From Minisyncoccota bacterium (lineage in GTDB: Bacteria > Patescibacteriota > Minisyncoccia > Phycocordibacterales > JABAAK01): a stretch of DNA of 64,000 nt. The DNA is taken from the NCBI GenBank assembly GCA_963668425.1, contig OY764332.1, positions 259,903 to 323,902 of the forward strand, in the 5' to 3' direction. Of the stretch, positions 1 to 64,000 are shown piece by piece. The notes beneath the pieces were generated by a model that saw nothing but the letters and a program-made list of their open reading frames with translations, had not been told where the DNA came from and did no database searches. The position numbers and the translations under genes were made by a program. Numbering within the stretch: position 1 is the first letter of the stretch; every line of letters begins with the position of its first letter.

Positions 1-972
1 GTGATATCTGACTGGCTACCACAGTCAGCGTGGGTGCTTGATTTCCCCGGTCCGTACAGAGAGTACACACCACCGGAAAGTAATCCCGAGGACTTCGTCG
101 GTCGGGTGTGTATGGAGGTTCCACGTGGTAATGACGACTGGGCTAACGTGGACTACATAGCACCAGTGTCTCTTGCCGTTGTGACCATAACACATGGCCC
201 AAGAAAAGGAGAACAAGTAACTACCGACGAAGGTGGCTACTTCCACTTTCCAAATGTAAAAGGAGACAAGATGTACCTCCGGGTACAGCGGGCATACCTT
301 GAACCAAAAGAGGTTATAGTACACCGCAATAAACCTACCGAACTTCAGCAACTAAGACCGAACGAGGTCTTTGACGCTGAGCATCAAAATCGAGAACGAC
401 CACAAAACGCCCCGGGTATAATTCTAGTAGGGATACGGTGGCCAGATGCAGTCCGCTCCATCCTAGAATCTGAGCCACTCCCGCATGATCTGTTGCTTAC
501 AATAGGTCCTGCGTTCTTTTATGATGATGATAGCGGGTTAATGACTGCTGGGTATTATATAGGGCATGTGGCTTCGGTCTACTATACATTCCCTGAGGAA
601 GAAGGTCGAATTTATCACCCTACCCTCGTCCACGAGCTCGCCCATGCACGGCAACACGCAGTTGCCATTATGCATGGTGACAATAGTTTGTTTGATTGGG
701 AAAAAACCCCTGAGGGTAAAGAGTACCAGGCGGCGTTGGAGAAAGATTTGGCAGAGATTCCGTACAAACACTGGATTGGCACGCTTGATAAGAACGAATA
801 CCTTGGATCAAGCATGCTTGAAAACGCCGCTGAGCTTTACGTTATGTACTGGTATTTTGGGATCGAAGAATTCCTAGGAGGTTCTGAGACACCTGGAGAC
901 GGCGGCATACGAGCAAGAGCCCCCAACCGCTTTAAATGGTGCCAAAAGTATATTAGAGCAAGGCACAACTGA
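1..972 (+). CDS. Zinc metallopeptidase paralog (HExxH motif VHELAHARQH; carboxypeptidase-regulatory-like beta domain), 5' end cut by the window edge
   Basis: The ORF runs from the window start. About 85-90% aa identity to residues about 216-534 of the 7564..9168 peptidase. HELAH zinc-binding motif present. Confidence 0.6.
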   Translation: MISDWLPQSAWVLDFPGPYREYTPPESNPEDFVGRVCMEVPRGNDDWANVDYIAPVSLAVVTITHGPRKGEQVTTDEGGYFHFPNVKGDKMYLRVQRAYLEPKEVIVHRNKPTELQQLRPNEVFDAEHQNRERPQNAPGIILVGIRWPDAVRSILESEPLPHDLLLTIGPAFFYDDDSGLMTAGYYIGHVASVYYTFPEEEGRIYHPTLVHELAHARQHAVAIMHGDNSLFDWEKTPEGKEYQAALEKDLAEIPYKHWIGTLDKNEYLGSSMLENAAELYVMYWYFGIEEFLGGSETPGDGGIRARAPNRFKWCQKYIRARHN

Positions 973-986
973 CCTTTAGTAAACAA

Positions 987-1021
987 GACGACCAACATTT
1001 TTTGCGTTGGTCGTTTTTTTC
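987..1021 (+). terminator. Rho-independent terminator (gacgaccaac...gttggtcgt plus T-run)
   Basis: GC stem-loop followed by 7 T residues, immediately after the peptidase stop codon. Confidence 0.6.
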
Positions 1022-1519
1022 ATCTATACAAACCAGTACACCACCACCAAAGATACACTCAAAACAAAAGGAAGTCATTTTCAATGTATAAGGGGTACAA
1101 AAGAGAGTACGGTTTAGTTGTGGTACCAAGTCATGGAGACAGACATATTCCGATCGGAACAATGCGCGCTATTGTGAGACAATCCGACATTCCGAGAGAA
1201 CAATGGGAAAAATGATTTTCTTTGTGTGTACTGTGAATCACTATTCATACTAGATTATCTGCAATGCAAAACACTATTTGTGCTACTCACGAAGCGGAGA
1301 AAAATGGTAGAAATATGTACAGCAAATTAAGTCCTTTTTTTAAGAATAAGGTGGAGTACTGTAATGTTTTTCCGACTGCAGATAGGTGACTTATTCAGTA
1401 TTTTCCGCATAATTTGGTATGGTATGTACATACTACCTGTTGCTTTTTTAAGAATACGGGTGCTGCTTATTATCCACTAGAATTATGGACAAAGTATCAG
1501 CAGCGTGGGTATACTGTGA

Positions 1520-1771
1520 TTGTGTATGCAAAACGAGATAGATAAAAATTATGAGGCATTTCTGAAGGAATTGCCTGAATTGCTGAAAGATAAAAACAAT
1601 CTTAATAAGTTTTCTCTTTGGCATGATGGTAGCATGGTTGGTATTTTTGACACGGAGTCGGATGCTATTAACATTGGAAAGGAAAAGTATAAGGAGTTTG
1701 GAAATTTTTCTATTCAGCAAATAACAAATAATGATGGGCTTGATCTTGGTTTTATCTCCTTATGTCAGTAA
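1520..1771 (+). CDS. Hypothetical small protein (83 aa), overlaps the start of the downstream aspartic protease gene
   Basis: ORF only. The 10-bp overlap with the next gene suggests translational coupling. No recognizable motif. Confidence 0.3.
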   Translation: MCMQNEIDKNYEAFLKELPELLKDKNNLNKFSLWHDGSMVGIFDTESDAINIGKEKYKEFGNFSIQQITNNDGLDLGFISLCQ

Positions 1772-2148
1772 TATCTTCAGATTTTCGTATCCCGCATGAC
1801 AATAGACCTCATTTACATGTTGATGTTTTGTATGGTGAGAAACACATTACTGTGGTTGCCTTGATTGACACAGGAGCACAGAATTGTTGTATTTCAAATG
1901 AAAAAGCGGCAGAGTTAGGTCTTCCTGTGTTAGGAAAGACAGTCATGCAAGGATCCGCAGGAGAGACACCAACAAATATCTATAAAATTGATTCTATTGT
2001 GTTACCAAACGGGTTTGTTTATAGGAAGGCTGGTATTGTTGGTTATACGAAATGTGCTGCTACTGCTGACATTATCTTAGGGATGGATTTGTTAGGATTG
2101 GGATTCTTCTCTGTTTCTTTTGACGGAACGATGATTATTGCGCTATAA
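1762..2148 (+). CDS. Retropepsin-like (clan AA) aspartic protease, 128 aa
   Basis: Catalytic motif hhhALIDTGAQ (VVALIDTGAQNCCIS) and a C-terminal IILGMDLL motif typical of dimeric retropepsin-type proteases. Confidence 0.6.
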   Translation: MSVISSDFRIPHDNRPHLHVDVLYGEKHITVVALIDTGAQNCCISNEKAAELGLPVLGKTVMQGSAGETPTNIYKIDSIVLPNGFVYRKAGIVGYTKCAATADIILGMDLLGLGFFSVSFDGTMIIAL

Positions 2149-2187
2149 GGTATTCCTATTTTCTAAGGAATATTGGATGAATTCGCA

Positions 2188-2292
2188 GAAGGTGAAATTT
2201 ATTACCCTGTCCTCGTCCACGAGCTCGCCCATGCACGGCAACACGCAGTTGCCATTATGTATGGTGGTAATAATTTGGACACTATTACTTAA
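2188..2292 (+). pseudogene. About 100-bp fragment of the zinc metallopeptidase gene (HELAHARQHAVAIM region)
   Basis: Matches 625..700 and the reverse complement of 7860..7930 at the DNA level. Translates to YYPVLVHELAHARQHAVAIMYGG followed by a stop. No start codon or upstream coding sequence. Confidence 0.55.
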
Positions 2293-2304
2293 AACATAGG
2301 AGGT

Positions 2305-5300
2305 TTAGTGCCTTTTGTGACTACACCCACCACTTGAGTGGTTGTGTCCGGTACTGCCATAACATGATCCTGACTTCACTCCATCATGCCAATGACAACA
2401 AGAAGAAGGAGAAGAAGATCTACAACTACCACCTGAACAACCGTTAGAGCAGCTTGACGTACTCCATGCCTTTACACATGAGCCACTTCGTGTTGTACAG
2501 TAACACCGTTTAGTGCCGCCGTTATGACACCATGGTGATTGTGAACCGCAACCGCACTCATTGCCGCTACACGAAACAGATCCTCCCCCCGTAGAACACC
2601 CCGAAGTAGTACAAGAGCGAGAAGAAGGTCCTGAAGGAGGAACCACCACAGGAAGCACCGTTACAGGAGCGACTCTGGGTACCTGCGGTAGAGCTGTCAG
2701 AGGTGCTGGAAGTACAACTACAGGAACTCCAACTTCCGTAGGTTCCGTCGACACGGGTGCAAGAAGGTTTACAACTACCATTAGAGCAACCGTTAGGGCA
2801 GTTTGACGTACTCCATGCCTTTACACATGAACCACTTCGTATTCTACAGTAACACTGTTTCGTTTGAGTGCTGGTATTACACCATGGTGATGTGTTACCG
2901 CAACCGCACTCATTGCCGCTACACGAAACAGATCCTCCCCCCGTAGAACACCCCGAAGTAGTACAAGAGCGAGAAGAAGGTCCTGAACAGGAACCACCAC
3001 AGGAAGCACCGTTACAGGAGCGACTCTGGGTACCTGCGGTAGAGCTGTCAGAGGTGCTGGAAGTACAACTACAGGAACTCCAACTTCCGTAGGTTCCGTC
3101 GACACGGGTGCAAGAAGGTTTACAACTACCATTAGAGCAACCGTTAGGGCAGTTTGACGTACTCCATGCCTTTACACATGAACCACTTCGTATTCTACAG
3201 TAACACTGTTTCGTTTGAGTGCTGGTATTACACCATGGTGATGTGTTACCGCAACCGCACTCATTGCCGCTACACGAAACAGATCCTCCCCCCGTAGAAC
3301 ACCCCGAAGTAGTACAAGAGCGAGAAGAAGGTCCTGAACAGGAACCACCACAGGAAGCACCGTTACAGGAGCGACTCTGGGTACCTGCGGTAGAGCTGTC
3401 AGAGGTGCTGGAAGTACAACTACAGGAACTCCAACTTCCGTAGGTTCCGTCGACACGGGTGCAAGAAGGTTTACAACTGCCAGAAGTACACGTCTGTCCG
3501 CTGGGGCATTTGGTGCCGGCGGGGCAGGATTTTTTGCTTCCAGAGCAGTTAATCTCGGAGCAATCTGCCTTTTCTCCTTTTTTGCAGGTAGCAGAAATAG
3601 GAGAATTACAGGAAACAGAGGAAGGACTCGGGCAAGTCCAGGAAGGAGTACGGTATTGACATAATGCAGAGCAAGAATTACTCTTCTTTGTCCAAGAGCC
3701 GTTGTCGCAGGTGTAGGAACAAGAGCCGTTAGAAACGGAACAAGATCCTACTGATTGACCATGACTGGCTGTAGGTAATGAACAATTTGACACTTTTCCC
3801 CCTTGACAAGATGTACGACTGCAACCGCCATTCCGAGACCAAGAGCCGTTGTTGCATGAATATTGACAGGCACCACTATAGCCATCGGCACACGCCAACC
3901 ATTGTGTAGTATTACCATGTTCGACTGCAGGCAAGGGGCAACCTGACACTGTTTTTGCGGGGCAAGATTTTTTTGAGGTTGCGCCAAAACAAGAATTACT
4001 GTTCTTTTTCCAAAGGCCGTTATTATTGCAGGTGTAGGAACAAGAGCCAGTGGAGACACAAGAACCTGCTGATTGACCATATTTGGTTACCGGCAATGCA
4101 CAACCTGTTATTGTTTTGCCCCCGCAAGATGTTTTTACTGAGGATAAACAAGAATTATTGATCTTTATCCAAGAACCGTTATTGCATCTGTAGTTACAAA
4201 AATATACAGGAGCCACAGAAGATTTCTCAATACAACTTCCAGTTTTGCCGTCACCATGTTGTGCTACCCCTAAAGTGCAATTTGACAGTATCTTGGGAGC
4301 ACAGGATGATTGTGCTTTTGAGTCGCAGTGGTACCGTGAGAATTCACATTCTTGACCAGCAGGACAGTGAGAATGTGTGGTACATTCCTTACATAGTACT
4401 CGATTAAGTATGGTCCTATAACATCCGAGGGCACAAGTTTCAACATCTCTTGACTTAACAACAGTACCATTTTTTTTGCAGTTCTGACGGATGTTTCCAT
4501 TATTAGCACAAAAACGACCACCCCAATTTGAGCAAGAAGCGGGACTAGATTTACACGTACCACTTGAACTTGCACAACCGTTAGAGCAGTTTGTCGTAGT
4601 AAACGCCTTTACACACGTATTGTTTTTTTCAACGCAACTACACGATAACGAATTATTACCCTGACAGAATGGTTGTTTTGGTCCACAGTTGCAGTCATTT
4701 TTTCCATCACGGCAATGACGCTCTGGTTTTTTTTCACACTTACCACCCTTACAAGTACCCTCGGAACACTTCGTACCCGTCACGCTTGGTGGAGGACCAC
4801 TACACTGCACGGGGTTACAGTTACTATCTTGTCCAGTGTTACAAGAGGCATAACCTGTCTTACCGCAGTCAATGGAAGATTTTGAAGGGGTGCTCCAAGA
4901 GGCAGGTTTAGAAGGGCAGATTTTGTTTTTTGTACAATCCTTCGTACCCGTCACGCTTGGTGGAGGACCACTACACTGCACGGGGTTACAGTTACTATCT
5001 TGTCCAGTGTTACAAGAGGCATAACCTGTCTTACCGCAGTCAATGGAAGATTTTGAAGGGAGAATCCAAGAGGCAAGTTTAGAAGGGCAGATTTTCTCTT
5101 TTGTACAATCCTTCGTACCCGTCACACTTGGTGAAGAACCACTACACTGCACGGTGTTACAGTTACTATCTTGTCCAGTGTTACAAGAGGCACTACGTGT
5201 CTTACCGCAGTCAATGGAAGATGCCGAAGGGGTGCTCCAATAGGCAGCTCTAGGAGGACAGGATCTACTTGTACAATCTTTCGTACCCGTCACACTTGGT

Positions 5301-7216
5301 GAAGAACCACTACACTGCACGGTGTTACAGTTACTATCTTGTCCAGTGTTACAAGAGGCACTACGTGTCTTACCGCAGTCAATGGAAGATGCCGAAGGTA
5401 GAGCACTCCAAGAGGCAGATCTGGGAGAACAGGATCTACTTCCACAACCCTTCGTACCCGTTACGCTTGGTGAAGAACCACTGCACTGCACGGTGTTACA
5501 GTTACTATCTTGTCCAGTGTTACAAGAGGCACTACGTGTCTTACCGCAGTCAATGGAAGATGCCGAAGGTAGAGCACTCCAAGAGGCAGATCTAGGAGAA
5601 CAGGATCTACTTCCACAACCCTTCGTACCCGTTACGCTTGGCGAAGAACCACCACACTGCACGGTGTTACCACAGCTATCAACACCAGGAATGCAAGATG
5701 CACTCTTAGTAACACCACAGGCAACAGTAGATGCTGCAGGAAGGTCAGTCCAGGAAGGAGTGCGGGGAGTGGTGTTGCAGGCAGGAGTAACAACACAACG
5801 ATCGCCAGAGCATTTTCCACTTGCACACTTCGTACCCGTTACCGTTGGTGAAGAACCACTACACGACAAACCACCACATGAAGGACTTGGGTCATTGCAA
5901 GTTGCCGTCTCTGTAGTACCACAGGCAATGGAAGACGCCGAAGGTAGAGCACTCCACCCTCCATTCACAGGAGAGCAACCTCCCGTAACACAACTCCCCC
6001 CAGAGCATGTTTGCCCTGCGGCGCACGCTGTACCAGTACCAGTACAGGTTCTAGTAGGTCCAGCACCACTACACCCTATAGCAGAACAGGTAGTAGTTAC
6101 TCCAATACGGCAGTTGTCAGAGGCGGTGTTAGGTATAGCAGTACCACAGGCAACAGAAGAAGCACTTGCACAGTCCGGAGCAGGATACCAAGAAGCAGCA
6201 CGGTAGGTACAGGTTAGACTCGGTACAACACTTACGCTACGATACGCAGACCAAGCAGTGCAGGAATGTTTGCCCTGCGGCGCACGCTGTACCTTGTTCT
6301 TGCGCCTGAGACAAACATAGTAGGTACTACCGTTGGTGAGACCACCATAGGACTTGGATCGGGTTGTTTGTGTAGCGTAGGAGCCACCAGCACAGGTACT
6401 GGAGGTGGTAATCTTTGCTTGGTAGTCGTATAAAGCGATGTTGGTGAAACCAAAGTTGGTGGAACCAAAGTCAGCAATCGCTCCAGTGTTTTGTGGGCGT
6501 GTGGAAAAAAGCGATGGCTGTGGTGCAGTAGTGCAGGAGGTAACACAACTCCCCCCAGAGCATGTTTGCCCTGCGGCACATGAGAGGTACTGCGTCTTTT
6601 TGATGACAGATCCTACTCTGCAATAACGAACACGTCTGTTGTTGTCACTGCAAGTGTAGGCATCGTCCCACGTGCAGGGTATGCACCTCTGCTCTGCCTT
6701 GTTACAGAAAGTGGCACCAGAGCAGTGGCTGTCTTGCGTACACTGCACACATCTGCCGATAGCAGTATTACAAGCCGGAGTTGGTACAGCACAGTCACTG
6801 TCACGTTTACAAGGACTGCCAACACACTTAAGCCCCAAAGTGGTCAAAGCAGCAAACTCACCCACACTACAGCAGTCAGCACAGTCGGTGATATAGGTGC
6901 TTGCTCTGTTGGTAAGCGGAAAGCACGAAAGCCCTGTTGGAGTAATCTTTAGAAACTCCCCAGAATTACAGCACTCAGATGGGGTGTCACATTCATTACT
7001 CCATGTGTCAGTCGGTGCGGCGCAGACGATACCTTGGTGGGTGAGTGTGGCATACTCGTCAGTAGCACAGGTTGTCACCACATCAAGAGGGCTTTGACGA
7101 GTGGTCGGCGAGCGTGCCTCTACCGCCACACTTCCGACGAGTAAAGCATGAATAACCATCGCAATAAGCAACGCCGACAGTAGCACAAACCTAGTAGAAA
7201 AAATAAACAAAGGCAT
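2305..7216 (-). CDS. Giant secreted Cys-rich repeat protein (about 1630 aa if continuous) with thrombospondin-type-1-like (TSP1) repeats. An apparent +1 frameshift near 2625-2640 splits it into ORFs 2567..7216 and 2305..2781
   Basis: N-terminal signal peptide (MPLFIFSTRFVLLSALLIAMVIHALLVGSVAVEA). Repeated W-S-x-W-S...C...C-G-x-x-x-x-R/S-x-C modules, for example SWSSCSCTSSTSDSSTAGTQSRSCNGASCGGSCSGPSSRSC. The C-terminal repeat copy differs from the upstream copies by one inserted base, and the sequence continues in the 2305..2781 frame. Confidence 0.7.
2440..3490. repeat. Three tandem 351-bp intragenic repeats inside the giant gene
   Basis: Shadow ORFs 2821..3132 and 3172..3456 are identical. 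The DNA period is 351 bp. Confidence 0.85.
4775..5900. repeat. Six to seven tandem intragenic repeats of about 160-175 bp encoding a repeated 55-57-aa Cys module
   Basis: The motif cttcgtacccgt(c/t)acgcttggtg(g/a)ag recurs at 4775, 4931, 5101, 5279, 5451, 5626 and 5826. Confidence 0.8.
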
Positions 7217-7311
7217 ACTGTGTTTATTGTACTACTGCAAAAATATAAAGAAAGAGATAATGCACATACTGTTCTTTGAGTAAGCAATCTCTATGAAGAA
7301 TGGCTCACCTT

Positions 7312-8523
7312 ACACACAAAGAAAATCATTTTTCCCATTGTTCTCTCGGAATGCCGGATTGTCTCACAATAGCGCGCATTGTTCCGACCAGAATATGTCT
7401 GTCTCCATGACTTGGCACCACAACTAAACCGAACTCTCTTTTGTACCCCTTATACATTGAAAATGACTTCCTCTTGTTTTGAGTGTATCTTTGGTGGTGG
7501 TGTACTGGTTTGTATATATGAAAAAAACGACCAACGTGGTTTGTTGGTCGTTTTTGGTAAGGTTCAGTTGTACTTTACTTTAAGATACTTTTGGCACCAT
7601 TTGTAACGGTTTGGAGCTCTTGCTCGTATGCCGCCGTCTCTGGTTGCTTCATGGACTCCCAGGTTTCCTTCCCTCTCAACATCCCAGTAATAAACGTGAA
7701 ACTCAGCGGCGTTTTCAAGCATGTCTGATTCAGTGTGTTCGCTCTTGTCAAGCGTACCGATCCAGTGTTTGTGCGGAATCTCTGCCAAGTCCTTCTCCCA
7801 CGCCGCCTGGTACTCTTTACCCTCAGGGGTTTTTTCCCAATCAAACAAACTATTGTCACCATGCATAATGGCAACTGCGTGTTGCCGTGCATGGGCGAGC
7901 TCGTGGATGAGGACAGGGTGATAAATTTCACCTTCTTCCTCAGGGAATGCATAGTAGACCCCAACCTCATGCGATCCATAAGTCCCAAAAGTCATTCCTT
8001 CCCCATGATCAACGAACGCAGGACCTATTACAAGAAACAGATCATGCGGGAGTGGCTCAGATTCTAGGATGGAGCGGACTGCATCTGGCCACCGTAGCCC
8101 TACTAGAATCATACCCGGGGCGTTTTGTGGTTGTTCTCGATTTTGATACTCAGCGTCAAAGACCTCGTTCGGTCTTAGTTGCTGAAGTTCGGTAGGACGA
8201 GAGCGATAGGCGATTACCTCTTTTGGTTCAAGGTATGCCCGCTGTACCCGGAGGTACATTTTGTCTCCTTTTACATTTGGAAAGTGGAAGTAGCCACCTT
8301 CGTCGGTAGTTACTTGTTCTTCTTTTCTTGGACCATGTGTTATGGTCACAAGAGCGTTCTGCACTGGTGCTATGTAGTCCCCGCCAACCCATTCGTCATT
8401 ACTAGCATCTGGAACCTTCATACACACCCGACCGACAAAGTCCTCGGGATTACTCTCTGGTGGTGCGTACTCTCTGTACGGACCGGGGAAATCAAGCACC
8501 CACGCTGACTGTGGCAGCCAGTC
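7312..8523. repeat. Right arm of the about 1.2-kb inverted repeat (partner 1..1229)
   Basis: See the left arm. Confidence 0.8.
7521..7558 (-). terminator. Rho-independent terminator downstream of the peptidase gene (minus strand)
   Basis: Hairpin cgaccaac...gttggtcg followed by a T-run on the minus strand. Counterpart of the 987..1021 terminator. Confidence 0.6.
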
Positions 8524-9168
8524 AGATGCCACAGTGCCGTTATAGTATCCGTGGGTGATCGGCTCTTCTACTAGACCTGGTAGCCCTATCGTATCGGACT
8601 GTGTTACCTGCAGTTTCTTTGGGTGATGGTAAAACTTTGTGAGCGTGTTACCATCAAGGTCTGCTGATAATTTGCCGACCATGATGGACACCGCTTTGTC
8701 TGGCATTACGTACCTACAAATGTAGTCGTCTGTGCCAGAACCTAATGGCTTTGCATAGCCATGGATCAATTTTTCTTTGGGCGAGGTAACCTTGAAGCGT
8801 TCCATCGGGCTACCTCTTTCTTTGTACCAAAGCACCGGTCTACCGCTACCCTCGCCTGTAACAATATGCTCCATTGGCTCAGAGAAAACGATCTTAATAA
8901 AAACTGTTTCTCCTGCTTCAGCCGATTGTATCTCCTTGGTGAGTTTCCAGTCACTGTAGTAGCCGACTGATATTACCCTCGGAGTACCTATCGCCACGTT
9001 CATTGGAGCACTTGGAGCGTTTTCTGGAGTTCTTAGAGAGCCCAGCAAACCAAGTGTTTCATTATCGTCCAATACCAGTCCGTCTGGCTCCTCACCACAA
9101 CCCATGAGCAGAGCAATGGTTAGCACTGCAATTGCAATGTTCGCCACATGTTTCAATACATGTTTCAA
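7564..9168 (-). CDS. Lipoprotein zinc metallopeptidase (HExxH) with a carboxypeptidase-regulatory-like domain, 534 aa
   Basis: Lipobox signal (ALLMGCGEE). HELAHARQH motif. Beta-sandwich TITHGPRKEEQVTTDEGGYFHFPNVKGDKMY resembles the CarboxypepD_reg-like fold. Confidence 0.7.
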   Translation of the reverse strand: MKHVLKHVANIAIAVLTIALLMGCGEEPDGLVLDDNETLGLLGSLRTPENAPSAPMNVAIGTPRVISVGYYSDWKLTKEIQSAEAGETVFIKIVFSEPMEHIVTGEGSGRPVLWYKERGSPMERFKVTSPKEKLIHGYAKPLGSGTDDYICRYVMPDKAVSIMVGKLSADLDGNTLTKFYHHPKKLQVTQSDTIGLPGLVEEPITHGYYNGTVASDWLPQSAWVLDFPGPYREYAPPESNPEDFVGRVCMKVPDASNDEWVGGDYIAPVQNALVTITHGPRKEEQVTTDEGGYFHFPNVKGDKMYLRVQRAYLEPKEVIAYRSRPTELQQLRPNEVFDAEYQNREQPQNAPGMILVGLRWPDAVRSILESEPLPHDLFLVIGPAFVDHGEGMTFGTYGSHEVGVYYAFPEEEGEIYHPVLIHELAHARQHAVAIMHGDNSLFDWEKTPEGKEYQAAWEKDLAEIPHKHWIGTLDKSEHTESDMLENAAEFHVYYWDVEREGNLGVHEATRDGGIRARAPNRYKWCQKYLKVKYN

Positions 9169-9506
9169 TTCTGTATCCTCCTTTTTTTACTGTGAAAGGT
9201 CTGTATTCAACGCCTCAAATCCTAACTTATACTATACAACAATATTACTCTCTCGTCAAATATCTTTTCAGGCATTTTTCAATACCTGATCTAGTAACTA
9301 GTATACTGCATTTCATACTATCTATGTCCTTTTTGTCAACATCCATAGTGTATATCTATTAACCTTACAGCAAAACACTTTACATGTACTATGAAAATAA
9401 ACATCGTAAAAAACCCTTATCTTAAAAGGCATTTGAGCATTTTCCTCTTTATTTTCATATAGCACCTTTGAAAATATAATTTTCTTGTTCTTGCTAGGAC
9501 TTATTC

Positions 9507-9728
9507 CTATCCTTGCACTAATGCATACCCACTACATGAGGAACCTCCATAATCAGGAGAAGGGTTGGTGCAGGTAACGGTCTGTGTAGTACCACAGGCA
9601 ACAGAGGAATCCGAAGGAAGAGATTTCCAGGAAGCAGAAGAAGTAGAACAGGTGCGGGTGTTTGTGCAAGGGGTAGAACAACTCCCCCTGAGCAAACACC
9701 AGCAGAACAGTAGGTGCCAGTACCACAA
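9507..9728 (-). pseudogene. Isolated fragment of a TSP1-like Cys-rich repeat module (remnant of a giant-protein paralog)
   Basis: Translation SWKSLPSDSSVACGTTQTVTCTNPSPDYGGSSCSG matches the repeat modules of 2305..7216 and 37564..40293. It has no signal peptide and no flanking coding sequence. Confidence 0.5.
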
Positions 9729-9970
9729 CTTGGACTATTGCTTGATGAGCAGCTGATGGAGGTGCCGTCAGTATCAATTAGAAAACACCATTGACTGATG
9801 CGATCAACACTAACTTCTCAAAATCTTCAACTGATCCTCAGATGCTTTTCTGATAACTCGCTTCATCATTCTTTTACGTTTTTTTGAACTCATATTTGCA
9901 AAATCTCTGGAAGCCTGCTCTGCAGGTGATATAGTTTCATTATTTTTATTTTTCCAGAAAAAAGAGAAAA

Positions 9971-10693
9971 TCATGATATTATACGCAGTATTTCTTCGCT
10001 ATCACTATACACTTTAGTGTACATCTTTTTTATATAGTCATCAACATTTTGTACATTAAACTCAAACTTCTCCTGCATCGCTTCGTTTCCTTCAGAAACT
10101 GTCTTCAAGACAAAATGAATCTTGATTTTTTCTTCAAATGTATTTTTAATTTCATTCACCACCTCCCGAGAACCGATAAACTGCCTGGCAAATGATTCCT
10201 TTGGTACTACTCTTCCTTCCACTTGTTCTCGTTTTTTTACAAATTTCCACGCACTCTTCGGTTCTTGATACACAAAAAACACTTCCACCCGGCACCCTCT
10301 TTTTAAAGATCGTTCTACATTACTTCTCGCTTTCTTAAAATTTGAAAATGTTGAATCTAACACAAAGTTATACCCCTTCTTGAAAATATGATCCAAGACC
10401 TTTTCCACTCCCAAGGATGCCGCTCCGTGATATTTCTCCGCATTATTCCCCGAGTATCCAGGTAACAACGACTTAATCACATCTTGGTCAATGTGAACAA
10501 AGGAGGTGTCAGAAATCTCTTCTATCAGACGTCTCGCTGTCTCAGTCTTTCCTGCACCTGGAGAACCAGACATAAACAACGCATTCTTTGTTTTCACTGA
10601 CTCACAATCCTTGCATACTTCTTCTATAATCTGATGAGCATTCTTTTTGACCCAATCCTTCAACGATTCTTCTGCTTGTTCCATGCTATCCAT
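9971..10693 (-). CDS. Zeta-toxin-like P-loop kinase (zeta toxin / AAA_33 superfamily). The true start is likely the Met at 10693; the 10786 start overlaps a peptidase-gene remnant
   Basis: Walker A motif FMSGSPGAGKTE near the N-terminus. Size and layout typical of zeta/PezT-type UNAG kinases. No epsilon-like antitoxin ORF nearby. Confidence 0.6.
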   Translation of the reverse strand: MDSMEQAEESLKDWVKKNAHQIIEEVCKDCESVKTKNALFMSGSPGAGKTETARRLIEEISDTSFVHIDQDVIKSLLPGYSGNNAEKYHGAASLGVEKVLDHIFKKGYNFVLDSTFSNFKKARSNVERSLKRGCRVEVFFVYQEPKSAWKFVKKREQVEGRVVPKESFARQFIGSREVVNEIKNTFEEKIKIHFVLKTVSEGNEAMQEKFEFNVQNVDDYIKKMYTKVYSDSEEILRIIS

Positions 10694-10803
10694 TATCCCA
10701 TACTCCTTATAACTCTCATACCATCTCGTGATCTGAATCAAACATGCTTGAAAACGCGGCTGAGTTTTGTGCCATGCATTGGACATTACAATGGAAAAAT
10801 AGT

Positions 10804-10930
10804 GCGCAAGGAATTTGTAAAAATACCCTTATTTCATAGGATATTTTGTCAAAATTCATTCCTTGTATATTGTAATTGACAAGGAATGCTACTTACTTGT
10901 ATATCGTAATATACAAGGAATTATTTTAGG
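10804..10930. promoter_or_regulatory. Conserved divergent promoter/operator cassette with the palindrome TTCCTTGTATA-N-TGACAAGGAA; copy 1, between the zeta-like kinase gene and Fic-1
   Basis: An about 130-bp stretch near-identical to 20677..20838. It contains the inverted repeat ttccttgtatattgtaattgacaaggaa plus a degenerate second copy. Confidence 0.55.
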
Positions 10931-11006
10931 TAAGGATATATTGCACTTTACAAAAAACAGATTTACGGCATTGTTTTAGTTTATATTGCGAGTTTTTGCC
11001 TAACAT

Positions 11007-11017
11007 TGTGATATAAT
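11007..11017 (+). promoter_or_regulatory. Extended -10 promoter element TGTGATATAAT upstream of Fic-1
   Basis: TGn plus TATAAT. The same element sits upstream of Fic-2 at 21035..21045. Confidence 0.4.
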
Positions 11018-11037
11018 ATTATTATGAGAAAAACATA

Positions 11038-12177
11038 GTGGGAGAACGCATATTTGCGTTTTTGGACATAATTGGATATAATTGGACATATATACCTATA
11101 TCCATATGTATGCAAGAAGATAGATTTATTAAACGAATCCCCATCACTTCTGAGATTATGCAAAAAATCTCTCGCATTGATGCTTTTAAGGGTTTTTGGG
11201 AGGGTGGACTGCGTTTGCATCCACGTGTTTTGACACAGCTGAAGAAGTGGGTTATCATCACCTCAACAGGTGCATCAACGCGTATTGAGGGGTCAAAAAT
11301 GAGCGATGCAGACGTTACAATGTTTCTACGTGGTTTACGTGTAAAGTCACCAAAAAATAGGGATGAGCAAGAGGTTGCGGGGTATGCTGACCTTGCCGCA
11401 AGAGTATTTGACAACTATACAATATTACAACTGACAGAAGGATATATTTTGCAGTTTCATAAGATTTTATTGCAGTTCTCAAAAAAAGATCAAAAGCATT
11501 TTGGGAAGTATAAAGCATCAGACAACATTGTCATTGCCCGCACTGATGATGGTGAGGAGAAGGTTCTTTTCAGACCAACTCAACCATACTTAGTAAAAAA
11601 AGAGATGGATGATGTGCTTGAGTGGACACGATCAACGCTTGCATCTGAAACACTGCACCCTATTCTTGTTATCTGTAACTTCATTTTTGAATTTCTTGCG
11701 ATTCACCCGTTTGTAGACGGTAATGGACGACTTTCTCGTATTTTAACAAATATGCTCCTGTTGCAGGCAGGATATGCTTATGTACCGTATGTTTCTTTAG
11801 AAGAAATTATTGAAAATCATCAGGTAGCATACTATAGGTCACTACGGGAAACACAAGTCAAGCATAAAACAGGGCATGAAGATATCGCTCCGTGGGTACA
11901 CTTTATGCTTGATATACTACTTGAACAATCTGAAAAAGCACAATCTGTTATGCAATCCGAGCATCCGGAGAAAATGCTATCAGAAAGCCAAACGACTATA
12001 TATACTCTGTTCACCGCCGACGAAGAGCTTGCCATTGCTGATATTGCTATGAAACTTCGTGATACTATTCCTCGGACAACTATAAAGCAAGCTGTGTTCC
12101 GCCTTATGCGACTTAATTTGTTGGAGCGAATCGGGAGCGGGAGAGGGACGCGATACCGTCGTATTATTCAACCATAG
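11038..12177 (+). CDS. Fic family protein (AMPylation-type Fic motif HPFVDGNGRLSR) with a C-terminal winged-helix region
   Basis: Canonical HPFx[DE]GNGR motif. N-terminal IEGS region as in the Fic_N domain. GTG start at 11038. A homologous ATG at 11024 is followed by a stop after 4 codons. Confidence 0.8.
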   Translation: MGERIFAFLDIIGYNWTYIPISICMQEDRFIKRIPITSEIMQKISRIDAFKGFWEGGLRLHPRVLTQLKKWVIITSTGASTRIEGSKMSDADVTMFLRGLRVKSPKNRDEQEVAGYADLAARVFDNYTILQLTEGYILQFHKILLQFSKKDQKHFGKYKASDNIVIARTDDGEEKVLFRPTQPYLVKKEMDDVLEWTRSTLASETLHPILVICNFIFEFLAIHPFVDGNGRLSRILTNMLLLQAGYAYVPYVSLEEIIENHQVAYYRSLRETQVKHKTGHEDIAPWVHFMLDILLEQSEKAQSVMQSEHPEKMLSESQTTIYTLFTADEELAIADIAMKLRDTIPRTTIKQAVFRLMRLNLLERIGSGRGTRYRRIIQP

Positions 12178-12384
12178 CACTTCCTCTTTTTTATGGTGTT
12201 GTTGTAGTGAGATACTTAAAAAGTGTCAGCTACCGTAAGTACTGTGCGAGGAATATATGGTGTACTTTAGAGATCTTTTCTGATGTATCTTTCTATATAT
12301 GCACCTGAACTTATGTAGTTTTGCTTGTTTGTGTTTTTTTGGCGCGGTACAAAGTAAAAGTAGCGGTGAAATCAATATGTTTAT

Positions 12385-13875
12385 TTACTCAGACACTATC
12401 ACTACCCCCCTTGCCTGCGGGTTGATGTGGTCGTGGTACTGCCACTCCCCTACTTCGTTAAACCGAAACGCATACACCGCACCGGTACCCATTGCCTCAC
12501 AAGCATCAAAAATCATCGCTCGTTCATCGGTGGCACATTTCATGATATTTGATCCGGGATACTGCTTGTGTGTTGGGTGAAGATTTGCTGCAGGCCAGAA
12601 CACCTGATCTTCGTTCCTCCACATTACCACCTGCCCGGGTTGTATAGACACTGTGTTTGGTTGGAACTGTCTCTCCCGATACGTAATAACCTCCGCATCA
12701 GACCCGATAGTGTCAGGAATCATGCCTCCTCTGGGAAATGCAAAAGACACTGCGCTATCTTTTGTTGACATCTCATCATGCGTATGCTCGGTTTCATCAT
12801 GGTGCTCACCACCTTCCTCCGCACCTCCAAACAAACCAGCAAAGAACGATTTGATGCCATCAAGCAATTTCTGCAACCATGATCTTGAGACATCATGTTT
12901 CTCATCTACCATTACCTCCTCAGACAGTGCCTTGACAGCGCTGTGATGATGCTCAATGCCGGAGCGTGCGTTGCGCACTGATTGCCGACACACTTCCTCA
13001 TACACCCCTGCACCGACACACTTATCAGCAATAGGAAACGACTCGTCGCCAAATCGATGTAATAGATACTTTCCATGGTTTTTGTAGCATTTCTCACGGT
13101 ACTGCTCCTCTATTGTGTTGCACGGAGCAGATGCATCATCGTCAATGAAGCCATCACCGCCACCAGACGCAATATACTCATTCACATTCTCCATAAACAC
13201 ACCATCCCAACAATGCGATTGAAACTCCGGGGGTAATGCGTCGCACACCGCAAGCGCAGGAGCGAGTACGTGGTTGTTGCGTTTCATAAACATATGCCCC
13301 ATTTGGTGGTAGCATGCCTCTTGCTCGGCAACATCGGCATCTGTGGTAGTGACACAAATGGTTTCCGCGAAAAAATTATCTGGCTCAACACCATCAGCAG
13401 TTGAGGAGAATGCCTCAAAGAAGCCATATGCACATCCGTAGTCAAAATCATTCCCACACAACCCAAACTGGTTCTCTCTGTCTGCAAGCAGTTGCTCTCC
13501 AAGCACACGCCCTATTCTCTGAGCGAGTGCATATGCATCAACATCAAATGCTTGCACAGACACCAAGTCAGCCAATACTGCCTTTGCAAACTTTGGACCA
13601 GATCCCGCTATCGCCGCATCAACAATATCTTCCATGCATTCCTCTACCACACCACCTTCGCAAAGAGCAAGATAGCATGCCTCCTGCTCACCCGATGAGA
13701 TCACATGACAAATATTTACCTCAGATGGCAAGTTGTCATGTTTTTCATCACCATGCGCAAACACCACATTTACAGAAGAGAGCATGCCAAGCAAAAAGAG
13801 AAGAAAGGCAGTGATAACAATAGTACGTGTTGCCATGTTAGTAGCAGTATATAGTAATACAGCATTCATACACAA
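12385..13875 (-). CDS. Secreted Cys/His-rich modular protein (one M module, a His/acidic linker, and a cupredoxin-like C-terminal domain), 496 aa
   Basis: Signal peptide (MATRTIVITAFLLFLLGMLSSVNVVFAHG). The M module (ACYLALCEGG...FGLCGNDFDYGCAYGFFEAF...CYHQMGHMF...GVFMENV...PCN) is shared with the two downstream genes. The C-terminal V-x-W-x-NED...HPTH...YHDH...GVVIV follows cupredoxin spacing. Confidence 0.6.
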   Translation of the reverse strand: MCMNAVLLYTATNMATRTIVITAFLLFLLGMLSSVNVVFAHGDEKHDNLPSEVNICHVISSGEQEACYLALCEGGVVEECMEDIVDAAIAGSGPKFAKAVLADLVSVQAFDVDAYALAQRIGRVLGEQLLADRENQFGLCGNDFDYGCAYGFFEAFSSTADGVEPDNFFAETICVTTTDADVAEQEACYHQMGHMFMKRNNHVLAPALAVCDALPPEFQSHCWDGVFMENVNEYIASGGGDGFIDDDASAPCNTIEEQYREKCYKNHGKYLLHRFGDESFPIADKCVGAGVYEEVCRQSVRNARSGIEHHHSAVKALSEEVMVDEKHDVSRSWLQKLLDGIKSFFAGLFGGAEEGGEHHDETEHTHDEMSTKDSAVSFAFPRGGMIPDTIGSDAEVITYRERQFQPNTVSIQPGQVVMWRNEDQVFWPAANLHPTHKQYPGSNIMKCATDERAMIFDACEAMGTGAVYAFRFNEVGEWQYHDHINPQARGVVIVSE

Positions 13876-13931
13876 ATATTATACAGAACATTTCCTTCCT
13901 ATACCCATCTATCCATAACTCCTTCTGCACT

Positions 13932-15179
13932 TTATTCAGAAACTACCACCACACCGGTCGCCCGTGGGTTGCTATGGTCGTGATAGCGCCACCGCCCAGG
14001 TTCAGTAAAGACAAATGAATACTCAGTGCCATAGGGTAACTCTTTGCATGCATCAAAAATACTTTCCTGTTCTGCTGTCCCACATTTTTTAATATCTGAC
14101 CCAGGATATGCTGCATGAGTTGGGTGGATGTTGGATGCTGGCCAAAACGACTCTTCAGTGTCTTCATTCACCCACGTTACTTCTTGCCCGACTGCTATGT
14201 GTATAACATCTGGCATATACTCCCCTCCTTGGTAGCGTATCACTGCGTTTTCAGTCTTCTGAACGGTAGAGTAAGGTGTCTGTGTAGTACCGACATCCGT
14301 AACAGATAACGAAACAGCTTTTGGTGTTTTGCGTTCCATACATTCTGACTGATATCGATCTGGTAATGTCCGGCAGAAATCAGGTAACCCATCTGTTGAG
14401 ATAACCTCTGTCGCCTGTGTCATAAGACGATCATAACAAATTTCTTCAAAAGAAGAATCCGAAGACAGCGCGCAAAATGCGACCGCGCCCGTCTCCTGTG
14501 ATGGATCCCAAAATAAATTATTCAATGCCCCCTCCAAACACCCATTTCTACCGGGTACATACGCTATACGCATACACACCTTCCTACTTTGCACTGGATC
14601 CAGCAGCATCTGACCGGACACCGTCCGCCCCATGCTATGAAAACAAGCAAACCGAAAATGCTCCGGTGCATCAGCACACGCGATACCAACTGCATCAAAA
14701 TCACCGAGCAATCGGTGCATATGATCGGTTTGTAGCCAATAACACTCATGCTTATACTTCTCCTTTACTGCATTACACGGATAGTGTGGGTCATCATTTA
14801 GATACTGCGTATAGTGGACACCACCTTCTGCTTGCTCATCTTGCACGATACCACCGACAACATTCTCCATGAACACGCCGGAATAACAGGATTTCTGATG
14901 ATACTGTTGACGAATTAAATCACACGCCTCCAGCGCATCATATATCTTATAGTCATACCACGCCATCAGCCCATGTCCAATACCGTGAATACACTGGTGC
15001 ATATGAAACCTATTCCCTGCCTCATCACCACAGAGTGTATGCAAACTGTCAATTAAGTCAGTAGTGCCATTTGCCGCAAAAAATGCCTCAGTTGCTCCGT
15101 GTCGGCATCCAGAGTGACACTCTATCCCACAACTCTTAAACGACTCACCACCGAACAAATCATACGCCCGCCGACCCAT
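13932..15179 (-). CDS. Secreted Cys/His-rich modular protein, paralog (M module plus cupredoxin-like domain). It probably starts at about 15349 with a frame disruption near 15180-15250
   Basis: Same M-module motifs (CIHGIGHG, GVFMENV, PCN) and the same C-terminal domain (TWVNEDTEESFWPASNIHPTH...RYHDHSNPRATGVVVVSE). The ORF 15122..15349 encodes a signal-peptide-like N-terminus (MGKDVRFAVFVLAIFCGAMA) in another frame. Confidence 0.55.
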   Translation of the reverse strand: MGRRAYDLFGGESFKSCGIECHSGCRHGATEAFFAANGTTDLIDSLHTLCGDEAGNRFHMHQCIHGIGHGLMAWYDYKIYDALEACDLIRQQYHQKSCYSGVFMENVVGGIVQDEQAEGGVHYTQYLNDDPHYPCNAVKEKYKHECYWLQTDHMHRLLGDFDAVGIACADAPEHFRFACFHSMGRTVSGQMLLDPVQSRKVCMRIAYVPGRNGCLEGALNNLFWDPSQETGAVAFCALSSDSSFEEICYDRLMTQATEVISTDGLPDFCRTLPDRYQSECMERKTPKAVSLSVTDVGTTQTPYSTVQKTENAVIRYQGGEYMPDVIHIAVGQEVTWVNEDTEESFWPASNIHPTHAAYPGSDIKKCGTAEQESIFDACKELPYGTEYSFVFTEPGRWRYHDHSNPRATGVVVVSE

Positions 15180-15437
15180 CTCATGCGCTCTGTTGTGGCA
15201 ATCAATCCCCTTTGAGTATTCAAGTCAGGGGTTAGTGCTGTAGTCGGCTTCTCCTGCCACCCGTCAAAACTAAACATTGCCATAGCACCACAGAATATAG
15301 CCAACACAAAAACAGCAAAACGGACATCTTTACCCATGTGGAGCAACATACTTCACCCCAAACAGCATTACTGCCTTAGATTTGACTTATCTGCATACAG
15401 ACATCTTGATACATCCCTTTTGGTATTTGACACCTAT

Positions 15438-18400
15438 CTATTTTTTAAACATGTTGATCAGGTATCTCACTACCCTGCTGAACAGATTGAGATGATCTTC
15501 ATACTCTTCCTCATTGATACGATTCACCTCATCGGTGCTTGCAGTCCATTCAGCCACAAACGTAACACTTTCTTCACCATTATGATATGGATGCAAGCAA
15601 TCATTATAATATATCTCCGGCACCTGATTGCAAAATTTGTACAGATCTGTCTCATCTTTCACCTTACCCCCGACATTCCTCCCGATGACCTTCCAGCATC
15701 TACTCCTATATCTTTCGTTCAATTTTCCGCAAAATTCCTTTGTGTTCTCTATCCCATAATAAGTAAAATTCTGATCAATTGCCGGTTCGTAGCATCGCAT
15801 ATGATATTCTTCGCTAAATTGATTACAAATGAAAATGGTTTTGTCTATGAGGTTTCCTGAAATACTGTCATCCAACAACACATCCTGGGTACTTGCATAG
15901 ATAGACTGTGCGCCAAGGTTATATACACAGTCCTGCACATAGCCGTCTTCAACCTTGTTGCACATATCAATCATTTTTTTTAAATCCCATTGTAGTGCAT
16001 ACAACCAATACGATACTTGAGATTGATAGCAGAGTGTTTTATACCGCTCATTAAGATTGTTACATGGAGCAAAAGGGTCTTCAGTGCGAAACCCATTATC
16101 AATTTCATCATTTGTTTTCCTGCCTTGTGCACCACTTACATTTTCCATAAATACTCCACTATAGCAATCCCATTTTCGATGCTCCCTCTCCAACAAATCA
16201 CACTGTTCTAATGGCTTATACAGTCCATAACTGTAATTCATTACCAATGCGTGACCTGATCCGTGATAGCATGCAGTTTTTGCATATGGTGGAGTGTCCG
16301 GCATATTACTACAGGTATTTTCTATGAACTCGGCGGGGCTAGGAACAACAGCAAGACCGGCTTCAAAAAATCCATGATGGCAACCGTAGTCAAAATCAAT
16401 TGGACACTTGAGAAATGCTTCTCCGGTTAACCCAAATTTCTCTCCTGTTGATCTTCCTATAGTGTGTGTTATTTGATGTGCAGATGACGGCTCAAACAAA
16501 AACTCTCCCTCCCATGTCATGTCATGTAGTGCCCTGATGGACTCTTTCGGACCTGATCCAAAAACTAGTTGGGTAACAATTTCTTCTGCACAGAGATATC
16601 CTGGCTCATATTCACACAACGATGCGTAGCAACCTGCTCTCCCCACATCCAAAGCTGCACACTCCTGCGCACTATCAAATAAATTTTTGTTAAACTTTTC
16701 TTCCTGCAGGTGTTGCTGCCAATCCTGTGCAGATGCCGGTAAAGTAACTGCGCTTACCGCACTCTTAACTGCATCTAAAATACTTTGTGTGATTTTTTTA
16801 AATAAAGAAACCAGGTTTCTCTCCTTCTCTATTTTTGTTACTGGTAATTCTCCATATACATCTTCACCATGCTGAATATCTGCACTTACGTTATTATCAA
16901 GTCGATATCCAAACAAACATTCATTTCTATACTCATCCGGCACATCTACACACTTTTCTGTTTTCTCCTCTTCATGCACAACCATATCCTGTAACCTTCT
17001 ACCCATCTCTCGATAACAATTTCGTTCATACTTTTTATCAATTTTTACACAAAACTCAGATGTTTTTTTTGCTCCGTAGAATATGAAGGTTTGATTTATT
17101 GCCCAGAGATAACATGTCTCACGGTACTTTTCTGGAAAATGATTGCATAGATATATTGTTTTATCTATAAAGTTTCCTTCTATGTGTGGCATCAGTTTTT
17201 CTTGAATCTCTTTATACATCCCATACCCTCCAACGCCATGTGCACATGATTCTGCCTCTTCACCGGCGTCTAGACATGTATCAACGACACCTTGAATATC
17301 ATAGTCAAAATACCATGCTAAATATGGCAAATGTGTTTCATAACATACATCTCGATATCCGTACCCCTCTCCATCCTCCACCAATGTGTCGCATGGAGCG
17401 TGTGGATTATTTTCATCAAAACTGTTATTTTCTGTATATATCTCTTGTATCCTTCCTGATACAAAAGCGTCTACGTTTTCCATGGTCACGCCGGAGAAAC
17501 ATGTAAATGGCTGTGGTAACGCCTTGCAAATATCCAGTGCCTCATAGAGATCATAGCTTGTGTTCATGAGTATGCCGTGACCAGCACCATGATAACAATT
17601 CACCTTATCAAGTGACGGCTGATCGGGCAAGGTTTCACATATCTGTTTTACTGCCTCAGCAGGTGATTGTGCCTCTACAAGCGCAACCTCAAGAAACCCA
17701 TGGTGGCAACCTGAATCAAATGATGTTGGACATCTCAGAAATGCTTCTCCTGAACCATTGAACCTTTTTGCTGTTTTTCTCCCAACAACATGTGCAAGTC
17801 CATGCCCCTCATCTGCCGAAGAGAATGAAAAGGGGGTTGATGGTATAATTTCTCTGAGTATCTGCATACCTAACTCCGGACCATTGTGTTCAACTGCTGT
17901 TTCTACTATTTTCTCTGCACACAAATATCCAGGTTCATATTCACACAGAGAAGCGTAGCATTCCGCACGACCATCCTGCTGGTTGATGCACCGCTCAATT
18001 GCGAAAAAACTGGTATCAGGTGCATCAACAGAATCCTTGACACTTTGTGCAGAAACAGGTCCAGCAAATAGAGCGGAGAGGTTTCTGAAAAGGGTAACAA
18101 AAAAATCTTTAACCTTTATGAGTAAGTAGTCATTCTGATCAACATCATCTGCCATCGCCTTATTTACAGCAGTGGTGGCACTTTCCTCAAAATCTGAAAT
18201 AACAACCTCAGCATGCCTTGTATACGGATCTAAACAATCCTGCTGATATATGGTAGGGATCTCGGCACATGCTGACTGTTTCACCTCCTCACTCCCTAAA
18301 TGATTTAAATATGAGCCGGCTTGTTTGAAACATGCTGCTCTGTGTCTCATTTCAATGCTACCACAAAACGTGCTAACTCGATGCATGGAGGGGTAATCAA

Positions 18401-19436
18401 AGTTCAACAACGCACCAACTAGCGGAATATAGCACGATGCCTTGTAGCCATCTGGGAATTCACTACACAAAAAAATAACTTTTTCCATGTATGGACGATC
18501 GGTAATACCAAAGCTATCAAAAACAATATTGGTTCGCTGTGCATTCTGCAACATTAAGCCGATACCAGAGAGACAATCAGCAGTATGATTTCCCGCCTGT
18601 AAACATATCGCGACCAATCCATCAAATGAAGTGGTATGCTCATGCATCAGATACCCATAGTGCTCCATATAGCATGTCGGTCTGAAATCTGCATCAAGCG
18701 CGTTGCATGGATAGAGAGGGTCGTCCTTGCGAAAGTTATTGCTCTTCTCTTCCCATGCTCTCGTTGGCCACGCATTTTCCATGAACACACCACTCAGGCA
18801 CACCGTGTGCCACCGATCAGGAACAGCGGTACAGGCATCTATACTGGCATCAAGATTATAATTTTCATTCATGAGGAACACATGTCCAGCGCCGTGATAA
18901 CAGTACGACTTCTCTTTATCTGAAGTCGTTTCTGACGGCATGTCTTCACATATACTGATTGCGACAGTCACTGGGTCATCAACCTTCACTAACGTATCTT
19001 CAAAAAACCCGTGATAACAGCCATCATTAAAATCATGTGGGCATCGTAGAAAGTTCTCCCCCGAAGAGCCAAATACTCGTGAAGTCGTCCGCCCAATAAC
19101 ATGCGACAGTAAGTGCCCGTCGGTAGTAATGGCAAATGCCGGGCTCGCCATAATATCATGTAGCACTTCCATTGCTCGTGCAGGGCCGGCAACCTCAACC
19201 GCCACATCCGACAACTCCTCCGCGCACAAATATCCAGGTTCATAGGTACACAAATCCGCATAGCATGTGTCGTTCCAAGTATCCTGCAAACACACTTCAA
19301 TTCCTTCGAGCATCGCTTCTCGTGCATCACCACTGACCTCCTCTGTCGCCGAAACATTCTGCATAGTAAGTATCACAAGAAGTAAAAAAATGGGCAGAAT
19401 AAAACCAAAAAACAAGAATATTTTGCGAACAAGCAT
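15438..19436 (-). CDS. Giant secreted Cys/His-rich protein with three tandem M modules and no cupredoxin-like domain, 1332 aa
   Basis: Signal/TM N-terminus. Three about 400-aa repeats, each with CYA(D/S)LC(T/E)YEPGYLCAE, GH-x-L-x-H-x-x-GR, GE(A/N)FL(K/R)CP-x-(D/S)FD-x-GC-x-HGF(F/L)E, CYHG(A/S)GH, GVFMEN and PCN motifs. Confidence 0.65.
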   Translation of the reverse strand: MLVRKIFLFFGFILPIFLLLVILTMQNVSATEEVSGDAREAMLEGIEVCLQDTWNDTCYADLCTYEPGYLCAEELSDVAVEVAGPARAMEVLHDIMASPAFAITTDGHLLSHVIGRTTSRVFGSSGENFLRCPHDFNDGCYHGFFEDTLVKVDDPVTVAISICEDMPSETTSDKEKSYCYHGAGHVFLMNENYNLDASIDACTAVPDRWHTVCLSGVFMENAWPTRAWEEKSNNFRKDDPLYPCNALDADFRPTCYMEHYGYLMHEHTTSFDGLVAICLQAGNHTADCLSGIGLMLQNAQRTNIVFDSFGITDRPYMEKVIFLCSEFPDGYKASCYIPLVGALLNFDYPSMHRVSTFCGSIEMRHRAACFKQAGSYLNHLGSEEVKQSACAEIPTIYQQDCLDPYTRHAEVVISDFEESATTAVNKAMADDVDQNDYLLIKVKDFFVTLFRNLSALFAGPVSAQSVKDSVDAPDTSFFAIERCINQQDGRAECYASLCEYEPGYLCAEKIVETAVEHNGPELGMQILREIIPSTPFSFSSADEGHGLAHVVGRKTAKRFNGSGEAFLRCPTSFDSGCHHGFLEVALVEAQSPAEAVKQICETLPDQPSLDKVNCYHGAGHGILMNTSYDLYEALDICKALPQPFTCFSGVTMENVDAFVSGRIQEIYTENNSFDENNPHAPCDTLVEDGEGYGYRDVCYETHLPYLAWYFDYDIQGVVDTCLDAGEEAESCAHGVGGYGMYKEIQEKLMPHIEGNFIDKTIYLCNHFPEKYRETCYLWAINQTFIFYGAKKTSEFCVKIDKKYERNCYREMGRRLQDMVVHEEEKTEKCVDVPDEYRNECLFGYRLDNNVSADIQHGEDVYGELPVTKIEKERNLVSLFKKITQSILDAVKSAVSAVTLPASAQDWQQHLQEEKFNKNLFDSAQECAALDVGRAGCYASLCEYEPGYLCAEEIVTQLVFGSGPKESIRALHDMTWEGEFLFEPSSAHQITHTIGRSTGEKFGLTGEAFLKCPIDFDYGCHHGFFEAGLAVVPSPAEFIENTCSNMPDTPPYAKTACYHGSGHALVMNYSYGLYKPLEQCDLLEREHRKWDCYSGVFMENVSGAQGRKTNDEIDNGFRTEDPFAPCNNLNERYKTLCYQSQVSYWLYALQWDLKKMIDMCNKVEDGYVQDCVYNLGAQSIYASTQDVLLDDSISGNLIDKTIFICNQFSEEYHMRCYEPAIDQNFTYYGIENTKEFCGKLNERYRSRCWKVIGRNVGGKVKDETDLYKFCNQVPEIYYNDCLHPYHNGEESVTFVAEWTASTDEVNRINEEEYEDHLNLFSRVVRYLINMFKK

Positions 19437-19494
19437 ATCAGTAGTATAAAATACAAAAAATGCGTTTAATATCCGCCTTTCCTGTATATACTAG

Positions 19495-19553
19495 TGGCAC
19501 CTGTTTTCATTGACCTGAACTATAAGCTGGATTCTGTACTCGCTTTACGTGGG
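19495..19553 (-). repeat. Partial duplicate of the RNase P RNA 3' end plus terminator flank (about 60 nt); left direct repeat of a 3.0-kb islet
   Basis: tggcacctgttttcattgacctgaactataagctggattctgtactcgctttacgtggg is about 92% identical to 22495..22554, exactly 3000 bp away. Confidence 0.65.
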
Positions 19554-19766
19554 CAGAGACGTACCTCAACAAACAGTACGACTGATCTTTAACTCTTACA
19601 TAAAACGATCAACAGCATGTTGGTCGTTTTATTTTGCTACATAGCGCCTTGCAAATAAAGCGTAAAATACCCCGTAGAACAAGAGTTACTGATTGCAGCG
19701 TGAATAACTTATTGACAAAAGTAAAGATCTTGGGATACACTATTCTTATGAAAGAGGTTCCGGGCC

Positions 19767-20483
19767 CTAGAGGACATCCGGGCCTCTTTCGCTTTGCAAT
19801 GATACCGCTGGTATAGAAACACATAAGCGACTCATATCACAGACACTTTTAGCGCGTTGAATAATATCAAGCATCTGTATTGGCAAGCAGTATCTTGAAT
19901 CTACTTGCACAACATGCGTGGGGAGAATTTTTGGTAAATTAATTTGATGCCTGTGTGAAAATATATCTTCTTTAGTGCGTGAAAGAGTTTTCTCAGTAAG
20001 ATATTTTCTCAAATTATCTGAATCTTTTTTGTTTTCAGCATAGCGGTCTATAATCAACTCTATCGGCTTTCCGAATGTAAATAATAATTCTTTTGCTGAT
20101 ATATACTCCAATGCTTTCTTTAAAACAAAGTTCCTGAACCAAAGAGGGTTTCTTTGGTACTTACCATCTCTGAGATATGGACCGATATATTTTGTTTTAT
20201 CTATCATCATTTCATAAAATTGCACATCGTTCAGATATGGTATTTTTTCTACAAGGTTTTTTAAATTTTTTCCACTGAGTTTTTTCAATTCTTTTTTATG
20301 ACCGTTAAAAAATTTAAACCCTGCAATGAGGTATTCTATATCTCCAACCCCTTGTTCAGTCGCTATGCCTATATTTATAGTAAAATGCTGACTTGATGAC
20401 CGATGTGCAACTGGATCACCGGCATCACCGCTCTCATCTATAAACACAAAAAGTTTTTTGGCTTTACTGTAATCCATATTCAT
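19767..20483 (-). CDS. DUF3800-like protein (N-terminal FIDESGD motif), 238 aa
   Basis: KLFVFIDESGDAGD near the N-terminus matches the DUF3800 (PF12686) signature as recalled from memory. No other recognizable domain. Confidence 0.55.
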   Translation of the reverse strand: MNMDYSKAKKLFVFIDESGDAGDPVAHRSSSQHFTINIGIATEQGVGDIEYLIAGFKFFNGHKKELKKLSGKNLKNLVEKIPYLNDVQFYEMMIDKTKYIGPYLRDGKYQRNPLWFRNFVLKKALEYISAKELLFTFGKPIELIIDRYAENKKDSDNLRKYLTEKTLSRTKEDIFSHRHQINLPKILPTHVVQVDSRYCLPIQMLDIIQRAKSVCDMSRLCVSIPAVSLQSERGPDVL

Positions 20484-20676
20484 TCATTATACTTTGCTCG
20501 TTTTTTTGTGACACGCACTAGTATACCTCCTGAAACTTAATACTTTTTGTTTGAACAGTAGGAGTGCGTTATTCCGAAAGATTGCCATATTATACCCGCT
20601 TTTTGTCAAAAAAGCGGGTACAAAATTTGTAATACATAAAAAAACGGGTATACCATGTGTACTGTAGAAGACAAAT

Positions 20677-20838
20677 GCGCAAGGAATTTGTAAAAAACTC
20701 CTTATTTTATAAGATATTTTACCAAAATTTATTCCTTGTATACTGTAATTGACAAGGAATGCTATTTCCTTGTATATTGCAACTGACAAGGAATACTACT
20801 TCCTTGTATAGTGCAATTGACAAGGAATTATTTTAGGC
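20677..20838. promoter_or_regulatory. Divergent promoter/operator cassette, copy 2 (three TTCCTTGTATA-N-TGACAAGGAA palindromes), between the DUF3800 gene and Fic-2
   Basis: Near-identical to 10804..10930 but with an expanded palindrome array at about 20732, 20766 and 20800. Confidence 0.55.
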
Positions 20839-20888
20839 AGAGATCTATTATACTTTACAAAAAGTAGATATGTTGTATTATCTTGGTT

Positions 20889-21010
20889 TATATTATTAGT
20901 TTTGCTTAAAAGTTGCAATATGAAAATTTATATTATTAGTTTTGCTTAAAAGTTGCAATATGGAAATTTATATTATTAGTTTTGCTTAAAAGTTGCAACA
21001 TGGAAATGTA
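20889..21010. repeat. Three tandem 40-bp repeats (tattattagttttgcttaaaagttgcaatatg(a/g)aaattta)
   Basis: Direct repeats with the block tattattagt at 20891, 20931 and 20971. Confidence 0.8.
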
Positions 21011-21050
21011 TATTGCAAGTATTTATCTAAAATTGTGATATAATAGTACT

Positions 21051-22220
21051 ATGATAAAAACAAGAGAAAAGGGATATGGTGATTTTACGGCAGGAATACA
21101 TAAAAAACACTTTTATAACAAAGAGTATGCATATGAGAGTTTTGTTCCACATTCTGTGAACAGAGAGTATGCTTTTCAAGATTCCAGAATACTTACCCTC
21201 CTTGAAGAGGCGACTAGACATCTTGCGGAATTAAACGCATATTCTGATTTGGTTCCTGATGTTGATTTCTTTATTCAAATGCATGTACGAAATGAGGCGG
21301 TGAAATCAAGTAAAATTGAAGGCACACATACAGACATTAGTGAAGCTGTTCTCTCAGAAAAAGAGATTGAGCCAGAGAAAAGAAATGATTGGCAGGAGGT
21401 TCAAAATTATATAACCGCAATGAATTATGGAATAAAAAAGTTGGAGAAACTGCCTTTGTGTATGCGTCTGTTGTGTGAGACGCATGCAAAGCTGATGCAC
21501 GGTGTTAGAGGGGAGAACAAACAGCCGGGAGAGGTGCGATTAAAGCAGAACTGGATTGGTGGTGTCAGTATTAAAACAGCGTCTTTTATACCACCCCATC
21601 AGGACGATGTCCCCGAACTGTTGAAAGATTTAGAGAAGTTTTGGAATGATAAAAATAATCTTATCATGCCGGATCTGATAAAAGTTGCTATTTCTCATTA
21701 CCAATTTGAAACAATTCATCCGTTTAATGATGGTAACGGCAGGATAGGTCGTATATTAATAGTACTCCATCTTATGCAGATGGGTATATTAAGCAAGCCA
21801 ACGCTTTACCTATCTGATTTCTTTGACAAGCACAAGAGTGCCTACTATGATGCGCTGATGTTTGTAGGAGAGAGAGATGACCTTGATCAATGGATACTCT
21901 TTTTTCTGTCGGGCGTTGTTGAAACTGCAAAAAAAGGAAGAAGTATTTTTCAAGACATTATTGAGTTACGGAGTCAATATGAACAAAAATTGCTTAACCT
22001 TGGCGGTCGCGCGAAAACAGCGAATAAATTACTTCAGTTTTCCTTCTCTCATCCTGCATTTGATACTGTGACAGTATCAGATTACCTTAATATATCACGC
22101 AGTTCAGCAAACATACTTGTGAAACAGATGTCAAGCATGGGCATATTAAAAGAATCAACTGGTTTTTCAAGGAACAGAATCTTTACATTACATCAATATC
22201 TTGACCTGTTTAACACGTAA
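21051..22220 (+). CDS. Fic family protein (HPFNDGNGRIGR) with a C-terminal winged helix. The ATG is only 5 nt after the TGTGATATAAT -10 element, so the mRNA may be leaderless
   Basis: Canonical Fic motif. IEGTHT in the N-terminal domain. Promoter element at 21035..21045. Confidence 0.8.
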   Translation: MIKTREKGYGDFTAGIHKKHFYNKEYAYESFVPHSVNREYAFQDSRILTLLEEATRHLAELNAYSDLVPDVDFFIQMHVRNEAVKSSKIEGTHTDISEAVLSEKEIEPEKRNDWQEVQNYITAMNYGIKKLEKLPLCMRLLCETHAKLMHGVRGENKQPGEVRLKQNWIGGVSIKTASFIPPHQDDVPELLKDLEKFWNDKNNLIMPDLIKVAISHYQFETIHPFNDGNGRIGRILIVLHLMQMGILSKPTLYLSDFFDKHKSAYYDALMFVGERDDLDQWILFFLSGVVETAKKGRSIFQDIIELRSQYEQKLLNLGGRAKTANKLLQFSFSHPAFDTVTVSDYLNISRSSANILVKQMSSMGILKESTGFSRNRIFTLHQYLDLFNT

Positions 22221-22277
22221 TATATCTCTGTATATACACCGGCAATGCATGAGGATAATGTATTGTATTGAAAAGAT

Positions 22278-22450
22278 GTGAGGGTGTTTTTGGACATAAT
22301 TGGATACAATTGGACATATATACCTATATCCATATGTAGGCAAGAAGGTGGATTTATTAAACGAACCTTACTTGTGCTTCTGAGATTGTGTAAAATTTTT
22401 GCACTGATGCTTTCAAAGGGCTTGTATGCTGGCGCTTTTGTTTGTTGTGG
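22278..22450 (+). pseudogene. Degraded copy of a Fic-1-type 5' end (95-bp direct-repeat/palindrome element plus diverged N-terminal coding sequence)
   Basis: tttttggacataattggata(c/t)aattggacatatatacctatatccatatgta...gatttattaaacgaa matches 11040..11130. The downstream sequence still aligns loosely to the Fic-1 codons, then stops. Confidence 0.45.
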
Positions 22451-22476
22451 CAAGGTTTAGATTGTGTCCTTATGTG

Positions 22477-22505
22477 AAAACAAGGTGCCGATTTGGCACC
22501 TTGTT
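22477..22505 (-). terminator. Terminator hairpin (caaggtgcc...ggcaccttg plus U-run) at the 3' end of RNase P RNA
   Basis: Perfect 9-bp stem followed by TTTTC on the minus strand. Confidence 0.6.
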
Positions 22506-22855
22506 TTCATTGACCTGAACTATAAGCCGGATTCTGTACCCACTTTACGTGGGTGGTAATCATTTATCTTGACACGCCGTTGCCGGCGTGTTCTTTGCGG
22601 CACTCCGTTGCATTGCTGCCTCGGCACGACCTTGCACTCAGGTAGGAATTTAGCCGTTTCACCACCGCGTTGCCACGGTATTCACCTCAGAGAGGTGCCC
22701 TCACTTCTCAGATTGGGCGTCACTGCTCGCATCCCTCGGTTTTCACCAGACGGGCGTTACCCGCTACCCTGCTCCACCAAAGAGTGGGAGTGTCCGGACT
22801 TTCCTCTCGTTGCTTGTTACAACGAGCGATTACCTGTTCGGGTAGTTATAGTATA
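22506..22855 (-). ncRNA. rnpB: RNase P RNA (bacterial type A), about 350 nt
   Basis: The minus strand carries the universally conserved P4 strands: AGGAAAGUCCGGAC near the 5' end and ACAGAAUCCGGCUUAUAGUUCAGGUCA at the 3' end. P1 pairing ACUAUAA/UUAUAGU. ORFs 22569..23440(+) on the opposite strand are spurious. Confidence 0.85.
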
Positions 22856-22914
22856 TCTTTTTACCTCACTATGTAAAGTTTTACTTGTTTGTGTTTTTTT
22901 TGGCGTGGTTATCC

Positions 22915-23403
22915 TTACTTTTCTTGCAGTAGGAGTGTGTCGTTGATAGCTATTCTGCCGTTTGTATACCCTGCCGGCACCTCTAGTACATACCGTGCGG
23001 GAGTGGGCGAGCGAAACGGCTTTGGATATGTTTCTGGTGTTACTGTTTGTTCAATGTGTACTACTCTCATTGCCACGTCTATCCAAACGATATCTATCGG
23101 AAACTGCATATCTTTCATCCACATTGAATGTTTGCCGTCGGTGTTAAATATAAATAACATTCCTTTCCCCTGCTTAAGTGATTTTCTGTGTGAGAGTCCG
23201 ATTTTTTGCTGTTGTGGTGTTTCTGCTATCTCAACTTGTAGTACTGTGTTACCTACTGTCAGTGTCCTTTCTTGTAGCCCGCTGTTTTGCAGTGGGTTTG
23301 GTTGTATGGTGTGTTCTTTTTGCTGTTGTAGCGCAATGCCGATTCCTACGAGCAGTATAATGCTACCAGTAATGAACAGCATGTTACTCTTTTTCTTTAT
23401 CAT
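22915..23403 (-). CDS. DUF192 (COG1430) family protein, signal-anchored
   Basis: Motifs GMLFIF, MWMKDMQFPIDIVWID and YVLEVPAG are typical of DUF192. Confidence 0.6.
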   Translation of the reverse strand: MIKKKSNMLFITGSIILLVGIGIALQQQKEHTIQPNPLQNSGLQERTLTVGNTVLQVEIAETPQQQKIGLSHRKSLKQGKGMLFIFNTDGKHSMWMKDMQFPIDIVWIDVAMRVVHIEQTVTPETYPKPFRSPTPARYVLEVPAGYTNGRIAINDTLLLQEK

Positions 23404-23813
23404 TTTTCCCGCTTCTGTAGTGATAGTGCGCAGGAGTTAATGCAGTAACGCTCTCCGGTGGGGGTGCTTGGTGCGTCATTGAACACGTGCCCGAGGTGTG
23501 CGTCGCATTTTCTACAGGACACTTCGGTACGTACCATGTCGTTTGAGTCGTCTGGTGTAAGCTTTAATGTGTCCGTGCCAGTTGTTTCATAAAAGCTTGG
23601 CCACCCTGTGCCTGAGTCAAACTTTGTGCCTGAGTCAAATAGTGCCGCTCCGCACACTGCACAATGGTACATGCCGTCATCTTTTGTTTTGTAATATTCC
23701 CCAGTGAATGGTGGCTCGGTCCCTTTCTCTTGTGTTACTTTGTATGTTTCCTCTGATAGTTGCTCCTGCAAGTTTTCTTTATTCTTATGAGCATCATTGC
23801 TAACCATCATCAT
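23400..23813 (-). CDS. msrB: Peptide methionine-(R)-S-oxide reductase MsrB
   Basis: Motifs GTEPPFTGEY, CAVCG, GWPSF and RTEVSCRKCDAHLGHVF (SelR domain with CxxC zinc site). Confidence 0.85.
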   Translation of the reverse strand: MMMVSNDAHKNKENLQEQLSEETYKVTQEKGTEPPFTGEYYKTKDDGMYHCAVCGAALFDSGTKFDSGTGWPSFYETTGTDTLKLTPDDSNDMVRTEVSCRKCDAHLGHVFNDAPSTPTGERYCINSCALSLQKREK

Positions 23814-24035
23814 ATATTTTTATTATATCACTAGAACCTCCCCTCTACGTTCTTATGTTTTTGCATAATTCTGGTTGGTGAGTATACCGTAATGTGGTGT
23901 CAAGGGATAGTCGCCAAATATTTAAACGGACTGACTTGAATTATAAAGGTAGCAGTGGAAAACAGCAAACAGAGTATGACGACTATATTACATATCTCCG
24001 TGATACTATTGACTAATACTCTGCCTCGTAACCAG

Positions 24036-25613
24036 CTACTTGAGCACCCTTTTGAGCCGTCCCATCATTCCTTTTGCCCTCTCTTGTGCTGTTTTTACAT
24101 AGTGTTCAATATCTTCTATTTTTTGTATTGCGCCATTTGCAACTTCGTAGCATGATCCAATTTCTAATCCTTCAAGAAACCAACGGTTGTGTGAAACCAA
24201 CAATACGATGCCGGTGTATTTTTTTAACATTTCTTTGAGAGCGGTTACTGCTTCCATGTCCAGATGATTGGTCGGTTCATCTAGTATCAAGACATTTACT
24301 CCGAGCGCGATGAATACCGCGAATAGCAGTCGTGCGCGCATACCGGAAGAGAGTCCTCCTACTTTTTGTTGCATCATCTGTTCATTGAATCCGGCTTTTT
24401 TCAGCATATATATTGTTTCTTCATCGTTTTTGTTGGTTTGTGTTGTGAAAAAATGTGTTGCTTTTTCATCTCTGCTCGCCCGTTCGTGTTGTTGTAGTAA
24501 ATCACCTACTATAACTCCTTCAGTTTTGGTAACAGCTCCGCTTACCGGCGGTATCGTGCCGGTTATTGTTTTTAAGATGGTGCTTTTTCCTTCACCATTC
24601 ATTCCCATCAGGCATATCCTGTCTCCCATCTTTAGAGTCAGCGATGTTGGAGATAGTGTGATCCCGTCTGTATACCCCGCAACTACTTCATCAAGTACTA
24701 TTTCAATATCTCCCTCTGACTGTCGCGCCTCTAAGGTAAGCGTGAATGGCTCTTCCTCAAATGGCTTCTCTACTGCTTTCATTCTTTCAACGCGTCGCTT
24801 CATCACTTTTGCCCGTCGTTGACTTGCCGATGCTTTGTCCATTCCTGCTCGCGCGATATATTTATCGCTGTCAGATAACTCAAGCGCATCTCCTCTTTCA
24901 ACCTGTTTTGCTGCCGTTTTGCTTGATTTTTCAATTCGTTCTATCTCCTCTGTGTATCGTGCATGCTCTTTCATCTGTCGATCAAATTCTTTCTTTTTTC
25001 GCTCTAAATAGTCGCCGTAGGTACCACGCTCCATGGTAAGTGAGCCGTTTTTTAATTCAAGTACTCGGTTGGTAATATTGTTCAAAAATACTAAATCATG
25101 GGAGATACTAATCATTGCTTTTTTTGATTCTGCGAGAAATGCTTCCAGCCATAGTAGTGCTGGGATGTCAAGGTTGTTTGTTGGCTCGTCTAATAAAAGA
25201 ATGTCAGATGGCTCTAGCAGGAAGCGTGTGAGTACTATCTTGGTCTGTTGTCCCCCGCTCATTTTTGAAAGTTGCTGCGCGGCAATTTGCTGTGATACCC
25301 CTAACCCTTCCAAGATAGGAAAGAATTGATGTGGTTTGAGGTCGGTGCCGTTCTGTATGTATGCCACCCCTGTTTGGCTGTCTTTTACCACCATCTCTTG
25401 TGGTAGATATGCTATTGATCGACCGCTTGTTATAGCTACCTCTCCGTTATCCGGCTCAATAAGCCCTGCAATAATCTTCATTATAGTGCTTTTCCCCGCT
25501 CCGTTTCTTCCTACTAACGCAACTTTATGTCCTTCATCAAGCGTGAATGAGATATCACTAAAAATTTGCTCTCCGCCGAAACGTTTTTCAATTTTTTGTA
25601 CTGACAGTAACAT
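24036..25613 (-). CDS. ABC-F family ATPase (two tandem ABC domains, no TMD)
   Basis: Two Walker A motifs (GRNGAGKST, GMNGEGKST) and two LSGG signatures, with an inter-domain linker. Confidence 0.8.
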   Translation of the reverse strand: MLLSVQKIEKRFGGEQIFSDISFTLDEGHKVALVGRNGAGKSTIMKIIAGLIEPDNGEVAITSGRSIAYLPQEMVVKDSQTGVAYIQNGTDLKPHQFFPILEGLGVSQQIAAQQLSKMSGGQQTKIVLTRFLLEPSDILLLDEPTNNLDIPALLWLEAFLAESKKAMISISHDLVFLNNITNRVLELKNGSLTMERGTYGDYLERKKKEFDRQMKEHARYTEEIERIEKSSKTAAKQVERGDALELSDSDKYIARAGMDKASASQRRAKVMKRRVERMKAVEKPFEEEPFTLTLEARQSEGDIEIVLDEVVAGYTDGITLSPTSLTLKMGDRICLMGMNGEGKSTILKTITGTIPPVSGAVTKTEGVIVGDLLQQHERASRDEKATHFFTTQTNKNDEETIYMLKKAGFNEQMMQQKVGGLSSGMRARLLFAVFIALGVNVLILDEPTNHLDMEAVTALKEMLKKYTGIVLLVSHNRWFLEGLEIGSCYEVANGAIQKIEDIEHYVKTAQERAKGMMGRLKRVLK

Positions 25614-25718
25614 AATACGTACTATACCATTTTGAAATGATTGTTCGTACCATTACTCTTTGAACAGGGCTTGCTTTTATTCGCCAATAATTGATTTCTC
25701 CTGTATTATAAGGAGTAT

Positions 25719-27878
25719 ATGAAACATCTTGTGATTGTTGAGTCCCCTACAAAAGTTAAAACTATACAGCAATATCTCGGCAAGGACTATGCTGTTATTG
25801 CATCAGTTGGTCATATTCGTGACCTGCCGAAGAGTGAAAAAGATGCTGTAGACATTGAAGGCGGATTTGCGCCAAAATATATCATTAGCGCTGATAAGAA
25901 AAAGGTGGTGAATGCTATTGTGAAGCAGGCGGATGCTGCTGATCATGTTATCCTTGCCACCGACCCTGACCGCGAAGGGGAGGCAATCGCTTGGCACATT
26001 CAACAGGCAGCAAAGCTTAAAGACCCTGACCGCATTGTTTTTAATGAAATTACTAAGGATGCGGTACAGGAAGCATTGCGACATCCACGCAAAATAGATG
26101 AGTCATTGCGCAAGTCGCAGGAAGCTCGTCGCGTGCTGGATCGTCTTTTCGGATACACTCTCAGCAAGCTCATTTGGACAAAGGTGCGCTATGGTCTTTC
26201 GGCGGGACGTGTGCAGTCCCCCGCTCTTCGTATTTTGCTGGAACGTGAGCGTGAGATTAGAAAATTTAAGCCGGTTACGTATTGGGAACTGGGAAGTGTT
26301 TTTAAGCGAGATGACGGCACTGAACATATTGCTGAATGTGAGAAGATCTTTGAGGATAAGAAAGAGGTTGCCGCTATCCTTGCACAAGCAAAAAAATCTC
26401 GCTGGACAGTTGCTGATATACAGGAGAAGACACAAAAACGAAACCCGCGTGCGCCGTTTACCACCTCAACCCTGCAGCAGGCGGCAAATACGGTATACGG
26501 CTGGTCTCCTTCTAATACTATGCGTGTTGCCCAAAAATTATATGAAGCAGGGCAGATCACGTACATGCGCACGGACTCAACCAATCTTTCTAAGACCGCG
26601 CACGCTGCTATTAAAAAACGTATTGTGAATGAGTATGGTGACAGGTATTATAAACAGACCTTTTACAAGACAAAGAGTAAGGCGGCACAGGAAGCACATG
26701 AGGCGATCCGACCGACTAACCTTACTAACCTGTTCTGTGGTGTTACTAAGGAGCAAAAAGTGCTTTACGAACTTATTTTCAGAAGGACTGTTGCTAGTCA
26801 GATGATCCCTGCGGAGATGCTTCGCACTGTTGTGTCATTTCAGGCGGATGCCATACCGTTGTTTTTGATTCGTGGTGTTACTATTAAAGAAGAGGGGTGG
26901 TTTAAGGCAGATCCGCACGCGGTCGGGCAGGAGGTGCTACTACCTTCTTTTCAAAAAAATGAGCAGGTTATTTGTACTGATATTCAGTCAATAGAAAAAC
27001 AAACATCTCCGCCGCCACGTTACTCGGAAGCTGGTTTGGTGAAAGAGCTGGAGGCGCGTGGTATCGGTAGACCTTCTACCTATGCCTCCACTATCCAAAC
27101 ACTTGTGAGCCGGCAGTATGTTGAGAAGGAGCAGCGGGCGTTGATGCCGACTGATCTTGGTGATGTAGTGAGTAGTTTTGTGGAGCGAAACTTTGAAACC
27201 TATATCAGTGATTCGTTCACTGCTGATATGGAACAAATACTTGATGACATTGCCTCTGGTACTAAAGAGTATGAAAGCACACTTACTGATTTTTACTTTC
27301 CATTTCGTGATGCAGTGGAAGCAAAGAAAGATGTGCCAAAATTGACCTCTCTTGGTCCAGCGCCAAAAGATTTTCCCTGTCCGGTTTGTGATGCACCGAT
27401 GGAGTTTAAGCTTTCAAAGACCGGCACTTTTATGAGCTGTACAAAGTTTCCTGAGTGCCAAGGGGGGCGCACTAAAGAAGGTGAGGAGATTAAACCACCA
27501 ACACCGATTGGCAAGCCGTGCCCTGAGTGTGGAGAGCCGCTGGTATCCCGTACTGGACGATTTGGTGACTTTGTCAGCTGTCAATCGTATCCCAAGTGCA
27601 AACATATTGAAGAAGATCCTGAGGAGAAGAAGCGTCGTGATACTGGTGTGCAATGTAATACATGCAAACAGGGGACTATTATAGAGCGACAAGGTCGTTT
27701 CGGTCCGTTTTGGGGATGTTCAGAATACCCAAAATGCAAGAATACCATGCGCGCAAAACCTACTGGAGACAAGTGTCCGGAATGTGGCGCGCTTATGATG
27801 GAGGGCACTAAAACTATTCCCGATCGTTGCTCTGTTAAAACTTGTCCGATGCATAATCCTCACAAGTTGGATAAGTAA
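25719..27878 (+). CDS. topA: DNA topoisomerase I with C-terminal zinc-ribbon repeats
   Basis: TOPRIM N-terminus (IVESPTKVKTI...GHIRDLP), active-site region, and four C4 zinc-finger repeats (CPVCDAPM..., CPECGEPL...). Confidence 0.9.
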   Translation: MKHLVIVESPTKVKTIQQYLGKDYAVIASVGHIRDLPKSEKDAVDIEGGFAPKYIISADKKKVVNAIVKQADAADHVILATDPDREGEAIAWHIQQAAKLKDPDRIVFNEITKDAVQEALRHPRKIDESLRKSQEARRVLDRLFGYTLSKLIWTKVRYGLSAGRVQSPALRILLEREREIRKFKPVTYWELGSVFKRDDGTEHIAECEKIFEDKKEVAAILAQAKKSRWTVADIQEKTQKRNPRAPFTTSTLQQAANTVYGWSPSNTMRVAQKLYEAGQITYMRTDSTNLSKTAHAAIKKRIVNEYGDRYYKQTFYKTKSKAAQEAHEAIRPTNLTNLFCGVTKEQKVLYELIFRRTVASQMIPAEMLRTVVSFQADAIPLFLIRGVTIKEEGWFKADPHAVGQEVLLPSFQKNEQVICTDIQSIEKQTSPPPRYSEAGLVKELEARGIGRPSTYASTIQTLVSRQYVEKEQRALMPTDLGDVVSSFVERNFETYISDSFTADMEQILDDIASGTKEYESTLTDFYFPFRDAVEAKKDVPKLTSLGPAPKDFPCPVCDAPMEFKLSKTGTFMSCTKFPECQGGRTKEGEEIKPPTPIGKPCPECGEPLVSRTGRFGDFVSCQSYPKCKHIEEDPEEKKRRDTGVQCNTCKQGTIIERQGRFGPFWGCSEYPKCKNTMRAKPTGDKCPECGALMMEGTKTIPDRCSVKTCPMHNPHKLDK

Positions 27879-28030
27879 CTTGCGTGCTTCTTCACAGTAT
27901 GTGCTACACTGGCAGTGAAAGTTGTTGAGGAGGTGTTTTAATTGGCTTTGACCTTATTGGTTGTTTCTGTTGTTTATTATATTTTGTGTCGATCTCTTAA
28001 TTGACGTTGCAAAAAAGAGTAGGGGGAGGT

Positions 28031-28171
28031 ATGCTGGTTATCACTGTTTCTATAGCAACAGTTTGTTTTATTGTAATCGTATCGCAAGTGCTATACAAGG
28101 TGCGGAACAGGTGGAACAAAAAGTTTGTAAAAAAGAGAGTTGGTAAACTGAAAAACAAAAGCCCCAAGTAA
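28031..28171 (+). CDS. Possible small membrane protein (46 aa) with a strong SD (GGGGGAGG); its stop lies inside the terminator stem
   Basis: SD 5 nt upstream of the ATG. One hydrophobic helix plus a basic tail. Not in the supplied ORF track (too short). Confidence 0.3.
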   Translation: MLVITVSIATVCFIVIVSQVLYKVRNRWNKKFVKKRVGKLKNKSPK

Positions 28172-28181
28172 GGGGCTTTTC
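28157..28181 (+). terminator. Rho-independent terminator (gcccc aagtaa ggggc plus TTTT) after topA and the small ORF
   Basis: GC hairpin plus T-run. A second, bidirectional hairpin lies at about 28249..28280 (aaaaaagccacc...ggtggcttttt). Confidence 0.55.
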
Positions 28182-28320
28182 ATTGTGTGTATGTGTTTGA
28201 TGCAAGGTGCCGACTATACCTACACTTTACATTTACTACCATTATGAAAAAAGCCACCTTTTTGTTGGTGGCTTTTTGTGTTAGTGTGTAGAACATTGTC
28301 CTCTTGATTGTAAATACGAC

Positions 28321-28632
28321 CTAATGGGACTTGTAGTATCTCCCCCCTGTCCTTGCCTCCTGGCGCTTCTGGCGTAACAGCAACAACTGAAATGCGTAGA
28401 TTCGGTTGCTAATAGATGTCTTTTCTGACTCAATCTCATACGGTGTCTTTCCCATATCTAACTCAACAGCCACAAGTAGCGACTGCAATCTGGCTATTTC
28501 CGCCTCCAAGTCAGTAATGACATACCTGGCGCTGTTCTTTTCAGCAATTGTATTTGTCTTGACTGTTGTAACACCACAGCCAGAAACCAAAATGACGATT
28601 AGCACTGCCAATGGCAGAAAAATGTACCGCAT
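28321..28632 (-). CDS. Small lipoprotein (likely start MRYIFLPLAVLIVILVSGCG)
   Basis: Lipobox LVSGC after a hydrophobic h-region. No other homology recognized. Confidence 0.4.
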   Translation of the reverse strand: MRYIFLPLAVLIVILVSGCGVTTVKTNTIAEKNSARYVITDLEAEIARLQSLLVAVELDMGKTPYEIESEKTSISNRIYAFQLLLLRQKRQEARTGGRYYKSH

Positions 28633-28875
28633 TTTTTTCACCTCCATTAAAGAGATTACTATGGAACATTGACTGTTTTTATTGTACCACATAATGCGTC
28701 GTGAACACACTACTATTTGTTGCCGTCTATACTACACCGCCTACAGTGAGTTCCTTGGCACTGAAGCCACTGTCGCGTTTTCTTTGCTATATCCTGTGCG
28801 TTATCTTTGTCAGAGCCAACCCAAAGACAGCATGGATTCACACAGCATGTAAATGCATAGTAAAAGATGTGTGTA

Positions 28876-29220
28876 TTATTCCTGCTCTATGACGTTGAAT
28901 CGTATTTCATTTTTTGAAAATGGTTTGTTTTTGTTCGGTGATAACTCAACACCACGCAATTCAATCTTTTTCAGTCGATCAACTGCTGTTGTGCCGGTGT
29001 TTTCTGAGTCATACATTTGTTTTTGTGTGTGTGTTTGTAAATTTTCCAGTTGTGCTTCAACATATGTCTTCTCGTTGTGTGTACTTTTCAATCTTTCTTG
29101 TGCCGCACGGTAAACAAAAAATGATTTTTGTAGGTGTAGTATACTCACCGAAGTGAAGAGCAGTAACACAAAACCAAGCCCCCAAAACAAAAACAATTTT
29201 TTACCCTTTTTCCTCTTCAT
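28876..29220 (-). CDS. Membrane-anchored coiled-coil protein, possibly FtsB/DivIC-like septum initiator
   Basis: N-terminal TM helix followed by a heptad-like segment (AAQERLKSTHNEKTYVEAQLENLQ). About 100 aa, as for FtsB. Confidence 0.35.
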   Translation of the reverse strand: MKRKKGKKLFLFWGLGFVLLLFTSVSILHLQKSFFVYRAAQERLKSTHNEKTYVEAQLENLQTHTQKQMYDSENTGTTAVDRLKKIELRGVELSPNKNKPFSKNEIRFNVIEQE

Positions 29221-29540
29221 GCGCCTATGTAGTAGTATATACTTATAGTAATATGGCTAAAAAAATGAACTATATGAGGCGACAGGCGCATGCGTTGAAG
29301 AGTTTGCTGACAAGACGTGTTGATCTGTTTTCTTCTTTGCGGGGCGTATTACCTTCGGTGTTTTTTAAGGAGATTACGTATCTCCCTTACCTCAAAAAAA
29401 TACCTGTTTTCCTCCTCACTGGTCTTGTTATTGTCTCATTTATTGTTACTTCATTGCCTCATATTTTCCTTGCATAGAGGTGCTGTTTGAAAAAATAAAC
29501 AGGCATACCGTGGTATGCCTGTCTTTGAGATGTGAGGCGC

Positions 29541-30287
29541 TTATTCTATAACGTTGTATGGCTCACCCACCTCGTAAGGTATGCTTAATGTGTTTGATGA
29601 GATCTCATAGTCACCAATTTCTGTCATCAAAACTGCTGCTATGGTGATTTCACTGGATCCTCCTGGGACATATTTTCCAAAGTATATACTCCAAACACTT
29701 TTCATGTTCCCTTTACTTGACCACGTTGCCCATTGGGTATACGTGGCATCATTGACACTTGTTCTATGCTTCAGCCCAAGGGTTCTTCTTGACTCATCGG
29801 ATCTTTCAAAATAGATATCAATTCCGTCTGTGTATTCATTGATTGCAAATCCATGAATACCGGGGGCTGGGATTTTTTTGAATTCTTCTACATGCTCTCC
29901 CAGAGTGTACTCTGGGGATGTCCAGTAGAAATCATACACTAATCCTGACTTAATGTCATTGACATTAGCCACAGCAAGATAAAAGCGTTTTATTTTCTCA
30001 CCCTTGGAGAACCACTCTGGCTCCCTCTGAATCAAGGTACCGCCCTGTGCTGTCAGAATGACAATCTCTGGGTTTCCGGACTCATCGGCGAAACGCTCCA
30101 TCATATCCACTGTTCCCATGTGTTCAGGGATCATAAGCTGGTCGCTCTCATAGATATGCGACCTTTCTATATGTGTCATGAAAACATCCTGAACCGGGTT
30201 GGAAACTCCATCACACCCAATAACAATAATGGTTGCGAGAAACATAATTCCTAATGCAATGTGCTCAAAGATACGTATATTCTTCAT
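29541..30287 (-). CDS. Lipoprotein of unknown function (248 aa)
   Basis: Signal sequence with lipobox VIGCDG. Confidence 0.45.
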   Translation of the reverse strand: MKNIRIFEHIALGIMFLATIIVIGCDGVSNPVQDVFMTHIERSHIYESDQLMIPEHMGTVDMMERFADESGNPEIVILTAQGGTLIQREPEWFSKGEKIKRFYLAVANVNDIKSGLVYDFYWTSPEYTLGEHVEEFKKIPAPGIHGFAINEYTDGIDIYFERSDESRRTLGLKHRTSVNDATYTQWATWSSKGNMKSVWSIYFGKYVPGGSSEITIAAVLMTEIGDYEISSNTLSIPYEVGEPYNVIE

Positions 30288-30524
30288 TTCTATCTCCTTA
30301 AGAATATGGCACTATTGTGCCGCTAGGGTTAGTAAAAAGGTACGTGCAGAATTATTTTTATACACCCCTTTAAACTGTAAAGGTTACCATTACTATACCG
30401 TTCAAACTCATATGAGTCAACTCTCTCTCTAACATATCTTGTAAAATAAGGTTTTTTTGGAAAATATTCATTAATGAGTAAGATGCTGATCTTGCTGATA
30501 CGGTGTGTTTTCTAAGGTGGTTTG

Positions 30525-32282
30525 TTATGGATATATGGTGTTTTTCTCGTTTAGTATGCGTACGCATTCGTTACTATCTACTACTTGTTTTTTGTCATCC
30601 ATCTCAAGGGTTACTGTGTTATCTGCGACTTCTTTTTTTCCGATAACCACCCGAGTTGGAACTTTTTCTGCGTGTGCTCGTGCGATTTTTTTGCCAATGC
30701 TTTCATTTCGCTTGTCAATTGCCGCGCGCAATCCTGCGGTGCGTAGTGTATCTACTACTTTTTGTGCATACTGATGCTCATCTGCACCGATTGGTAGTAC
30801 TAGTACCTGTACTGGGCATAGAAAGAACGGAAAGTTTCCGGCAAAATGCTCTATCATGATACTCAAGAACCGTTCTAATGATCCAGAAATGGCACGATGT
30901 ATCATTACTGGTGTTTTCTTTTTGCCATCAGAATCGGTATATGTTAATCCAAACCTCTCAGGCATTACAAAATCAAGCTGCACTGTTGCTAGTTGTCGTT
31001 TTCTTCCGAGCGAATCACGAAAATGAAAATCAATTTTCGGTCCGTAGAATGCTGCTTCGCCTTTTTCAACGGCATAGGTTACTTTTGCCTCCCGCAATGC
31101 ACTCTCTAGCACTTTTTCTGCCTGATCCCATATTGCATCAGCACCGAGATACTTTGTTTTATCTTCACCACGCACTGACAGGAACACCTCACAATCATCT
31201 CCTTTGAAAAATCCAAGTGCGGTATAGAATTCAATGATGAGAGCGATGGTTTGAGATACCTCTTCGGCGATTTGATCTTTTGTGCAAAAAATATGCCCAT
31301 CATCCTGGGTGATACTTAACACTCGTGACAAGCCGAGTAGCTCACCTTTCTGTTCGTCACGATACACGGTAGTAAACTCTGCGTATCGTACTGGTAGGTC
31401 GTGATAACTTTTTGGTGTTGACGCATATATTTGTGTATGATGTGGGCAATTCATTGGCTTCATCACAAACTCTTCGTTTTTTCCGCGCACTTTAAATAAT
31501 TCATCTTCAAATTTTTCCCAATGCCCTGATGTTTTGTAAAGATCGGGTTTTGCTATGTGTGGTATCCATACTTTTTCATACCCATATTTGTCCAGCAATT
31601 GTGATAGTGCATTTTCAAGTGCGGCTCGTAGTGCCGCACCCTTTGGGGTGAATAATGGCAACCCCGCCCCGACCAATGGTGAGAAAGAAAATAGCCCTAA
31701 CTCTTTACCAATTTTTCGATGATCCCGCTCTTTTGCCATCTCTAACATTGCCTTGTGTGCGTCCAGTTCTTTCTTGGAGTCAAATGCCAGACCATATATT
31801 CGTGTTACCATCTTGTTTTTCTCATCACCCCTCCAATATGCCCCTGCGACGGCATTGAGGGTAAACCCATCCAGCGCTACCTCTTTCATGTCTTTTACAT
31901 GTCCGCCGCCACAAAGATCAATGAATTCACCTGATTGATATAGGGTGATTTCCTGTCCTTCGTTGGCAAATTGCTCAATGAGTTCGCTTTTATAAGGGTT
32001 GTCTTTGAAGTGCGCCAATGCTTCCTTTTTTGATACAACCTTTTTTTCAAAAGACGACCACTCTTTTACTAATTCTCGCATTTTTTTTTCTATCGTCGGC
32101 AAATCATCGGTAGATATTGTCGTCGGTATTTCCGCATCGTAGTAAAATCCATCATCTATTGCGGGTCCAATGGCTAATTTTGTGTCAGGATAGAGCGCAA
32201 TCAGTGATGCGCCGAGTAGATGTGCTAATGAATGTCGTTTTCGCACCAATGCATCATCTTTGCTGTTCATATAGTTTAGCAT
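30525..32282 (-). CDS. thrS: Threonine--tRNA ligase, short form lacking N-terminal TGS/editing domains. The annotated upstream start at 32432 would overlap uvrC by about 120 bp, so an internal Met at about 32282 is more likely
   Basis: Class II core motifs (HRKIGKELGLF, FTTVYRDEQKGELLGLSRVLSITQDDGHIF) and a C-terminal anticodon-binding domain. Confidence 0.85.
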   Translation of the reverse strand: MLNYMNSKDDALVRKRHSLAHLLGASLIALYPDTKLAIGPAIDDGFYYDAEIPTTISTDDLPTIEKKMRELVKEWSSFEKKVVSKKEALAHFKDNPYKSELIEQFANEGQEITLYQSGEFIDLCGGGHVKDMKEVALDGFTLNAVAGAYWRGDEKNKMVTRIYGLAFDSKKELDAHKAMLEMAKERDHRKIGKELGLFSFSPLVGAGLPLFTPKGAALRAALENALSQLLDKYGYEKVWIPHIAKPDLYKTSGHWEKFEDELFKVRGKNEEFVMKPMNCPHHTQIYASTPKSYHDLPVRYAEFTTVYRDEQKGELLGLSRVLSITQDDGHIFCTKDQIAEEVSQTIALIIEFYTALGFFKGDDCEVFLSVRGEDKTKYLGADAIWDQAEKVLESALREAKVTYAVEKGEAAFYGPKIDFHFRDSLGRKRQLATVQLDFVMPERFGLTYTDSDGKKKTPVMIHRAISGSLERFLSIMIEHFAGNFPFFLCPVQVLVLPIGADEHQYAQKVVDTLRTAGLRAAIDKRNESIGKKIARAHAEKVPTRVVIGKKEVADNTVTLEMDDKKQVVDSNECVRILNEKNTIYP

Positions 32283-32313
32283 ACCACATTTCAAAAAATG
32301 ACTTTTGCTTTTT

Positions 32314-33558
32314 TTATGTAAACATCGCCTTAGATCTTTTTCTCTTATGTCGTGCGGTAGCGAAGCGGTGTGCTTCGGCATTTGCCGTGATAATTTCTTT
32401 TTCATGTGCTTGCGTATACTCTGTTGGACCAAGAACCTCTCTTGGTGTGTGTTTTTCTGTTTTTACTACCGACACAACTGGAATCTGTATTTCATTACCT
32501 TTTAGTACCGCTTCAGCGGCAGTGATGTGCGTTTTCCCTCCATCAACAACAATAAGGTTTGGCATTTTCCATTCTGGATGCCCAAGTCGTCGTGATAGTA
32601 TTTCTCGTAGCGCTCCGACATCATCACCTTCTGTTGCATTGCGTACTGTAAAAACTCTATATTCGCTCGGTGTTGTTTCGCCATCAACAAGCACCACCAT
32701 CGCTCCGACGGTCTGTGTTCCTGCTGTGTGTGCGATGTCATATGCTTCTATTCGAAATGACGTGTTGTTATTTTCTGTTTCTGTGTTGTCTTTTTTTAAG
32801 AGTGAGACATCCTGTATGTGCTGTAGTGCGAATATGCGTTTCCTTATACTTTCTGCCTCTTCAAATTCTTGCTTTTGCGCATATTGCTTCATATCTTTCT
32901 CCAACATTCTGATTAATTGCTTTTTTTTGCCGCCTAAAAACAAACGTATCTCCCTTATCCGTTTTTTGTATCCTTCTTTATCCATTGTCCCGTCGCAGAC
33001 ACTGGGGCATAGCCCTATTTGTGCTTGGAAACATTTTTTCTGTTGTTTCTTTCTTTGTGGATTGTATGATGCACACTTGTCATGAAATGGCAGTATTTTA
33101 CGCAGGATGCGGAGCGCTTCTTTTAGGATCGCACCCTTTGGGAATGGTCCGAAAATATCTGAAAATGTTGCCTCTATTGTCCCCTGCTCTAATTCTCGTC
33201 CTCGTATTACTAGTACGCGCGGAAAGTCCTCCTTTGTAATGCCAATAAATTGAAAGCTTTTGTTATCTTTATCAATCACATTAAACGTCGGCTGGTATTT
33301 TTTGATCAGATTTGCTTCTAGAATATATGCTTCAAGCACACTGTCGGTTTCTATTGTTTCTATGTGCTTTGTCTGTTTTACCGCCTCTGTTAGTCGCTGG
33401 CCTCTGTCAACAGCTAATCTATCAGAAAAATAGCTTCGTACCCTGCTTCGCAAATCAGTTGCTCGTCCCACATACAGCACGATATTTTTTGTGCTGCGAA
33501 ATATATATACTCCTGGCACTTCTGGCATTGCCTTAAGATTGCTATCTTCCCGCTTCAT
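32314..33558 (-). CDS. uvrC: UvrC-like excinuclease subunit (GIY-YIG, UvrBC-interaction and RNase-H-like endonuclease domains; no C-terminal HhH)
   Basis: GIY-YIG (PGVYIFRS...LYVGRATDLRSRVRSY), a Cys-rich region after it, and the C-terminal motif NLIVVDGGKTHI. At 414 aa it is shorter than canonical UvrC. Confidence 0.7.
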   Translation of the reverse strand: MKREDSNLKAMPEVPGVYIFRSTKNIVLYVGRATDLRSRVRSYFSDRLAVDRGQRLTEAVKQTKHIETIETDSVLEAYILEANLIKKYQPTFNVIDKDNKSFQFIGITKEDFPRVLVIRGRELEQGTIEATFSDIFGPFPKGAILKEALRILRKILPFHDKCASYNPQRKKQQKKCFQAQIGLCPSVCDGTMDKEGYKKRIREIRLFLGGKKKQLIRMLEKDMKQYAQKQEFEEAESIRKRIFALQHIQDVSLLKKDNTETENNNTSFRIEAYDIAHTAGTQTVGAMVVLVDGETTPSEYRVFTVRNATEGDDVGALREILSRRLGHPEWKMPNLIVVDGGKTHITAAEAVLKGNEIQIPVVSVVKTEKHTPREVLGPTEYTQAHEKEIITANAEAHRFATARHKRKRSKAMFT

Positions 33559-33611
33559 ATAGCTATATAGTACATAGAAAATGGTGGTATTCAGAAGGTG
33601 ATATTCGGCGA

Positions 33612-36377
33612 CTACATCAACTGCTCTCTCGGAGAGGCATACTTTTCTCTCAGTAATATCTTTTTAATGATCTCTATTACGGTGATATGGTAGAATGCAC
33701 TGATTGGTATTACCCAGAAAACCCAGGTTGGTACCGGCACCACTTTCAGTACGGCAGCAAGTGGCGGTACCGCAAAGACAATCCCGAGTAGTAGTATGCT
33801 GATGACAATAGCGGCAATAAGCCATTTATTGTCAAGCAGATTGGTGGTGAAGATGCTTTTATTCAGTCGCTTGAGTGATATTGCCATAAATACAGAATCA
33901 ATGGAAACGGTTAAAAACATTACGGTTTGTACTTGTTCGTGTGAGAGAGTGGTGAACTTGTCCAGAAATATGTACATGCCAAATAAAAACAATCCGGTCA
34001 TGATGGCAATGATGATGATAGAGTGTTTGATATTTTTGCTTATGATATTCCCCTTCGGATCATTTTTCGTATCATATTTTATACTACCTGTATCTCCTTT
34101 TTCAAAAGCAAAGGAAAATGCCATAAATGCTTCCTCTATGATGTTTGCCCACAATATTTGTATAGGATGTATCGGCAGTACTGCGGTTGCTAGCAAACCA
34201 CCTGCTACTAAAATTGCTTCACTGAATGAAGTTGAAAGTAAATAGATTAAAATCTTTTTTAGATTTCCTATAATCTTTTTTCCTTCAAGTATGGATGCGG
34301 TGATAGTGGAGAAGGAGTTTTTAAGTAGAATTAGATCGGATGCCTCTTTCGCTACATCAGTCCCTGATGCAACTGCTATACCTATAGATGCTCGGTGCAA
34401 TGATGGTGCATCATTTACCCCATCGCCGGTCATGGCAACCACTTCCTTTCGGTCTAATAATACCCGCAGTAGGCGTGATTTTTGGTCTGGTGCCATGCGC
34501 GCAAATACCCGTACCGTTCTTGCTTTTGCAAACAATTCTTCATCAGATAGACCTTCCACATCCTCTCCAGTGAGTGTTTCTTGTGAGTCACCCGTGCTAA
34601 TGATGCCTGCCTTCTGAGCAATATGTAGTGCGGTGTATTGGTTGTCGCCAGTTACCATCGTGAGTGTTACGTGTGAGCTGCGAATTTGTCGTATTGCATC
34701 TGGTACGTCAGCACGTACTGTATCTTCTAAAGATAGCATTGCCAGAAATGCAATGTTGTGATTATCCTGCTCAACGACTGACTGTGTTTGTTCTTTTGTA
34801 TCCGCTACATTGTCTGTGCCGGTCTCTATTTTTGCGGAACCGATGGCAATGACCCGTCGCCCCTTCCCTGCTTCTTCAGCAAGTGTTGTTTGTAACTTTT
34901 TTCTATCTGTATCTGTTAGTGTCACCACCTTTCCCTGTTTATGTACTCTTTCTGATTGTTTAAGCACCACTTCTGGTGCTCCAATTATGTAATAATACTG
35001 TTCTCCGCTTTGTTCTTTGGTGATTGCACAGGAGTATTTTTTTATGGAAGTAAACGGTACATATGCGACTCGTTTATCTCGACTTGGTGTTTCTGTGCAC
35101 ACTGCTTCGCATGCCCGCACTAATGCCTGCTCAATAGCTGTTCCACTGAATACAATTTCATCTGAATCTGTATCTTCATGGCTGTGTTTGCGGTCAAGGC
35201 GTCTGCCATCTGTGGTCAAAAAGGCATTGTGTACAATACCCCGTCCGAATGATGAAATTGTCTCATCCGAAACCTCCTCTCGCTTGTCGGCGTAGAGTAT
35301 TTCGGCGAGTACCATGTTTCCATTTGTCAGTGTGCCGGTCTTGTCCATCAATATCCACGATGTTCCGCCGAGTGTTTCAGCTGCGAGCATGTTTCGTACT
35401 AATCCGTTGTTTTGCAGTACTGAGCGCATTCCTAGTACCAGCACTACTGTAATTGCTGCTGGTAAGCCGGATGGAATGCCGGCAATTGCAACGGCGATCG
35501 CGGTAATTATTACTTCGTTAATCTCTATACCCTTCAGCACTCCTATCACAATGATACCTACCACCGCTAAAACTACCAACCCCATGATCCATTGCGCTAA
35601 TTTTTGGATTTGCTGTTGGAGCGGTGTCTTTGCCTCTTCTTCGTATAATTCTTTTGCTATGTTGCCGACTGCAGTTCGCTCGCCAGTATTTACCACAATA
35701 CCACTGCCGTTGCCGGTAATCACTGTCGTCCCCTTCCACGCCATATTTGTTTGCTCCGCGAGCATTTTTTTGTTGGCAAGTGTGATGACCTGCTTATTTA
35801 TCGGCGCCCACTCTCCGGTGAGTATTGATTCATTGATTTGTAAATTATTTTCGCTCAATATTCGTATGTCAGCGGGGATTTTTGATCCGGCTTTAAAGAA
35901 TACAATGTCTCCTGGTACCAGGTTGTTTGCTGCAATTTCTATTTGCTTTCCGTCACGCAATACTGATGCATATTGCCGATCTATCTTTCGCAGCTGCTCA
36001 AATGCTCGTGATACTTTGCCTTCCTGCAAAAAGGCGATTGTTACGTTGATAATCAATACCGCTAGAATGATATATGCATCTGCCGCAAAATCAATGATAT
36101 ATAGCACGACGCTTGCTAGTAGTAAAATTGAGACGATTGGATTTTTGATTTGTGCTATAATTCGTCGTAGTCGCACAAAATACTTCTTACGTTGAATTTT
36201 ATTTTGACCGTATGTTTCTAGTCGTGTGTTTACCTCCTGTTGTGTTAGCCCTTTTTTAGAGGATTTAAATGTTTTCAACACCTCACCTTCTGAGTATTCG
36301 GAAAAATGCCCAGCTTGTGAAGAAATATCTTTACCTGTATGTAATACTGGTTCCACTTTAAGTAGTATACAATACAT
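33612..36377 (-). CDS. P-type cation-transporting ATPase (P2-type, Ca2+/Mg2+-like)
   Basis: Phosphorylation motif DKTGTLT, TGDN (MVTGDNQ) and hinge GDGVNDAP, with 8-10 predicted TM helices. Confidence 0.85.
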   Translation of the reverse strand: MYCILLKVEPVLHTGKDISSQAGHFSEYSEGEVLKTFKSSKKGLTQQEVNTRLETYGQNKIQRKKYFVRLRRIIAQIKNPIVSILLLASVVLYIIDFAADAYIILAVLIINVTIAFLQEGKVSRAFEQLRKIDRQYASVLRDGKQIEIAANNLVPGDIVFFKAGSKIPADIRILSENNLQINESILTGEWAPINKQVITLANKKMLAEQTNMAWKGTTVITGNGSGIVVNTGERTAVGNIAKELYEEEAKTPLQQQIQKLAQWIMGLVVLAVVGIIVIGVLKGIEINEVIITAIAVAIAGIPSGLPAAITVVLVLGMRSVLQNNGLVRNMLAAETLGGTSWILMDKTGTLTNGNMVLAEILYADKREEVSDETISSFGRGIVHNAFLTTDGRRLDRKHSHEDTDSDEIVFSGTAIEQALVRACEAVCTETPSRDKRVAYVPFTSIKKYSCAITKEQSGEQYYYIIGAPEVVLKQSERVHKQGKVVTLTDTDRKKLQTTLAEEAGKGRRVIAIGSAKIETGTDNVADTKEQTQSVVEQDNHNIAFLAMLSLEDTVRADVPDAIRQIRSSHVTLTMVTGDNQYTALHIAQKAGIISTGDSQETLTGEDVEGLSDEELFAKARTVRVFARMAPDQKSRLLRVLLDRKEVVAMTGDGVNDAPSLHRASIGIAVASGTDVAKEASDLILLKNSFSTITASILEGKKIIGNLKKILIYLLSTSFSEAILVAGGLLATAVLPIHPIQILWANIIEEAFMAFSFAFEKGDTGSIKYDTKNDPKGNIISKNIKHSIIIIAIMTGLFLFGMYIFLDKFTTLSHEQVQTVMFLTVSIDSVFMAISLKRLNKSIFTTNLLDNKWLIAAIVISILLLGIVFAVPPLAAVLKVVPVPTWVFWVIPISAFYHITVIEIIKKILLREKYASPREQLM

Positions 36378-36428
36378 GTTGCTTGGTAACGGGGTATACT
36401 ACTGATACACTAATGTTGTGGTGTGTGG

Positions 36429-36519
36429 GAGAGGTGGCTGAGCGGTCGAAGGCGCTCCCCTGCTAAGGGAGTAGGGGGTTTAATAGCCCCCTCGAGGGTT
36501 CGAATCCCTCCCTCTCCGC
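36429..36519 (+). tRNA. tRNA-Ser(GCT), long variable arm
   Basis: Hand-folded cloverleaf: acceptor GGAGAGG/CCTCTCC, anticodon loop CUGCUAA, T-loop GGTTCGAATCC, no encoded CCA. Confidence 0.85.
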
Positions 36520-37017
36520 AGGTAAAAATATTGGTTTTTAAAAAAAGAAGAAGAAAGGAGGGGGAGTAGCGTGCATAGTAATGCACGCTACGTTGGGATT
36601 CGAAAGGCGGAGGCGGTCTACGATTTTGCGAAGCAGGGCGAAGCAAAATTGTCGCCGAGCCCGGGCAGGAAGTTCTTAGTGAGCGATAGCGAGCTTAGAA
36701 ACTTGACGCCGAATCCCTCCCTCTCCGCAGGTAAAAAATAGTAGTTTTTAAAAAGGAGAGGGAGTAGTGTGCATAGTAATGCACACTACGTTGGGATTTG
36801 AAAGGCGGAGGCGGTCTACGATTTTGCGAAGCAGGGCGAAGCAAAATTGTCGCCGAGCCCGGGCAGGAAGTTCTTAGTGAGCGATAGCGAGCTTAGAAAC
36901 TTGACGCCGAATCCCTCCCTCTCCGCAGGTAAAAAATATTGGTTTTTAAAAAAGGATGGGGAGTAAGGAGGGGGAGTAGTGTGCATAGTAATGCACGCTA
37001 CGTTGGGATTTGATATA
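36503..37017. repeat. Tandem array (2.5 copies, period 198-209 bp) immediately downstream of tRNA-Ser(GCT); each unit ends with a copy of the tRNA 3' terminal about 27 nt
   Basis: gaatccctccctctccgcaggtaaaaa recurs at 36503, 36712 and 36910. Each unit contains a perfect 9-bp palindrome (agcgtgcat-agtaa-atgcacgct) and an SD-like aaaggaggggga followed by GTG. Confidence 0.85.
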
Positions 37018-37022
37018 CCCTG

Positions 37023-37484
37023 TTATAACTCAGATACAAGATGTAGTGCTTCCTGTGCGTGTCCTTGTGCTTGCACACTCTTCCAGTGTTTTACTACTAC
37101 ACCGCTTTCATCTATTAGCACTGTGCTACGGATAATACCCATGGATTTTTTGCCGAATTTGTTTTTTTCTCCCCATGCGCCGTATGCTTCAAGCATTTTG
37201 CCATCTTCATCACTTAATAAATCAATGCTGAGTCCGTGCTTACTACAAAACTGTTTGTGTGATTCAACGGTATCTTTGGAGATACCAAATATACTAGTGT
37301 TGTACTTTTCAAATTCTTCACGTAATGCTGAAAACTCCAACCCTTCGGTTGTACATCCGGGAGTATCGTCTTTTGGATAAAAATATAACACCGCTCGCTT
37401 CCCTACTAAGTTGGTAAGTGACACCATCTCTCCGTTTTGATTTCTTACTGAAAATGTTGGTGCCCTTTCGCCTTCTGTGATCAT
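37023..37484 (-). CDS. bcp: Thiol peroxidase, Bcp-type peroxiredoxin
   Basis: Motif YFYPKDDTPGCTTE (peroxidatic Cys in the T/S-x-x-C context). Start probably MITEGERAPTF. Confidence 0.8.
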   Translation of the reverse strand: MITEGERAPTFSVRNQNGEMVSLTNLVGKRAVLYFYPKDDTPGCTTEGLEFSALREEFEKYNTSIFGISKDTVESHKQFCSKHGLSIDLLSDEDGKMLEAYGAWGEKNKFGKKSMGIIRSTVLIDESGVVVKHWKSVQAQGHAQEALHLVSEL

Positions 37485-37563
37485 TGATGAAAGTGTAGCA
37501 TATTTTCTTGTGCATGTTTGTTGTGCTTGCATGAGAGGTATTTTTACCCTTTATAATGAGGTT

Positions 37564-40293
37564 ATGTTGCTTTTTAATCATAAGACACTTGCCCGTCGCA
37601 TTGTTTTGATTGTGTCTGTTGTTCTTGTTGTGTTTGCTTACTTGACTGATGCCCAGGTGCAGGATGGTGTACACACCCTTGGTTCAACCTCCCCTCCTTC
37701 CTACCCTAGCCACACTTCTGTCTCCTGCAGCGACAATGAGTGCGGTTGCAGTTCACAATCACCATATTGTGCTAGCAGTAGCGTAAAAAAGAGATGTTAC
37801 TGTACAACACGAAATGGCTCATGTGTAAAGGCGTGGAGTACAATATCTTGTTCTAACGGCTGTTCAGATGGCAGGTGTAAATCTCGACCTTCTACTCCTA
37901 CCTACTCCTCTCCTTCTTACTCTTCTCCTTCCTATCCTAGCTACACTTCGGCCTCCTGCACTACCGCACCACAGCCATCGCTTTTTTCCACTCGCCCACA
38001 AAGCACCGGAGCGGTTGCTGACTTTGGTTTCACCAACATCGCGCTATACGACTACCAATCAAAGATTACCACTTCCAGTACCTGTGCTGGTGGCTCCTAC
38101 GCTACACAAACAACCCGATCCAAGAGCTATAGCGGTCTCACCAACGGTAGTACCTACTATGTTTGTCTCAGGCGCAAGAACAAGAGCGGTTCCTGCAACG
38201 ACTGGTCTACGTATCGTAGCGTAAGTGTTGTACCGAGTCGAACCTGTGCCTATCGTGCTGCTTCTTGGTATCCTGCTCCATCTTGTGCAAGTGCTTCTTC
38301 TGTTGCCTGTGGTACTGCTATACCTAACACCACCTCTGACAACTGCCGTAGTGGAACAGATACTGACTGTTCTGCTATAAGTTGTAGTGGTAATGCACCT
38401 ACCAGAACCTGTACTGGTACCGGTACAGCATGTACCGCAGGGCAAACATGCTCTGGAGGGAGATGTGTTACCTCCTGCACTACCGCACCACCAACATTTA
38501 CCATAACTGAAGGTAACACAACACTGAGAGCAACCTTTACATTGGACACGAGAAACTATGATTACGATCGGGCGATAAGTAGTTCTTCTTCAACCTGTGC
38601 TGGTAGTACCTGGAGAATTGAAAGTAATGGCTACCAAAACTACAGTAACCTTACCAACGACACCACCTACTATGTCTGTCTCAGACGCAGAAACAATAGT
38701 GGTTCCTGTATCAGTTGGTCATCTTCTCGTGTAGTCAGTGGTACACCTTCTGCTCCTTCCTCTCCTCCTTCCTATCCTAGCTACACTTCTGTCTCTTGCA
38801 GCGACAATGAATGCGGTTGCGATTCACAATCACCATGGTGTGCTAGCAGTAGCGTGAAAAAGAGATGTTACTGTACAACACGAAGTGGCTCATGTGTAAA
38901 GGCATGGAGTACAATATCTTGTTCTAACGGTTGTTCAGGTGGTAGGTGTAAATCTCGACCTTCTTCTCCTTCTGGCTCTTCGTGTACTGCTGTTAACGGA
39001 GGATGGTCTACTTGGAGTTACTGTAGGTGTACTCCCAGTACCTCTGATGCTTCTACTGTAGGTGAGCAGACTCGTCGCTGTAACAATCCTTCTCCTTCTT
39101 GTGGTGGATCCTCATGTTCAGGTCGCTCTTATCGCAGTTGTAATACTTCAGGGTGTGCTGTCCCTTTTAGAAGATGTAGTAGCTGTGTAGGAGGGACAAC
39201 TACATGTTCAGGCAATAAAGTCGTATCTTCGGGTTGGAAGAGTGCATATGATAATTCGGACTGTGGAGGTTGTGGGAAGAGTACTACCTGCTCTAACGGT
39301 TGTTCAGGTGGCAGTTGTAAATTGGGCTCCTGTAAGACTGGACACGTCCTGGATAACGGTGCCTGTTGGTCTTCATGGAGTTACTGTGCTTGCACTTCCG
39401 ACAAATCTGATTCTGCTACAAGTGGTGTACGGTACCGTCACTGTCGCAGTGGTGCTTGCCAGGGATCCCAAACTAAATCCTGTACTGTCTCAGGAGGGCT
39501 GTGTTCTACTTCCACTTCTCCTTCTAACACCGGAATCTGGTCTGATTGGTCTCGTTGTGGGTGTACCTATGATAAAAGTGATTCTGCTACAAGTGGTGTA
39601 CGGTCCCGTACTTGTATTGGTGGTCGTTCTTGCGTTGGTGATACTTATGAATATTGTACCACCTCAGGGTGTGCTGTCTCTTCTTCTCCCACCTACTCTT
39701 CTCCTACCTATTCTACCTCTGGTTCCTGTAGGAGTAACAGTGATTGTGGCGGTGATACGTGCTCTGGAGGAGTGTGTTGGGTTTGTGTAAAGTGCAATAC
39801 ATGTACACATGGGTACGATTGTACACGGAAGTCTGGGTCATCATCTCCTTCCTACTCTTCTCCTTCCTATTCTCCAACGTATTCACCAACATACTCCCCT
39901 ACGTATTCTCCAACGTATTCACCAACCTACTCCTCTCCTACCTATCCTTCTTACTCTTCTTCTTGTTGTCATTGGCATAGGGGAGGGATAACAAGATCAT
40001 GCTCTTCTACTAGGTCGTCCGAACACAACCACCCAGGTAGTGGACGTTCGGATTGTAATCACGTAAGCCACAACAATCTCACCTCCCCTCCTTCCTATCC
40101 TTCTTACTCCTCTCCTACCTACTCCTCTCCTACCTACTCTTCTCCTACCTACTCTTCTCCTTCCTATCCTTCCTATTCTCCTAGTTCCTGTAGCAGTAAC
40201 AGTGATTGTAGTGATATATGCTCTAGCGGGGTGTGTTGGGCTTGTACAAAGTGCAGTACATGTACACATGGGTGGGATTGTAAACGGGAGTGA
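37564..40293 (+). CDS. Giant secreted Cys-rich TSP1-repeat protein, paralog of 2305..7216. Likely start MLLFNHKTLARRIVLIVSVVLVVFAYL, about 910 aa
   Basis: It shares long blocks with gene 1 (CTTAPQPSLFSTRPQ...YYVCLRRKNK..., SCSDNECGCSSQSPYCASSSVKKRCYCTTR..., CCHWH C-terminal motif). TSP1-like units WSTWSYCRCTPSTSDASTVGEQTRRCNNPSPSCGG. Ser/Pro/Thr/Tyr heptad-like linkers (YSPTYSPTYSPTYS). Two C-terminal CWxCxKCxTCTHGxDC knots. Confidence 0.7.
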   Translation: MLLFNHKTLARRIVLIVSVVLVVFAYLTDAQVQDGVHTLGSTSPPSYPSHTSVSCSDNECGCSSQSPYCASSSVKKRCYCTTRNGSCVKAWSTISCSNGCSDGRCKSRPSTPTYSSPSYSSPSYPSYTSASCTTAPQPSLFSTRPQSTGAVADFGFTNIALYDYQSKITTSSTCAGGSYATQTTRSKSYSGLTNGSTYYVCLRRKNKSGSCNDWSTYRSVSVVPSRTCAYRAASWYPAPSCASASSVACGTAIPNTTSDNCRSGTDTDCSAISCSGNAPTRTCTGTGTACTAGQTCSGGRCVTSCTTAPPTFTITEGNTTLRATFTLDTRNYDYDRAISSSSSTCAGSTWRIESNGYQNYSNLTNDTTYYVCLRRRNNSGSCISWSSSRVVSGTPSAPSSPPSYPSYTSVSCSDNECGCDSQSPWCASSSVKKRCYCTTRSGSCVKAWSTISCSNGCSGGRCKSRPSSPSGSSCTAVNGGWSTWSYCRCTPSTSDASTVGEQTRRCNNPSPSCGGSSCSGRSYRSCNTSGCAVPFRRCSSCVGGTTTCSGNKVVSSGWKSAYDNSDCGGCGKSTTCSNGCSGGSCKLGSCKTGHVLDNGACWSSWSYCACTSDKSDSATSGVRYRHCRSGACQGSQTKSCTVSGGLCSTSTSPSNTGIWSDWSRCGCTYDKSDSATSGVRSRTCIGGRSCVGDTYEYCTTSGCAVSSSPTYSSPTYSTSGSCRSNSDCGGDTCSGGVCWVCVKCNTCTHGYDCTRKSGSSSPSYSSPSYSPTYSPTYSPTYSPTYSPTYSSPTYPSYSSSCCHWHRGGITRSCSSTRSSEHNHPGSGRSDCNHVSHNNLTSPPSYPSYSSPTYSSPTYSSPTYSSPSYPSYSPSSCSSNSDCSDICSSGVCWACTKCSTCTHGWDCKRE

Positions 40294-40554
40294 CAATGGG
40301 ATGCATAGGGGGTGGGTGGACATTGGGGTATCGAGGTATAAGTGCTTCCGTTCCTTGTTCTTGTTAAGGACATATTGTGGTTTTTGTGATTGATATACTT
40401 GTAGTATTTTATTAAAAGTTTTACCACTTAGAAGGTGATACTTAAGAATGTTGTGGCTGTATTGCTTTGAAAAAAAGAACTGTCCAGCGTGGCGTTGTTC
40501 GTTTTTGTTGTGCTTGCATGAGAGGTACTTAGTGGTGGTGTACAATTTAGTCAT

Positions 40555-40626
40555 CTCCCCGTAGTTTAACGGATAGAACGCGGGCTTGCGGAGCTCGAAA
40601 TGTAGGTTCGATTCCTGCCGGGGAGG
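40555..40626 (+). tRNA. tRNA, anticodon apparently GCG (Arg)
   Basis: Hand fold: acceptor CTCCCCG/CGGGGAG, anticodon stem CGGGC/GCTCG, loop TTGCGGA, T-loop TTCGATT. The GCG anticodon is unusual for bacteria, so treat the isotype as provisional. Confidence 0.55.
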
Positions 40627-40644
40627 CAAGATGGGGTTATAGTT

Positions 40645-41090
40645 ATTTTTTACCTGCGGAGAGGGAGGGATTCGGCGTCAAGTTTCTAAGCTCGCTATCG
40701 CTCACTAAGAACTTCCTGCCCGGGCTCGGCGACAATTTTGCTTCGCCCTGCTTCGCAAAATCGTAGACCGCCTCCGCCTTTCGAATCCCAACGTAGCGTG
40801 CATTACTATGCACGCTACTCCCCCTCCTTTCTTCTTCTTTTTTTAAAAACCAATATTTTTACCTGCGGAGAGGGAGGGATTCGGCGTCAAGTTTCTAAGC
40901 TCGCTATCGCTCACTAAGAACTTCCTGCCCGGGCTCGGCGACAATTTTGCTTCGCCCTGCTTCGCAAAATCGTAGACCGCCTCCGCCTTTCGAATCCCAA
41001 CGTAGCGTGCATTACTATGCACGCTACTCCCCCTCCTTTCTTCTTCTTTTTTTAAAAACCAATATTTTTACCTGCGGAGAGGGAGGGATT
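40645..41090. repeat. Inverted copy of the about 209-bp tandem repeat array (2 units), downstream of tRNA-Ser(CGA) on the minus strand
   Basis: The reverse complement of the 36503..36920 units. acctgcggagagggagggattcggcgtcaag recurs at 40652 and 40861. Confidence 0.85.
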
Positions 41091-41165
41091 CGAACCCTCG
41101 ATACGAGTTTGAAATCGTATACCAGTTTTCGAGACCGGCGCTTTCAACCACTCAGCCACCCCTCC
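41075..41165 (-). tRNA. tRNA-Ser(CGA), long variable arm
   Basis: Minus-strand fold: acceptor GGAGGGG/CCTCTCC (one GU pair), anticodon loop CUCGAAA, variable hairpin GATACGA/TCGTATC, T-loop GGTTCGAATCC. Confidence 0.8.
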
Positions 41166-41188
41166 AGTGTGTATGATAGCGTACTTGA

Positions 41189-42259
41189 TTATTGCTTTTC
41201 TTGTTTTTCTGTGGCGATTTTCTCTAATGATTGTATTACTGCTTCGTTGGTGAGTAGTGAGGTGACATAGGTGTGGATTTGGTCATCATCCATATCGGTT
41301 TGTTTTTTCTTGAAGCGCTCAACCTCTTTTTGCACTTCATCTATGTTAGCGTGTATGTTTTCTTGTGTGCTTACGGCATTCATGATGAGTTGTATTTTTG
41401 CTCGTTTCCTTGCATCATCCCGCAACTGTTCCCATAACTTCCCTTCTGACATGTTTTGTGCTTTGAGGTATTCCTCTATTGTGGTATTAAAATGGCTTGC
41501 TTGTGATTTCATTTCTTCATATGCTCGCTTACTCTCCTCTTCAATCATTATCTCCGGTATAGTGATGGTAGTATTCTCCGCAATGGTATCTATTATTTTT
41601 TGTCGAAATAGTGCCCGTGCTTGCAGTGCTTTTTCCTGTGTTATGGATTCCTGTATTCCTTTTTTAAAGCTTTCTATGTCTTTATGCTGTTGCGATATCT
41701 CTTGTATATATATATCGGTGAGCTCTGGCAAATCGTCTTCGTCTTTTGGAAAATCTTTTTCTGGGTGTGCTTTTTTATATAATCCCTTTCGTACATCCAG
41801 TAATACCTGTTGCACTTCGTCATCGGTCGCACTTTTCGGCTCTTCTGGCTTTTCTATTTTCTGTAAGAGATCTTTATACTCTGGCAGGGTTACTTCTGGC
41901 ATTACATAGAATTGAATTTGAAATGAAACATTACCCTTGTCAGCAATACTTGTTATTTGGAGTTGTGGCTGCCCTAGCGGCACCACTCCCTCTCCTGCTA
42001 CTATTTCGGCAAAGTGTTTTGTTATTACTTCTTGCGCGCCTTGTCGCCAAACCTCCAGCGACCCAACTTCTCGCTCTACAACTTCTGTCGGAGCGGTTCC
42101 TTCTCTGAATCCATCTATTTTTTTATTTTTTCCGATTTTTTGCAATACTTCACTATATACTTTGCTGATCATGTCTTTCGGCACCACACCTTCAATTTTG
42201 GTGTGTGCTTTTTTGCTGTCTTTTTGTGTTTGTATTGAAAATTGTTCTTGTGTAGTCAT
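41189..42259 (-). CDS. tig: Trigger factor, short form
   Basis: N-terminal ribosome-binding signature KKIDGFREGTAP (consensus GFRxGxxP). The acidic, helical remainder is consistent with a reduced Tig. Confidence 0.55.
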   Translation of the reverse strand: MTTQEQFSIQTQKDSKKAHTKIEGVVPKDMISKVYSEVLQKIGKNKKIDGFREGTAPTEVVEREVGSLEVWRQGAQEVITKHFAEIVAGEGVVPLGQPQLQITSIADKGNVSFQIQFYVMPEVTLPEYKDLLQKIEKPEEPKSATDDEVQQVLLDVRKGLYKKAHPEKDFPKDEDDLPELTDIYIQEISQQHKDIESFKKGIQESITQEKALQARALFRQKIIDTIAENTTITIPEIMIEEESKRAYEEMKSQASHFNTTIEEYLKAQNMSEGKLWEQLRDDARKRAKIQLIMNAVSTQENIHANIDEVQKEVERFKKKQTDMDDDQIHTYVTSLLTNEAVIQSLEKIATEKQEKQ

Positions 42260-42265
42260 GATGTT

Positions 42266-42634
42266 TTATTCTTCCCTGATTGGTAAAATTTCCATTTCAA
42301 GTTTTTTCAGTTTTTCTTGATTTTTTTCCCCTGACTGTAGTAATGTATCTATTATTCTCACTGCCTCGTCATTGGTCAGATTTTCATAGAGTATGGTGCC
42401 TTGTGGTGCTATGTCCTTGTTTCCCGGTAATCCTTCTACCACAATACTTTTCTGTGCTCGTTCATCTCTTGTCTCTCTACTATCACTGAGAATTTTCTTT
42501 ATTGCATTATATGCCATTGCGACAATGATCAATACTATCAATATCATTGCGAAAATCGCACCATATGTTGAGCTGTTTTTCTGGCTACCCTCCATAATCG
42601 CACGATACACTGTTCTGTTAGTTTGTGCAACCAC
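42266..42634 (-). CDS. Hypothetical membrane-anchored protein (122 aa)
   Basis: ORF with one TM helix. Codon usage matches its neighbours. Confidence 0.35.
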   Translation of the reverse strand: MVAQTNRTVYRAIMEGSQKNSSTYGAIFAMILIVLIIVAMAYNAIKKILSDSRETRDERAQKSIVVEGLPGNKDIAPQGTILYENLTNDEAVRIIDTLLQSGEKNQEKLKKLEMEILPIREE

Positions 42635-42652
42635 GCACTACCCTAACCCCAC

Positions 42653-43300
42653 TTAACGATTTTGTGTTATTGAGTTTATCTTGGTGTAGAGTAGTGCTAT
42701 CTCTTTTCTTAGTGCGTATGACTCCTCCTGTATTTCATTCAGATCACTAATAATACCCTTTCTGTTGATGTGATGGAGTAGCCACTCAGTAAATGAAGTG
42801 TAGAGATTATACTTTTCAACTACCGCATAGCTAAGGGTCGCATCGTTTTCTATGTGTGGGAAAATTGCTATTTTTAACCTCTCTGCTTCAGTATTATGTT
42901 GATCTATCTCCTCTCGGTAGCCATTTTCCAGTTTTTTGGGAAATTTCTCAATAAGGGTATATAGTATTTGTGTTAATTCGTTGTTTTCTCTTATTCCCTG
43001 CGCGATTCGTACTCGGTATTCGTCAACATCCTGTATGTAATTATATGCACCTTCCGGCACTTGTTTTCTCACCTTCCCAAAGAGTGATGAGAGTAATACG
43101 TTGTAATCCTTTTCTGCTATAGATATAATCAGTTGACTATCTGTTACACGTGTTTCTGCGGCAACGTGCCAGAGCGGAAATGATACTGCTACAATGCACA
43201 ATAGTATTGTTATTAATAGCACTAATGCATCAGCTTTACCACCGCTTTTTCTTGTTCCAAGATTTTCATCAATACTATTGTTCTGTGGTGTAAAATACAT
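42653..43300 (-). CDS. Hypothetical membrane-anchored protein (215 aa)
   Basis: ORF with an N-terminal TM segment (ALVLLITILLCIVAVSFPLW). Confidence 0.4.
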   Translation of the reverse strand: MYFTPQNNSIDENLGTRKSGGKADALVLLITILLCIVAVSFPLWHVAAETRVTDSQLIISIAEKDYNVLLSSLFGKVRKQVPEGAYNYIQDVDEYRVRIAQGIRENNELTQILYTLIEKFPKKLENGYREEIDQHNTEAERLKIAIFPHIENDATLSYAVVEKYNLYTSFTEWLLHHINRKGIISDLNEIQEESYALRKEIALLYTKINSITQNR

Positions 43301-43303
43301 ATG

Positions 43304-43840
43304 TTAATCTTGCTTATTGAATTTTTCTTTGTACATCCTACGTGACCGCTCAAATGCTTCTTTTGCTTCTTTTGCTGTGCCAACACCCTGTATTTCTACT
43401 GCCTTGTTTTGAATCTTTTTGTAGGTTTCAAAGAAGTGTTGTATCTCTTTTATTGTGTGTTTGTTCACATCATTAATATCTTGCACTTCACTAAAGCGTG
43501 GATCATTTGCTGGCACGCTGAGAATCTTATCGTCGCTTTCTCCATCATCTATCATTTTGAAAATGCCAACTGGTCGCACAGGAACGAGAATACCGGGATA
43601 TAGCGGGTAGGTAGTAATGACAGCAATATCCAGTGCGTCGTCGTCGTCCCATAAGGTTTGTGGGACAAATCCATAGTCAACTGGATAATCTTGAGCGGTA
43701 TGCATCGCACGATCAAGTGCAATGATGCCTGTCTCTTTGTCTATCTCATATTTGTTCTTTGATCCACATGGTATCTCTATAATGGCGTGCATTACATCGG
43801 CATTACCGGGATCAATATCGTGTAATAAATTCATACACAC
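43304..43840 (-). CDS. ppa: Inorganic pyrophosphatase (family I)
   Basis: Motifs EIPCGSKNKYEID and DDDALD... typical of soluble PPase. Confidence 0.85.
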   Translation of the reverse strand: MCMNLLHDIDPGNADVMHAIIEIPCGSKNKYEIDKETGIIALDRAMHTAQDYPVDYGFVPQTLWDDDDALDIAVITTYPLYPGILVPVRPVGIFKMIDDGESDDKILSVPANDPRFSEVQDINDVNKHTIKEIQHFFETYKKIQNKAVEIQGVGTAKEAKEAFERSRRMYKEKFNKQD

Positions 43841-43978
43841 TTATATTTACTCTTCCATTGTACCCTAAAAAATATATTGTGCAAGCGGGTCATTCTCTTG
43901 CCTCTTTGGTATTTTTTTATCCATATTTTTGACTTTTTTTTCTTATGTGATTTTGTTTTTTGATGCCGCTGCTGGTGT

Positions 43979-45292
43979 CTACTCTTTATCACTCATCTCT
44001 TTTTCAATATCCTTAGTATCTGTTATTTCTTCTGTTTCGGTACGTTCGTTGTCCTTGCTGCCCGTTACTTCTTCCACTTCAGCATGTTCGTTGTCCTTTG
44101 TTATTTTTTCGCCTTCGTTATTTTCTCTTCTCTGCTCTTGATTATCTCTTTTAAATATTGTTATCTCTCCTTCTTGTGTTGCTTGTGCTATCTCGGTGCC
44201 GTTTGGGTCGGTAATGACAATTTTCCAGCCGGTGAGTTTTGATGCAAGTTTTAGGTTTTGCCCGCCACGTCCGATGGCGACTGGTATTTGATCATCGCTT
44301 GTTTTTACTAACGCTCTTTTTTCTTTCTCATTGATATTTACTTCCATTACTTCTGCCGGCAGCAACGCTTCGCCGATAAATTCTGCTATATTACTCGGCC
44401 AGTTGATGATGTCAATTTGTTCACCGTTTAGTTCACTCTTTACCGTCATTACTCGCACTCCTCGTTGCCCGACAAATGCTCCTACAGGGTCTACTGACGT
44501 ACTTTTGCTTTCAACCGCTACTTTAGTGCGGACACCTGGGTCTCGTGCAATTGCTTTTATTTCAAGCACTCCTTCAGTGAGTTCTGGCACTTCTGTTTCA
44601 AACAGTCGTATTACAAATCGTTCGTCAGATCGAGATAGTCGCACGAAGCCACCGCTACGTCGCTCGGTGTTTATTGATTGCACAAATGCCCGAATAGTGT
44701 CTCCCTGATTAAATCGTTCGCCGCGAATCTGTTCTGAGAATGGTAGTATTGCCACAGTTCTTCCGAGATCTATAAACACGTTCCCTCGTTCAATGCGTTG
44801 CACCTGTCCGTGTACCAATTTCCCTTCTTTTCCTTGAAATTCTGTCATCGCCGCCTCTCGTTCTGCTTCGTGTATTTTTTGGGTAATTGCCTGCCGTGCT
44901 GACTGTGCTGCAATTCTACCGAAATTAGTTTTTGATTCTAAAGGAAACAAAATTTCTTCGCCCTGTGTGACACCTTGTCGCACTAATTGTGCATCATCTA
45001 CCATCATATGTCGTTCAGGGTTAAATCGTACCCGCTCTTCACCTTCTTCTTTTGGTGTTTCGTCTTCTGGTAGTATGTGTGCCTCATCCAACACCTGCTT
45101 TACCTGAAAAAAATTTGCATCTCCGCTTTCTTGATTGATTCTGCATCGGATGATTTGGTCATTTTTACCGTATTCTCGCTTATATGCTGTTGCGAATGCT
45201 ATTTCAAGTGCTTCCCATAGGGCATTTTCCGGTAAGTGTCGTGCTTCTGCTATTTGTTGTACAACTGTTTTTATTTCTTTGATGTCAAACAT
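43979..45292 (-). CDS. nusA: Transcription termination/antitermination factor NusA with an acidic C-terminal tail
   Basis: N-terminal domain, S1 (GEILFPLES...), two KH domains (GQRGVRV..., IGRGGQNLKLAS). Confidence 0.85.
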   Translation of the reverse strand: MFDIKEIKTVVQQIAEARHLPENALWEALEIAFATAYKREYGKNDQIIRCRINQESGDANFFQVKQVLDEAHILPEDETPKEEGEERVRFNPERHMMVDDAQLVRQGVTQGEEILFPLESKTNFGRIAAQSARQAITQKIHEAEREAAMTEFQGKEGKLVHGQVQRIERGNVFIDLGRTVAILPFSEQIRGERFNQGDTIRAFVQSINTERRSGGFVRLSRSDERFVIRLFETEVPELTEGVLEIKAIARDPGVRTKVAVESKSTSVDPVGAFVGQRGVRVMTVKSELNGEQIDIINWPSNIAEFIGEALLPAEVMEVNINEKEKRALVKTSDDQIPVAIGRGGQNLKLASKLTGWKIVITDPNGTEIAQATQEGEITIFKRDNQEQRRENNEGEKITKDNEHAEVEEVTGSKDNERTETEEITDTKDIEKEMSDKE

Positions 45293-45595
45293 GGTATTTC
45301 TTTCTTACTAGTTGCCGATTCTTAATAAAAAATTCCGCCCAAGGCGGAATACTTACATCAGATGTTACAAGTATATCTCTTTTCCCCTGCTGTGTCAACT
45401 GACCTTTCCACTGTATCGTTGCATATATGACACTCTTTTTTCTACAATGTTATACTGCTCCTGTGGCAGATATATACTAGAAAATATATTCTGTACGCTT
45501 GTCCATTTCGCGAGATATATGCGTAGAGCATATACTCATTTGTTCGTAGCACAAACAAAATAAAAGGTGTTTTCTTTTGTTTGTTTGCTCACTAT

Positions 45596-45666
45596 GCGAG
45601 TATAGTTTAGTGGTAGAACGCGGCCTTGCCATGGCTGAGACGGGAGTTCGATTCTCCCTACTCGCA
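45596..45666 (+). tRNA. tRNA-Gly(GCC)
   Basis: Hand fold: acceptor GCGAGTA/TACTCGC, anticodon loop TTGCCAT, T-arm GGGAG-TTCGATT-CTCCC. Confidence 0.85.
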
Positions 45667-45871
45667 CTCTGGAATAATAGATGATGCATCCCTAACAAAC
45701 CTTTTAATCAATAAAAGCACGCCTTTTGAAAGTGTGAGTAAAATTACATCACACAATCTTTCCGCTCCACTCCTATACCAAAAGGTTTTTTGCCTACTAT
45801 GAATTTTAGAATTTTATATAAAACCTGAAAAATGGCAAAGGTTGCGTTTATATTTTAATTTGTATCCTGTC

Positions 45872-47680
45872 TTACCACATAAACATGTCTTTGCTATAGC
45901 GTAATAGATCTTGTGTGTCGGTGAATGGGTCTTCTGATCTGAGAATGATTGTTATAATGTGTCCTTCTTGTTTTGGCGATTTGAAAACTGTCGCGAGGTT
46001 GCGCTTTGCCCTCAGTGTTGTTCCTGTTTTACCACCCAATACCTGTTCTGCTATCTCTTGGTTGTTTAGTAACCTGTTGGTGGTTTTTATTGGTATTATC
46101 CGTCTGGTGTTGCCTGTGGTAATGATGTGATTTGGTTTTTTTAGAATGGCAAATATATCTTTTTTGTTTTCAAGCATGAAATGCAATAGTTTGGTTATAT
46201 CTGCTGTGGTTGCATAGTTCATTTCTTCACTGCCTACCTCTGGGTCAAGTCCGGTTACATTAGCGAAGTATGTATCATGCATACTCAGCTTGTGTGCTTG
46301 TTTGTTCATTTTTTGTATAAAGGTTTCTATGCCCACCACCTCTGCTACTGCTGTGGCGATTTCATTATTTGATTCTATTAATATTGCATGCAGTGCATCA
46401 TCAAACGTTATTGTTTCTCCTGCGACAAATTTCCCTGATATGCCCTTGCTGTTTAATGCACTCTGATTAATGGTGATGTGGTCATCAGGTTGTAGTGTTT
46501 CAGATGCAACCAACGCAGTCATTAGTTTGGTTATACTGGCGATTGGCATTTTTCTTTTTCTGTTTTTTTGTAGTAGTGTATGAACTTCCCCATCTGTGTT
46601 TACGAACACTGCTAGGGCGGCATTTGCTGATAGTGCAAGTCCTTCTTTGTCGTCATACTTTGGAGTTGGATATGTGCTGTTTTGCTTTTTTATTGTGATG
46701 TCATTAAATCCTTTTTGTTGTTTGTATAATGCTGTTGCAATAGTAACTCCGACAAAGCGCCACTGCCAGGGCTTTGGCTGTTGAGCGATGCTATCTATTT
46801 CTTTCGGATAACTCATTACAAATCCATATTTGTGTGCATTTTTTTTCATCCACCTACCGCCGGCACTTTTGTTAAAGCGTTTATCTAGAGCAGTGTATTT
46901 GATTGATGCGTCTGTTATGTTGATTGTGGTACCGAGCTGATGTTCTGATTTACCCGGCTCAGCAATGATATCTTCTGGCATTGATCTATCTTTATATTTT
47001 GCGCGCCAATATCTATAGAGGTATTGTTGCACTTCGTATTCTCTGTATCCTGATGAGATCGCAAGGTGCACGCCATCTTTTTTTGCTTTTTGAAACATTT
47101 GTTTCACACTTGGTATTATGTCTGTGTGCAAACATACAGTGCCGTTTGTTTTTACTTCACTTGCTATATTCTCAAGCATTGGTGGAATATAGTTTGCTGG
47201 AAGTGATGTTGTCTGTTCGGTTATCTTTTTTAATGAGAAATCTGGGTATATACTTTTTTGTTCTGGGCAAAGGTGTATTGATAGCACTTTGTTTATTTTA
47301 TTTTTGGTTGCTTCATCAAGCTTGCCTGTTTTTTGGATATTGTGGATTTCTTGAAATTTTTCTACTGCTGCTCTGGTTGTGTTTCCATAGTACCCTGTTA
47401 TCTTTTTTTCTGGATAGATATTTTTATCTTGTGCTAGTATTTGTTGTAGTAATATTACACTTGGTCCAGTCATGTTAGGGGATACTATTTGTTTTAATCT
47501 GTTTGCCCATCGCTGTGTTTTGATTGCTTCTATTTCAATTTTTGTGATCTGTGCGCGGTCAGTATGACCGTGTGTTTTGAAGTAGTGTGGTGCGTTGTTG
47601 ACGTATTGTAGAAACAATATTATGATGATGAAAATCGCAATGGTGGTGGTGATGTGTTTTTTGTCTATGTTCTTTTTCAT
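45872..47680 (-). CDS. Multi-domain D-alanyl-D-alanine carboxypeptidase: PG-binding domain, VanY-like M15 domain and PBP5-like S11 domain
   Basis: PG_binding_1-like segment (ILLQQILAQDKNIYP...TRAAVEKFQ). VanY motifs (SGYREYEVQ..., EPGKSEHQLGTTINI). S11 motifs SITKLM (SxxK), ESNNE (SxN) and GGKTGT (KTG). Confidence 0.75.
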   Translation of the reverse strand: MKKNIDKKHITTTIAIFIIIILFLQYVNNAPHYFKTHGHTDRAQITKIEIEAIKTQRWANRLKQIVSPNMTGPSVILLQQILAQDKNIYPEKKITGYYGNTTRAAVEKFQEIHNIQKTGKLDEATKNKINKVLSIHLCPEQKSIYPDFSLKKITEQTTSLPANYIPPMLENIASEVKTNGTVCLHTDIIPSVKQMFQKAKKDGVHLAISSGYREYEVQQYLYRYWRAKYKDRSMPEDIIAEPGKSEHQLGTTINITDASIKYTALDKRFNKSAGGRWMKKNAHKYGFVMSYPKEIDSIAQQPKPWQWRFVGVTIATALYKQQKGFNDITIKKQNSTYPTPKYDDKEGLALSANAALAVFVNTDGEVHTLLQKNRKRKMPIASITKLMTALVASETLQPDDHITINQSALNSKGISGKFVAGETITFDDALHAILIESNNEIATAVAEVVGIETFIQKMNKQAHKLSMHDTYFANVTGLDPEVGSEEMNYATTADITKLLHFMLENKKDIFAILKKPNHIITTGNTRRIIPIKTTNRLLNNQEIAEQVLGGKTGTTLRAKRNLATVFKSPKQEGHIITIILRSEDPFTDTQDLLRYSKDMFMW

Positions 47681-47780
47681 TGTCTTGCAGGTTCAGCGTG
47701 CTACATGTTATTGATGTCGTTTGGTTTGATAAGAATAATACACTTTAAGCATTTCATTTTTGTAGTATAGCATTATACTG

Positions 47781-48086
47781 ATGACCATGTTTAAGAAAAA
47801 AGTACTTGCCATTGTCTCTAGCATTCCGAGAGGATCGGTGATGACGTACAAGGGGGTTGCTATGTTGGCAGGGTCACCAGATGCGGCACGAGCTGTTGGT
47901 CATATTATGGCGAACAACTTTGATCCGTCAGTTCCCTGCCATCGGGTTGTGCGATCTGATGGTAGTGTTGGGGCATATAACCGAGGTGGCATTTCTCAGA
48001 AAAAACAACTTTTACATCGTGAGGGTGTACAGATGGAAAATGATTGTGTCGTTCCCCTATCTATTATAAAAAGTGTTTCTATGTGA
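47781..48086 (+). CDS. MGMT-family protein (O6-alkylguanine-DNA alkyltransferase DNA-binding domain only), 101 aa
   Basis: Motifs YKGVAMLAGSPDAARAVG and PCHRVV (active-site Cys). Confidence 0.7.
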   Translation: MTMFKKKVLAIVSSIPRGSVMTYKGVAMLAGSPDAARAVGHIMANNFDPSVPCHRVVRSDGSVGAYNRGGISQKKQLLHREGVQMENDCVVPLSIIKSVSM

Positions 48087-48560
48087 AACATGTTTCACGT
48101 GAAACGTTTTTTTGACTTTTCTATGTGAAACACTTTGGTCGTTTTAATTGAAAAACCTTGATTTCTTGTATAATAATGTGCTCAGAGTGTTTCACGTGAA
48201 ACGTTTTTGTGCTTTTTTTTGTGAAATGTGTTTCACGTGAAACGTTTTTTTGACTTTTCTATGTGAAACACTTTGGTCATTTTTATTGAAAAACCTTGAT
48301 TTCTTGTATAATAATGTGCTCAGAGTGTTTCACGTGAAACGTTTTTGTGCTTTTTTTGTGAAATGTGTTTCACGTGAAACGTTTTTTTGACTTTTCTATG
48401 TGAAACACTTTGGTCATTTTTATTGAAAAACCTTGATTTCTTGTATAGTAATGTGCTCAGAGTGTTTCACGTGAAACGTTTTTGTGCTTTTTTTTGTGAA
48501 ATGTGTTTCACGTGAAACGTTTTTTTGACTTTTCTATGTGAAACACTTTGCTGTTTTGTT
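48078..48560 (+). promoter_or_regulatory. Tandem array (3.5 units of 138 bp) of promoter/operator modules. Each has an extended -10 (cttgTATAATaatg) and two copies of the palindrome GTTTCACGTGAAAC 41 bp apart
   Basis: The 14-bp palindrome occurs at 48093, 48190, 48231, 48328, 48368, 48465 and 48505. The motif ttgacttttctatgtgaaacactttggtc recurs. The array lies upstream of yraN. Confidence 0.75.
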
Positions 48561-48631
48561 GTATAATCATTATTTGACGTGTATGTCAAATTATGTTTTA
48601 ACTGCTCTCTTTTTCTCATTTAGATTGTATA

Positions 48632-49009
48632 GTGTGTATAACTATGTTTATACTGTGTAAATTTTTTGGAAATATTGGGGAGAAGTATGCTGAAAAGTAT
48701 TTAAAAAGTTGTGGATATACGATTATTGCTAGGCAGTATCATGCAAAATTTGTGGAAATTGATATTTTGGCAAAACGGGGAAATACTCTGTATGTTTTTG
48801 AGGTAAAAAGTGTTTCACATAGAAACAATAGCCATGCGCCATTTCACCCCATTCATCGTGTCAGCCGTCGCAAGATTAAGAAAATGAATATGTTCGCTGA
48901 TTATTATTTGAACAGACATCAGGAATATGCCACTGCCTCGGTTGGGGTTGTTATTGTCTTTCTCGCTGAAGAGTTGTCGCACCCAGAGATTGAGATTATC
49001 TGGCTTTGA
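48632..49009 (+). CDS. yraN: YraN-family (UPF0102) endonuclease-like protein. Probable start at the Met of MFILCKFFGNIGEKY
   Basis: Motifs GEKYAEKYLKSCGYTII...EIDILAKRGNTLYVFEVK match the UPF0102 signature. Confidence 0.7.
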   Translation: MCITMFILCKFFGNIGEKYAEKYLKSCGYTIIARQYHAKFVEIDILAKRGNTLYVFEVKSVSHRNNSHAPFHPIHRVSRRKIKKMNMFADYYLNRHQEYATASVGVVIVFLAEELSHPEIEIIWL

Positions 49010-49067
49010 CCTCAAGTTTGAGGTTTTGGTTTTATGTTACAATTCTTGTTGTGATGGTTTCATCATA

Positions 49068-49143
49068 CGGGGAATGGTGTAACGGCTAACATGCCCGCTT
49101 TGGGAGCGGGTGATTCCGGGTTCGAATCCCGGTTCCCCGACCA
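49068..49143 (+). tRNA. tRNA-Pro(TGG) with encoded CCA
   Basis: Hand fold: acceptor CGGGGAA/TTCCCCG, anticodon stem CCCGC/GCGGG, loop TTTGGGA, T-loop GGTTCGAATCC, 3' ACCA. Confidence 0.85.
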
Positions 49144-49376
49144 CATTACTTTAGATGCCTATTGTATTGTTTGTTGCTGTGGTGTTTTGGTGCTTGACTC
49201 TTCTTGAGAGAGGTTGAGTGTTGGGTGAGGTTGGATATTGTAGGGTGTGTTTCTTGTTGGATGGATGTGTGACTTGCTCATTTATTCGGAGAAGTGAGTT
49301 TTTTATTGTTCGCTTGGATGTGGTCTTGGAGGCGGTGATGCAGGTAGTGGATTTAGTTGTATAGTGTTTTTGTGGA

Positions 49377-49448
49377 CGGAGGGTGATGCAAGGGCACCGC
49401 ACACGATGTAGGTTCGTGTGACTCTGGGTTTAAATCCCGGTTCTCCGA
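49377..49448 (+). ncRNA. tRNA-like element, aberrant (72 nt): acceptor and T-arm good, D-arm weak, 7-bp anticodon-like stem with loop UGUAGGU and G at position 33
   Basis: Acceptor CGGAGGG/TTCTCCG (two GU pairs). T-arm CTGGG-TTTAAAT-CCCGG. Preceded by a 230-nt G+T-rich spacer. Could be a pseudo-tRNA or a non-canonical tRNA. Confidence 0.3.
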
Positions 49449-49891
49449 CGGGCCGGTTTGCACCTTTGTTGTATGTTGGATTTGTTGTTTTTGTGGGTAG
49501 AGATGTTGCTGATATTTGTATGATTACTATTGCTCATCTTACTTCTTTTTAAAGAAAATGGCTGTTATACCAAGGTCTGTTGGTTTAGTGGGTGTAGTAA
49601 TATAATAAAATTGGGTTTTGGCAAGATTTTTATCCCCTTGCCTTTTTCTGAAAAATTGTTGTATTATATATATGTCGCCTGTAGGCGACTGATTATCAAC
49701 TAAACAAAATATTTTATGTTTATCTACAACAACGATAACTCTGGCATGGGTGGCGACGGCATGGAGAAAAAGGATGAGAATGCGTAGTGTATAGATTCGA
49801 CCTACAGAATAGTTTATTCACAAAAGCGAGGCATTATGCTTCGCTTTTGTGTTTTTATTATTTTCTTGATGCGGTATACTGCGTGTGTTCA

Positions 49892-49962
49892 GCGGGCGTA
49901 GTTTAGTGGTAGAACATCCGCCTTCCAAGCGGAAAATGAGAGTTCGATTCTCTCCGTCCGCA
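49892..49962 (+). tRNA. tRNA-Gly(TCC)
   Basis: Hand fold: acceptor GCGGGCG/CGTCCGC, anticodon loop CTTCCAA, T-arm GAGAG-TTCGATT-CTCTC. Confidence 0.85.
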
Positions 49963-50052
49963 CTACTCACCAAATGTTTTCTTTGTGAGCGGCATTTTGC
50001 AACCTTTGCTTATATACTGTAGCATTCAATATATCTTGCCCCTTGATATTGT

Positions 50053-51726
50053 TTACTTTGGCTGGTTGAGGAGATTGAGTATTGTCTGTTTTGGAAGTGC
50101 CCAGAGAAATGTACTGATGCGAGGTCCACTATCTTTGGTGATGAGGAGTTGATAGAGATGTTTGAAAAGTGTTCGTTGTGCTTTTTTTAATTCTTTTTCT
50201 TCAGTGTAGTTTTTTTTGGGAAGGGAATAGATATATTCTTCTAAGTCGTGTACTGATGGTTTTTGGTTTTCTTTCAGATACTCGTGTATATTTTTGATAT
50301 ATTGCTTGTTTTTATTATCTATCACTTGCCAATGTGCGGTATTTTGATTTTCACGTAGTGCTATTATTGCTTCTTTGTTGTGTTCAGTCAGCCATATTCT
50401 TGCTTTAGGAAGGCGGTATTTGATGGATTTTGTATCAAAGGAGAGATTTGATGCCCTGAGCATTGTGTTAAGTTTGTTCTCATCCCACTGTGCGATTTGT
50501 GCAAATCCGATGAGGTTGCGGAATGATATTGGGTTTTTATAGATATTGTGTGGATATATACCTTTAACCACTTCGGCGATTCTTTTTTCTGTATTGTTTT
50601 CTGCTGTTTGCTTTTTGAACAGTTTGGCAAGGAAGCTTTTTGGCTGTTTTGTAAGAACTCTATCTAATTCGTCATATTGACGATATACTTCCGTATCAAG
50701 GGCGATGGAAAATGTTTGAGAGGGAAGTCGGCGTAGATACATCCACAAGAGCAATGCCGGCTCATAGACGGAGAGGAGGGTTTGTGGGGTGACTACTATA
50801 CCTTTTGATCCAGACATTTTGGTTGATCCACCTTGTATACCAACAAAGCCGTATTCAGTGAATATTGGTGGTTCAATATTGAATATTTTCTTTGCAATGG
50901 CTGATGAGACATCATAGCTACTGCCTGGAGCCGCGTGATCGTTGCCGCCTGGCTCAAAGCAAACATCTTCGTGCTTCCAACGCATTGCCCAATCCACCTT
51001 CCAATTCAGTTTTGCGATTCGTGTTTTTGACAGATCTACCTCTTCTTCTTTTTTGGTTATTTTACAACGATAACGAATTGTTTTTTTGCCGTCGTAATTG
51101 AGTATCTCAGTCGCATCTTTGTTGGTGAAGCGGGAATAGAGCGAAATAGGGAAGTATGACTTACAATATTCACTGTCTACTATATTTCTATTCTTTTTTC
51201 CTTTTTCGGTCATGAAAGAGAGAAGGATGTTGGCTATCTCTTTCCTCTTGTGGAGTGCTTCAAAGATGTATTCATCATATATGCCTGATTTGTATAGATT
51301 TGTTTGGTATTTATAGGTCGGAGTGATGTTGAATGTTTTTAGAGATTTTTCAAATTCTTGCTGGTACTGTTCCGCATATGATTTTTTTTTGTCTTGTGGT
51401 GAGGGTATATTTGATAGTGCTTTTCCGATGTGTTCTTTGTATGTTTGTTCAATGTCTGCGGGTACTTTTCTAAAACGATCAAAGTCGTCCCATGAGTATA
51501 GGAACTCTGCCTGTTTTCCTCTGTCCTGTAGTGCTTTTACTACGGCAAAAGTGGTGATGACTTCTCGGAAGTTGCCAAAATGGATTGGTCCTGATGGGCT
51601 GATACCGGACGCACAGACGAATTTTTGTTTGTTTGGGTACTTTTGTATGAGATATTCAGCGATACCATCTGCCCAGTATGCTGTTTTTCCATACTCCTCT
51701 CCTCCTATTCTGGTACCGTGTTTCAT
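50053..51726 (-). CDS. lysK: Lysine--tRNA ligase, class I (LysK-type)
   Basis: Class I motifs GISPSGPIHFGNFRE (HIGH-like) and KMSGSKG (KMSKS variant). Archaeal-type class I LysRS layout. Confidence 0.8.
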   Translation of the reverse strand: MKHGTRIGGEEYGKTAYWADGIAEYLIQKYPNKQKFVCASGISPSGPIHFGNFREVITTFAVVKALQDRGKQAEFLYSWDDFDRFRKVPADIEQTYKEHIGKALSNIPSPQDKKKSYAEQYQQEFEKSLKTFNITPTYKYQTNLYKSGIYDEYIFEALHKRKEIANILLSFMTEKGKKNRNIVDSEYCKSYFPISLYSRFTNKDATEILNYDGKKTIRYRCKITKKEEEVDLSKTRIAKLNWKVDWAMRWKHEDVCFEPGGNDHAAPGSSYDVSSAIAKKIFNIEPPIFTEYGFVGIQGGSTKMSGSKGIVVTPQTLLSVYEPALLLWMYLRRLPSQTFSIALDTEVYRQYDELDRVLTKQPKSFLAKLFKKQTAENNTEKRIAEVVKGIYPHNIYKNPISFRNLIGFAQIAQWDENKLNTMLRASNLSFDTKSIKYRLPKARIWLTEHNKEAIIALRENQNTAHWQVIDNKNKQYIKNIHEYLKENQKPSVHDLEEYIYSLPKKNYTEEKELKKAQRTLFKHLYQLLITKDSGPRISTFLWALPKQTILNLLNQPK

Positions 51727-51810
51727 AGAGGTAGTGTAACATAGGCAAGGTTTGCTGCTTTGTATATAAAAATATGCCCCGAGATAGAGTTCTCGGGGCA
51801 GGGGGAGGGT

Positions 51811-52251
51811 TTAGCGACGGCGCTTGGTTCGTTTCGTCGTCCGCTTTCGCTCTTTCACCCTTTCTTGGGTGGTTGAACGAGAGCTGGCACGACGAGTTGT
51901 CGTCTGTCGTGTGACTGACTGGCGACTGCGGCTCACCTGCCTCCGTTGTTGTGGTTGGTAGGATTGTTGTACCACCCGCTGTGGGGCTGCTGGTACTGAC
52001 CTCACTGACCTTCCTTGGTGGTGGTGGTGTGAAGAAGTTGAGGTACTGCGATACCTTGCTTCCTGCACTACCACCTCTCGGTAGTGGTAGTTGTGATGCC
52101 CATACACGCACCCATAACCATAACATATCTCGCAGTATATGCGAGTGTACGTTTGGTGGTATGACGGTGCGGTATCTTGCATCACCACCACACATCCGCT
52201 TACTAGTAGCGGAAAGATGATCGCCATCATGGCGATCGTGGCTTTTTTCAT
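51811..52251 (-). CDS. Small lipoprotein with a basic, Ser/Arg-rich C-terminal tail (start MKKATIAMMAIIFPLLVSGC)
   Basis: Lipobox LVSGC. No other homology. Confidence 0.4.
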   Translation of the reverse strand: MKKATIAMMAIIFPLLVSGCVVVMQDTAPSYHQTYTRIYCEICYGYGCVYGHHNYHYREVVVQEARYRSTSTSSHHHHQGRSVRSVPAAPQRVVQQSYQPQQRRQVSRSRQSVTRQTTTRRASSRSTTQERVKERKRTTKRTKRRR

Positions 52252-52581
52252 CGCGCTTTCCTCCTGTTCTGTTGTTCTGTTGTTCTGTCTAAAAATATTA
52301 AAGGACCTTGACACCTATTGGCATCTGTTATATTATACCATATTGATATATTTCTGTCAATGCACACCCGGTAGGAACCTCACTTGACGGTGCCAAAACC
52401 ATCAGAAAACTATCTGCGGAGCGCAGTGTATATTTTTCTGATGGTTCTCGGCGTTCCGCTACGCTCCACTTACTCCACCCGTCAAGTTTTTGCTTTGCAA
52501 AAACCTATCGGCTATCGCCGATGTTCTTGTTGCCTGCTTATACAGTTACCATCTTACTCTTATTACTGTTTGGTTTTCTAG

Positions 52582-52655
52582 CACACCCGGTAGGATTCGA
52601 ACCCACGACCTCCCGGTCCGAAGCCGGGCGCTCTATCCAGCTGAGCTACGGGTGC
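52582..52655 (-). tRNA. tRNA-Arg(TCG)
   Basis: Minus-strand fold: acceptor GCACCCG/CGGGTGT (G1-U72), D-arm GCTCAGCTGGATAGAGC, anticodon stem CCCGG/CCGGG, loop CTTCGGA, T-loop GGTTCGAATCC. Confidence 0.8.
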
Positions 52656-52777
52656 ATAGTAGGATTGTAGCACGAAGGGTGACTCAGGTATCTGCTGAAC
52701 ATGCTTATTCTGAAGGAAGTGCTACGCAATCCTTTATTTTAAGTAACCAGACCTAACTGCCATCTGAATTGTGTTAG

Positions 52778-54343
52778 TTGCCTTGTCTACTAAAGTCGCT
52801 CAAAATAAAGATGGAGTACTTGTTGGTGGTGGGGTATATACTGTTGGTAACTATGGCTGAAAAAAACATGCTTTCTCTGTCAGTTCCTGATTTTGTTGTG
52901 GCGGTTGCACAGACCTTGCATGATGCTGGGTTTGAGGTGTATCTCGTTGGTGGTTGTGTTCGTGGACTAATCATGGGACGGGAGATCGCTGACTGGGATT
53001 TCACCACCAATGCAACGCCTGAGCAAATACAAGGACTTTTTGAGCATACTGTATATGAGAATGATTTTGGCACTGTTGGTGTTGTGCTGGATGAAGTGCC
53101 TGATGGTGACACAGATCATACAGTTGTTGAGGTTACGCCATACCGCAAGGAGAAGGGGTACAGTGATAATCGTCGCCCTGATGAGGTAGTTTTTTGTGAT
53201 TCTCTTGATGAGGATTTGTCGCGACGGGATTTTACCATTAATGCGTTGGCGTATAATCCGGTTACAAAGGAGCTGATTGATCGGTATGGTGGTATTGCTG
53301 ACTTGCATCTTGGTGTTATTCGTTCTGTTGGTGATCCTGCGGAGCGGTTTGAGGAAGATGCATTGCGACTTATGCGCGCGGTGCGGATTGCCACACAGTT
53401 AAATGGCACCGTTGAAGAAGGAACTTTGCGTGTCATACATGAGAAATCTGACTCGCTTACATCTATTGCTGCGGAGCGTGTGCGTGATGAGTTTGTAAAA
53501 ATTATTATGGCTGATACACCTGATATTGGTATTCGTCTACTCTTGCAAACCGGACTATTGACATATATTGTACCTGAATTGCTGCAGGGCGATGGTGTAG
53601 AACAGAGTCAGGCGCATCGATATGATGTGCTGGAGCATAGTATACGAACACTCGCACATAGTGGTGTGAAGCAGTTTCGTCTTGAGGTGCGGCTTGCGGC
53701 ACTGCTGCACGACATTGGCAAACCGAAGACGCGGGAGTGGCATAAGGAACGAGGTGACTGGAGCTTTCATGCACATGAGGTTGTTGGTGCGCGGATGGTG
53801 AAAAAGATTTTGCTACGATTGAAATTTTCAAAAGAAATTGTTGATACAGTTACATTGTTTGTGCGGTGGCATATGTTCTTTTCTGATCCTGATAAAGTTT
53901 CTCTTTCTGGGGTGCGACGAATGGTTGCACGGGTTGGTGAGCAACACATTTGGGATTTGATTGATTTGCGGATGTGTGATCGTATTGGCACTGGCAGACC
54001 AAAAGAGCAGCCATATCGCTTGCGGAAGTATATTGCTTTTGTGGAGGAGGTTTTGCGGGAGCCAGTTACACCTGGCACTCTTGTTATAGATGGCACAACA
54101 TTGATGCGGGATCTTGATTTACAACCCGGGCCGAGGATTGGACATATTTTGCATATTTTGCTTGCGGAGGTGTTGGATGATCCTAATAAAAATGTTGCGG
54201 ATGTTTTGCTCGTGCGGGCAAAAGAGTTGTTACAGTTGTCTGAGGCAGACCTTGTGGCACTTGGCAAGAAAGGGAAGGTGCGACGGTTTGAGGAGGAGGA
54301 AGGTCAGGTTGCGGAGATACGGAAGAAATATCACGTTGATTAA
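52778..54343 (+). CDS. cca: CCA-adding enzyme / tRNA nucleotidyltransferase with HD domain. Likely start MAEKNMLS at about 52853
   Basis: Pol-beta head (YLVGGCVRGLIMGREIADWDFTT, catalytic DxD), RLMRAVRIA, HD motif LLHDIGK. Confidence 0.75.
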   Translation: MPCLLKSLKIKMEYLLVVGYILLVTMAEKNMLSLSVPDFVVAVAQTLHDAGFEVYLVGGCVRGLIMGREIADWDFTTNATPEQIQGLFEHTVYENDFGTVGVVLDEVPDGDTDHTVVEVTPYRKEKGYSDNRRPDEVVFCDSLDEDLSRRDFTINALAYNPVTKELIDRYGGIADLHLGVIRSVGDPAERFEEDALRLMRAVRIATQLNGTVEEGTLRVIHEKSDSLTSIAAERVRDEFVKIIMADTPDIGIRLLLQTGLLTYIVPELLQGDGVEQSQAHRYDVLEHSIRTLAHSGVKQFRLEVRLAALLHDIGKPKTREWHKERGDWSFHAHEVVGARMVKKILLRLKFSKEIVDTVTLFVRWHMFFSDPDKVSLSGVRRMVARVGEQHIWDLIDLRMCDRIGTGRPKEQPYRLRKYIAFVEEVLREPVTPGTLVIDGTTLMRDLDLQPGPRIGHILHILLAEVLDDPNKNVADVLLVRAKELLQLSEADLVALGKKGKVRRFEEEEGQVAEIRKKYHVD

Positions 54344-54397
54344 TTTTTATTCGGACTCTTATAATGACAAACCAGAATTTTTATATTACTGCTTGGT

Positions 54398-54829
54398 GTG
54401 TATTGTATACTGCAGGCAATGGAGAAAACTATTTTTCAAAAAATTATTGATGGGGAAGTGCCAGCTGACAAGGTGCATGAGACGGATCACGTGTTAGCGT
54501 TTTTGGATATTAAGCCGGTGCATAAAGGTCACACACTTGTGATACCAAAGGTGGCAGTGCAAGACATCTTTACTCTCGGCAGTGAAGATGCAACACATTT
54601 GATGCGAGCAATCGTGGTGGTTGCTAATGCAGTGAGGGAAGTGACTGGTGCGCTTGGGATAAATATTGTCTCAAACAATGGTGCGGCGGCAGGGCAGGAG
54701 GTGTTTCATTTACATTTTCATATCATTCCGCGATTTGAAAAAGGTGAATTTCATCCGTTACCGCACACAGGGTATGAAAATGATGATGAGCGGGTAGAGT
54801 ATGCGAGAAGAATTATGAGCGTGATATAG
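54398..54829 (+). CDS. HIT-family (histidine triad) nucleotide hydrolase
   Basis: HxHxH motif in VFHLHFHIIPR. Start likely MEKTIFQKII. Confidence 0.75.
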   Translation: MYCILQAMEKTIFQKIIDGEVPADKVHETDHVLAFLDIKPVHKGHTLVIPKVAVQDIFTLGSEDATHLMRAIVVVANAVREVTGALGINIVSNNGAAAGQEVFHLHFHIIPRFEKGEFHPLPHTGYENDDERVEYARRIMSVI

Positions 54830-54843
54830 GGTTTCAAATTTTT

Positions 54844-55410
54844 TTATAGTAATACCGCACCTTGTCGCACCACTTTCAAAATAGCGTCACGTGCGTCCAC
54901 GACAGTGCTCGCCGGTCCGTGCAATTCTCCTGCATCAACTGCTATTGTAATGCCGTCTGGAATCTGTTCTAGTATTTCATGTATGGTGCATGCATCTTTT
55001 TCACCACTGATATTTGCGCTGGTTGCAGTAATCGGTCCGTACGTGGCGGCAAGTGTGCGGCAAAAATTACTATCAGGAATACGCACGCCAATTGTCTCTC
55101 CTGCATCTTTTTTGCTTTTTAGTATGATGGTTAGTTTGCCCGGCAGGTACTTGGATAGTGATTTTGCGGTGTTGGTGAGGTGTGCGTATTGACTGACTTG
55201 ATTTAGGTCGGAAAAAATGTATGATATTTTTTTCTCTGATGATCGTTTTTTGAGTGCAAATAGTTTTTTTATGGCATCTGCCTGCTTTGGATCTGCTCCG
55301 AGTGCGTAGAGTGTGTCAGTTGGGTATACAATCACCTCGCCTTTTGCAAGCACTTTGCACACTTTTTCAATCGGTGTATTTTTTTCGGTATAGACATTCG
55401 GCTTACTCAT
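54844..55410 (-). CDS. tsaC: L-threonylcarbamoyladenylate synthase (TsaC/YrdC family)
   Basis: YrdC motifs VYPTDTLYALGAD, IKKLFALKKRS, RIPD, TSANISGE. Confidence 0.7.
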   Translation of the reverse strand: MSKPNVYTEKNTPIEKVCKVLAKGEVIVYPTDTLYALGADPKQADAIKKLFALKKRSSEKKISYIFSDLNQVSQYAHLTNTAKSLSKYLPGKLTIILKSKKDAGETIGVRIPDSNFCRTLAATYGPITATSANISGEKDACTIHEILEQIPDGITIAVDAGELHGPASTVVDARDAILKVVRQGAVLL

Positions 55411-55417
55411 AGTAACA

Positions 55418-55975
55418 TCACACGTCGCCTTCAGTGATTTCTGTGAGTGGCTTTCTTGGTGTTCGCTCTTCTGCTTCGCTCGCCTGTTGTGTTGGTTTGC
55501 CCACTGCTATTGCAGCAAAGATTTCGTACTCATTTTTCTTGATACCTAGCACTTCATATGCCTGCTCTTCATTAAAGCCACCCATTGCATGCGCATTCAG
55601 TCCGATCAGATGTGCTTGTAGCGCAAGTGCCATCCATGCGGACCCTGTGTCAAATGCATAGTGGCGATTTTGTTCACCGGTTTCGCTTAGTGTTCGTTTT
55701 GCTGCGAGGAAAAAAAGTGCTCCTGCGTTTTTTGCCCACTTTTGATTCCCTTCAGCGAGTAAGGTGAGATAGTTTTCTCGTTGCGCTTCTGTTTTTGGGT
55801 AGTAAAATTTCCATGGCTGCTCATTGTAACTGGAGGATGTCCATCGCGCTGCTTCAATGAGTATGTTTATTTGCTCTTGTGTGAGTGGTGCACCATCAAG
55901 GTCGCGACTGCTCCATCGCTCAATAAATTGCTGTGCGACACCTTTTGTGTTTGTTTTTCTCATTACTTTCAGCAT
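55418..55975 (-). CDS. Nitroreductase-family protein
   Basis: N-terminal RWSSRDL..., NEQPW(K/R)F and the general fold signature of the NfsB/NfnB-like family. Confidence 0.7.
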   Translation of the reverse strand: MLKVMRKTNTKGVAQQFIERWSSRDLDGAPLTQEQINILIEAARWTSSSYNEQPWKFYYPKTEAQRENYLTLLAEGNQKWAKNAGALFFLAAKRTLSETGEQNRHYAFDTGSAWMALALQAHLIGLNAHAMGGFNEEQAYEVLGIKKNEYEIFAAIAVGKPTQQASEAEERTPRKPLTEITEGDV

Positions 55976-55984
55976 ATCAGATTT

Positions 55985-56085
55985 TTGTTTCTGTGAAACA
56001 GTGTGGCAATTTTATCCTTTAATAGCAAGAAAAAATTTTCTGTGAAACGTGTGAAACAGTGTTTCACGTGTTTCACAGAGCCATC
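55985..56085. promoter_or_regulatory. Cluster of GTGAAAC/GTTTCAC heptads (ctgtgaaacgtgtgaaacagtgtttcacgtgtttcacag) in the nitroreductase promoter region
   Basis: Same heptad unit as the 48078..48560 array. Overlaps the last codons of pgk. Confidence 0.5.
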
Positions 56086-57245
56086 TGTTTGGCAGTGGAT
56101 GGCTCTGGTTGTTTGATTTTCTTTTTGAATGCTTCAATAACAGGCAATGTTCCTTCCGCTAGATACGTGAGTAGTGAGCCACCACCGGTTGAAACGAACT
56201 TCCAATTGTTCAGAAGGTCTCGCTGCTCCAATAGTGCAACTGTTTCACCGCCACCTACAAATGAATACGTTTGTGTATTGGCAACTAATTCCGAGAGTAT
56301 TGCAGTTTGCGCACAAAACCCTTTTTCACACCAGCCGAGTGGTCCGTTTAGCAACATTGTTTTTGCGTCCTCAATATGATGTTGTATTGCTTTGAGTGTT
56401 TTATCACCAACATCAACAATTACTTCATCAGATTCAATTTCTTGTACTGGTATTGTTCTTACTTTTGAAAAATCTTTTTTGGCAACTATGACATCGTATG
56501 GGGTTATGATATTTCTACTCTCCAGAATGTTTTTTGTGATAGGCGTGTCATCCACTTTTGATGCACCGATGTGAAAACCTCGTTGTTTGAGAATGGAGTT
56601 GGCAATTACACCACCAACAAATATCACCTTGTATGTATTCAGTAGATTTTCAATGAGTGGTATTTTTGTGTTGCATTTTGCACCACTGACAATAGCAATT
56701 GCCGGCTTTTCCAGTCGTTCAGTTAGGCGAAGAACTGCTGTTACCTCTTCGTAGAATAGAATACCTGCATATGACGGTAGTGCATTGATGAGTCCAACGG
56801 TTGATGCATGCTCTCGGTGTGCTGCAGAAAAGTCATCAAAAACAAACATGTCGGTTTGTGCCATAATCTCTTCAACAAAAAGATCATCGTTTTCCATCTC
56901 TCTCGGATCAATTCTGGTATTTTCAAGTAATACCGCCTTGCCTGGTTGTAGATTTTTTCGTGCGGCATACGGCACTTCGCCGACTATGTGTGGAATAAAT
57001 GAAAGTGGTGTCAGTTTGTTTAGTGCTTGATGTACTGCTGTGAGTGACTCTTGGTTTCTTCCGAGATGTCCGATTACTGTTATTCGTACCCCTTTTTGTT
57101 TGAGAAATTCAATTGTCCGTGCGGTTTGTTGTAGGCGAAATATTCCGGCAACCTCACCGTCTTGTATTGGTACATTGAGACAGGCGCGTAGCAGGACTCG
57201 AGTGCCATGTGGAATGTGTGTCTGATGTATTGATGAAAACAGCAT
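56073..57245 (-). CDS. pgk: Phosphoglycerate kinase (start at the internal Met, which abuts the tpiA stop)
   Basis: PGK N-terminal RVLLRACLNVP and C-terminal GGGSLLTYLAEG. A start at 57245 leaves a 1-nt gap after tpiA. Confidence 0.85.
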   Translation of the reverse strand: MLFSSIHQTHIPHGTRVLLRACLNVPIQDGEVAGIFRLQQTARTIEFLKQKGVRITVIGHLGRNQESLTAVHQALNKLTPLSFIPHIVGEVPYAARKNLQPGKAVLLENTRIDPREMENDDLFVEEIMAQTDMFVFDDFSAAHREHASTVGLINALPSYAGILFYEEVTAVLRLTERLEKPAIAIVSGAKCNTKIPLIENLLNTYKVIFVGGVIANSILKQRGFHIGASKVDDTPITKNILESRNIITPYDVIVAKKDFSKVRTIPVQEIESDEVIVDVGDKTLKAIQHHIEDAKTMLLNGPLGWCEKGFCAQTAILSELVANTQTYSFVGGGETVALLEQRDLLNNWKFVSTGGGSLLTYLAEGTLPVIEAFKKKIKQPEPSTAKQMAL

Positions 57246-57246
57246 G

Positions 57247-57978
57247 CTATAGATATTGAAGGATTGTGTTGGCAGTGTTTGCATTTGTGCTTGCTCTCCC
57301 AAGTAGAAAGCCATTGATGTCGGCGATCTCTATTATTCCCTCGGCGTTTTCTGGATTTACTGCGCCGCCGTATATGATTGGTGTGTCTTGTAATTTGTGT
57401 TGTTGTATTGTTTCGCGTAATATTTTAACAATGTGTTTCACTTTTTCTGGGGCGAGTGCGTCTTGCGCACCGATGTGCTGTGTTGGTTCGTATGCAATGA
57501 TGATGCGTTGTTCGTTACTGAGTTTTTGTATTTCTTCTTTATTTTGTTGCAAAACCTCTTCTAACTGCTGCACAATCTCTTTGTCGTCTTTGTGCTCACT
57601 GTCACCCTGTTCACTTAGGCATAGTATTGGTATTAGATTGGATAGGAGTGCGTGGTGCACTTTGTCGGCAACCATAGCGTTTGTAACGCCGGCTGCGCGA
57701 GTTTCTGCGTGTCCGACGATGGCATACGTTGCACCTGCATCAGCTGCCTGTGCTCCTGATATATTTCCGGTTCGTGGATTGTCAGCGGCAGTGGAAATAT
57801 CCTGTATGCCGAGTGAAATATTTTTTTTATGAATTGTTTTTGCAACGACAAGAGAGTGTAGTGCGGAGGGACACACCACAACTTCTACACTGTCGGAGCC
57901 CTCTAGTGTATTTGCAAGTGTAACTGCTTCATCGTTTGAGGTTATGTAGGTTTTCCAATTATAGACAAGAACAGGTTT
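57247..57978 (-). CDS. tpiA: Triosephosphate isomerase
   Basis: Motif LVYNWKTY (NWK). Catalytic His region (AIVGHAETR), IIIAYEP, GGAVNPENA. Start likely MKPVLVYNWK. Confidence 0.8.
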   Translation of the reverse strand, partial: KPVLVYNWKTYITSNDEAVTLANTLEGSDSVEVVVCPSALHSLVVAKTIHKKNISLGIQDISTAADNPRTGNISGAQAADAGATYAIVGHAETRAAGVTNAMVADKVHHALLSNLIPILCLSEQGDSEHKDDKEIVQQLEEVLQQNKEEIQKLSNEQRIIIAYEPTQHIGAQDALAPEKVKHIVKILRETIQQHKLQDTPIIYGGAVNPENAEGIIEIADINGFLLGRASTNANTANTILQYL

Positions 57979-58060
57979 CATGCTGTTTATTGTACCATTC
58001 AGTGATATTGCCTTCGTGTTGGTTTGCAGGCGGGACAAGTTTGGGGTATAGTGTAGATAT

Positions 58061-58306
58061 ATGGCTAAGAAATGTCCGATTACTCAAAAGACCGGTTCTG
58101 TCGGAGGAGGGTATAGTAATCGCACCCGCGCAACAAAGTATAATCCGACTGGAAAGGTGCGCAAGCAGACAAATACACAGAAGAAAAAGGTTTTCGTGCC
58201 ATCACTCGGCAAGACCATTACGGTTGCACTTACTGTGAAAGGGCTTCGTATTTTAAAAAAGAAAGGAGTTGAAAAAGGTCTTCGTCAAGCGGGGGTTGTT
58301 TCATAG
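58061..58306 (+). CDS. rpmB: 50S ribosomal protein L28
   Basis: MAKKCPITQKTGSVGGGYSNRTRATKYNPTGKV... matches the L28 pattern M-x-[KR]-x-C-x-x-T-G-K...G...S-x-x...TKR. Confidence 0.7.
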   Translation: MAKKCPITQKTGSVGGGYSNRTRATKYNPTGKVRKQTNTQKKKVFVPSLGKTITVALTVKGLRILKKKGVEKGLRQAGVVS

Positions 58307-58360
58307 CTTTCATTATTGCTGTGCGGTTAGTTTTGTGGTTATGATTTTATGGTCCTATTA

Positions 58361-59041
58361 CTACCACACTATCGGTCGCTTGTTGTGCTGTTTGAGATAT
58401 TCGTTTGTTTGGCTGAAATGTTTGCAGCCGAAAAAGCCACTTGCAGCTGAATATGGAGAAGGGTGAGGTGAGGTGAGAATGAGATGTTTGTTTTTGTCTA
58501 TCAGGCCTTGTTTTTGTTTTGCAAAGTTTCCCCAAAGGAGGAAAATGAGGTTGCTTTGTTTTTCTGAGAGCAGATGTATGACATCGTTGGTAAACTGTTC
58601 CCAACCGATATTTCGGTGTGACGCTGGCTTGCGGGCTTCTACGGTGAGGATGGCGTTGAGCAAAAATACTCCTTGTGTTGCCCAGTGAGTAAGATCACCA
58701 TGTTCTGGGGGTGTGGTTCCAATGTCATTTTGTATTTCCTTGAATATGTTTTGCAGCGATGGCGGTGAACTCTTTCCTTGTGGTACGGAGAACGAAAGTC
58801 CATGCGCCTGTCCTACTCCATGGTATGGATCCTGTCCGAGTATGATAACTGCAACTTTATCAAACGGGCAGGAGTCAAAAGCATTGAAAAGATTTTTTGG
58901 TTCTGGATAAATGGTTTTACTTGGATCTTGATAGTATTGTCGCACTACATGTCGCAGGTTTTGCATATACGGTTCAGTTAATATCGGTGTCAGGTTTTCT
59001 TTCCACGACTGTTCAATTTTTATGTCTAATTTCTCGGTCAT
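58361..59041 (-). CDS. ung: Uracil-DNA glycosylase (family 1). Start likely MTEKLDIK
   Basis: Water-activating motif GQDPYHG. C-terminal HPSPYSA (the His is in the HPSPLS motif). Confidence 0.8.
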   Translation of the reverse strand: MTEKLDIKIEQSWKENLTPILTEPYMQNLRHVVRQYYQDPSKTIYPEPKNLFNAFDSCPFDKVAVIILGQDPYHGVGQAHGLSFSVPQGKSSPPSLQNIFKEIQNDIGTTPPEHGDLTHWATQGVFLLNAILTVEARKPASHRNIGWEQFTNDVIHLLSEKQSNLIFLLWGNFAKQKQGLIDKNKHLILTSPHPSPYSAASGFFGCKHFSQTNEYLKQHNKRPIVW

Positions 59042-59687
59042 TGTACATTTTTGGTAACATTGATCTTGGGTCCCACTGTTTTTGTATGTCGTCAACATTT
59101 GTGGCAGATTGATATTTCCCTTGCTGAGCATAGTCACTCTGGCGAATATCCCCTGTTTCAAAAAAGATAATTTGGGCAATGCGCCTGCCAACAATTAACG
59201 GAATGCGGTATTGTCGCGCGTTGTTCGTAATTTCCATTGTCCATCGGTTGGTATAGCCGACATCTCCCCAGCCGGCACATTTACAAACCTCAATAAAATT
59301 TCTTCCCCACGATGAACGAGCTTTCATCATCGTGGTAATGTGGTTTTTGCCACCAATAAATTCTTCAGTGTGTGCCAAGATGGTTTCTCCCGGCTCTAAT
59401 ATGATTATCAGATCATTCTCATTAATACCAACAAAATCAAACGGTTCGTTCACAAAAACTTCTTTTGCCAATTTTGCCTGCTGTGGTTCTGTTCCCCATA
59501 CGCGTTCTACATCTTTTTGATTGCAGGGGTTGTAGAGTGTATTTGTTATATTTTTTTGTTCGGAGAAATAGTACTTTCCGAGCGATACATCATAGCTTGC
59601 TGTTGAGAGATTTTCCTCTTGAAAGGGGGTGATGACAATATTGCTCCGTCCCATTTCTTCAAGGATTTTTTTATCAGATAGTGCCAT
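59013..59687 (-). CDS. dcd: dCTP deaminase family protein (dUTPase-like fold), long form
   Basis: N-terminal MALSDKKILEEM...IVITP...SYDVSLG matches the Dcd signature. Confidence 0.65.
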   Translation of the reverse strand: MALSDKKILEEMGRSNIVITPFQEENLSTASYDVSLGKYYFSEQKNITNTLYNPCNQKDVERVWGTEPQQAKLAKEVFVNEPFDFVGINENDLIIILEPGETILAHTEEFIGGKNHITTMMKARSSWGRNFIEVCKCAGWGDVGYTNRWTMEITNNARQYRIPLIVGRRIAQIIFFETGDIRQSDYAQQGKYQSATNVDDIQKQWDPRSMLPKMYNDREIRHKN

Positions 59688-59768
59688 ACTGTAGTATACA
59701 ATATGTATGATGTCGGCCTAAGTACCTGTGGTCGTTACACTGCACCACAATGCTGACATTGTTACACA

Positions 59769-59841
59769 CCACCTGTAGCTCAATTGGTAGAGCACTCGTC
59801 TTATACACGGGCGGTTCCTGGTTCGAGTCCAGGCGGGTGGA
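59769..59841 (+). tRNA. tRNA with anticodon TAT (Ile-UAU type)
   Basis: Hand fold: acceptor CCACCTG/CGGGTGG (C1-G72, one UG pair), D-arm GCTCAATTGGTAGAGC, anticodon stem CTCGT/ACGGG, loop CTTATAC, T-arm CCTGG-TTCGAGT-CCAGG. Confidence 0.7.
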
Positions 59842-59900
59842 CTATGTACTGACGCCCTTCCGTCAGTGTTTTGTTTATTAGAGACAACTCTGATGGTGGA

Positions 59901-60296
59901 TTATAGAATATCGGCATATTCAGGATGGTTTTTCTTGACAACACTTTTCCATTGCGTAGTTTCATTGCCAGAGCCAGCAAGGTCTGTCTTGTTGTATACG
60001 AGTAACACTTGTACCTCTTTTTTTTCAGTGTGTACTGCAACTATACACCGATTGCCCGATCCACCTTTTGATTGATTTGTTCCCGCAATACGGAATTTTG
60101 TTTTGCATATTTTAATACCTCTCTTCTCAATAATAGTTTCCGCAGTATTTTCTTCAAAAAGGAGATCAAAAAACTCAAACTCCCTTTGCAGGGCAACTAG
60201 CGTAATATCCCATCCTCTTTTGTATTTTTTTCTAAAGCGTTTTATGTAATGTCGTTCCGTGAAGGGGTGTATATAAACAGTGTATTTAATAGACAT
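59901..60296 (-). CDS. Small basic protein (about 131 aa from MSIKYTVYIHPF), candidate toxin partner of the upstream HTH-Panacea protein
   Basis: Translationally coupled (about 11-nt overlap) to 60286..60996. Motif GNRCIVAVHTEKKEVQVLLVYNKTD is vaguely RelE/HigB-like, but no confident family assignment. Confidence 0.4.
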   Translation of the reverse strand: MSIKYTVYIHPFTERHYIKRFRKKYKRGWDITLVALQREFEFFDLLFEENTAETIIEKRGIKICKTKFRIAGTNQSKGGSGNRCIVAVHTEKKEVQVLLVYNKTDLAGSGNETTQWKSVVKKNHPEYADIL

Positions 60297-60996
60297 ATTC
60301 TGGATCTTCCTGGGTGATGAGTTCGTATGATATATGTGCCCCTTCTTCACAAAACTTATACGGCATTTGGTTGTGCGTAAAGTCAACGATTTCTCGTGTG
60401 TTTTTATTTTTCCATTTTTTTGCTATCTTCGCAATGAATGTCTTTTCTTCTGCTGAAAGCAGGTCGGTTGGCTCATCAGCCCCTTTTCTTGTTTGAGATA
60501 TAAGCATTGCCCCTTCTTCCGTCTGCCGTATATCCAACTTTTTTTGTTCGTATAGGTCATCAATGATACGAAAATATGCATCAGGAACAGGACCATATTG
60601 TATTTTTCGGTACTGCATATCACTCATACTTTTCAGATGTTCGTAGTACCAACCGAAGTCGGCAAGATAGAGAAGTTTTGCAAGTTTTGTTTTTGGCACC
60701 TTTTTGCTTTTTGAAATATCGTTCCGTAGAAATGTAAACAGCATTTGCTTGTACTTCTCAAAGTTCTGCATAGGTTCACCAAGAAAGGTGCTGGCTTGTA
60801 TACCAAGGATATCAGCTAACTTTTTTGCCTCTGCTATGCATAATTCTCGTACACCCTTCTCAAGGGCGATATATGAGGCGCGAGAAATACCTAACTTGTC
60901 GGCAACTTGTTGTTGCGTGAGTTTTTTTTGTTTCCGTAGGTTATTTATAATTGGGCCGTTTGTTTTGTCTTTTTTGTTGCGCATAGTGTATGTCAT
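60286..60996 (-). CDS. HTH (XRE-type) plus Panacea/DUF4065 domain protein (PanA/SocA-like antitoxin architecture)
   Basis: N-terminal Cro/C1 HTH (LRKQKKLTQQQVADKLGISRASYIALEKG). C-terminal KLLYLADFGWY...YGPV block typical of DUF4065. Confidence 0.6.
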   Translation of the reverse strand: MTYTMRNKKDKTNGPIINNLRKQKKLTQQQVADKLGISRASYIALEKGVRELCIAEAKKLADILGIQASTFLGEPMQNFEKYKQMLFTFLRNDISKSKKVPKTKLAKLLYLADFGWYYEHLKSMSDMQYRKIQYGPVPDAYFRIIDDLYEQKKLDIRQTEEGAMLISQTRKGADEPTDLLSAEEKTFIAKIAKKWKNKNTREIVDFTHNQMPYKFCEEGAHISYELITQEDPEYVY

Positions 60997-61091
60997 TCTG
61001 CACTTTTCGGTACAAGAATGATACGAGTATCTTTATTGTACCGAACTTTTAAAATAATGTCAATAAAATTATACACACTCTGTCAAAGATA

Positions 61092-61120
61092 TTGACATCT
61101 AAACCCCAGAATGTTATAAT
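61092..61120 (+). promoter_or_regulatory. Sigma70-like promoter (TTGACA-17-TATAAT) for the 61130 gene; divergent from the HTH-Panacea operon
   Basis: ttgacatctaaaccccagaatgttataat. Upstream direct repeats tgtcaa...tgtcaa may be an operator. Confidence 0.45.
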
Positions 61121-61129
61121 GATGGAGTT

Positions 61130-61582
61130 ATGATTGAAAGAAGTTCATCAACAAATAAAAACACCTTCAAAAAACAGTGGTCTGATTTTTCCCAGGCAGC
61201 GTTTGCGCCAGAAACTGTCTTCTTTGCCGCAATAACACTGTTCTGTCTCCTAACATCCCTTCTCCCATTTGATTCTTCAACTGGTTCTCTGGCGACGTCT
61301 ATTTCCCCCGTTTTGAGAGTGTTGTCTGTTGCCCTTTCCGGTTTCACTGTTGCGGCATTTCAGAAGAACAATAATTCTGTTATAAGCAAGGAGAGTGTTC
61401 TTGGTGATGGCAGAACTGTTATGAGGCGTATTGTAGCTCTGGAATCGGATGTTGATAATCTGTTAGTATTAGCATCTAACAAAAAAGTTAATAAGCAGGA
61501 GCTGGCCAGGCATATCGAATCTTTTCCACGACATATAAAACTAATGAAGGATGATTTATTTGATCTTTTTCTTAGCGACTAG
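61130..61582 (+). CDS. Hypothetical membrane protein (150 aa)
   Basis: ORF with two TM helices, immediately after a good promoter. Confidence 0.35.
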   Translation: MIERSSSTNKNTFKKQWSDFSQAAFAPETVFFAAITLFCLLTSLLPFDSSTGSLATSISPVLRVLSVALSGFTVAAFQKNNNSVISKESVLGDGRTVMRRIVALESDVDNLLVLASNKKVNKQELARHIESFPRHIKLMKDDLFDLFLSD

Positions 61583-61721
61583 TCATGGGAAATGTATGTT
61601 GATCTGTGGGAGGTGTTTTGCTGGTGTACGGGGTGGAATTAAAACTACCGATAGGGTATTATTCTGGTCAGCAGCAGGATCTTCGTCTTTCTTTGATGAG
61701 AAATTGATTATTTGATGTGAG

Positions 61722-62147
61722 TTGTGTTGTGCATTATGTTTTAGTTTTTTATTGGCATACTGTATTTATATGTATATTAGGAAAAATATTGGGGAGGTGG
61801 TGAAGGTGGGACTTATTCCAGCACTTATTGCTTCGTTGTGTTGTTTGTCTCCGGTCTTGCTTGTTTCGCTTGGTGTGGTTTCGGTTAGTGTTGCTGGTGA
61901 TCTTACTGATGTGCTTTATGGAGAGCACAAATGGTTGTTTCGTGCTGCCGGGCTTGTTGCCCTTACTGTTTTTACTGTTTCGTATCTTAAAAGAAAGAAA
62001 AAGATTTGTACACTGAATGATGTGCATAGACGAAGAAATGAGATTATCAACACTGTGTTTCTTATACTCATCGTTAGTATTGTGCTTTATATTATCTTTT
62101 TGTATGGCGTTGTTGAATTAATTGGGTTGGGGTTGGGTATTTGGTAG
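61722..62147 (+). CDS. Hypothetical integral membrane protein (141 aa, 3-4 TM)
   Basis: ORF, strongly hydrophobic. Confidence 0.35.
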   Translation: MCCALCFSFLLAYCIYMYIRKNIGEVVKVGLIPALIASLCCLSPVLLVSLGVVSVSVAGDLTDVLYGEHKWLFRAAGLVALTVFTVSYLKRKKKICTLNDVHRRRNEIINTVFLILIVSIVLYIIFLYGVVELIGLGLGIW

Positions 62148-62241
62148 GGAATTTCTACGCATTAATAGAGTCAGTGTTTTGTAACACTGTTTCTGAAGTT
62201 GTTGTGATTGTATTTTTAGTGAGGGTTTTAATCCTTCTTAC

Positions 62242-62589
62242 TTATTGTGAGAGTTCACGGAGAGTTGTTTCTAGGTCTTCTACTGTTTTGAGACAGAAAC
62301 GATAAATATCTGCAAACAGTTCTTGGTTTTGGGATAATTCTTCTATATCAAGTTTTGGACTGCCTGTTATTTTTTTAATACACTCTCTTACCTCTGTTAC
62401 GTCGGTTACTGGTTCATAGGTGTGTTCAATTCTTTTTGGTTGTATGAATATAATGATTGCCACAATGACAATGATGCCCCCCGCTATTGCTATGCTTGTT
62501 GTTTTATTCTTATTCATTGCTGTAAGTATACAACACCGTTTTGGTGAGATGTGTTGTTTTGTGCTCTTGCGGTGTATAATTAGGAGCAA
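62242..62589 (-). CDS. Hypothetical membrane-anchored protein (115 aa)
   Basis: ORF with one TM helix. Confidence 0.3.
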   Translation of the reverse strand: MLLIIHRKSTKQHISPKRCCILTAMNKNKTTSIAIAGGIIVIVAIIIFIQPKRIEHTYEPVTDVTEVRECIKKITGSPKLDIEELSQNQELFADIYRFCLKTVEDLETTLRELSQ

Positions 62590-62590
62590 T

Positions 62591-62663
62591 GGTGCCTATG
62601 GTGTAATGGTTAGCACTTGGGCTTGTGGAGCCCACAGCGAGGGTTCGAATCCCTCTAGGCACC
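62591..62663 (+). tRNA. tRNA-His(GTG) with encoded G-1
   Basis: Hand fold: extra 5' G, acceptor GTGCCTA/TAGGCAC, anticodon stem TGGGC/GCCCA, loop TTGTGGA, T-arm GAGGG-TTCGAAT-CCCTC. Confidence 0.85.
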
Positions 62664-62923
62664 CCTATACTTACCTACCTGTTATTCCTGTCTTTGCATT
62701 TACTGTACATGTATATGTGATTTTTATTGTGCTGTGTGCTGTTGTGGAGATGATAAAAAATATTTTTCATGGTCTGGCACATTACCACAAAGCGTTGACA
62801 AAACTGTGTTTTGATGTATAGTTTTTGTCAAGATTGTGGATACTGTAAAAATACTTATACTGCCCTGTGATGGTGTGTGGTTTGTGAGTTATTACTAACT
62901 ACTATTTTAACTTACAAATTATT

Positions 62924-63283
62924 ATGACTACAACACAAAGAAAAGGACGACTGGTGATATTGTTTGTCATTTGTACTCTTGCCTGCATAACTCTCTTATG
63001 TATTACTACTTTTGTTGATGGTACTGTTCTGGCAACAACCTACTCTCCTGACCAGATGCATACTGGTCGCAGTTGGCAAATAGCACAGGTGGATGATGTG
63101 TTTGCTAACACGGTTTTGGTAGAGGATTCAATGGCGTATGTGCCGATTACTACAGGTGTCCAATGGTCAGGTGATTCACCTGACGTGGAAGCACAACACA
63201 CCGAATTTGGAGTTGTGTTGATACCTTATAAGTTGCACCCCCTACATTCTGGTCGCACCTTACAATTTGCACATATACGTTAA
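62924..63283 (+). CDS. Hypothetical secreted/membrane protein (119 aa)
   Basis: ORF with an N-terminal signal/TM segment. Confidence 0.3.
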   Translation: MTTTQRKGRLVILFVICTLACITLLCITTFVDGTVLATTYSPDQMHTGRSWQIAQVDDVFANTVLVEDSMAYVPITTGVQWSGDSPDVEAQHTEFGVVLIPYKLHPLHSGRTLQFAHIR

Positions 63284-63487
63284 TCTGTTGTGGAAACACA
63301 ACACATTACAATAGGGGTGGTATTGCTATTGAGTTTACACCTATTCTGTAGACAGCGGTCGTGATTGGAATGTATCACATTTTAATTATTGATTGCTATA
63401 CGACATAGAAATACTCGCGCATTTGTTTTGCGCGAGTATTTCTATTTTGTGTGTGAGGTGTTGTTTGCATGATATACTTCCATAGGT

Positions 63488-64000
63488 ATGCGTTTTATTT
63501 CTCGTAAGAATGTGGGTATTGTGTTGGTGGTGATTGTGCTCTTTGTGGGTGCATATCTTATTGTGGTACAACCTATGTCAGAACAAAAAAATCGTACACA
63601 AGTTACGCTCGCTCAACATCAGGATTTTGTGATTGCAACGGGGCGAGTTGAGGCACGGAATGATGTTACTCTTTCGTTTGAAGGAGGAGGATCTGTTTCT
63701 CGTGTCATGTATCAATCTGGCAATGTGGTCTCTAAAGAGGCGGTTATCGCTTCACTGGATGCAGGAGGTCTGCGTGCAGATGTTGAGGCACAGCGATTGC
63801 GGGTTGAGCAGGAATCTATTCGCTTGGACAGTTTTGTTGATGGCCCTGAGGACATTGAGCGGACACGAGTTGAAGCAGACGTTGCTGTTGTTGAGAAAAT
63901 GATGGATCAAGAAGTACATCTTGCTCTTGTTTTGGCACAAAAAATTGCTGGTACTGTTGAGAACATGATACGCACTGAATTTGATACACTCTTTGAGATG
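63488..64000 (+). CDS. Periplasmic adaptor / membrane-fusion protein (HlyD/MacA family), 3'-truncated by the window end
   Basis: Open frame from the ATG at 63488 to the window end. N-terminal TM anchor, then IATGRVEARNDVTLSFEGGGSVSRVMYQSGNVVSKEAVIASLD, typical of the MFP beta-barrel/lipoyl start. Not in the supplied ORF track because it has no stop. Confidence 0.5.
   Translation, partial: MRFISRKNVGIVLVVIVLFVGAYLIVVQPMSEQKNRTQVTLAQHQDFVIATGRVEARNDVTLSFEGGGSVSRVMYQSGNVVSKEAVIASLDAGGLRADVEAQRLRVEQESIRLDSFVDGPEDIERTRVEADVAVVEKMMDQEVHLALVLAQKIAGTVENMIRTEFDTLFEM

Follow-up and report, generated by a model that had tools for sequence, protein, structure and literature searches.

The window, i.e., the whole 64-kb stretch of DNA that was analysed, carries on its minus strand the gene for a bacterial type-A RNase P RNA, rnpB (22507-22845). 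This is the functional copy. It scores 128.1 bits against Rfam RF00010 (gathering score 100), covers the full model (positions 1-367), and is 98.5% identical to the gene of a sister strain and 86-92% identical to those of other Kaiserbacteria. A promoter-like site, TTTACA-16-TATACT, was located by consensus scan directly 5' of the RNA start (22850-22877, minus strand), and the junction between rnpB and the DUF192 gene (22915-23403) is kept in all relatives compared. The rnpB terminator is a hairpin (22475-22509, minus strand; inverted repeat I11) with 15-nt arms that are 100% complementary. Compared with all relatives, the arms show one additional base pair each (AAGG/CCTT; alignment A3), and the hairpin loop GTAAA is common to both copies compared.

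The 3' end of rnpB is present twice. Repeat search and blastn revealed a gene-proximal copy (22494-22553, minus strand), comprising the last 47 nt of rnpB and the rnpB-proximal terminator arm, and a distal copy, or rnpB pseudo-tail (19495-19553, minus strand), which was also delimited by alignment. The ungapped core of the repeat (family D3) covers 52 nt, 19502-19553 and 22502-22553, with 94% identity and a spacing of exactly 3000. With one 1-nt indel, the similarity extends to 19495-19553 and 22494-22553, where 56 of 60 columns are identical (93%; blastn E about 1e-18 to 1e-20), which bears out the direct repeat of about 60 nt, 3000 bp apart and in the same orientation, that a preliminary description of this DNA had reported. 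The repeat takes in the final 47 nt of rnpB and, from the terminator hairpin, 12-13 nt of the rnpB-proximal (5') arm (plus-strand arm 22495-22509); no third copy of the tail was found in the 64-kb window. Similarity ends abruptly on either side of these 59-60 nt (alignments A1 and A3), so the tail copy does not belong to any longer duplication.

The two copies differ in an informative way. The distal copy has a counterpart at the corresponding position of the sister strain (L005, 10931-10989). The terminator arm that this copy keeps is of the ancestral single-A form; the loop and the second arm are missing, and the copy is followed by other island DNA instead of the native loop and arm or murJ. 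On its 5' side, the pentamer CCGGC of the conserved ACAGAAUCCGGCUUA segment, invariant elsewhere, reads CCAGC, a G-to-A difference from the working gene. The sequence AAAAC-AGGTGCC is read in the distal copy and in all eight relatives (alignment A3), and the working rnpB of the window and of the sister strain reads AAAACAAGGTGCC...GGCACCTTGTTTT, with the extra base pair compensated in both arms. Because the distal copy shares its terminator sequence with the eight relatives and not with the working gene, the terminator now in use would have arrived later, and the 3' side of the distal copy would represent the ancestral state. Although it comprises two informative positions only, this hybrid pattern is consistent with the one expected if incoming DNA had brought a new tail and terminator.

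Between the tail copies, Pfam and repeat searches confirmed the previously described content: a DUF3800 gene, an operator cassette, 40-nt tandem repeats, the gene Fic-2, and a Fic 5' fragment. The GC content of this cargo is 0.35, compared with 0.42 in the core and 0.44 in the neighbouring island genes. The DUF3800 gene (19767-20483, minus strand; Pfam PF12686, 36.2 bits against a gathering threshold of 21) encodes 238 aa, in which the FxDESGD motif is invariant. An AlphaFold model of the protein (pLDDT 82, pTM 0.82) has its best PDB matches among RNase HII/H2A structures (Foldseek E about 1e-4, TM 0.45-0.52), and an RNase HII-like fold is predicted. The sister-strain counterpart of the gene is 99% identical; a homologue in a different genome, with 53% identity, lies away from rnpB and has no flanking repeats. 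A likely terminator follows the DUF3800 stop codon, a hairpin (19600-19632, minus strand; inverted repeat I13) with 15-nt arms, 93% complementary, and then a T-run; it was missed by a stricter terminator scan. Upstream of the gene lies a 63-nt element with an 18-nt palindrome (20590-20652; inverted repeat I7), of which the sister-strain island has two further tandem copies elsewhere (94-95% matches).

Three 34-nt tandem units (20732-20833, plus strand; repeat families D2 and I2) form a putative operator-promoter cassette. In every unit, promoter-like hexamers, scored at 11/12 and 10/12 in a promoter scan, overlap an 8-nt inverted repeat (TTCCTTGT..ACAAGGAA); the cassette is homologous to positions 10803-10996, upstream of a second gene, Fic-1. 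Three to four 40-nt tandem repeats follow (20872-21031, plus strand; repeat family D1), then TGTGATATAAT, an extended -10, before Fic-2 (21051-22220, plus strand). Fic-2 encodes 389 aa with the Pfam domains Fic_N and Fic. Members of the Fic family, to which AMP transferases belong, are recognized by a catalytic motif, HxFx(D/E)GNGRxxR, and an inhibitory motif, (S/T)xxxE(G/N). The Fic-2 translation contains HPFNDGNGRIGR as the Fic motif and SSKIEG as the inhibitory motif. It matches the PADLOC SoFic model PDLC03963 with an E value of 8.3e-117 over profile positions 5-359 of 361, and solved SoFic PDB chains over residues 17-384 (phmmer, 124 bits, E about 1e-34). By these matches Fic-2 is a Fic protein of the SoFic type, with a putative AMP-transferase and anti-phage role. 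Beside the rnpB terminator, a Fic-1-like pseudogene fragment of about the first 50 codons is cut off (22286-22419, plus strand). With the beginning of the Fic-1 coding sequence (11058-11192) it shares 82% identity, its 60-aa ORF has no Pfam match, and in the sister strain it is interrupted by a stop codon.

Sequence comparison revealed a paralogous locus (10803-12177, plus strand), made up of an operator cassette (10803-11035) and an intact Fic-1 (11038-12177), which keeps the scar of a Fic-2-like start (ATGAGAAAAACA, then TAG). A second rnpB relic lies at 12303-12348 (minus strand), in which 9 nt of the tail and about 24-37 nt of the promoter region are collinear; the same site in the sister strain has kept 129 nt, i.e., the promoter and the first ~75 nt of the gene, with 96% identity. 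The operator cassette and Fic fragment near rnpB are one copy of a segmental duplication that included rnpB, the other copy being 10803-12348. The second relic and the paralogous operator/Fic-1 locus 10 kb away indicate that rnpB-containing segments were also duplicated in the island, and the relic of the 5' end indicates that pieces of rnpB were copied by non-att processes as well. Between the two rnpB relics, ORF analysis and comparison identified three paralogous genes for cysteine-rich proteins (496, 415, and 1332 aa; 12385-19436, minus strand). They belong to the variable island: the sister strain lacks the 415-aa gene, and the relative L007 has a homologue of 61% identity on the opposite side of rnpB. 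The island also holds further large repeats and paralogue arrays, and L007 has an inversion breakpoint directly after rnpB.

In six related Kaiserbacteria, murJ directly follows rnpB after a gap of roughly 70-230 nt, with no intervening island. In the sister strain (~97% identical), the entire 21-kb rnpB-murJ interval is extra DNA, and no copy of the rnpB tail was found at its far (murJ) end. The tail repeat bounds the 3.0-kb stretch at both ends, but not these 21 kb. The sister strain has the same two tail copies, 1751 bp apart versus 3000 bp in the window; they are closer there because a segment with Fic-2 and 63 nt (21042-22283, plus strand) is missing, and from the strain comparison this segment was most likely deleted. 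It is the sole polymorphism seen at the 3-kb unit. A precise empty site for the unit was found in no genome compared, among which the one close relative has the same two copies, and the distant relatives lack the whole rnpB-murJ interval rather than the 3-kb unit alone. Neither a copy of the unit elsewhere nor an attP-like match for the tail sequence of this lineage was found in searches that included IMG/VR and the JGI metagenome collection.

These comparisons change the first account of the locus. The preliminary description had taken the 3.0-kb stretch itself as the unit of insertion, and this had to be abandoned, since the extra DNA of the sister strain is the whole 21-kb interval without a tail copy at its far end. 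Relatives free of the islet, with which it had proposed a comparison, do exist in the six genomes with adjacent rnpB and murJ, but none gives the precise empty site. It had also stated that a duplicated tail without insertion polymorphism in relatives, or a tail copy within a larger segmental duplication, would speak against insertion; the former was found in the one close relative compared, and the latter was not found for the tail copy. Its statement that the islet contains no integrase holds: a domain search found no recombinase domain in any islet ORF, nor in any other ORF of positions 1-22500. An integrase elsewhere in the genome, acting in trans, had been envisaged. No Xer-like tblastn match was obtained in the 64 kb, precomputed Pfam annotation gave no integrase in the complete 21-kb rnpB-murJ island of the sister strain, and no helper integrase was found in the 64 kb or in 42 kb of the sister-strain contig, except for a Xer homologue beyond lepA, which is present in every relative. 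The reconstructed ancestral islet has only about 125 nt and 213 nt free beside the two repeats and thus would have had no space for an integrase.

Tentatively, the tail copy is explained as a decayed scar of site-specific insertion at rnpB. The copy at 19495-19553 would be what had been the 3' end of rnpB before a small toxin/defence cassette inserted at the very end of the gene and displaced it. The ancestral cassette may have contained the DUF3800 gene, the operator-promoter cassette, the SoFic-type Fic-2, and an untruncated Fic-1. The inserted DNA would have brought its own last ~25-50 nt of rnpB and a complete terminator, and by virtue of these the RNase P RNA would have stayed intact. Islands at tRNA, tmRNA, and 6S RNA genes behave in this way. 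Site-specific recombination of the tyrosine-integrase type is considered the likeliest origin; the crossover may have occurred inside the identical 24-nt stretch CTTATAGTTCAGGTCAATGAAAAC, and the recombinase would have either worked in trans or been lost early. What is now seen would be a fixed, immobile scar at the head of an rnpB-murJ variable region of at least 21 kb without a recombinase. Three changes have since reshaped this region: a block comprising operator cassette, Fic-2, Fic-1, rnpB, and promoter was duplicated, the copy at 10.8-12.3 kb losing its rnpB; Fic-1 was truncated beside rnpB; and Fic-2 was lost in the sister strain. The sequences show these rearrangements directly, as they do the repeat and its limits, the cargo, the lack of a recombinase, and the empty rnpB-murJ state of relatives, whereas the recombination mechanism and the sequence in which the events took place are inferred.

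Several observations favour the insertion scar. The repeat is the exact 3' end of the gene plus a few bases beyond, in direct orientation and with no flanking similarity; the working gene has the newcomer terminator and the distal copy the ancestral arm; the cargo is AT-rich and of a mobile/defence type (SoFic, DUF3800); and six related Kaiserbacteria have the empty rnpB-murJ state. Integrase-type insertion, as originally proposed, retains on its side the genuine partial copy of the 3' end, the AT-rich cargo, and the hybrid pattern, and it is weakened by several negative results: neither the islet, nor the 22 kb of island sequence in the window, nor the sister strain's 21-kb island contains an integrase, no exact empty site for the 3-kb unit and no free or circular form was seen, and the one close relative has the same scar. 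Since the distal copy is followed by island DNA and not by the native terminator or murJ, an earlier insertion or deletion must also be assumed. Two viral contigs from IMG/VR suggest, as weak evidence, that the rnpB 3' end may be used elsewhere as an attachment site. Fragments of the rnpB tail lie 100-170 nt from tyrosine integrase genes, with the rest of the gene absent, at 1833-1864 in L073 (integrase 539-1735) and at 3858-3885 in L069 (integrase 2691-3698). Neither contig has an Rfam match at E <= 0.001, and by a rough estimate chance matches of an 18-nt motif in a collection the size of IMG/VR could number in the tens. A broader proposal, that the rnpB 3' end is an undescribed attachment site in candidate-phyla bacteria (Paceibacteria), where recombinase-less defence cassettes are inserted in trans and seed a variable region, with promoter, head, and tail pieces of rnpB copied along, is distinctly doubtful.

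The absence of a recombinase would be readily accounted for by a one-sided homologous import of DNA from a related strain, in which DUF192-rnpB was followed by the Fic/DUF3800 cassette. Such homology-facilitated illegitimate recombination is known from naturally transformable bacteria. A homologous crossover in or upstream of rnpB, with the far end joined illegitimately inside the recipient rnpB tail, would leave the donor rnpB and terminator in use and the last 59 nt of the recipient gene stranded downstream, without need for an integrase. It would also follow that the working gene has a terminator of foreign type, that the stranded copy keeps the ancestral one, and that this copy is succeeded by pre-existing island DNA rather than murJ. 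The import needs, however, a donor with the cassette already behind rnpB, and none was found: the 53%-identity DUF3800 homologue sits elsewhere, and IMG/VR contains no relatives. Furthermore, the body of rnpB bears no foreign signs, as judged from its 98.5% identity to the sister strain and the loop GTAAA in both copies, and the CCAGC change would have to be a later mutation. This origin is considered rather unlikely.

A purely local segmental duplication followed by decay is judged unlikely as well. The tail copy would then be the last remnant of a duplicated rnpB block like that at 12.3 kb, the cassette having arrived or moved independently and the compensated terminator change having arisen in place. 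The island demonstrably duplicates segments that contain rnpB, as seen from the relic of the promoter and 5' end (24-37 nt in the window, 129 nt in the sister strain). Two copies of the operator cassette and the Fic 5' end are also present, and the other large repeats, the paralogue arrays, and the breakpoint in L007 point in the same direction. Against this, the tail similarity breaks off abruptly on either side of the 59-60 nt and matches the rnpB 3' end; the order along the rnpB direction (full gene, tail, head) misfits one simple tandem event; and the working terminator would have had to acquire two coordinated indels.

The AT-rich cargo between direct repeats of the target gene 3' end might also be taken, in the strict sense of the preliminary description, as a discrete and still mobilisable integrase-less satellite of 3.0 kb, moved in trans between 59-nt att sites. 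This is very improbable, considering that the unit ends on one side in a truncated pseudogene, that the distances of 3000 and 1751 bp in 97%-identical strains arose by internal deletion and not by presence or absence of the whole unit, that no helper integrase was found in the 64 kb or in the 42 kb of the sister contig apart from the universal Xer homologue, and that no copy of the unit was found elsewhere. An assembly artefact, conceivable for a candidate-phyla (CPR) genome of a kind usually known from metagenome assembly, where the contig of one relative (L011) breaks just after rnpB, is hardly credible, as the independent assembly ENA ERZ21861969 ctg19195l has the same tail copy, flanks, and diagnostic substitutions.

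If the site-specific reading is true, rnpB would be added to the tRNA, tmRNA, and 6S RNA genes at which horizontally acquired DNA is anchored, and island-mapping software would have a further RNA gene to screen. The case would come from an ultra-small CPR genome, a setting in which the mapping of mobile elements and defence systems is still sparse. In its present state, the locus chiefly illustrates how a hot spot decays: it comprises the scar, a Fic/rnpB block present twice and degraded reciprocally in the two copies, and the strain-level loss of a SoFic-type gene; it opens no new mechanism.

Fic-2 resembles the SoFic single-gene anti-phage defence (PDLC03963; 3EQX, 3ZCN) in its full-length match, its catalytic and N-terminal inhibitory motifs, and its SoFic-aligned C-terminal region. 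It differs in reaching only 124 bits to the solved proteins, in its CPR host, and in its position behind multi-copy operator-promoter repeats adjoining a DUF3800 gene; its activity is putative. DUF3800 proteins, which are RNase H-like, have been tied to mobile elements and defence loci, to Cas12a2/a3 loci, and to eleven ncRNA motifs in their vicinity (PMC5737381, PMC10910872, PMC13594972), and the link to mobile elements and defence (PMC13594972, PMC10910872) agrees with the present setting. The protein described here shares with this family the invariant DESGD motif, a predicted fold nearest to RNase HII, and a variable island beside a structured RNA gene. Unlike the described members, it is a stand-alone protein of 238 aa without a TPR domain, and an Rfam search found none of the DUF3800 RNA motifs.

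As in elements mapped by Islander and TIGER at the 3' ends of tRNA, tmRNA, and 6S RNA (ssrS) genes (PMC7192596), a partial gene-end direct repeat bounds foreign, compositionally distinct DNA, the target gene would be kept whole by sequence from the inserted side, and the site is a hot spot with a larger variable region. Unlike in those islands (PMC7192596), the target is rnpB, for which no report as an integration target was found in the literature searched; the integrase is absent, the far end of the 21 kb has no repeat, no presence/absence polymorphism was found for the repeat-bounded unit, and one end of that unit is a truncated gene. Decayed islands and tandem arrays at RNA-gene hot spots are similar in their degenerate internal att-like repeats, integrase loss, and toxin/defence cargo. 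Ordinary island arrays differ from the present locus, where the relic of the rnpB 5' end and promoter and the duplicated Fic cassette indicate that the target gene itself was duplicated, by homologous or illegitimate recombination.

The window contains one bacterial type-A RNase P RNA gene, matched by Rfam at 22507-22845 on the minus strand (128.1 bits; gathering score 100). The arms of its terminator hairpin lie at 22475-22489 and 22495-22509. A 52-nt ungapped direct repeat of 94% identity connects 19502-19553 with 22502-22553 at a spacing of exactly 3000; with one single-base indel it extends to 19495-19553 and 22494-22553, with 56 of 60 columns identical (blastn E ~1e-18 to 1e-20). The repeat comprises 47 nt of the RNA 3' end and 12-13 nt of the rnpB-proximal terminator-hairpin arm, and the similarity stops abruptly at either boundary. 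Repeat search and blastn have thus confirmed the partial duplicate of the rnpB 3' end, 3000 bp away, reported in the preliminary description. The tail is present in two copies within the 64 kb, and no third copy was detected in the window.

The islet between the two copies comprises a hairpin (19600-19632), a DUF3800 gene on the minus strand (19767-20483), an operator-promoter cassette, Fic-2 on the plus strand (21051-22220) and a 134-nt Fic fragment (22286-22419). The fragment and the 5' coding end of Fic-1, the intact paralogue at 11038-12177, share 82% identity. The repeats between the copies include a 34-nt unit present three times, its TTCCTTGT..ACAAGGAA arms overlapping with promoter-like hexamers each time, and a 40-nt repeat in three to four copies, with TGTGATATAAT at their end. 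A 63-nt element with an 18-nt palindrome (ATATTATACCCGCTTTTT / AAAAAGCGGGTACAAAAT) occurs once, upstream of DUF3800 (20590-20652), and the sister strain has two tandem copies elsewhere in its island (28482-28614, contigs L005 and L012 joined). The GC content of the islet is 0.35, versus 0.42 in the core and 0.44 in the adjacent island genes; the identity profile between window and sister strain gave no sign of the islet being younger than the core. A recombinase domain was found in no islet ORF, which bears out the early remark that an integrase is absent from it. At a permissive threshold, Rfam found neither a DUF3800-associated RNA motif nor any other family over the islet.

From its sequence, Fic-2 is classified as a SoFic-type protein: the PADLOC SoFic model is matched over the full length (E 8e-117), solved SoFic structures are matched at E ~1e-34, and the protein has both the catalytic motif, HPFNDGNGRIGR, and the inhibitory one, SSKIEG. 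The modelled DUF3800 protein (pLDDT 82, pTM 0.82), in which the FxDESGD motif is invariant, has RNase HII/H2A as its closest fold (Foldseek E 1e-4, TM ~0.5) and resembles a nuclease rather than a recombinase. DUF3800 was also considered as the recombinase and rejected, since its fold is nearest to RNase HII and not to DDE transposases or RuvC, and a homologue elsewhere has no flanking repeats. The islet cargo is predicted to be a toxin/defence pair, formed by a SoFic-type Fic and an RNase HII-like DUF3800 neighbour. The SoFic-like C-terminal region and the same cassette at both Fic loci suggest that the Fic protein is probably autoregulated via the 34-nt palindromic operator-promoter units. 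Exact protein look-ups of the DUF192 and Fic-2 of the window returned no record, and no close relatives of Fic-2 or DUF3800 were found in viral contigs.

The 3.0-kb stretch had been described as a discrete inserted unit, a view that does not survive comparison with the sister strain (L005 and L012; ENA ERZ21861969 ctg19195l, 45.8 kb; TopA 99.4%, DNA ~97%). There, both tail copies with the same flanks lie 1751 bp apart, and only the Fic-2 segment is missing (21042-22283 of the window, Fic-2 plus 63 nt). According to the junctions, Fic-2 separates the -10 box from the ribosome-binding region of the Fic-1-like fragment, and the intact Fic-1 locus holds the scar of a Fic-2-like start, ATGAGAAAAACA, then TAG. 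The simplest reading would be that the ancestral operon had the order cassette-Fic-2-Fic-1 and lost Fic-2 in two independent deletions. The precise empty site predicted for a 3-kb unit occurs in none of the relatives; the one close relative available keeps both tails, and the more distant ones with murJ next to rnpB are without the whole interval.

A TopA scan of the genome collection gave only two relatives, assigned to Candidatus Kaiserbacteria/Paceibacterota (89% identity), and more were added through protein look-ups. Besides the sister strain, these include L007, L008, L011 and L077 (TopA ~92%) and L001, L002 and L009 (TopA ~88-89%), the latter three with murJ directly after rnpB. The order rnpB-DUF192-msrB-ABC-F-topA, on the upstream side of rnpB, is kept in all relatives. 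A two-gene module (a SocA_Panacea domain protein and a 130-aa partner) lies between the ABC-F gene and msrB in L005, L007, L008 and L011; it is missing at 23876-23915 in the window and also in L009, L077, L001 and L002. Past the rnpB terminator, murJ-lepA follows within ~70-230 nt in six lineages (L001, L002/3/4, L008, L009/10, L077). The murJ upstream box reads GTGGTATACTAAC. No part of positions 1-22494 of the window was found in those six lineages, and murJ does not lie within the window. The sister strain has a 21-kb island after rnpB, and the usual order murJ-lepA-exonuclease-xer-S15-NYN-PNPase resumes 21.3 kb past rnpB, so the whole interval is extra DNA. None of the genes in this interval has a recombinase domain, and its murJ end carries no extra rnpB tail. 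In L007 and L013 (ENA ERZ25072384 ctg341572) the murJ-lepA-exonuclease-xer block is inverted relative to six other relatives, with breakpoints directly past the rnpB terminator and before the S15 gene. L007 also has, between DUF192 and rnpB, a homologue (61% identity) of the 415-aa cysteine-rich gene of the window. The island, the inversion and this homologue mark the rnpB flank as a recurrent rearrangement site in this clade. A 30-nt tail pattern of the lineage itself had no match in IMG/VR; a degenerate pattern found only two loci in JGI metagenomes, both of the L002 type, and no closer strain.

A family of large proteins (496, 415, 1332, 1549 and 534 aa), rich in cysteine, repetitive internally and lacking Pfam domains, is encoded at 12385-19436 and 2567-9168; the 415-aa gene (13932-15179) is missing in the sister strain. 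The 1549-aa gene contains long internal tandem repeats, e.g., 2412-3482 and 4769-5769, and lies between the arms of a 1.25-kb inverted repeat of 88% identity (6-1249 / 7292-8527). A 128-aa island ORF at 1762-2148 has a retropepsin-like aspartyl protease domain (Pfam Asp_protease_2, E 1e-10) and adjoins a 34-aa remnant (1285-1386) of the M78 peptidase/HTH gene, which in the sister strain borders murJ. A zeta-toxin gene (9810-10786, Pfam E 7e-40), its start overlapped by a 54-aa ORF that is possibly an epsilon-like antitoxin, and the operator cassette of Fic-1 are arranged back to back; zeta and Fic-1 are both missing at this position in the sister strain. Nine tRNA genes were found by Rfam over 26 kb (36428-62663), in the conserved part of the window.

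A second rnpB relic lies at 12303-12348: 9 nt that match the tail of the gene exactly and, next in collinear order, 24-37 nt copied from its promoter region (12312-12348). The relic at this position in the sister strain (L005 16704-16832) is 129 nt long and 96% identical, and it includes the promoter together with the first ~75 nt of the RNA. That relic lies 40 nt upstream of a 1475-aa gene in the same orientation, which may have captured the strong rnpB promoter. Collinearity between window and sister strain ends right beyond the relic, and homologous island segments recur further on, rearranged. The operator cassette is duplicated as well, 10803-11035 matching 20676-21062. Together with the duplicated Fic 5' end, the relic and the cassette indicate that a block of cassette, Fic-2, Fic-1, rnpB and promoter would once have been present twice and then decayed reciprocally: the 12-kb copy would have retained Fic-1 and lost rnpB, and the 22-kb copy retained rnpB and lost most of Fic-1. 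The ancestral block would have had only ~125 nt between the Fic-1 stop codon and the rnpB tail, and the DUF3800 stop codon lies 213 nt from the distal tail copy; with gaps of this size, an integrase could not have been present at that stage. No single duplication event could be devised that accounts for the head relic and the tail copy as well as the duplicated Fic sequence.

The differences between the tail copies bear on the mechanism. In RNA sense, the distal copy reads AAAAC-AGGTGCC, as do the eight relatives without exception; the working gene reads AAAACAAGGTGCC...GGCACCTTGTTTT in both window and sister strain, with one base pair added in both hairpin arms. Within the conserved ACAGAAUCCGGCUUA segment, CCGGC occurs in every functional gene and CCAGC in the distal copy. 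From these differences, on the 3' side of the 24-nt stretch CTTATAGTTCAGGTCAATGAAAAC, identical in both copies, the distal copy represents the ancestral state and the working gene the new one, and on the 5' side the opposite applies. Such a hybrid would be expected if incoming DNA had brought a replacement tail and terminator. A site-specific insertion scar, later remodelled, is the reading adopted here, with somewhat less than even confidence. Incoming DNA would have supplied the new rnpB tail and terminator, leaving the original stranded as the distal copy, through a recombinase that acted in trans or has since been lost. Of the proposed insertion at the rnpB 3' end, the coincidence of the repeat with the gene end stands, and the hybrid pattern speaks for it; the missing integrase, the missing far-end repeat and the lack of polymorphism of the unit speak against it. 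The distal copy stops at GGTGCCA, lacking the loop and the second arm; what follows is the upstream region of the 1332-aa gene, so an earlier event at that point must be assumed.

The same tail pattern could arise without any recombinase if a relative's DUF192-rnpB-cassette DNA was imported by homology on one side and joined illegitimately, at its far end, in the tail of the recipient; no donor was found, and this is rather unlikely. Local duplication and decay alone, suggested by the second rnpB relic, appears slightly less probable still, as the tail copy has sharp 59-nt limits and two coordinated terminator changes would be needed. The AT-rich cargo flanked by repeats recalls a 3-kb satellite still open to mobilisation, an improbable case given that one end is a truncated pseudogene and no copy was found elsewhere. 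An assembly artefact, conceivable for a genome of a kind usually known from metagenome assembly, is scarcely credible because an independent assembly carries the same scar. Tentatively, the locus is regarded as a decayed scar left by insertion at an RNA gene that is an unusual target. The variable island around it in this Kaiserbacteria genome is larger and free of recombinases.

The conserved 18-nt rnpB tail motif was found in 63 IMG/VR contigs, with an apparent full rnpB in 44 by a simple local motif test. A few hold merely 25-60 nt of the tail, and these short pieces gave no Rfam match. The tail lies 100-170 nt from a tyrosine integrase in L073 (539-1864) and L069 (2691-3885), a weak hint that rnpB tails may serve as attachment sites elsewhere, chance matches to the motif being roughly estimated at tens. 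L032 was discarded as a similar case, as its rnpB is complete and the integrase lies 5' of the gene. One 46-kb contig carries the last ~100 nt of an rnpB at both ends, and the IMG/VR loci L021, L043, L069 and L073 are possible rnpB-targeting elements in other bacteria. The ssrS gene has been reported as a new RNA target of integrative elements, with 13 cases (PMC7192596); no report of rnpB as a target was found in the literature searched. Three features of integrase islands are lacking or only partly present at this locus, namely the integrase, a repeat bounding the inserted DNA on either side and the empty site for the unit, and for this reason it is not filed as an integrase-mediated island. 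It most likely derives from one, and its nearest class is that of the integrative elements at tRNA, tmRNA and ssrS genes.

What the first reader, a model, noticed from the sequence alone, without database searches (positions are those of the whole stretch)
36429..41165. Inverted tRNA-Ser genes with mirrored tandem about 200-bp repeat arrays bracket a 4.7-kb cassette holding bcp, giant gene 2 and a tRNA-Arg
tRNA-Ser(GCT) (+, 36429..36519) and tRNA-Ser(CGA) (-, 41075..41165) face each other. Each is followed downstream by 2 to 2.5 tandem copies of a 198-209-bp unit, and every unit ends with a copy of the last about 27 nt of the tRNA (gaatccctccctctccgcagg). Reiterated tRNA 3'-end copies are the classic footprint of site-specific integration at a tRNA attB, but here the units between the copies are near-identical to each other. 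That favours amplification of one att-containing element, or a structured repeat, over independent insertions. The units contain a perfect 9-bp palindrome and an SD-like aaaggaggggga followed by GTG that opens an about 57-codon frame. The mirrored arrays form a long inverted repeat around bcp, the second giant Cys-rich gene and tRNA(GCG), so this segment also looks invertible or excisable.
Basis: seen in the sequence. Interest (0 to 1): 0.7.

Follow-up and report, generated by a model that had tools for sequence, protein, structure and literature searches.

The report
Structured repeats matched to tRNA ends
The repeats behind the two facing tRNA-Ser genes are copies of an apparently undescribed, strongly folded ~180-base element that in many ultra-small (Patescibacteria) bacteria sits directly after a tRNA or tmRNA gene and carries both a copy and a complement of that gene's 3' end; here its mirrored arrays also appear to have flipped the 4-kb segment between them.

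Summary
tRNA-Ser(GCT) (36428-36518, +) and tRNA-Ser(CGA) (41075-41165, -) are each followed by tandem 198-209-nt units (2.4 and 2.0 copies). Each unit ends in a copy of the tRNA from T-loop C56 onward, and the arrays form a 246-nt perfect inverted repeat.

The unit is not a plain att scar or a coding frame. A 5' "guide" (P1, hairpin H1, P2) is complementary to the tRNA 3' end and closes a conserved three-way-junction core.

Homologous units lie 3' of both tRNA-Ser genes in Kaiserbacteria relatives. In about 22 other Patescibacteria-like contigs they lie 3' of at least 15 other tRNA species and a tmRNA gene. Copy and guide match the local tRNA.

Covariation is strong: 94.6% of pair cells are paired, 20 of 28 pairs show double changes, and G.U outnumbers A.C 43 to 8 on the tRNA-sense strand. 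I found no Rfam family, no linked protein gene, and no phage or plasmid match.

The facing tRNA-Ser genes are ancestral synteny, not cassette ends. However, one contig at 96% DNA identity carries the intervening segment in the opposite orientation.

Best reading: a new tRNA-end-matched, non-autonomous duplicative element that folds as a single strand. Its mobilising mechanism is unknown.

The parts
36428..36518 (+). tRNA-Ser(GCT). Its 3' part from C56 (36501) onward is the sequence copied in every unit.
   Evidence: ARAGORN; Rfam tRNA 56.1 bits
36523..36731 (+). Unit L1 (209 nt). AT-rich spacer/hairpin 36523-36556. P1 5' strand 36557-36565. H1 hairpin 36566-36591. P2 5' strand 36595-36601. Three-way-junction core 36603-36709. 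tRNA-end copy from 36710 (P2 3' strand 36711-36717, P1 3' strand 36718-36726, discriminator G 36727).
   Evidence: Sequence; fold -85 kcal/mol, z = -6.15; covariance-model hit 36594-36722, 108.2 bits
36732..36929 (+). Unit L2 (198 nt, 97% identical to L1). It has a compensatory C-G to U-A change in H1 and G.U changes in P1 and P2.
   Evidence: covariance-model hit 36792-36920, 106 bits
36930..37013 (+). Unit L3: the 5' fragment only (spacer, a 13-nt internal duplication, P1, H1, P2 5' strand), truncated at ..GGGATTTGA|TATACC next to the bcp 3' end. The same junction is attached to tRNA-Ser(CGA) in L044.
37023..37532 (-). bcp/peroxiredoxin (AhpC-TSA), inside the segment bounded by the arrays.
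   Evidence: Pfam PF00578, E = 6.5e-37
37477..40293 (+). Cys-rich repetitive ORF (938 codons, no Pfam hit). This is cargo specific to this genome; relatives carry other genes here.
40555..40627 (+). tRNA-Arg(GCG), conserved inside the segment in all relatives. It has no unit.
40653..40861 (-). Unit R2 (209 nt, 100% identical to L1). Its tRNA-end copy (40647-40674) is followed by the native-type trailer TAAAAAAT.
   Evidence: covariance-model hit 40662-40790
40862..41070 (-). Unit R1 (209 nt, 100% identical to L1).
   Evidence: covariance-model hit 40871-40999
41075..41165 (-). tRNA-Ser(CGA). Its 3' acceptor strand is the GCT type (CCTCTCC), giving a G.U pair with its own 5' strand GGAGGGG. Relatives have CCCCTCC, so the 3' end has been exchanged with the other locus.
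36492..36737 (.). Left arm of the 246-nt perfect inverted repeat. The right arm is 40856-41101. Further inverted pairs extend the homology over the whole arrays.
   Evidence: the repeat finder I1-I6
40856..41101 (.). Right arm of the 246-nt perfect inverted repeat.
   Evidence: the repeat finder I1

Best explanation
The repeat unit belongs to an apparently undescribed family of structured elements, about 100-200 nt long, that sit immediately 3' of tRNA and tmRNA genes in Patescibacteria, in the same orientation as the gene.

A unit has three parts:
1. A 5' 'guide' that is the reverse complement of the tRNA 3' end. The acceptor 3' strand forms P1 and the T-stem 3' strand plus T-loop back to C56 forms P2, usually with a conserved hairpin H1 between them.
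2. A conserved three-way-junction core: GAAAGGCGGAG, hairpin H2, GAGCCCGGGCAGGAAG, hairpin H3 with a bulged A, a U.U pair and tandem G.A pairs, then ACUUGACGC.
3. In most members, a 3' copy of the tRNA from C56 to a few nucleotides past its 3' end.

What is shown: the fold is maintained by compensatory changes on the tRNA-sense strand, and guide and copy match whichever tRNA lies upstream. Units are patchy among close relatives, occur in tandem, are nearly identical within a genome, and end in decayed 5' fragments distally.

What is inferred: it is a non-autonomous, duplicative (mobile) element that recognises tRNA 3' ends through this sequence match. It inserts next to the tRNA so that the gene stays intact, and each insertion recreates a target, which allows tandem arrays. 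The active form is a folded single strand, either RNA read through from the tRNA promoter or ssDNA. The mobilising enzyme is encoded elsewhere and is unknown.

In this window the element occupies the only two tRNA genes with a nearly identical 3' end, the two tRNA-Ser genes. These genes face each other by ancestral synteny. The arrays therefore form long perfect inverted repeats, and recombination between them has exchanged the tRNA 3' ends and inverted the intervening segment in a related strain.
For: Anatomy and fold:
- The sense strand folds at -85 kcal/mol (z = -6.15); the antisense strand at -68.5 kcal/mol. DNA parameters give the same fold.
- L1 versus L2 differ by a compensatory change in H1 and by changes to G.U only.

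Homologues found by synteny, independently of any sequence pattern:
- Units lie 3' of both tRNA-Ser genes in L001-L005 and L048. They are absent in L006 and L046, and only a fragment is present in L044.

Family beyond this clade:
- The genome scan gave L007, a unit after tRNA-Tyr.
- The metagenome scan gave 21 real loci, and the covariance model found two more copies.
- Units follow Ala, Gly, Gln, Leu, Arg (three isoacceptors), His, Phe, Trp, Thr, Met, Lys, Ile, Tyr, Ser(TGA), and a tmRNA gene in L009.
- In 35 of 38 model hits an annotated tRNA or tmRNA gene lies directly upstream on the same strand.

Matching to the local tRNA:
- The copy is identical to the local tRNA from C56 over the full 19-21 nt, and up to 62 nt further.
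- The guide-to-own-tRNA duplex averages -24.4 kcal/mol against -16.4 for non-cognate tRNAs. The own tRNA ranks first or second in 19 of 23 cases, permutation p < 1e-4.
- In L038 the guide is a 22-nt perfect complement of the tRNA-Lys 3' end.

Covariation:
- RNAalifold found compensatory changes in 17 of 28 pairs.
- On the model alignment 94.6% of cells are paired, against 24-51% when partners are slid. Twenty of 28 pairs show double changes, and there are 161 double-change cells against 45.5 +/- 5.9 in shuffles, 0 of 500 shuffles reaching the observed value.
- G.U cells number 43 and A.C cells 8.
- Real units score 64-115 bits; loci that matched the search pattern by chance score 11-27 bits.

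Target specificity in this clade:
- Only the two tRNA-Ser genes are occupied, out of 9 tRNA genes in the window and the other tRNAs in L001-L006.

Exchange between the two sites:
- L005 Ser(CGA) and L003 Ser(GCT) keep their own tRNA end next to the gene and carry the other type in the distal copy. The window's Ser(CGA) carries the GCT-type end.

Inversion:
- L044 positions 1-8422 match window 49433-40990 on the minus strand (96.4%). L044 8317-8832 matches window 36908-37423 on the plus strand (95.8%).
- The truncation junction and the 13-nt duplication are shared.
Against: - No transposase, integrase, reverse transcriptase or nuclease gene is linked to any unit, so mobility rests on distribution only.
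- No pair of near-identical strains shows a clean filled site against an empty site with exact boundaries. L046 and L006 are empty but distant.
- Units at different tRNAs within one genome (L026 Tyr and Trp; L038 Arg and Lys) have divergent cores. Retargeting is therefore rare, and how a 15-22-nt guide comes to match each new tRNA is unexplained.
- In many loci a strong terminator-like hairpin separates the tRNA from the unit, which argues against efficient co-transcription.
- No promoter-like site lies inside the window arrays.
- Thermodynamic prediction has the guide capturing the tRNA's own 3' half in a co-transcript, which would be harmful if the unit were highly expressed.
- The invariant blocks CCCGGGYAGGAAG and CTTGACGCC were imposed by the search pattern for the metagenome loci, so true diversity and range are underestimated.
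- The model-based alignment leans towards the model's structure.
- The inversion rests on one contig that ends 500 nt past the junction.
Confidence: 0.55

Rival explanations
1. A host non-coding RNA gene, not a mobile element. The RNA is read through from the tRNA promoter. Its P1-P2 stack mimics the acceptor and T-stem stack of the neighbouring tRNA. RNase P, 3'-end processing and the CCA-adding enzyme therefore excise and stabilise a discrete RNA of about 180 nt, whose conserved core binds a protein or is catalytic. Copies arise only by local duplication and gene conversion.
For: - Covariation and the G.U bias on the tRNA-sense strand fit an RNA.
- P1 and P2 share a continuous 3' strand identical to the tRNA's acceptor and T-stem strand plus discriminator.
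- Core sequence is highly conserved across distant lineages, and tandem G.A pairs, a U.U pair and a bulged A are typical of protein-binding RNA motifs.
- The contexts are housekeeping genes such as ClpB, DnaX, Mur ligase and tig.
- A CCA-adding enzyme is encoded in the window and the tRNA genes lack an encoded CCA.
Against: - A processing mimic does not need to copy the particular neighbouring tRNA, yet it does so at 18 or more different tRNA and tmRNA genes.
- Presence or absence varies among close relatives, and copy number runs from 0 to 2.4.
- The locus is not conserved between lineages.
- Terminator-like hairpins often precede the unit.
- The variant units at tRNA-Arg genes lack an adjacent 3' copy and pair with the real tRNA end instead.
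Confidence: 0.25
2. One reading: scars or amplified att sites of classical integrase-mediated integration at tRNA-Ser. The attL and attR direct repeats would be the tRNA 3' end, and the unit a remnant arm of an island or a cis-mobilisable element.
For: - Direct repeats start in the T loop and run to the tRNA 3' end, and tmRNA genes are also used. That is the classic target range and sublocation of tyrosine integrases (own knowledge, Williams 2002).
- The region between the tRNA-Ser genes is a hotspot for restriction-modification and other cargo in relatives.
Against: - No integrase was found in any of about 30 loci or in the 64-kb window.
- Units also stand alone between housekeeping or tRNA genes with no cargo, for example in L026.
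- The core is conserved with base-pair covariation and strand-biased G.U pairs, which double-stranded att arms do not show.
- The element carries the complement of the target as well as the copy.
- No match was found in phage, plasmid or viral collections.
Confidence: 0.08
3. The arrays or the inversion are assembly artefacts, produced by collapse or mis-joining at repeats.
For: - R1, R2 and L1 are 100% identical, and the inverted repeat exceeds short-read length.
- Short-read contigs of relatives break at this spot.
Against: - Independent assemblies show the same architecture, including tandem units (L005 x2, L011 x2 plus a fragment, L002 1.6 copies) and units at both tRNA-Ser genes.
- Several relatives, including L044, have contig names in the style of long-read assemblers and lengths up to 1.1 Mb, some marked circular. 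That these are long-read assemblies is an inference from the names.
- L2 and L3 carry private substitutions.
Confidence: 0.02
4. The unit encodes a peptide of about 56 residues (GTG at 36571, preceded by a Shine-Dalgarno-like GGAGG).
For: An open frame at 36571-36741 and corresponding frames in the other units.
Against: - The 'SD' is the paired 5' strand of P1.
- Homologues differ by hairpin replacements and length changes (core from 79 to 173 nt) that destroy any frame while keeping base pairs.
- ORFs clustered across loci only because they overlap the conserved RNA.
Confidence: 0.01

Closest known systems
Genomic islands and prophages that integrate into tRNA or tmRNA genes through tyrosine integrases (T-loop sublocation), including tycheposons and cis-mobilisable remnants
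   Same: The target is the 3' part of a tRNA or tmRNA gene. The tRNA stays intact because the sequence from the T loop to the 3' end is duplicated as a direct repeat. Successive events give tandem repeats of the tRNA end. The neighbourhood is a cargo hotspot.
   Different: No integrase and usually no cargo. The element is only about 100-200 nt. Its core is conserved as a single-strand fold with covariation. It also carries the reverse complement of the target. The same core is found at 18 or more different targets.
IS200/IS605 elements with their non-autonomous derivatives (PATE, REP/RAYT), and IS91-type rolling-circle elements
   Same: These are strand-specific elements rich in hairpins. In IS608 the target is recognised by base pairing with a guide inside the element's left end, and the target remains on the left flank. 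Rolling-circle elements give tandem copies and copies truncated at variable 3' points. The unit/tRNA junction falls at G53-T54-T55-C56, which is GTTC, the IS91 target tetranucleotide (own knowledge).
   Different: Guides there are 4 nt long, here 15-22 nt. No Y1 or Y2 HUH transposase was seen. A three-way-junction core of this kind is not known for those families. Those elements do not end in a full copy of the target.
Folded single-strand recombination substrates that use host enzymes: integron attC sites, and CTX-phi and other Xer-exploiting elements
   Same: Non-autonomous elements whose site is created by intrastrand pairing. Structure is conserved more than sequence. Tandem arrays arise because each integration regenerates a site.
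   Different: No integron integrase and no dif site. The target is a tRNA end. The core sequence is far more conserved than in attC sites.
Guide-plus-scaffold RNAs of mobile elements (IscB omega-RNA, TnpB reRNA, IS110 bridge or seek RNA)
   Same: A guide-length stretch of 15-22 nt complementary to a specific DNA site lies directly next to a conserved structured scaffold of about 110-130 nt.
   Different: No effector gene lies next to any copy. The guide is complementary to the flank rather than derived from it. No match to the Rfam models of those RNAs.
tRNA-mimic RNAs processed by tRNA enzymes (tmRNA tRNA-like domain, mascRNA, YrlA, external guide sequences for RNase P)
   Same: The 5' and 3' ends pair into an acceptor-like helix stacked on a T-stem-like helix, with a discriminator-type 3' tail.
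   Different: There is no T loop or elbow. The mimic copies the neighbouring tRNA exactly. ARAGORN and the Rfam tRNA, tmRNA and YrlA models do not match the unit.

Membership tests
Any Rfam 15 RNA family | Covariance-model score at or near the family's gathering threshold | tested here: not met
   The gathering scan of the window found only tRNAs and RNase P. The E<=10 scan of 36400-37050 and the E<=5 scan of six other loci gave no consistent hit over the units.
tRNA or tmRNA gene | Cloverleaf (D, anticodon and T arms), or a tRNA-like domain plus tag reading frame | tested here: not met
   ARAGORN and Rfam call only the flanking genes, not the units. The unit has no T-stem 5' strand or T loop, and H1 has a 4-nt loop.
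tRNA-targeting integrative island (tyrosine integrase) | Direct repeats made of the tRNA 3' part flanking the element | tested here: met
   Exact repeats from C56 through the tRNA 3' end, 19-62 nt long.
tRNA-targeting integrative island (tyrosine integrase) | Integrase gene inside the element, next to an att site | tested here: not met
   No Phage_integrase or recombinase domain in the gene tables of L001-L006, L044-L048, the window ORFs or neighbours of other loci.
IS200/IS605-derived PATE or REP element | Y1 HUH transposase (TnpA or RAYT) in the genome, and subterminal hairpins with 4-nt guide/target pairing | not testable with these tools
   Whole genomes could not be scanned, and none was seen in the DNA available. 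Hairpins and guide/target pairing exist but are much longer.
IS91-type rolling-circle element | Insertion next to GTTC or CTTG, a Y2 HUH transposase, and ori and ter ends | tested here: inconclusive
   The junction coincides with T-loop GTTC in the tRNAs. No transposase was seen, and ori/ter ends are undefined.
Integron cassette array (attC) | An IntI integrase with attI upstream, and attC imperfect palindromes between ORFs | tested here: not met
   No integrase. The units are not separated by cassettes.
Guide RNA of an adjacent effector (omega-RNA, bridge RNA, crRNA, TIGR) | Effector gene (IscB, TnpB, IS110 recombinase, Cas, Tas) in cis | tested here: not met
   No protein family recurs near the units. 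The only recurrent cluster is ORFs overlapping the unit itself. Neighbours are housekeeping genes.
Type III toxin-antitoxin RNA repeat array (ToxI-like) | Short tandem RNA repeats directly upstream of an endoribonuclease toxin gene | tested here: not met
   The arrays abut bcp and tRNA-Arg, and no toxin gene is adjacent. I did not run a PADLOC scan.
Site-specific invertible segment (invertase switch or shufflon) | Inverted repeats at both ends | tested here: met
   A 246-nt perfect inverted repeat plus further pairs. The opposite orientation is seen in L044.
Site-specific invertible segment (invertase switch or shufflon) | Dedicated invertase gene next to or inside the segment | tested here: not met
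   The segment holds bcp, a Cys-rich ORF and tRNA-Arg only. Homologous recombination between the long repeats is sufficient (inference).
New family proposed here (tRNA-end-matched element) | Match to covariance model R1 above about 60 bits, a position directly 3' of a tRNA or tmRNA gene on the same strand, and a guide complementary to that gene's 3' end | tested here: met
   The window units score 106-108 bits. They lie after the tRNA-Ser genes. P1 and P2 pair with the tRNA end.

The most novel reading that the evidence does not exclude
The family is a base-pair-programmed system that targets the 3' ends of tRNA and tmRNA genes. A new RNA or ssDNA scaffold (the three-way-junction core) presents a 15-22-nt guide to the tRNA end. 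It works with a trans-encoded or host enzyme, or with catalytic activity of its own, to insert or copy itself there. That would make it a new kind of guide-directed mobile element, or guide RNA, specific to the Candidate Phyla Radiation (the ultra-small Patescibacteria lineages).
Probability: 0.3. Interest if true: 0.9.

Novelty: categorically new. Interest (0 to 1): 0.82.

Why it matters
tRNA and tmRNA genes are the classic landing sites for mobile DNA, and every characterised case relies on a protein integrase that reads the site.

Here a small conserved fold with no linked protein is found at 18 or more different tRNA and tmRNA genes. Each time it carries both a copy and a complement of the local 3' end.

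If targeting works through that complementarity, this would be a compact, naturally reprogrammable way of addressing genomic sites. It would also be a new class of structured nucleic acid in the poorly understood Patescibacteria.

Even on the conservative reading it has three uses:
- It gives a new RNA family with strong covariation for Rfam-type annotation.
- It explains recurrent assembly breaks at tRNA genes in genomes of these lineages.
- It shows how such arrays drive exchange of tRNA 3' ends and inversion of a gene-flux hotspot.

Covariance model R1 and about 38 instances make the question directly testable by transcriptomics, long-read population analysis and biochemistry.

Tried and rejected
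- **Rfam.** A gathering scan of the window and permissive scans of the unit and of six other loci matched no family.
- **Coding potential.** The 56-codon frame is rejected. Hairpins are replaced and lengths change between homologues.
- **Tandem arrays in relatives.** Tandem Repeats Finder at score >=100 found none in L001-L003. Reading the sequence then showed single and partial units, so that negative was a sensitivity issue.
- **Viral contigs.** The scan gave one hit (L043) with 69% GC and 17.9 bits, which is chance.
- **Phages and plasmids.** blastn of the unit against the phage and plasmid collections found nothing.
- **Linked protein.** All-vs-all BLASTP of ORFs within 5 kb of units, plus Pfam scans of neighbours and of 28 window ORFs, found no recombinase, transposase, RT or nuclease.
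- **Promoter and terminator scan of 36250-41300.** Nothing inside the arrays.
- **Exact-protein look-up of the window's bcp.** Not on record.
- **Short-read contigs of close relatives (L045, L049, L050).** All end at tRNA-Ser(CGA), so they are uninformative about orientation.
- **Literature.** Six successful searches found nothing describing such an element. PMC13011429 (group I introns at tRNA position 35/36 in Patescibacteria) is unrelated.
- **Ideas considered and dropped:**
  - An intron in the T loop of a duplicated tRNA. The P2 5' strand is the complement of C56-C63, not the T-stem 5' strand.
  - A hammerhead or other small ribozyme core. There is no motif or Rfam match.
  - A retroviral-type primer-binding site. 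The guide does not pair with CCA.
  - A box C/D guide. There are no C or D boxes.


Full report
**1.

ARAGORN and Rfam place tRNA-Ser(GCT) at 36428-36518 (+), tRNA-Ser(CGA) at 41075-41165 (-) and tRNA-Arg(GCG) at 40555-40627. Tandem Repeats Finder reports 36554-36965 (period 198, 95% matches) and 40647-41092 (period 209, 100% matches).

In register the left array holds L1 (36523-36731), L2 (36732-36929, 97% identical) and a 5' fragment L3 (36930-37013) that stops at the 3' end of bcp. The right array holds R1 (40862-41070) and R2 (40653-40861), both identical to L1.

The 22-mer CGAATCCCTCCCTCTCCGCAGG occurs six times against none expected. Arms 36492-36737 and 40856-41101 form a 246-nt perfect inverted repeat.

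**2. Anatomy of a unit, read from the sequence and from folding**

After the tRNA end comes an AT-rich spacer that can form a weak A5/T5 hairpin. The parts that follow are:
- GGAGGGGGA (36557-65), the P1 5' strand.
- A 26-nt perfect hairpin H1 (36566-91).
- GGGAUUC (36595-601), the P2 5' strand.
- A core (36603-709) that starts with AAAGGCGGAG and ends with ACUUGACGC.
- The tRNA copy from C56 (36710).

GAAUCCC and UCCCUCUCC in that copy pair with P2 and P1. The two helices therefore share a continuous 3' strand identical to the tRNA's T-stem and acceptor strand plus discriminator.

The sense strand folds at -85 kcal/mol (z = -6.15). The antisense strand folds at -68.5. DNA parameters give the same fold.

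The few differences between L1 and L2 are one compensatory C-G to U-A change in H1 and changes that create G.U pairs on the sense strand.

**3. Genomic context**

The window is a bacterial chromosome. It carries RNase P class A, ThrRS, UvrC, trigger factor, NusA, topoisomerase I, LysRS and the CCA-adding enzyme. The best named relative of its trigger factor is Candidatus Kaiserbacteria.

In seven relatives with trigger factor 69-89% identical, the order is conserved: tig, tRNA-Ser(CGA), variable genes, tRNA-Arg(GCG), bcp, tRNA-Ser(GCT), P-type ATPase, UvrC, ThrRS. The facing tRNA-Ser genes are therefore ancestral and were not created by the repeats.

The genes between them differ from genome to genome: restriction-modification systems, proteases, NTPases, and here the Cys-rich ORF. 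The interval is a gene-flux hotspot.

**4. The same element occurs in relatives**

Reading the DNA after each tRNA-Ser showed homologous units in L001-L005 and L048. The states are:
- One full unit plus a fragment in L002.
- Two tandem units in L005.
- Fragments only at L001 Ser(CGA) and L002 Ser(GCT).
- None in L006 and L046.

Between genomes the hairpins H1 and H2 are replaced by unrelated sequences that still pair. Within a genome the units at the two loci are nearly identical.

The tRNA-end copy sometimes belongs to the other tRNA-Ser type. L005 Ser(CGA) and L003 Ser(GCT) keep their own end next to the gene and carry the foreign type distally. The window's tRNA-Ser(CGA) itself carries the GCT-type end, which puts a G.U pair in its acceptor stem. 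Sequence has therefore moved between the two sites.

**5. A family far beyond this clade**

A gapped pattern built from two conserved blocks found one unit among the GTDB species representatives (L007, Patescibacteria). It lies after tRNA-Tyr, with a 3' end that copies tRNA-Tyr and 5' strands complementary to it.

A tRNA-independent pattern found 35 metagenome loci:
- 21 are real, low-GC contigs rich in tRNA genes.
- 14 are chance matches in high-GC coding DNA. These score only 11-27 bits with the covariance model, against 64-115 bits for real units.

The model also found two extra copies, L026 after tRNA-Tyr and L038 after tRNA-Arg. It found no further copy in the window.

Units follow Ala, Gly, Gln, Leu, three Arg isoacceptors, His, Phe, Trp, Thr, Met, Lys, Ile, Tyr, three Ser isoacceptors and a tmRNA gene. 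In 35 of 38 hits an annotated tRNA or tmRNA gene lies directly upstream on the same strand. The other three are at a contig start or follow unannotated tRNA-like ends.

The copy is identical to the local tRNA from C56 through the whole 19-21 nt to its 3' end. It often continues through the following hairpin, up to 62 nt.

The guide is matched to the upstream gene itself:
- Duplex energy is -24.4 kcal/mol with the own tRNA against -16.4 with non-cognate tRNAs.
- The own tRNA ranks first or second in 19 of 23 cases, permutation p < 1e-4.
- The L038 unit after tRNA-Lys has a 22-nt perfect complement.

A variant at tRNA-Arg genes (L019, L028, L038) lacks an adjacent 3' copy. Its guide pairs across the terminator hairpin with the real tRNA end.

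**6. Structure is under selection**

RNAalifold on 31 cores predicts P2, P3 and P4, with 17 of 28 pairs showing compensatory changes.

On the 39-hit model alignment:
- 94.6% of cells are paired, against 24-51% when partners are slid.
- 20 of 28 pairs have double changes.
- There are 161 double-change cells against 45.5 +/- 5.9 in shuffles, and 0 of 500 shuffles reach the observed value.

P4 keeps a bulged A, a U.U pair and tandem G.A pairs. G.U cells outnumber A.C cells 43 to 8, so the folding strand is the tRNA-sense strand, as RNA or as ssDNA.

Caveats:
- Two sequence blocks were imposed by the search pattern.
- The model alignment leans towards the model's structure.
- P2 covariation partly reflects copying of the tRNA, which is why I tested the guide against the tRNA gene itself.

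**7. What it is not**

- No Rfam family matches.
- It is not a tRNA or tmRNA.
- It is not coding.
- It has no match in phage, plasmid or viral collections.
- It is not linked to any recurrent protein gene. Neighbours are housekeeping genes, and no integrase, transposase or RT appears in any locus or in the window.
- The literature searches found no description of such an element.

**8. Inversion**

Contig L044 (trigger factor 99% identical, DNA about 96%) matches the window's minus strand from 49433 to 40990. That stretch runs through tig and tRNA-Ser(CGA) into the start of a unit. L044 then continues on the window's plus strand from 36908 to 37423.

It shares L3's private 13-nt duplication and the exact truncation junction to bcp. 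Read from tig, bcp is sense in the window and antisense in L044. A deletion cannot produce that; an inversion with end points in the inverted arrays can.

L001-L005, L046 and L048 have the window's orientation. No invertase gene is present, and homologous recombination between inverted repeats of 246 nt or more is sufficient (inference). The evidence is one contig that ends 500 nt past the junction.

**9. How it most likely works**

Shown:
- A conserved single-strand fold.
- Strict linkage to tRNA or tmRNA 3' ends, and strict orientation.
- A guide and a copy that match the local gene.
- Patchy distribution, tandem arrays and homogeneity within a genome.
- Distal copies that are the most decayed.
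- Occupation, in this clade, of only the two tRNA genes that share a 3' end.

Inferred:
- It is a non-autonomous duplicative element that recognises the tRNA end by sequence match.
- It inserts beside the tRNA. The boundaries are equally compatible with entry at T55/C56 or just after the trailer. Two of three informative tRNA-Ser cases favour an element that carries the copy at its right end.
- Each insertion regenerates a target, which allows arrays.

Not resolved:
- Whether the active form is RNA or ssDNA. Terminator-like hairpins before many units, and the predicted capture of the tRNA 3' half by the guide, argue against strong co-transcription. The G.U bias and the RNA-like motifs argue for RNA.
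- The identity of the enzyme.
- How guides come to match new tRNAs. Units at different tRNAs in one genome are divergent, so retargeting is rare.

The main rival is a host ncRNA that uses tRNA mimicry for processing. Classical att scars, an artefact and a peptide gene are unlikely.

**10. Verdict**

The 'structured repeat' and 'invertible' suggestions are supported. The 'cassette bracketed by integration sites' and 'SD plus ORF' suggestions are not.

The unit is a member of a family I could not place in any known kind. It resembles integrase islands in its choice of target, IS608-type elements and guide RNAs in its logic, and tRNA mimics in its closing helix. For each of these it fails the defining feature I could test.

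Noticed in passing
window 48082-48550 (and 46000-48000): A 138-nt x 3.4 tandem repeat packed with GTGTTTCACGTGAAAC palindromes lies at the sign change of GC skew. It may mark a replication origin or terminus region.
   Followed up: no
window 2412-3482 and 4769-5670: Long in-frame tandem repeats (351 nt x 3.1 and 171 nt x 5.3) lie inside a 1549-codon ORF (2567-7216, -) that has no Pfam hit. A second large ORF (15438-19436, -) also has no hit.
   Followed up: partly
window 9971-22220 and 60286-60996: A cluster of toxin- or defence-type genes: Zeta toxin, two Fic/DOC proteins and DUF3800. A SocA/Panacea antitoxin-like gene lies further on. AT-rich 34-nt and 40-nt tandem repeats sit at 20732-21014.
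   Followed up: partly
window 37508-37543 and 40495-40530: A shared 36-nt motif, TTGT.C.T.TTTGTTGTGCTTGCATGAGAGGTA.TT (89% identical), lies upstream of the Cys-rich ORF and of tRNA-Arg(GCG). It is probably a common promoter box. A promoter-like site is called at 40518-40546.
   Followed up: no
window 59769-59842; L018, L024, L039: tRNA-Ile with anticodon TAT (UAU) appears in the window and in several unrelated unit-bearing contigs.
   Followed up: no
L001 13345-18058; L003 8450-10953; L005 12202-19696; L046 3767-8746: The interval between the two tRNA-Ser genes carries different cargo in each relative:
- L001: TaqI and MvaI/BcnI-type restriction enzymes with LexA-fused methylases.
- L003: Vsr plus Dcm.
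- L005: an nSTAND NTPase plus an S8 peptidase.
- L046: a 1659-residue alpha-2-macroglobulin-like protein.
It behaves like a defence or gene-flux hotspot without an integrase.
   Followed up: partly
window 36577-36580 against L044 8396-8399 and L002 about 15078: The H1 loop reads AGTA in all window units but TACT, its reverse complement, in L044 and L002 Ser(GCT). The loop has flipped inside a perfect palindrome.
   Followed up: partly
L001 about 19556-20158, L002 about 14330-14980, L003 about 13384-13986: Just beyond the tRNA-Ser(GCT) units, relatives encode a protein made of repeated CxxC...F....DG....CxxC zinc-ribbon modules (faint Stc1 hit). It is absent from the window.
   Followed up: no
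L004 about 19160-19310 (-) and L048 12150-12215: Extra hairpins of the GTGCAT....ATGCAC type (H1-like) occur after or inside degenerate units. H1-like modules may spread on their own.
   Followed up: no
L045, L049, L050 contig ends: Three short-read contigs of close relatives all terminate at or just after tRNA-Ser(CGA). The repeat is a recurrent assembly breakpoint.
   Followed up: yes

Follow-up and report, generated by a model that had tools for sequence, protein, structure and literature searches.

A tandem array of probable chromosomal parS sites near the inferred replication origin of a Candidatus Kaiserbacteria genome

An array of 138-bp repeats lies between a short MGMT-family protein gene and yraN in the window (the whole 64-kb stretch of DNA analysed here), and we conclude with considerable confidence that it is a cluster of seven chromosomal parS (centromere) sites near the replication origin of a Candidatus Kaiserbacteria genome. 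This conclusion is supported directly by the parS identity of the palindromes, their clustering, their conservation, their variation in copy number and their proximity to a GC-skew minimum. What is seen is a well-known kind of element in a lineage not studied before, rather than a novel repressor system. The main value of the analysis is therefore a corrected reading, in which an apparent private operator becomes a universal centromere site.

Architecture of the array and identity of its palindrome

Tandem Repeats Finder and an alignment of the units agree on a 138-bp period present 3.4 times with 97% matches at 48082–48550, in line with the 3.5 copies counted in an earlier sequence-only reading of this DNA. 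The region is AT-rich (GC 0.36) and contains seven exact copies of the palindrome GTTTCACGTGAAAC (at 48092, 48189, 48230, 48327, 48367, 48464 and 48505), all within 430 bp of one intergenic spacer. The chance expectation is 0.01, and seven copies were reached in none of 100 shuffles. Successive sites are spaced by 97 bp alternating with 40–41 bp, so the earlier placement of a second copy 41 bp away was correct. Each full unit comprises two parS sites together with a degenerate parS-like element and a promoter-like -10. The array, its flanking genes and the nearby skew minimum are as follows.

45779, unstranded: cumulative GC-skew minimum, in the spacer upstream of nusA
47781–48086, plus strand: short MGMT-family protein gene (PF01035), upstream flank of the array
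48075–48089, unstranded: parS variant GTTTCTATGTGAAAC, one base longer, with a 5-nt centre; overlaps the stop codon of the MGMT-like gene
48082–48550, unstranded: tandem array, 138-bp unit x3.4, 97% identity
48091–48106, unstranded: parS 1, TGTTTCACGTGAAACG, 15/16 to the consensus, 14-bp core exact
48167–48174, plus strand: extended -10 TGTATAAT of unit 1, promoter-like, not conserved in relatives
48188–48203, unstranded: parS 2, exact palindrome, 15/16
48229–48244, unstranded: parS 3, exact palindrome, 15/16
48326–48341, unstranded: parS 4, exact palindrome, 15/16
48366–48381, unstranded: parS 5, exact palindrome, 15/16
48463–48478, unstranded: parS 6, exact palindrome, 15/16
48504–48519, unstranded: parS 7, exact palindrome, 15/16
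48644–49009, plus strand: yraN (UPF0102, PF02021), downstream flank of the array

With their flanks, all seven sites read TGTTTCACGTGAAACG, which occurs in the 64-kb window only in the array and matches the parS consensus TGTTNCACGTGAAACA at 15 of 16 positions and throughout its core (14/14). This consensus is near-universal among chromosomal parS sites and is bound by ParB/Spo0J in most bacterial chromosomes (PMC7022226). The heptads GTTTCAC and GTTCCAC are recognized as 'half-parS' sites occupied by Pseudomonas aeruginosa ParB and several other ParB proteins (PMC7022226; primary papers PMC5961200 and PMC10419367). The window holds 37 GTGAAAC/GTTTCAC heptads against 11.6 expected, with 19 in the array, 5 at 55993–56076 and the remaining 13 at about chance level. 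The GTTTCTATGTGAAAC variant and parS 1 together form a stretch of about 31 nt that is identical in the relative L001.

A single dimeric helix-turn-helix protein that recognizes the half-site GTGAAAC very probably binds the palindrome. To this extent we agree with the sequence-only reading, which had proposed one dimeric regulator with this half-site at two loci: the heptads are indeed shared and conserved, but the idea of a dedicated or redox repressor does not hold, because the site is canonical parS at 15 of 16 positions. The comparison with Rex and CRP/FNR operators that it had recommended likewise gave no match. Allowing up to one mismatch per half-site, none of the arrangements TGTGA-N6-TCACA (CRP), TTGAT-N4-ATCAA (FNR) and TTGTGAA-N4-TTCACAA (Rex) occurs in the array or in the heptad cluster at the nitroreductase gene, and neither region matches the cre arrangement at up to three mismatches in total. 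Rfam has no match in the array region.

Chromosomal parS sites are usually dispersed over kilobases and do not form a high-identity tandem repeat, and the packing seen here counts against the standard parS reading. Variants with 3-nt or 5-nt centres and a four-heptad palindrome, described below, have a geometry unlike that of a ParB dimer site and could belong to another protein. Genes for ParB (taken as a ParBc N-domain with GERRxRA, plus a helix-turn-helix), ParA or DnaA were not found in the 64-kb window by tblastn, with B. subtilis Spo0J, Soj and DnaA sequences as queries, or by Pfam scans. Across the fetched loci, the only tblastn matches to these proteins were to DnaA, in two Rickettsiaceae loci. 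We found no literature documenting ParB in CPR/Patescibacteria; the mentions of a 'partitioning protein' in PMC10768705 concern the host and not the CPR bacterium.

A further palindrome, TTTGAC-N5/6-GTCAAA, lies at 48573–48590 between the parS array and the start of yraN. It is found twice in L001, at ~640–690 (TTGACtttttGTCAA), and may be a separate operator of yraN.

Conservation in relatives and the nitroreductase promoter

Seven related loci (L161–L168), found through PGK and LysRS homologues and with PGK 78–98% identical, share the gene order pgk, nitroreductase, yrdC, HIT, CCA enzyme, LysRS, yraN, spacer, MGMT and carboxypeptidase. Every locus that reaches the yraN–MGMT spacer has a parS cluster there and none elsewhere in ~21 kb.

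L162: 6 parS-like sites in the MGMT–yraN spacer
L163: 7 parS-like sites in the MGMT–yraN spacer
L164: 8 parS-like sites in the MGMT–yraN spacer, all perfect
L165: 6 parS-like sites in the MGMT–yraN spacer
L166: 10 parS-like sites in the MGMT–yraN spacer
L167: 4 parS-like sites in the MGMT–yraN spacer
L168: 8 parS-like sites in the MGMT–yraN spacer

The repeat periods of these loci differ (218, 162, 181, 183, 116 and 138 bp) and the DNA between the parS sites is not alignable across species. From L162 to L168, parS is thus kept at the orthologous locus while its surroundings drift, which argues that the parS sites are the part kept by selection. The arrangement extends to distant Paceibacteria: in L025, the AT-rich spacer upstream of yraN contains seven sites that deviate from the parS consensus by at most one base, with one additional degenerate copy recognized by eye, and L023 has one perfect parS and half-sites beside yraN.

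Copy number varies, a point that the earlier reading had proposed checking. L168 belongs to the same species as the window (98.6% nucleotide identity over >10 kb of flanks) and carries the 138-bp unit 4.3 times at 99% identity, with eight parS sites, compared with 3.4 copies and seven sites in the window. Because L168 is an independent assembly with the same unit, the array is not an artefact of the window assembly, and the collapse to a single unit that the sequence-only reading had entertained is not borne out. Between L166 (MKWU01000458.1) and L167 (JAPOOC010000010.1), whose sequences agree at 99.995% over 20.5 kb, the parS array differs by two 183-bp units; either the locus is truly polymorphic or one assembly has collapsed the repeat. 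Their comparison also revealed an 83-bp segment present at two nearby positions (~14960 and ~15086).

The promoter-like element shows a different pattern. In the units of the window it takes the form TTGAAA-N15-TGTATAAT, with the palindrome beginning 14 nt past the -10; TGTATAAT is exact at 48305 in unit 2, reads TGTATAGT at 48442 in unit 3 and has a fourth exact copy at 48560, just beyond the repeat. The earlier description of a -10 in each unit 'immediately' followed by the palindrome was therefore right about the nearness of the element, but a 14-nt gap separates the two and unit 3 departs from the motif. Neither L001 nor L162 has TGTATAAT in its orthologous spacer, and in L168, from the same species, all four units read TGTATAGT while parS is perfect. 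Since TGTATAAT is not conserved and parS is kept, the amplified module is a centromere unit and not the promoter-plus-operator module that had been proposed, and the promoter-like -10 was probably just carried along when the parS sites were duplicated.

The heptad cluster that the sequence-only reading had placed in front of the nitroreductase gene is present there and conserved, and comprises the following features.

55418–55963, minus strand: nitroreductase gene; likely true start at the second ATG, 55963, as in relatives (181 aa)
55971–55979, minus strand: conserved extended -10 TGnTATxCT (TGATATGCT) of the nitroreductase gene
55987–55999, unstranded: parS variant GTTTCTGTGAAAC, one base shorter, with a 3-nt centre; adjoins the nitroreductase extended -10
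56041–56077, unstranded: four half-parS heptads forming a 37-bp palindrome, TGTGAAACG TGTGAAACA G TGTTTCACG TGTTTCACA

The four-heptad palindrome lies ~80–115 bp upstream of the nitroreductase start and is kept in all relatives (the seven related loci reaching it). Its inter-heptad dinucleotides covary symmetrically (AC/AC, CT/AG, GC/GC), and as a single strand it folds at -21 to -25 kcal/mol. Direct 9-bp heptad repeats are found in this cluster and in L001. The 3-nt-centre variant, (C/T)GTTTCACAGAAACA, has a core that is invariant in 6/6 aligned sequences; it abuts the extended -10 in 6/6 species and occupies the -35/spacer region of the promoter. Only 7 nt separate the extended -10 from the ATG that relatives use, which makes the nitroreductase mRNA look leaderless or near-leaderless. 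Measured centre to centre, the four-heptad palindrome and the 3-nt-centre variant are 65–66 bp apart in five species and 55 bp apart in one. The difference amounts to one helical turn, which favours DNA-bound proteins over an RNA hairpin.

We also considered the four-heptad palindrome as a terminator of pgk and dropped this reading: L166 and L167 have an insertion of ~500 bp after pgk, and the element stays with nitroreductase. A T-run following the palindrome is not conserved in the relatives.

Both loci could in principle be explained by a dedicated repressor, a GTGAAAC-binding dimer that represses the triplicated promoters of the array and the nitroreductase promoter 7.5 kb away, but we consider this unlikely. 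Such a repressor would fit the good promoter-like element of each unit, 14 nt upstream of the palindrome, and the invariant GTTTCACAGAAACA directly upstream of the nitroreductase extended -10, with four heptads at a near-constant distance upstream of it (65–66 bp, or 55 bp in one species). However, the palindrome matches parS; the spacings of CRP, Rex, FNR and cre sites do not fit; the -10 is absent in L001 and L162 and reads TGTATAGT throughout L168, with parS perfect; and none of the relatives has a regulator gene linked to the locus. As a ParB that represses nearby promoters is known (PMC5521831), the repressor explanation largely collapses into the parS explanation.

On the parS reading, the heptads in front of the nitroreductase gene represent half-parS sites that ParB, by analogy with other systems, may occupy too, which would lead either to local regulation or to bridging with the main complex 7.5 kb away. 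A precedent for the former is the ParB-dependent repression of promoters next to parS3 and parS4 of P. aeruginosa, as described in PMC5521831. The conserved half-parS layout at a promoter is a lead on extra ParB roles.

The inferred origin and the link to yraN

The GC-skew minimum at 45779 lies 2.3 kb from the array. To its left the skew is -0.05 to -0.26 and to its right +0.08 to +0.24, independent of gene strand; a change in this direction, from negative to positive, marks replication origins, not termini. In the JAPOOC relative (a merged contig), the skew minimum falls in the same spacer upstream of nusA, with parS 9 kb away. Judged by GC skew alone over 64 kb, the array is origin-proximal, and it marks this region in an uncultured CPR genome. 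The window also encodes trigger factor, pyrophosphatase, NusA, a VanY/S11 carboxypeptidase, class-I LysRS, the CCA-adding enzyme, HIT, YrdC, the nitroreductase, Pgk and Tpi. Among the genomes of the species collection, a Candidatus Kaiserbacteria MAG is the nearest match (NusA 89% identical), which assigns the window to a CPR/Patescibacteria bacterium.

Proximity to the skew minimum, together with the AT-rich sequence and the direct 9-bp heptad repeats of the nitroreductase cluster and L001, would also suit an element of the origin itself, in which the 9-mers TGTGAAAC(A/G) act as lineage-specific DnaA boxes or iterons in an AT-rich repeat of oriC. We regard this as very improbable. The motif matches TTATCCACA at 6/9 positions, compared with 15/16 for parS; the sites are palindromic pairs and not asymmetric boxes; the skew minimum falls outside the array, by 2.3 kb in the window and 9 kb in the JAPOOC relative; and no dnaA lies nearby. 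At up to one mismatch, no DnaA box (TTATCCACA) is present inside the array, and the 22 such boxes in the whole window include four scattered over 48633–49814. The candidate variant DnaA box TGTGAAACA was dropped, as the full 16-mer is parS and there is no TTATCCACA cluster.

It is similarly hard to credit that the units are tandem small-RNA or terminator modules, in each of which a promoter precedes a small hairpin and a run of T. GTTTTT(T/G) does follow every palindrome, and one context folds to -9.4 kcal/mol, but the hairpin itself has 5 bp with two G–C pairs and in the other contexts reaches -3.8 to -5.2 kcal/mol. The palindromes were not called by a terminator scan and have no Rfam match, T-runs and promoter are not conserved in relatives, and variation falls in the spacers without compensatory changes in the stems. 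A functionless minisatellite or an assembly artefact, for which one could cite the 97% likeness of the copies, their total length of ~470 bp (longer than a short read) and the possibility that L167 is a collapsed L166, is exceedingly unlikely given the same 138-bp unit with one more copy in the independent same-species assembly L168 and the parS clusters found at the corresponding position of seven related loci, as well as in distant Paceibacteria.

The association with yraN extends beyond the spacer. In the window, a 5-nt-centre variant, GTTTCACATAGAAAC, lies within yraN itself (48812–48826), just past an EVK motif, and variants of this kind are conserved both at the 3' end of the MGMT gene and within yraN. 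A metagenome scan with a YraN alignment, reduced to one very general peptide pattern, had distant homologues among the matches listed. Among these listed matches, 29 of 88 yraN loci (including L081–L160) contain parS-like 16-mers, nearly always inside yraN or in the ~100 bp upstream of it. With up to two mismatches allowed, there are 78 such 16-mers in the 906 kb of these 88 listed loci, against ~0.2 by chance on our own estimate; none lies more than 5 kb from yraN, and they are sharply concentrated in two intervals counted from the yraN start, -100 to 0 with 17 sites and +100 to +200 with 16, the latter peak lying ~150 bp into the gene.

The intragenic peak corresponds, among the matches listed, to a YraN subfamily with an EVK-x-VSRE motif, and in 12 of the 17 listed genes with this motif V-S-R-E is written as exactly GTT TCA CGT GAA, the parS core, which is one codon combination in 288. 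This bias suggests selection on the DNA and not on the protein. Again among the matches listed, long distant loci with parS near yraN have a skew minimum within ~1–2 kb, whereas those without parS show a monotonic skew. We found no literature linking yraN/UPF0102 with parS, and their linkage is a lead on the function of YraN. A more speculative possibility, which we regard as doubtful, is that in Kaiserbacteria and many small-genome relatives the centromere is a fast-evolving tandem 'satellite' anchored at yraN, with its half-site grammar co-opted at the nitroreductase promoter in the form of 3- and 5-nt-centre variants and the helically phased four-heptad palindrome. If so, ParB would double as a sequence-specific regulator, or the YraN nuclease would be tied to the partition complex.

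Several other features of the window were noted. Inverted repeats at 36492–37013 and 40644–41101, 100% complementary over 246 nt, flank a 3.7-kb segment with a 938-aa low-complexity open reading frame (ORF) and a tRNA-Arg; each arm is a ~200-bp tandem duplication starting in the 3' end of a tRNA-Ser (36427–36519, plus strand; 41074–41165, minus strand). It may be an invertible segment, an insertion or an error of assembly. A 1549-aa minus-strand ORF (2567–7216) contains long in-frame tandem repeats at 2412–3482 (351 bp x3.1, 96%) and 4765–5670 (171 bp x5.3, 92%), which probably encode the repeated domains of a surface protein. The AT-rich spacer just upstream of a Fic-family gene (21051–22220) has two short tandem arrays at 20732–21014, one of 34-bp units (x2.9) and one of 40-bp units (x3.2 at 96%). 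The neighbourhood of this gene also includes DUF3800, a zeta-toxin gene and another Fic gene, and its GC skew is reversed, suggesting an island of toxin or defence genes. Finally, a tRNA-Ile at 59769–59842 has the anticodon TAT (UAU), an uncommon one among bacteria, which mostly decode AUA with a modified CAU anticodon instead.

Proposed mechanism and comparison with known systems

What we infer about ParB draws on ParABS systems elsewhere. By analogy with these, a ParB dimer would engage each 16-bp palindrome through its two helix-turn-helix motifs, one for each half-site. It would bind CTP and shut into a clamp that slides away over neighbouring DNA, and the partition complex built in this way would load SMC and be moved by ParA, so that newly copied origins separate. 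A tandem 138-bp unit with two parS sites would provide more loading sites. The array most likely arose through unequal recombination or slippage between repeats, and its copy number is still changing. The Kaiserbacteria arrays form a natural series of 4–10 sites with periods of 116–218 bp and copy numbers that differ between near-identical strains, and could reveal how bacterial centromeres expand and turn over.

The chromosome of B. subtilis has ten parS sites, eight of them in the ori domain, with the consensus TGTTNCACGTGAAACA. The window resembles this parS/ParB (Spo0J) system in its 16-bp palindrome (15/16), the multiple copies, their position near the inferred origin and their conservation in related genomes. 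Unlike those of B. subtilis, which are scattered over tens of kilobases, the sites in the window are packed into 430 bp of tandem repeat; they are also not adjacent to parAB, and the ParB of the array is putative. Tandem organization has a counterpart in sopC of the F plasmid, which consists of 43-bp repeats, each with a SopB-binding inverted repeat, whose copy number is dispensable and variable. Like sopC, the array is a tandem repeat of a unit with a palindromic site for a ParB-family protein (putative in the window), but sopC is on a plasmid and has an unrelated site sequence, a shorter unit and one site per unit.

Other origin-proximal clusters are the 22 parS sites near ori in Myxococcus xanthus (PMC3899335) and the parS1–4 cluster near oriC in P. 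aeruginosa (PMC4368675). As in these species, in which one site suffices and the others are redundant, parS in the window is concentrated near the (here inferred) origin; the M. xanthus and P. aeruginosa clusters, however, are not reported as recent tandem duplications with strain-level differences in copy number. In P. aeruginosa, ParB on the intergenic sites parS3 and parS4, which lie before genes, can silence those genes (PMC5521831). The window likewise has intergenic parS sites with a putative ParB, but the promoter-like elements of its array are not conserved. The nitroreductase cluster shares with the half-parS sites of Pseudomonas the identical heptad GTTTCAC, also found outside full parS (PMC7022226, PMC5961200 and PMC10419367). 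Whereas Pseudomonas has hundreds of scattered single heptads, the four heptads here together make up a conserved palindrome of 37 bp, helically phased with the shortened parS site that overlies a promoter.
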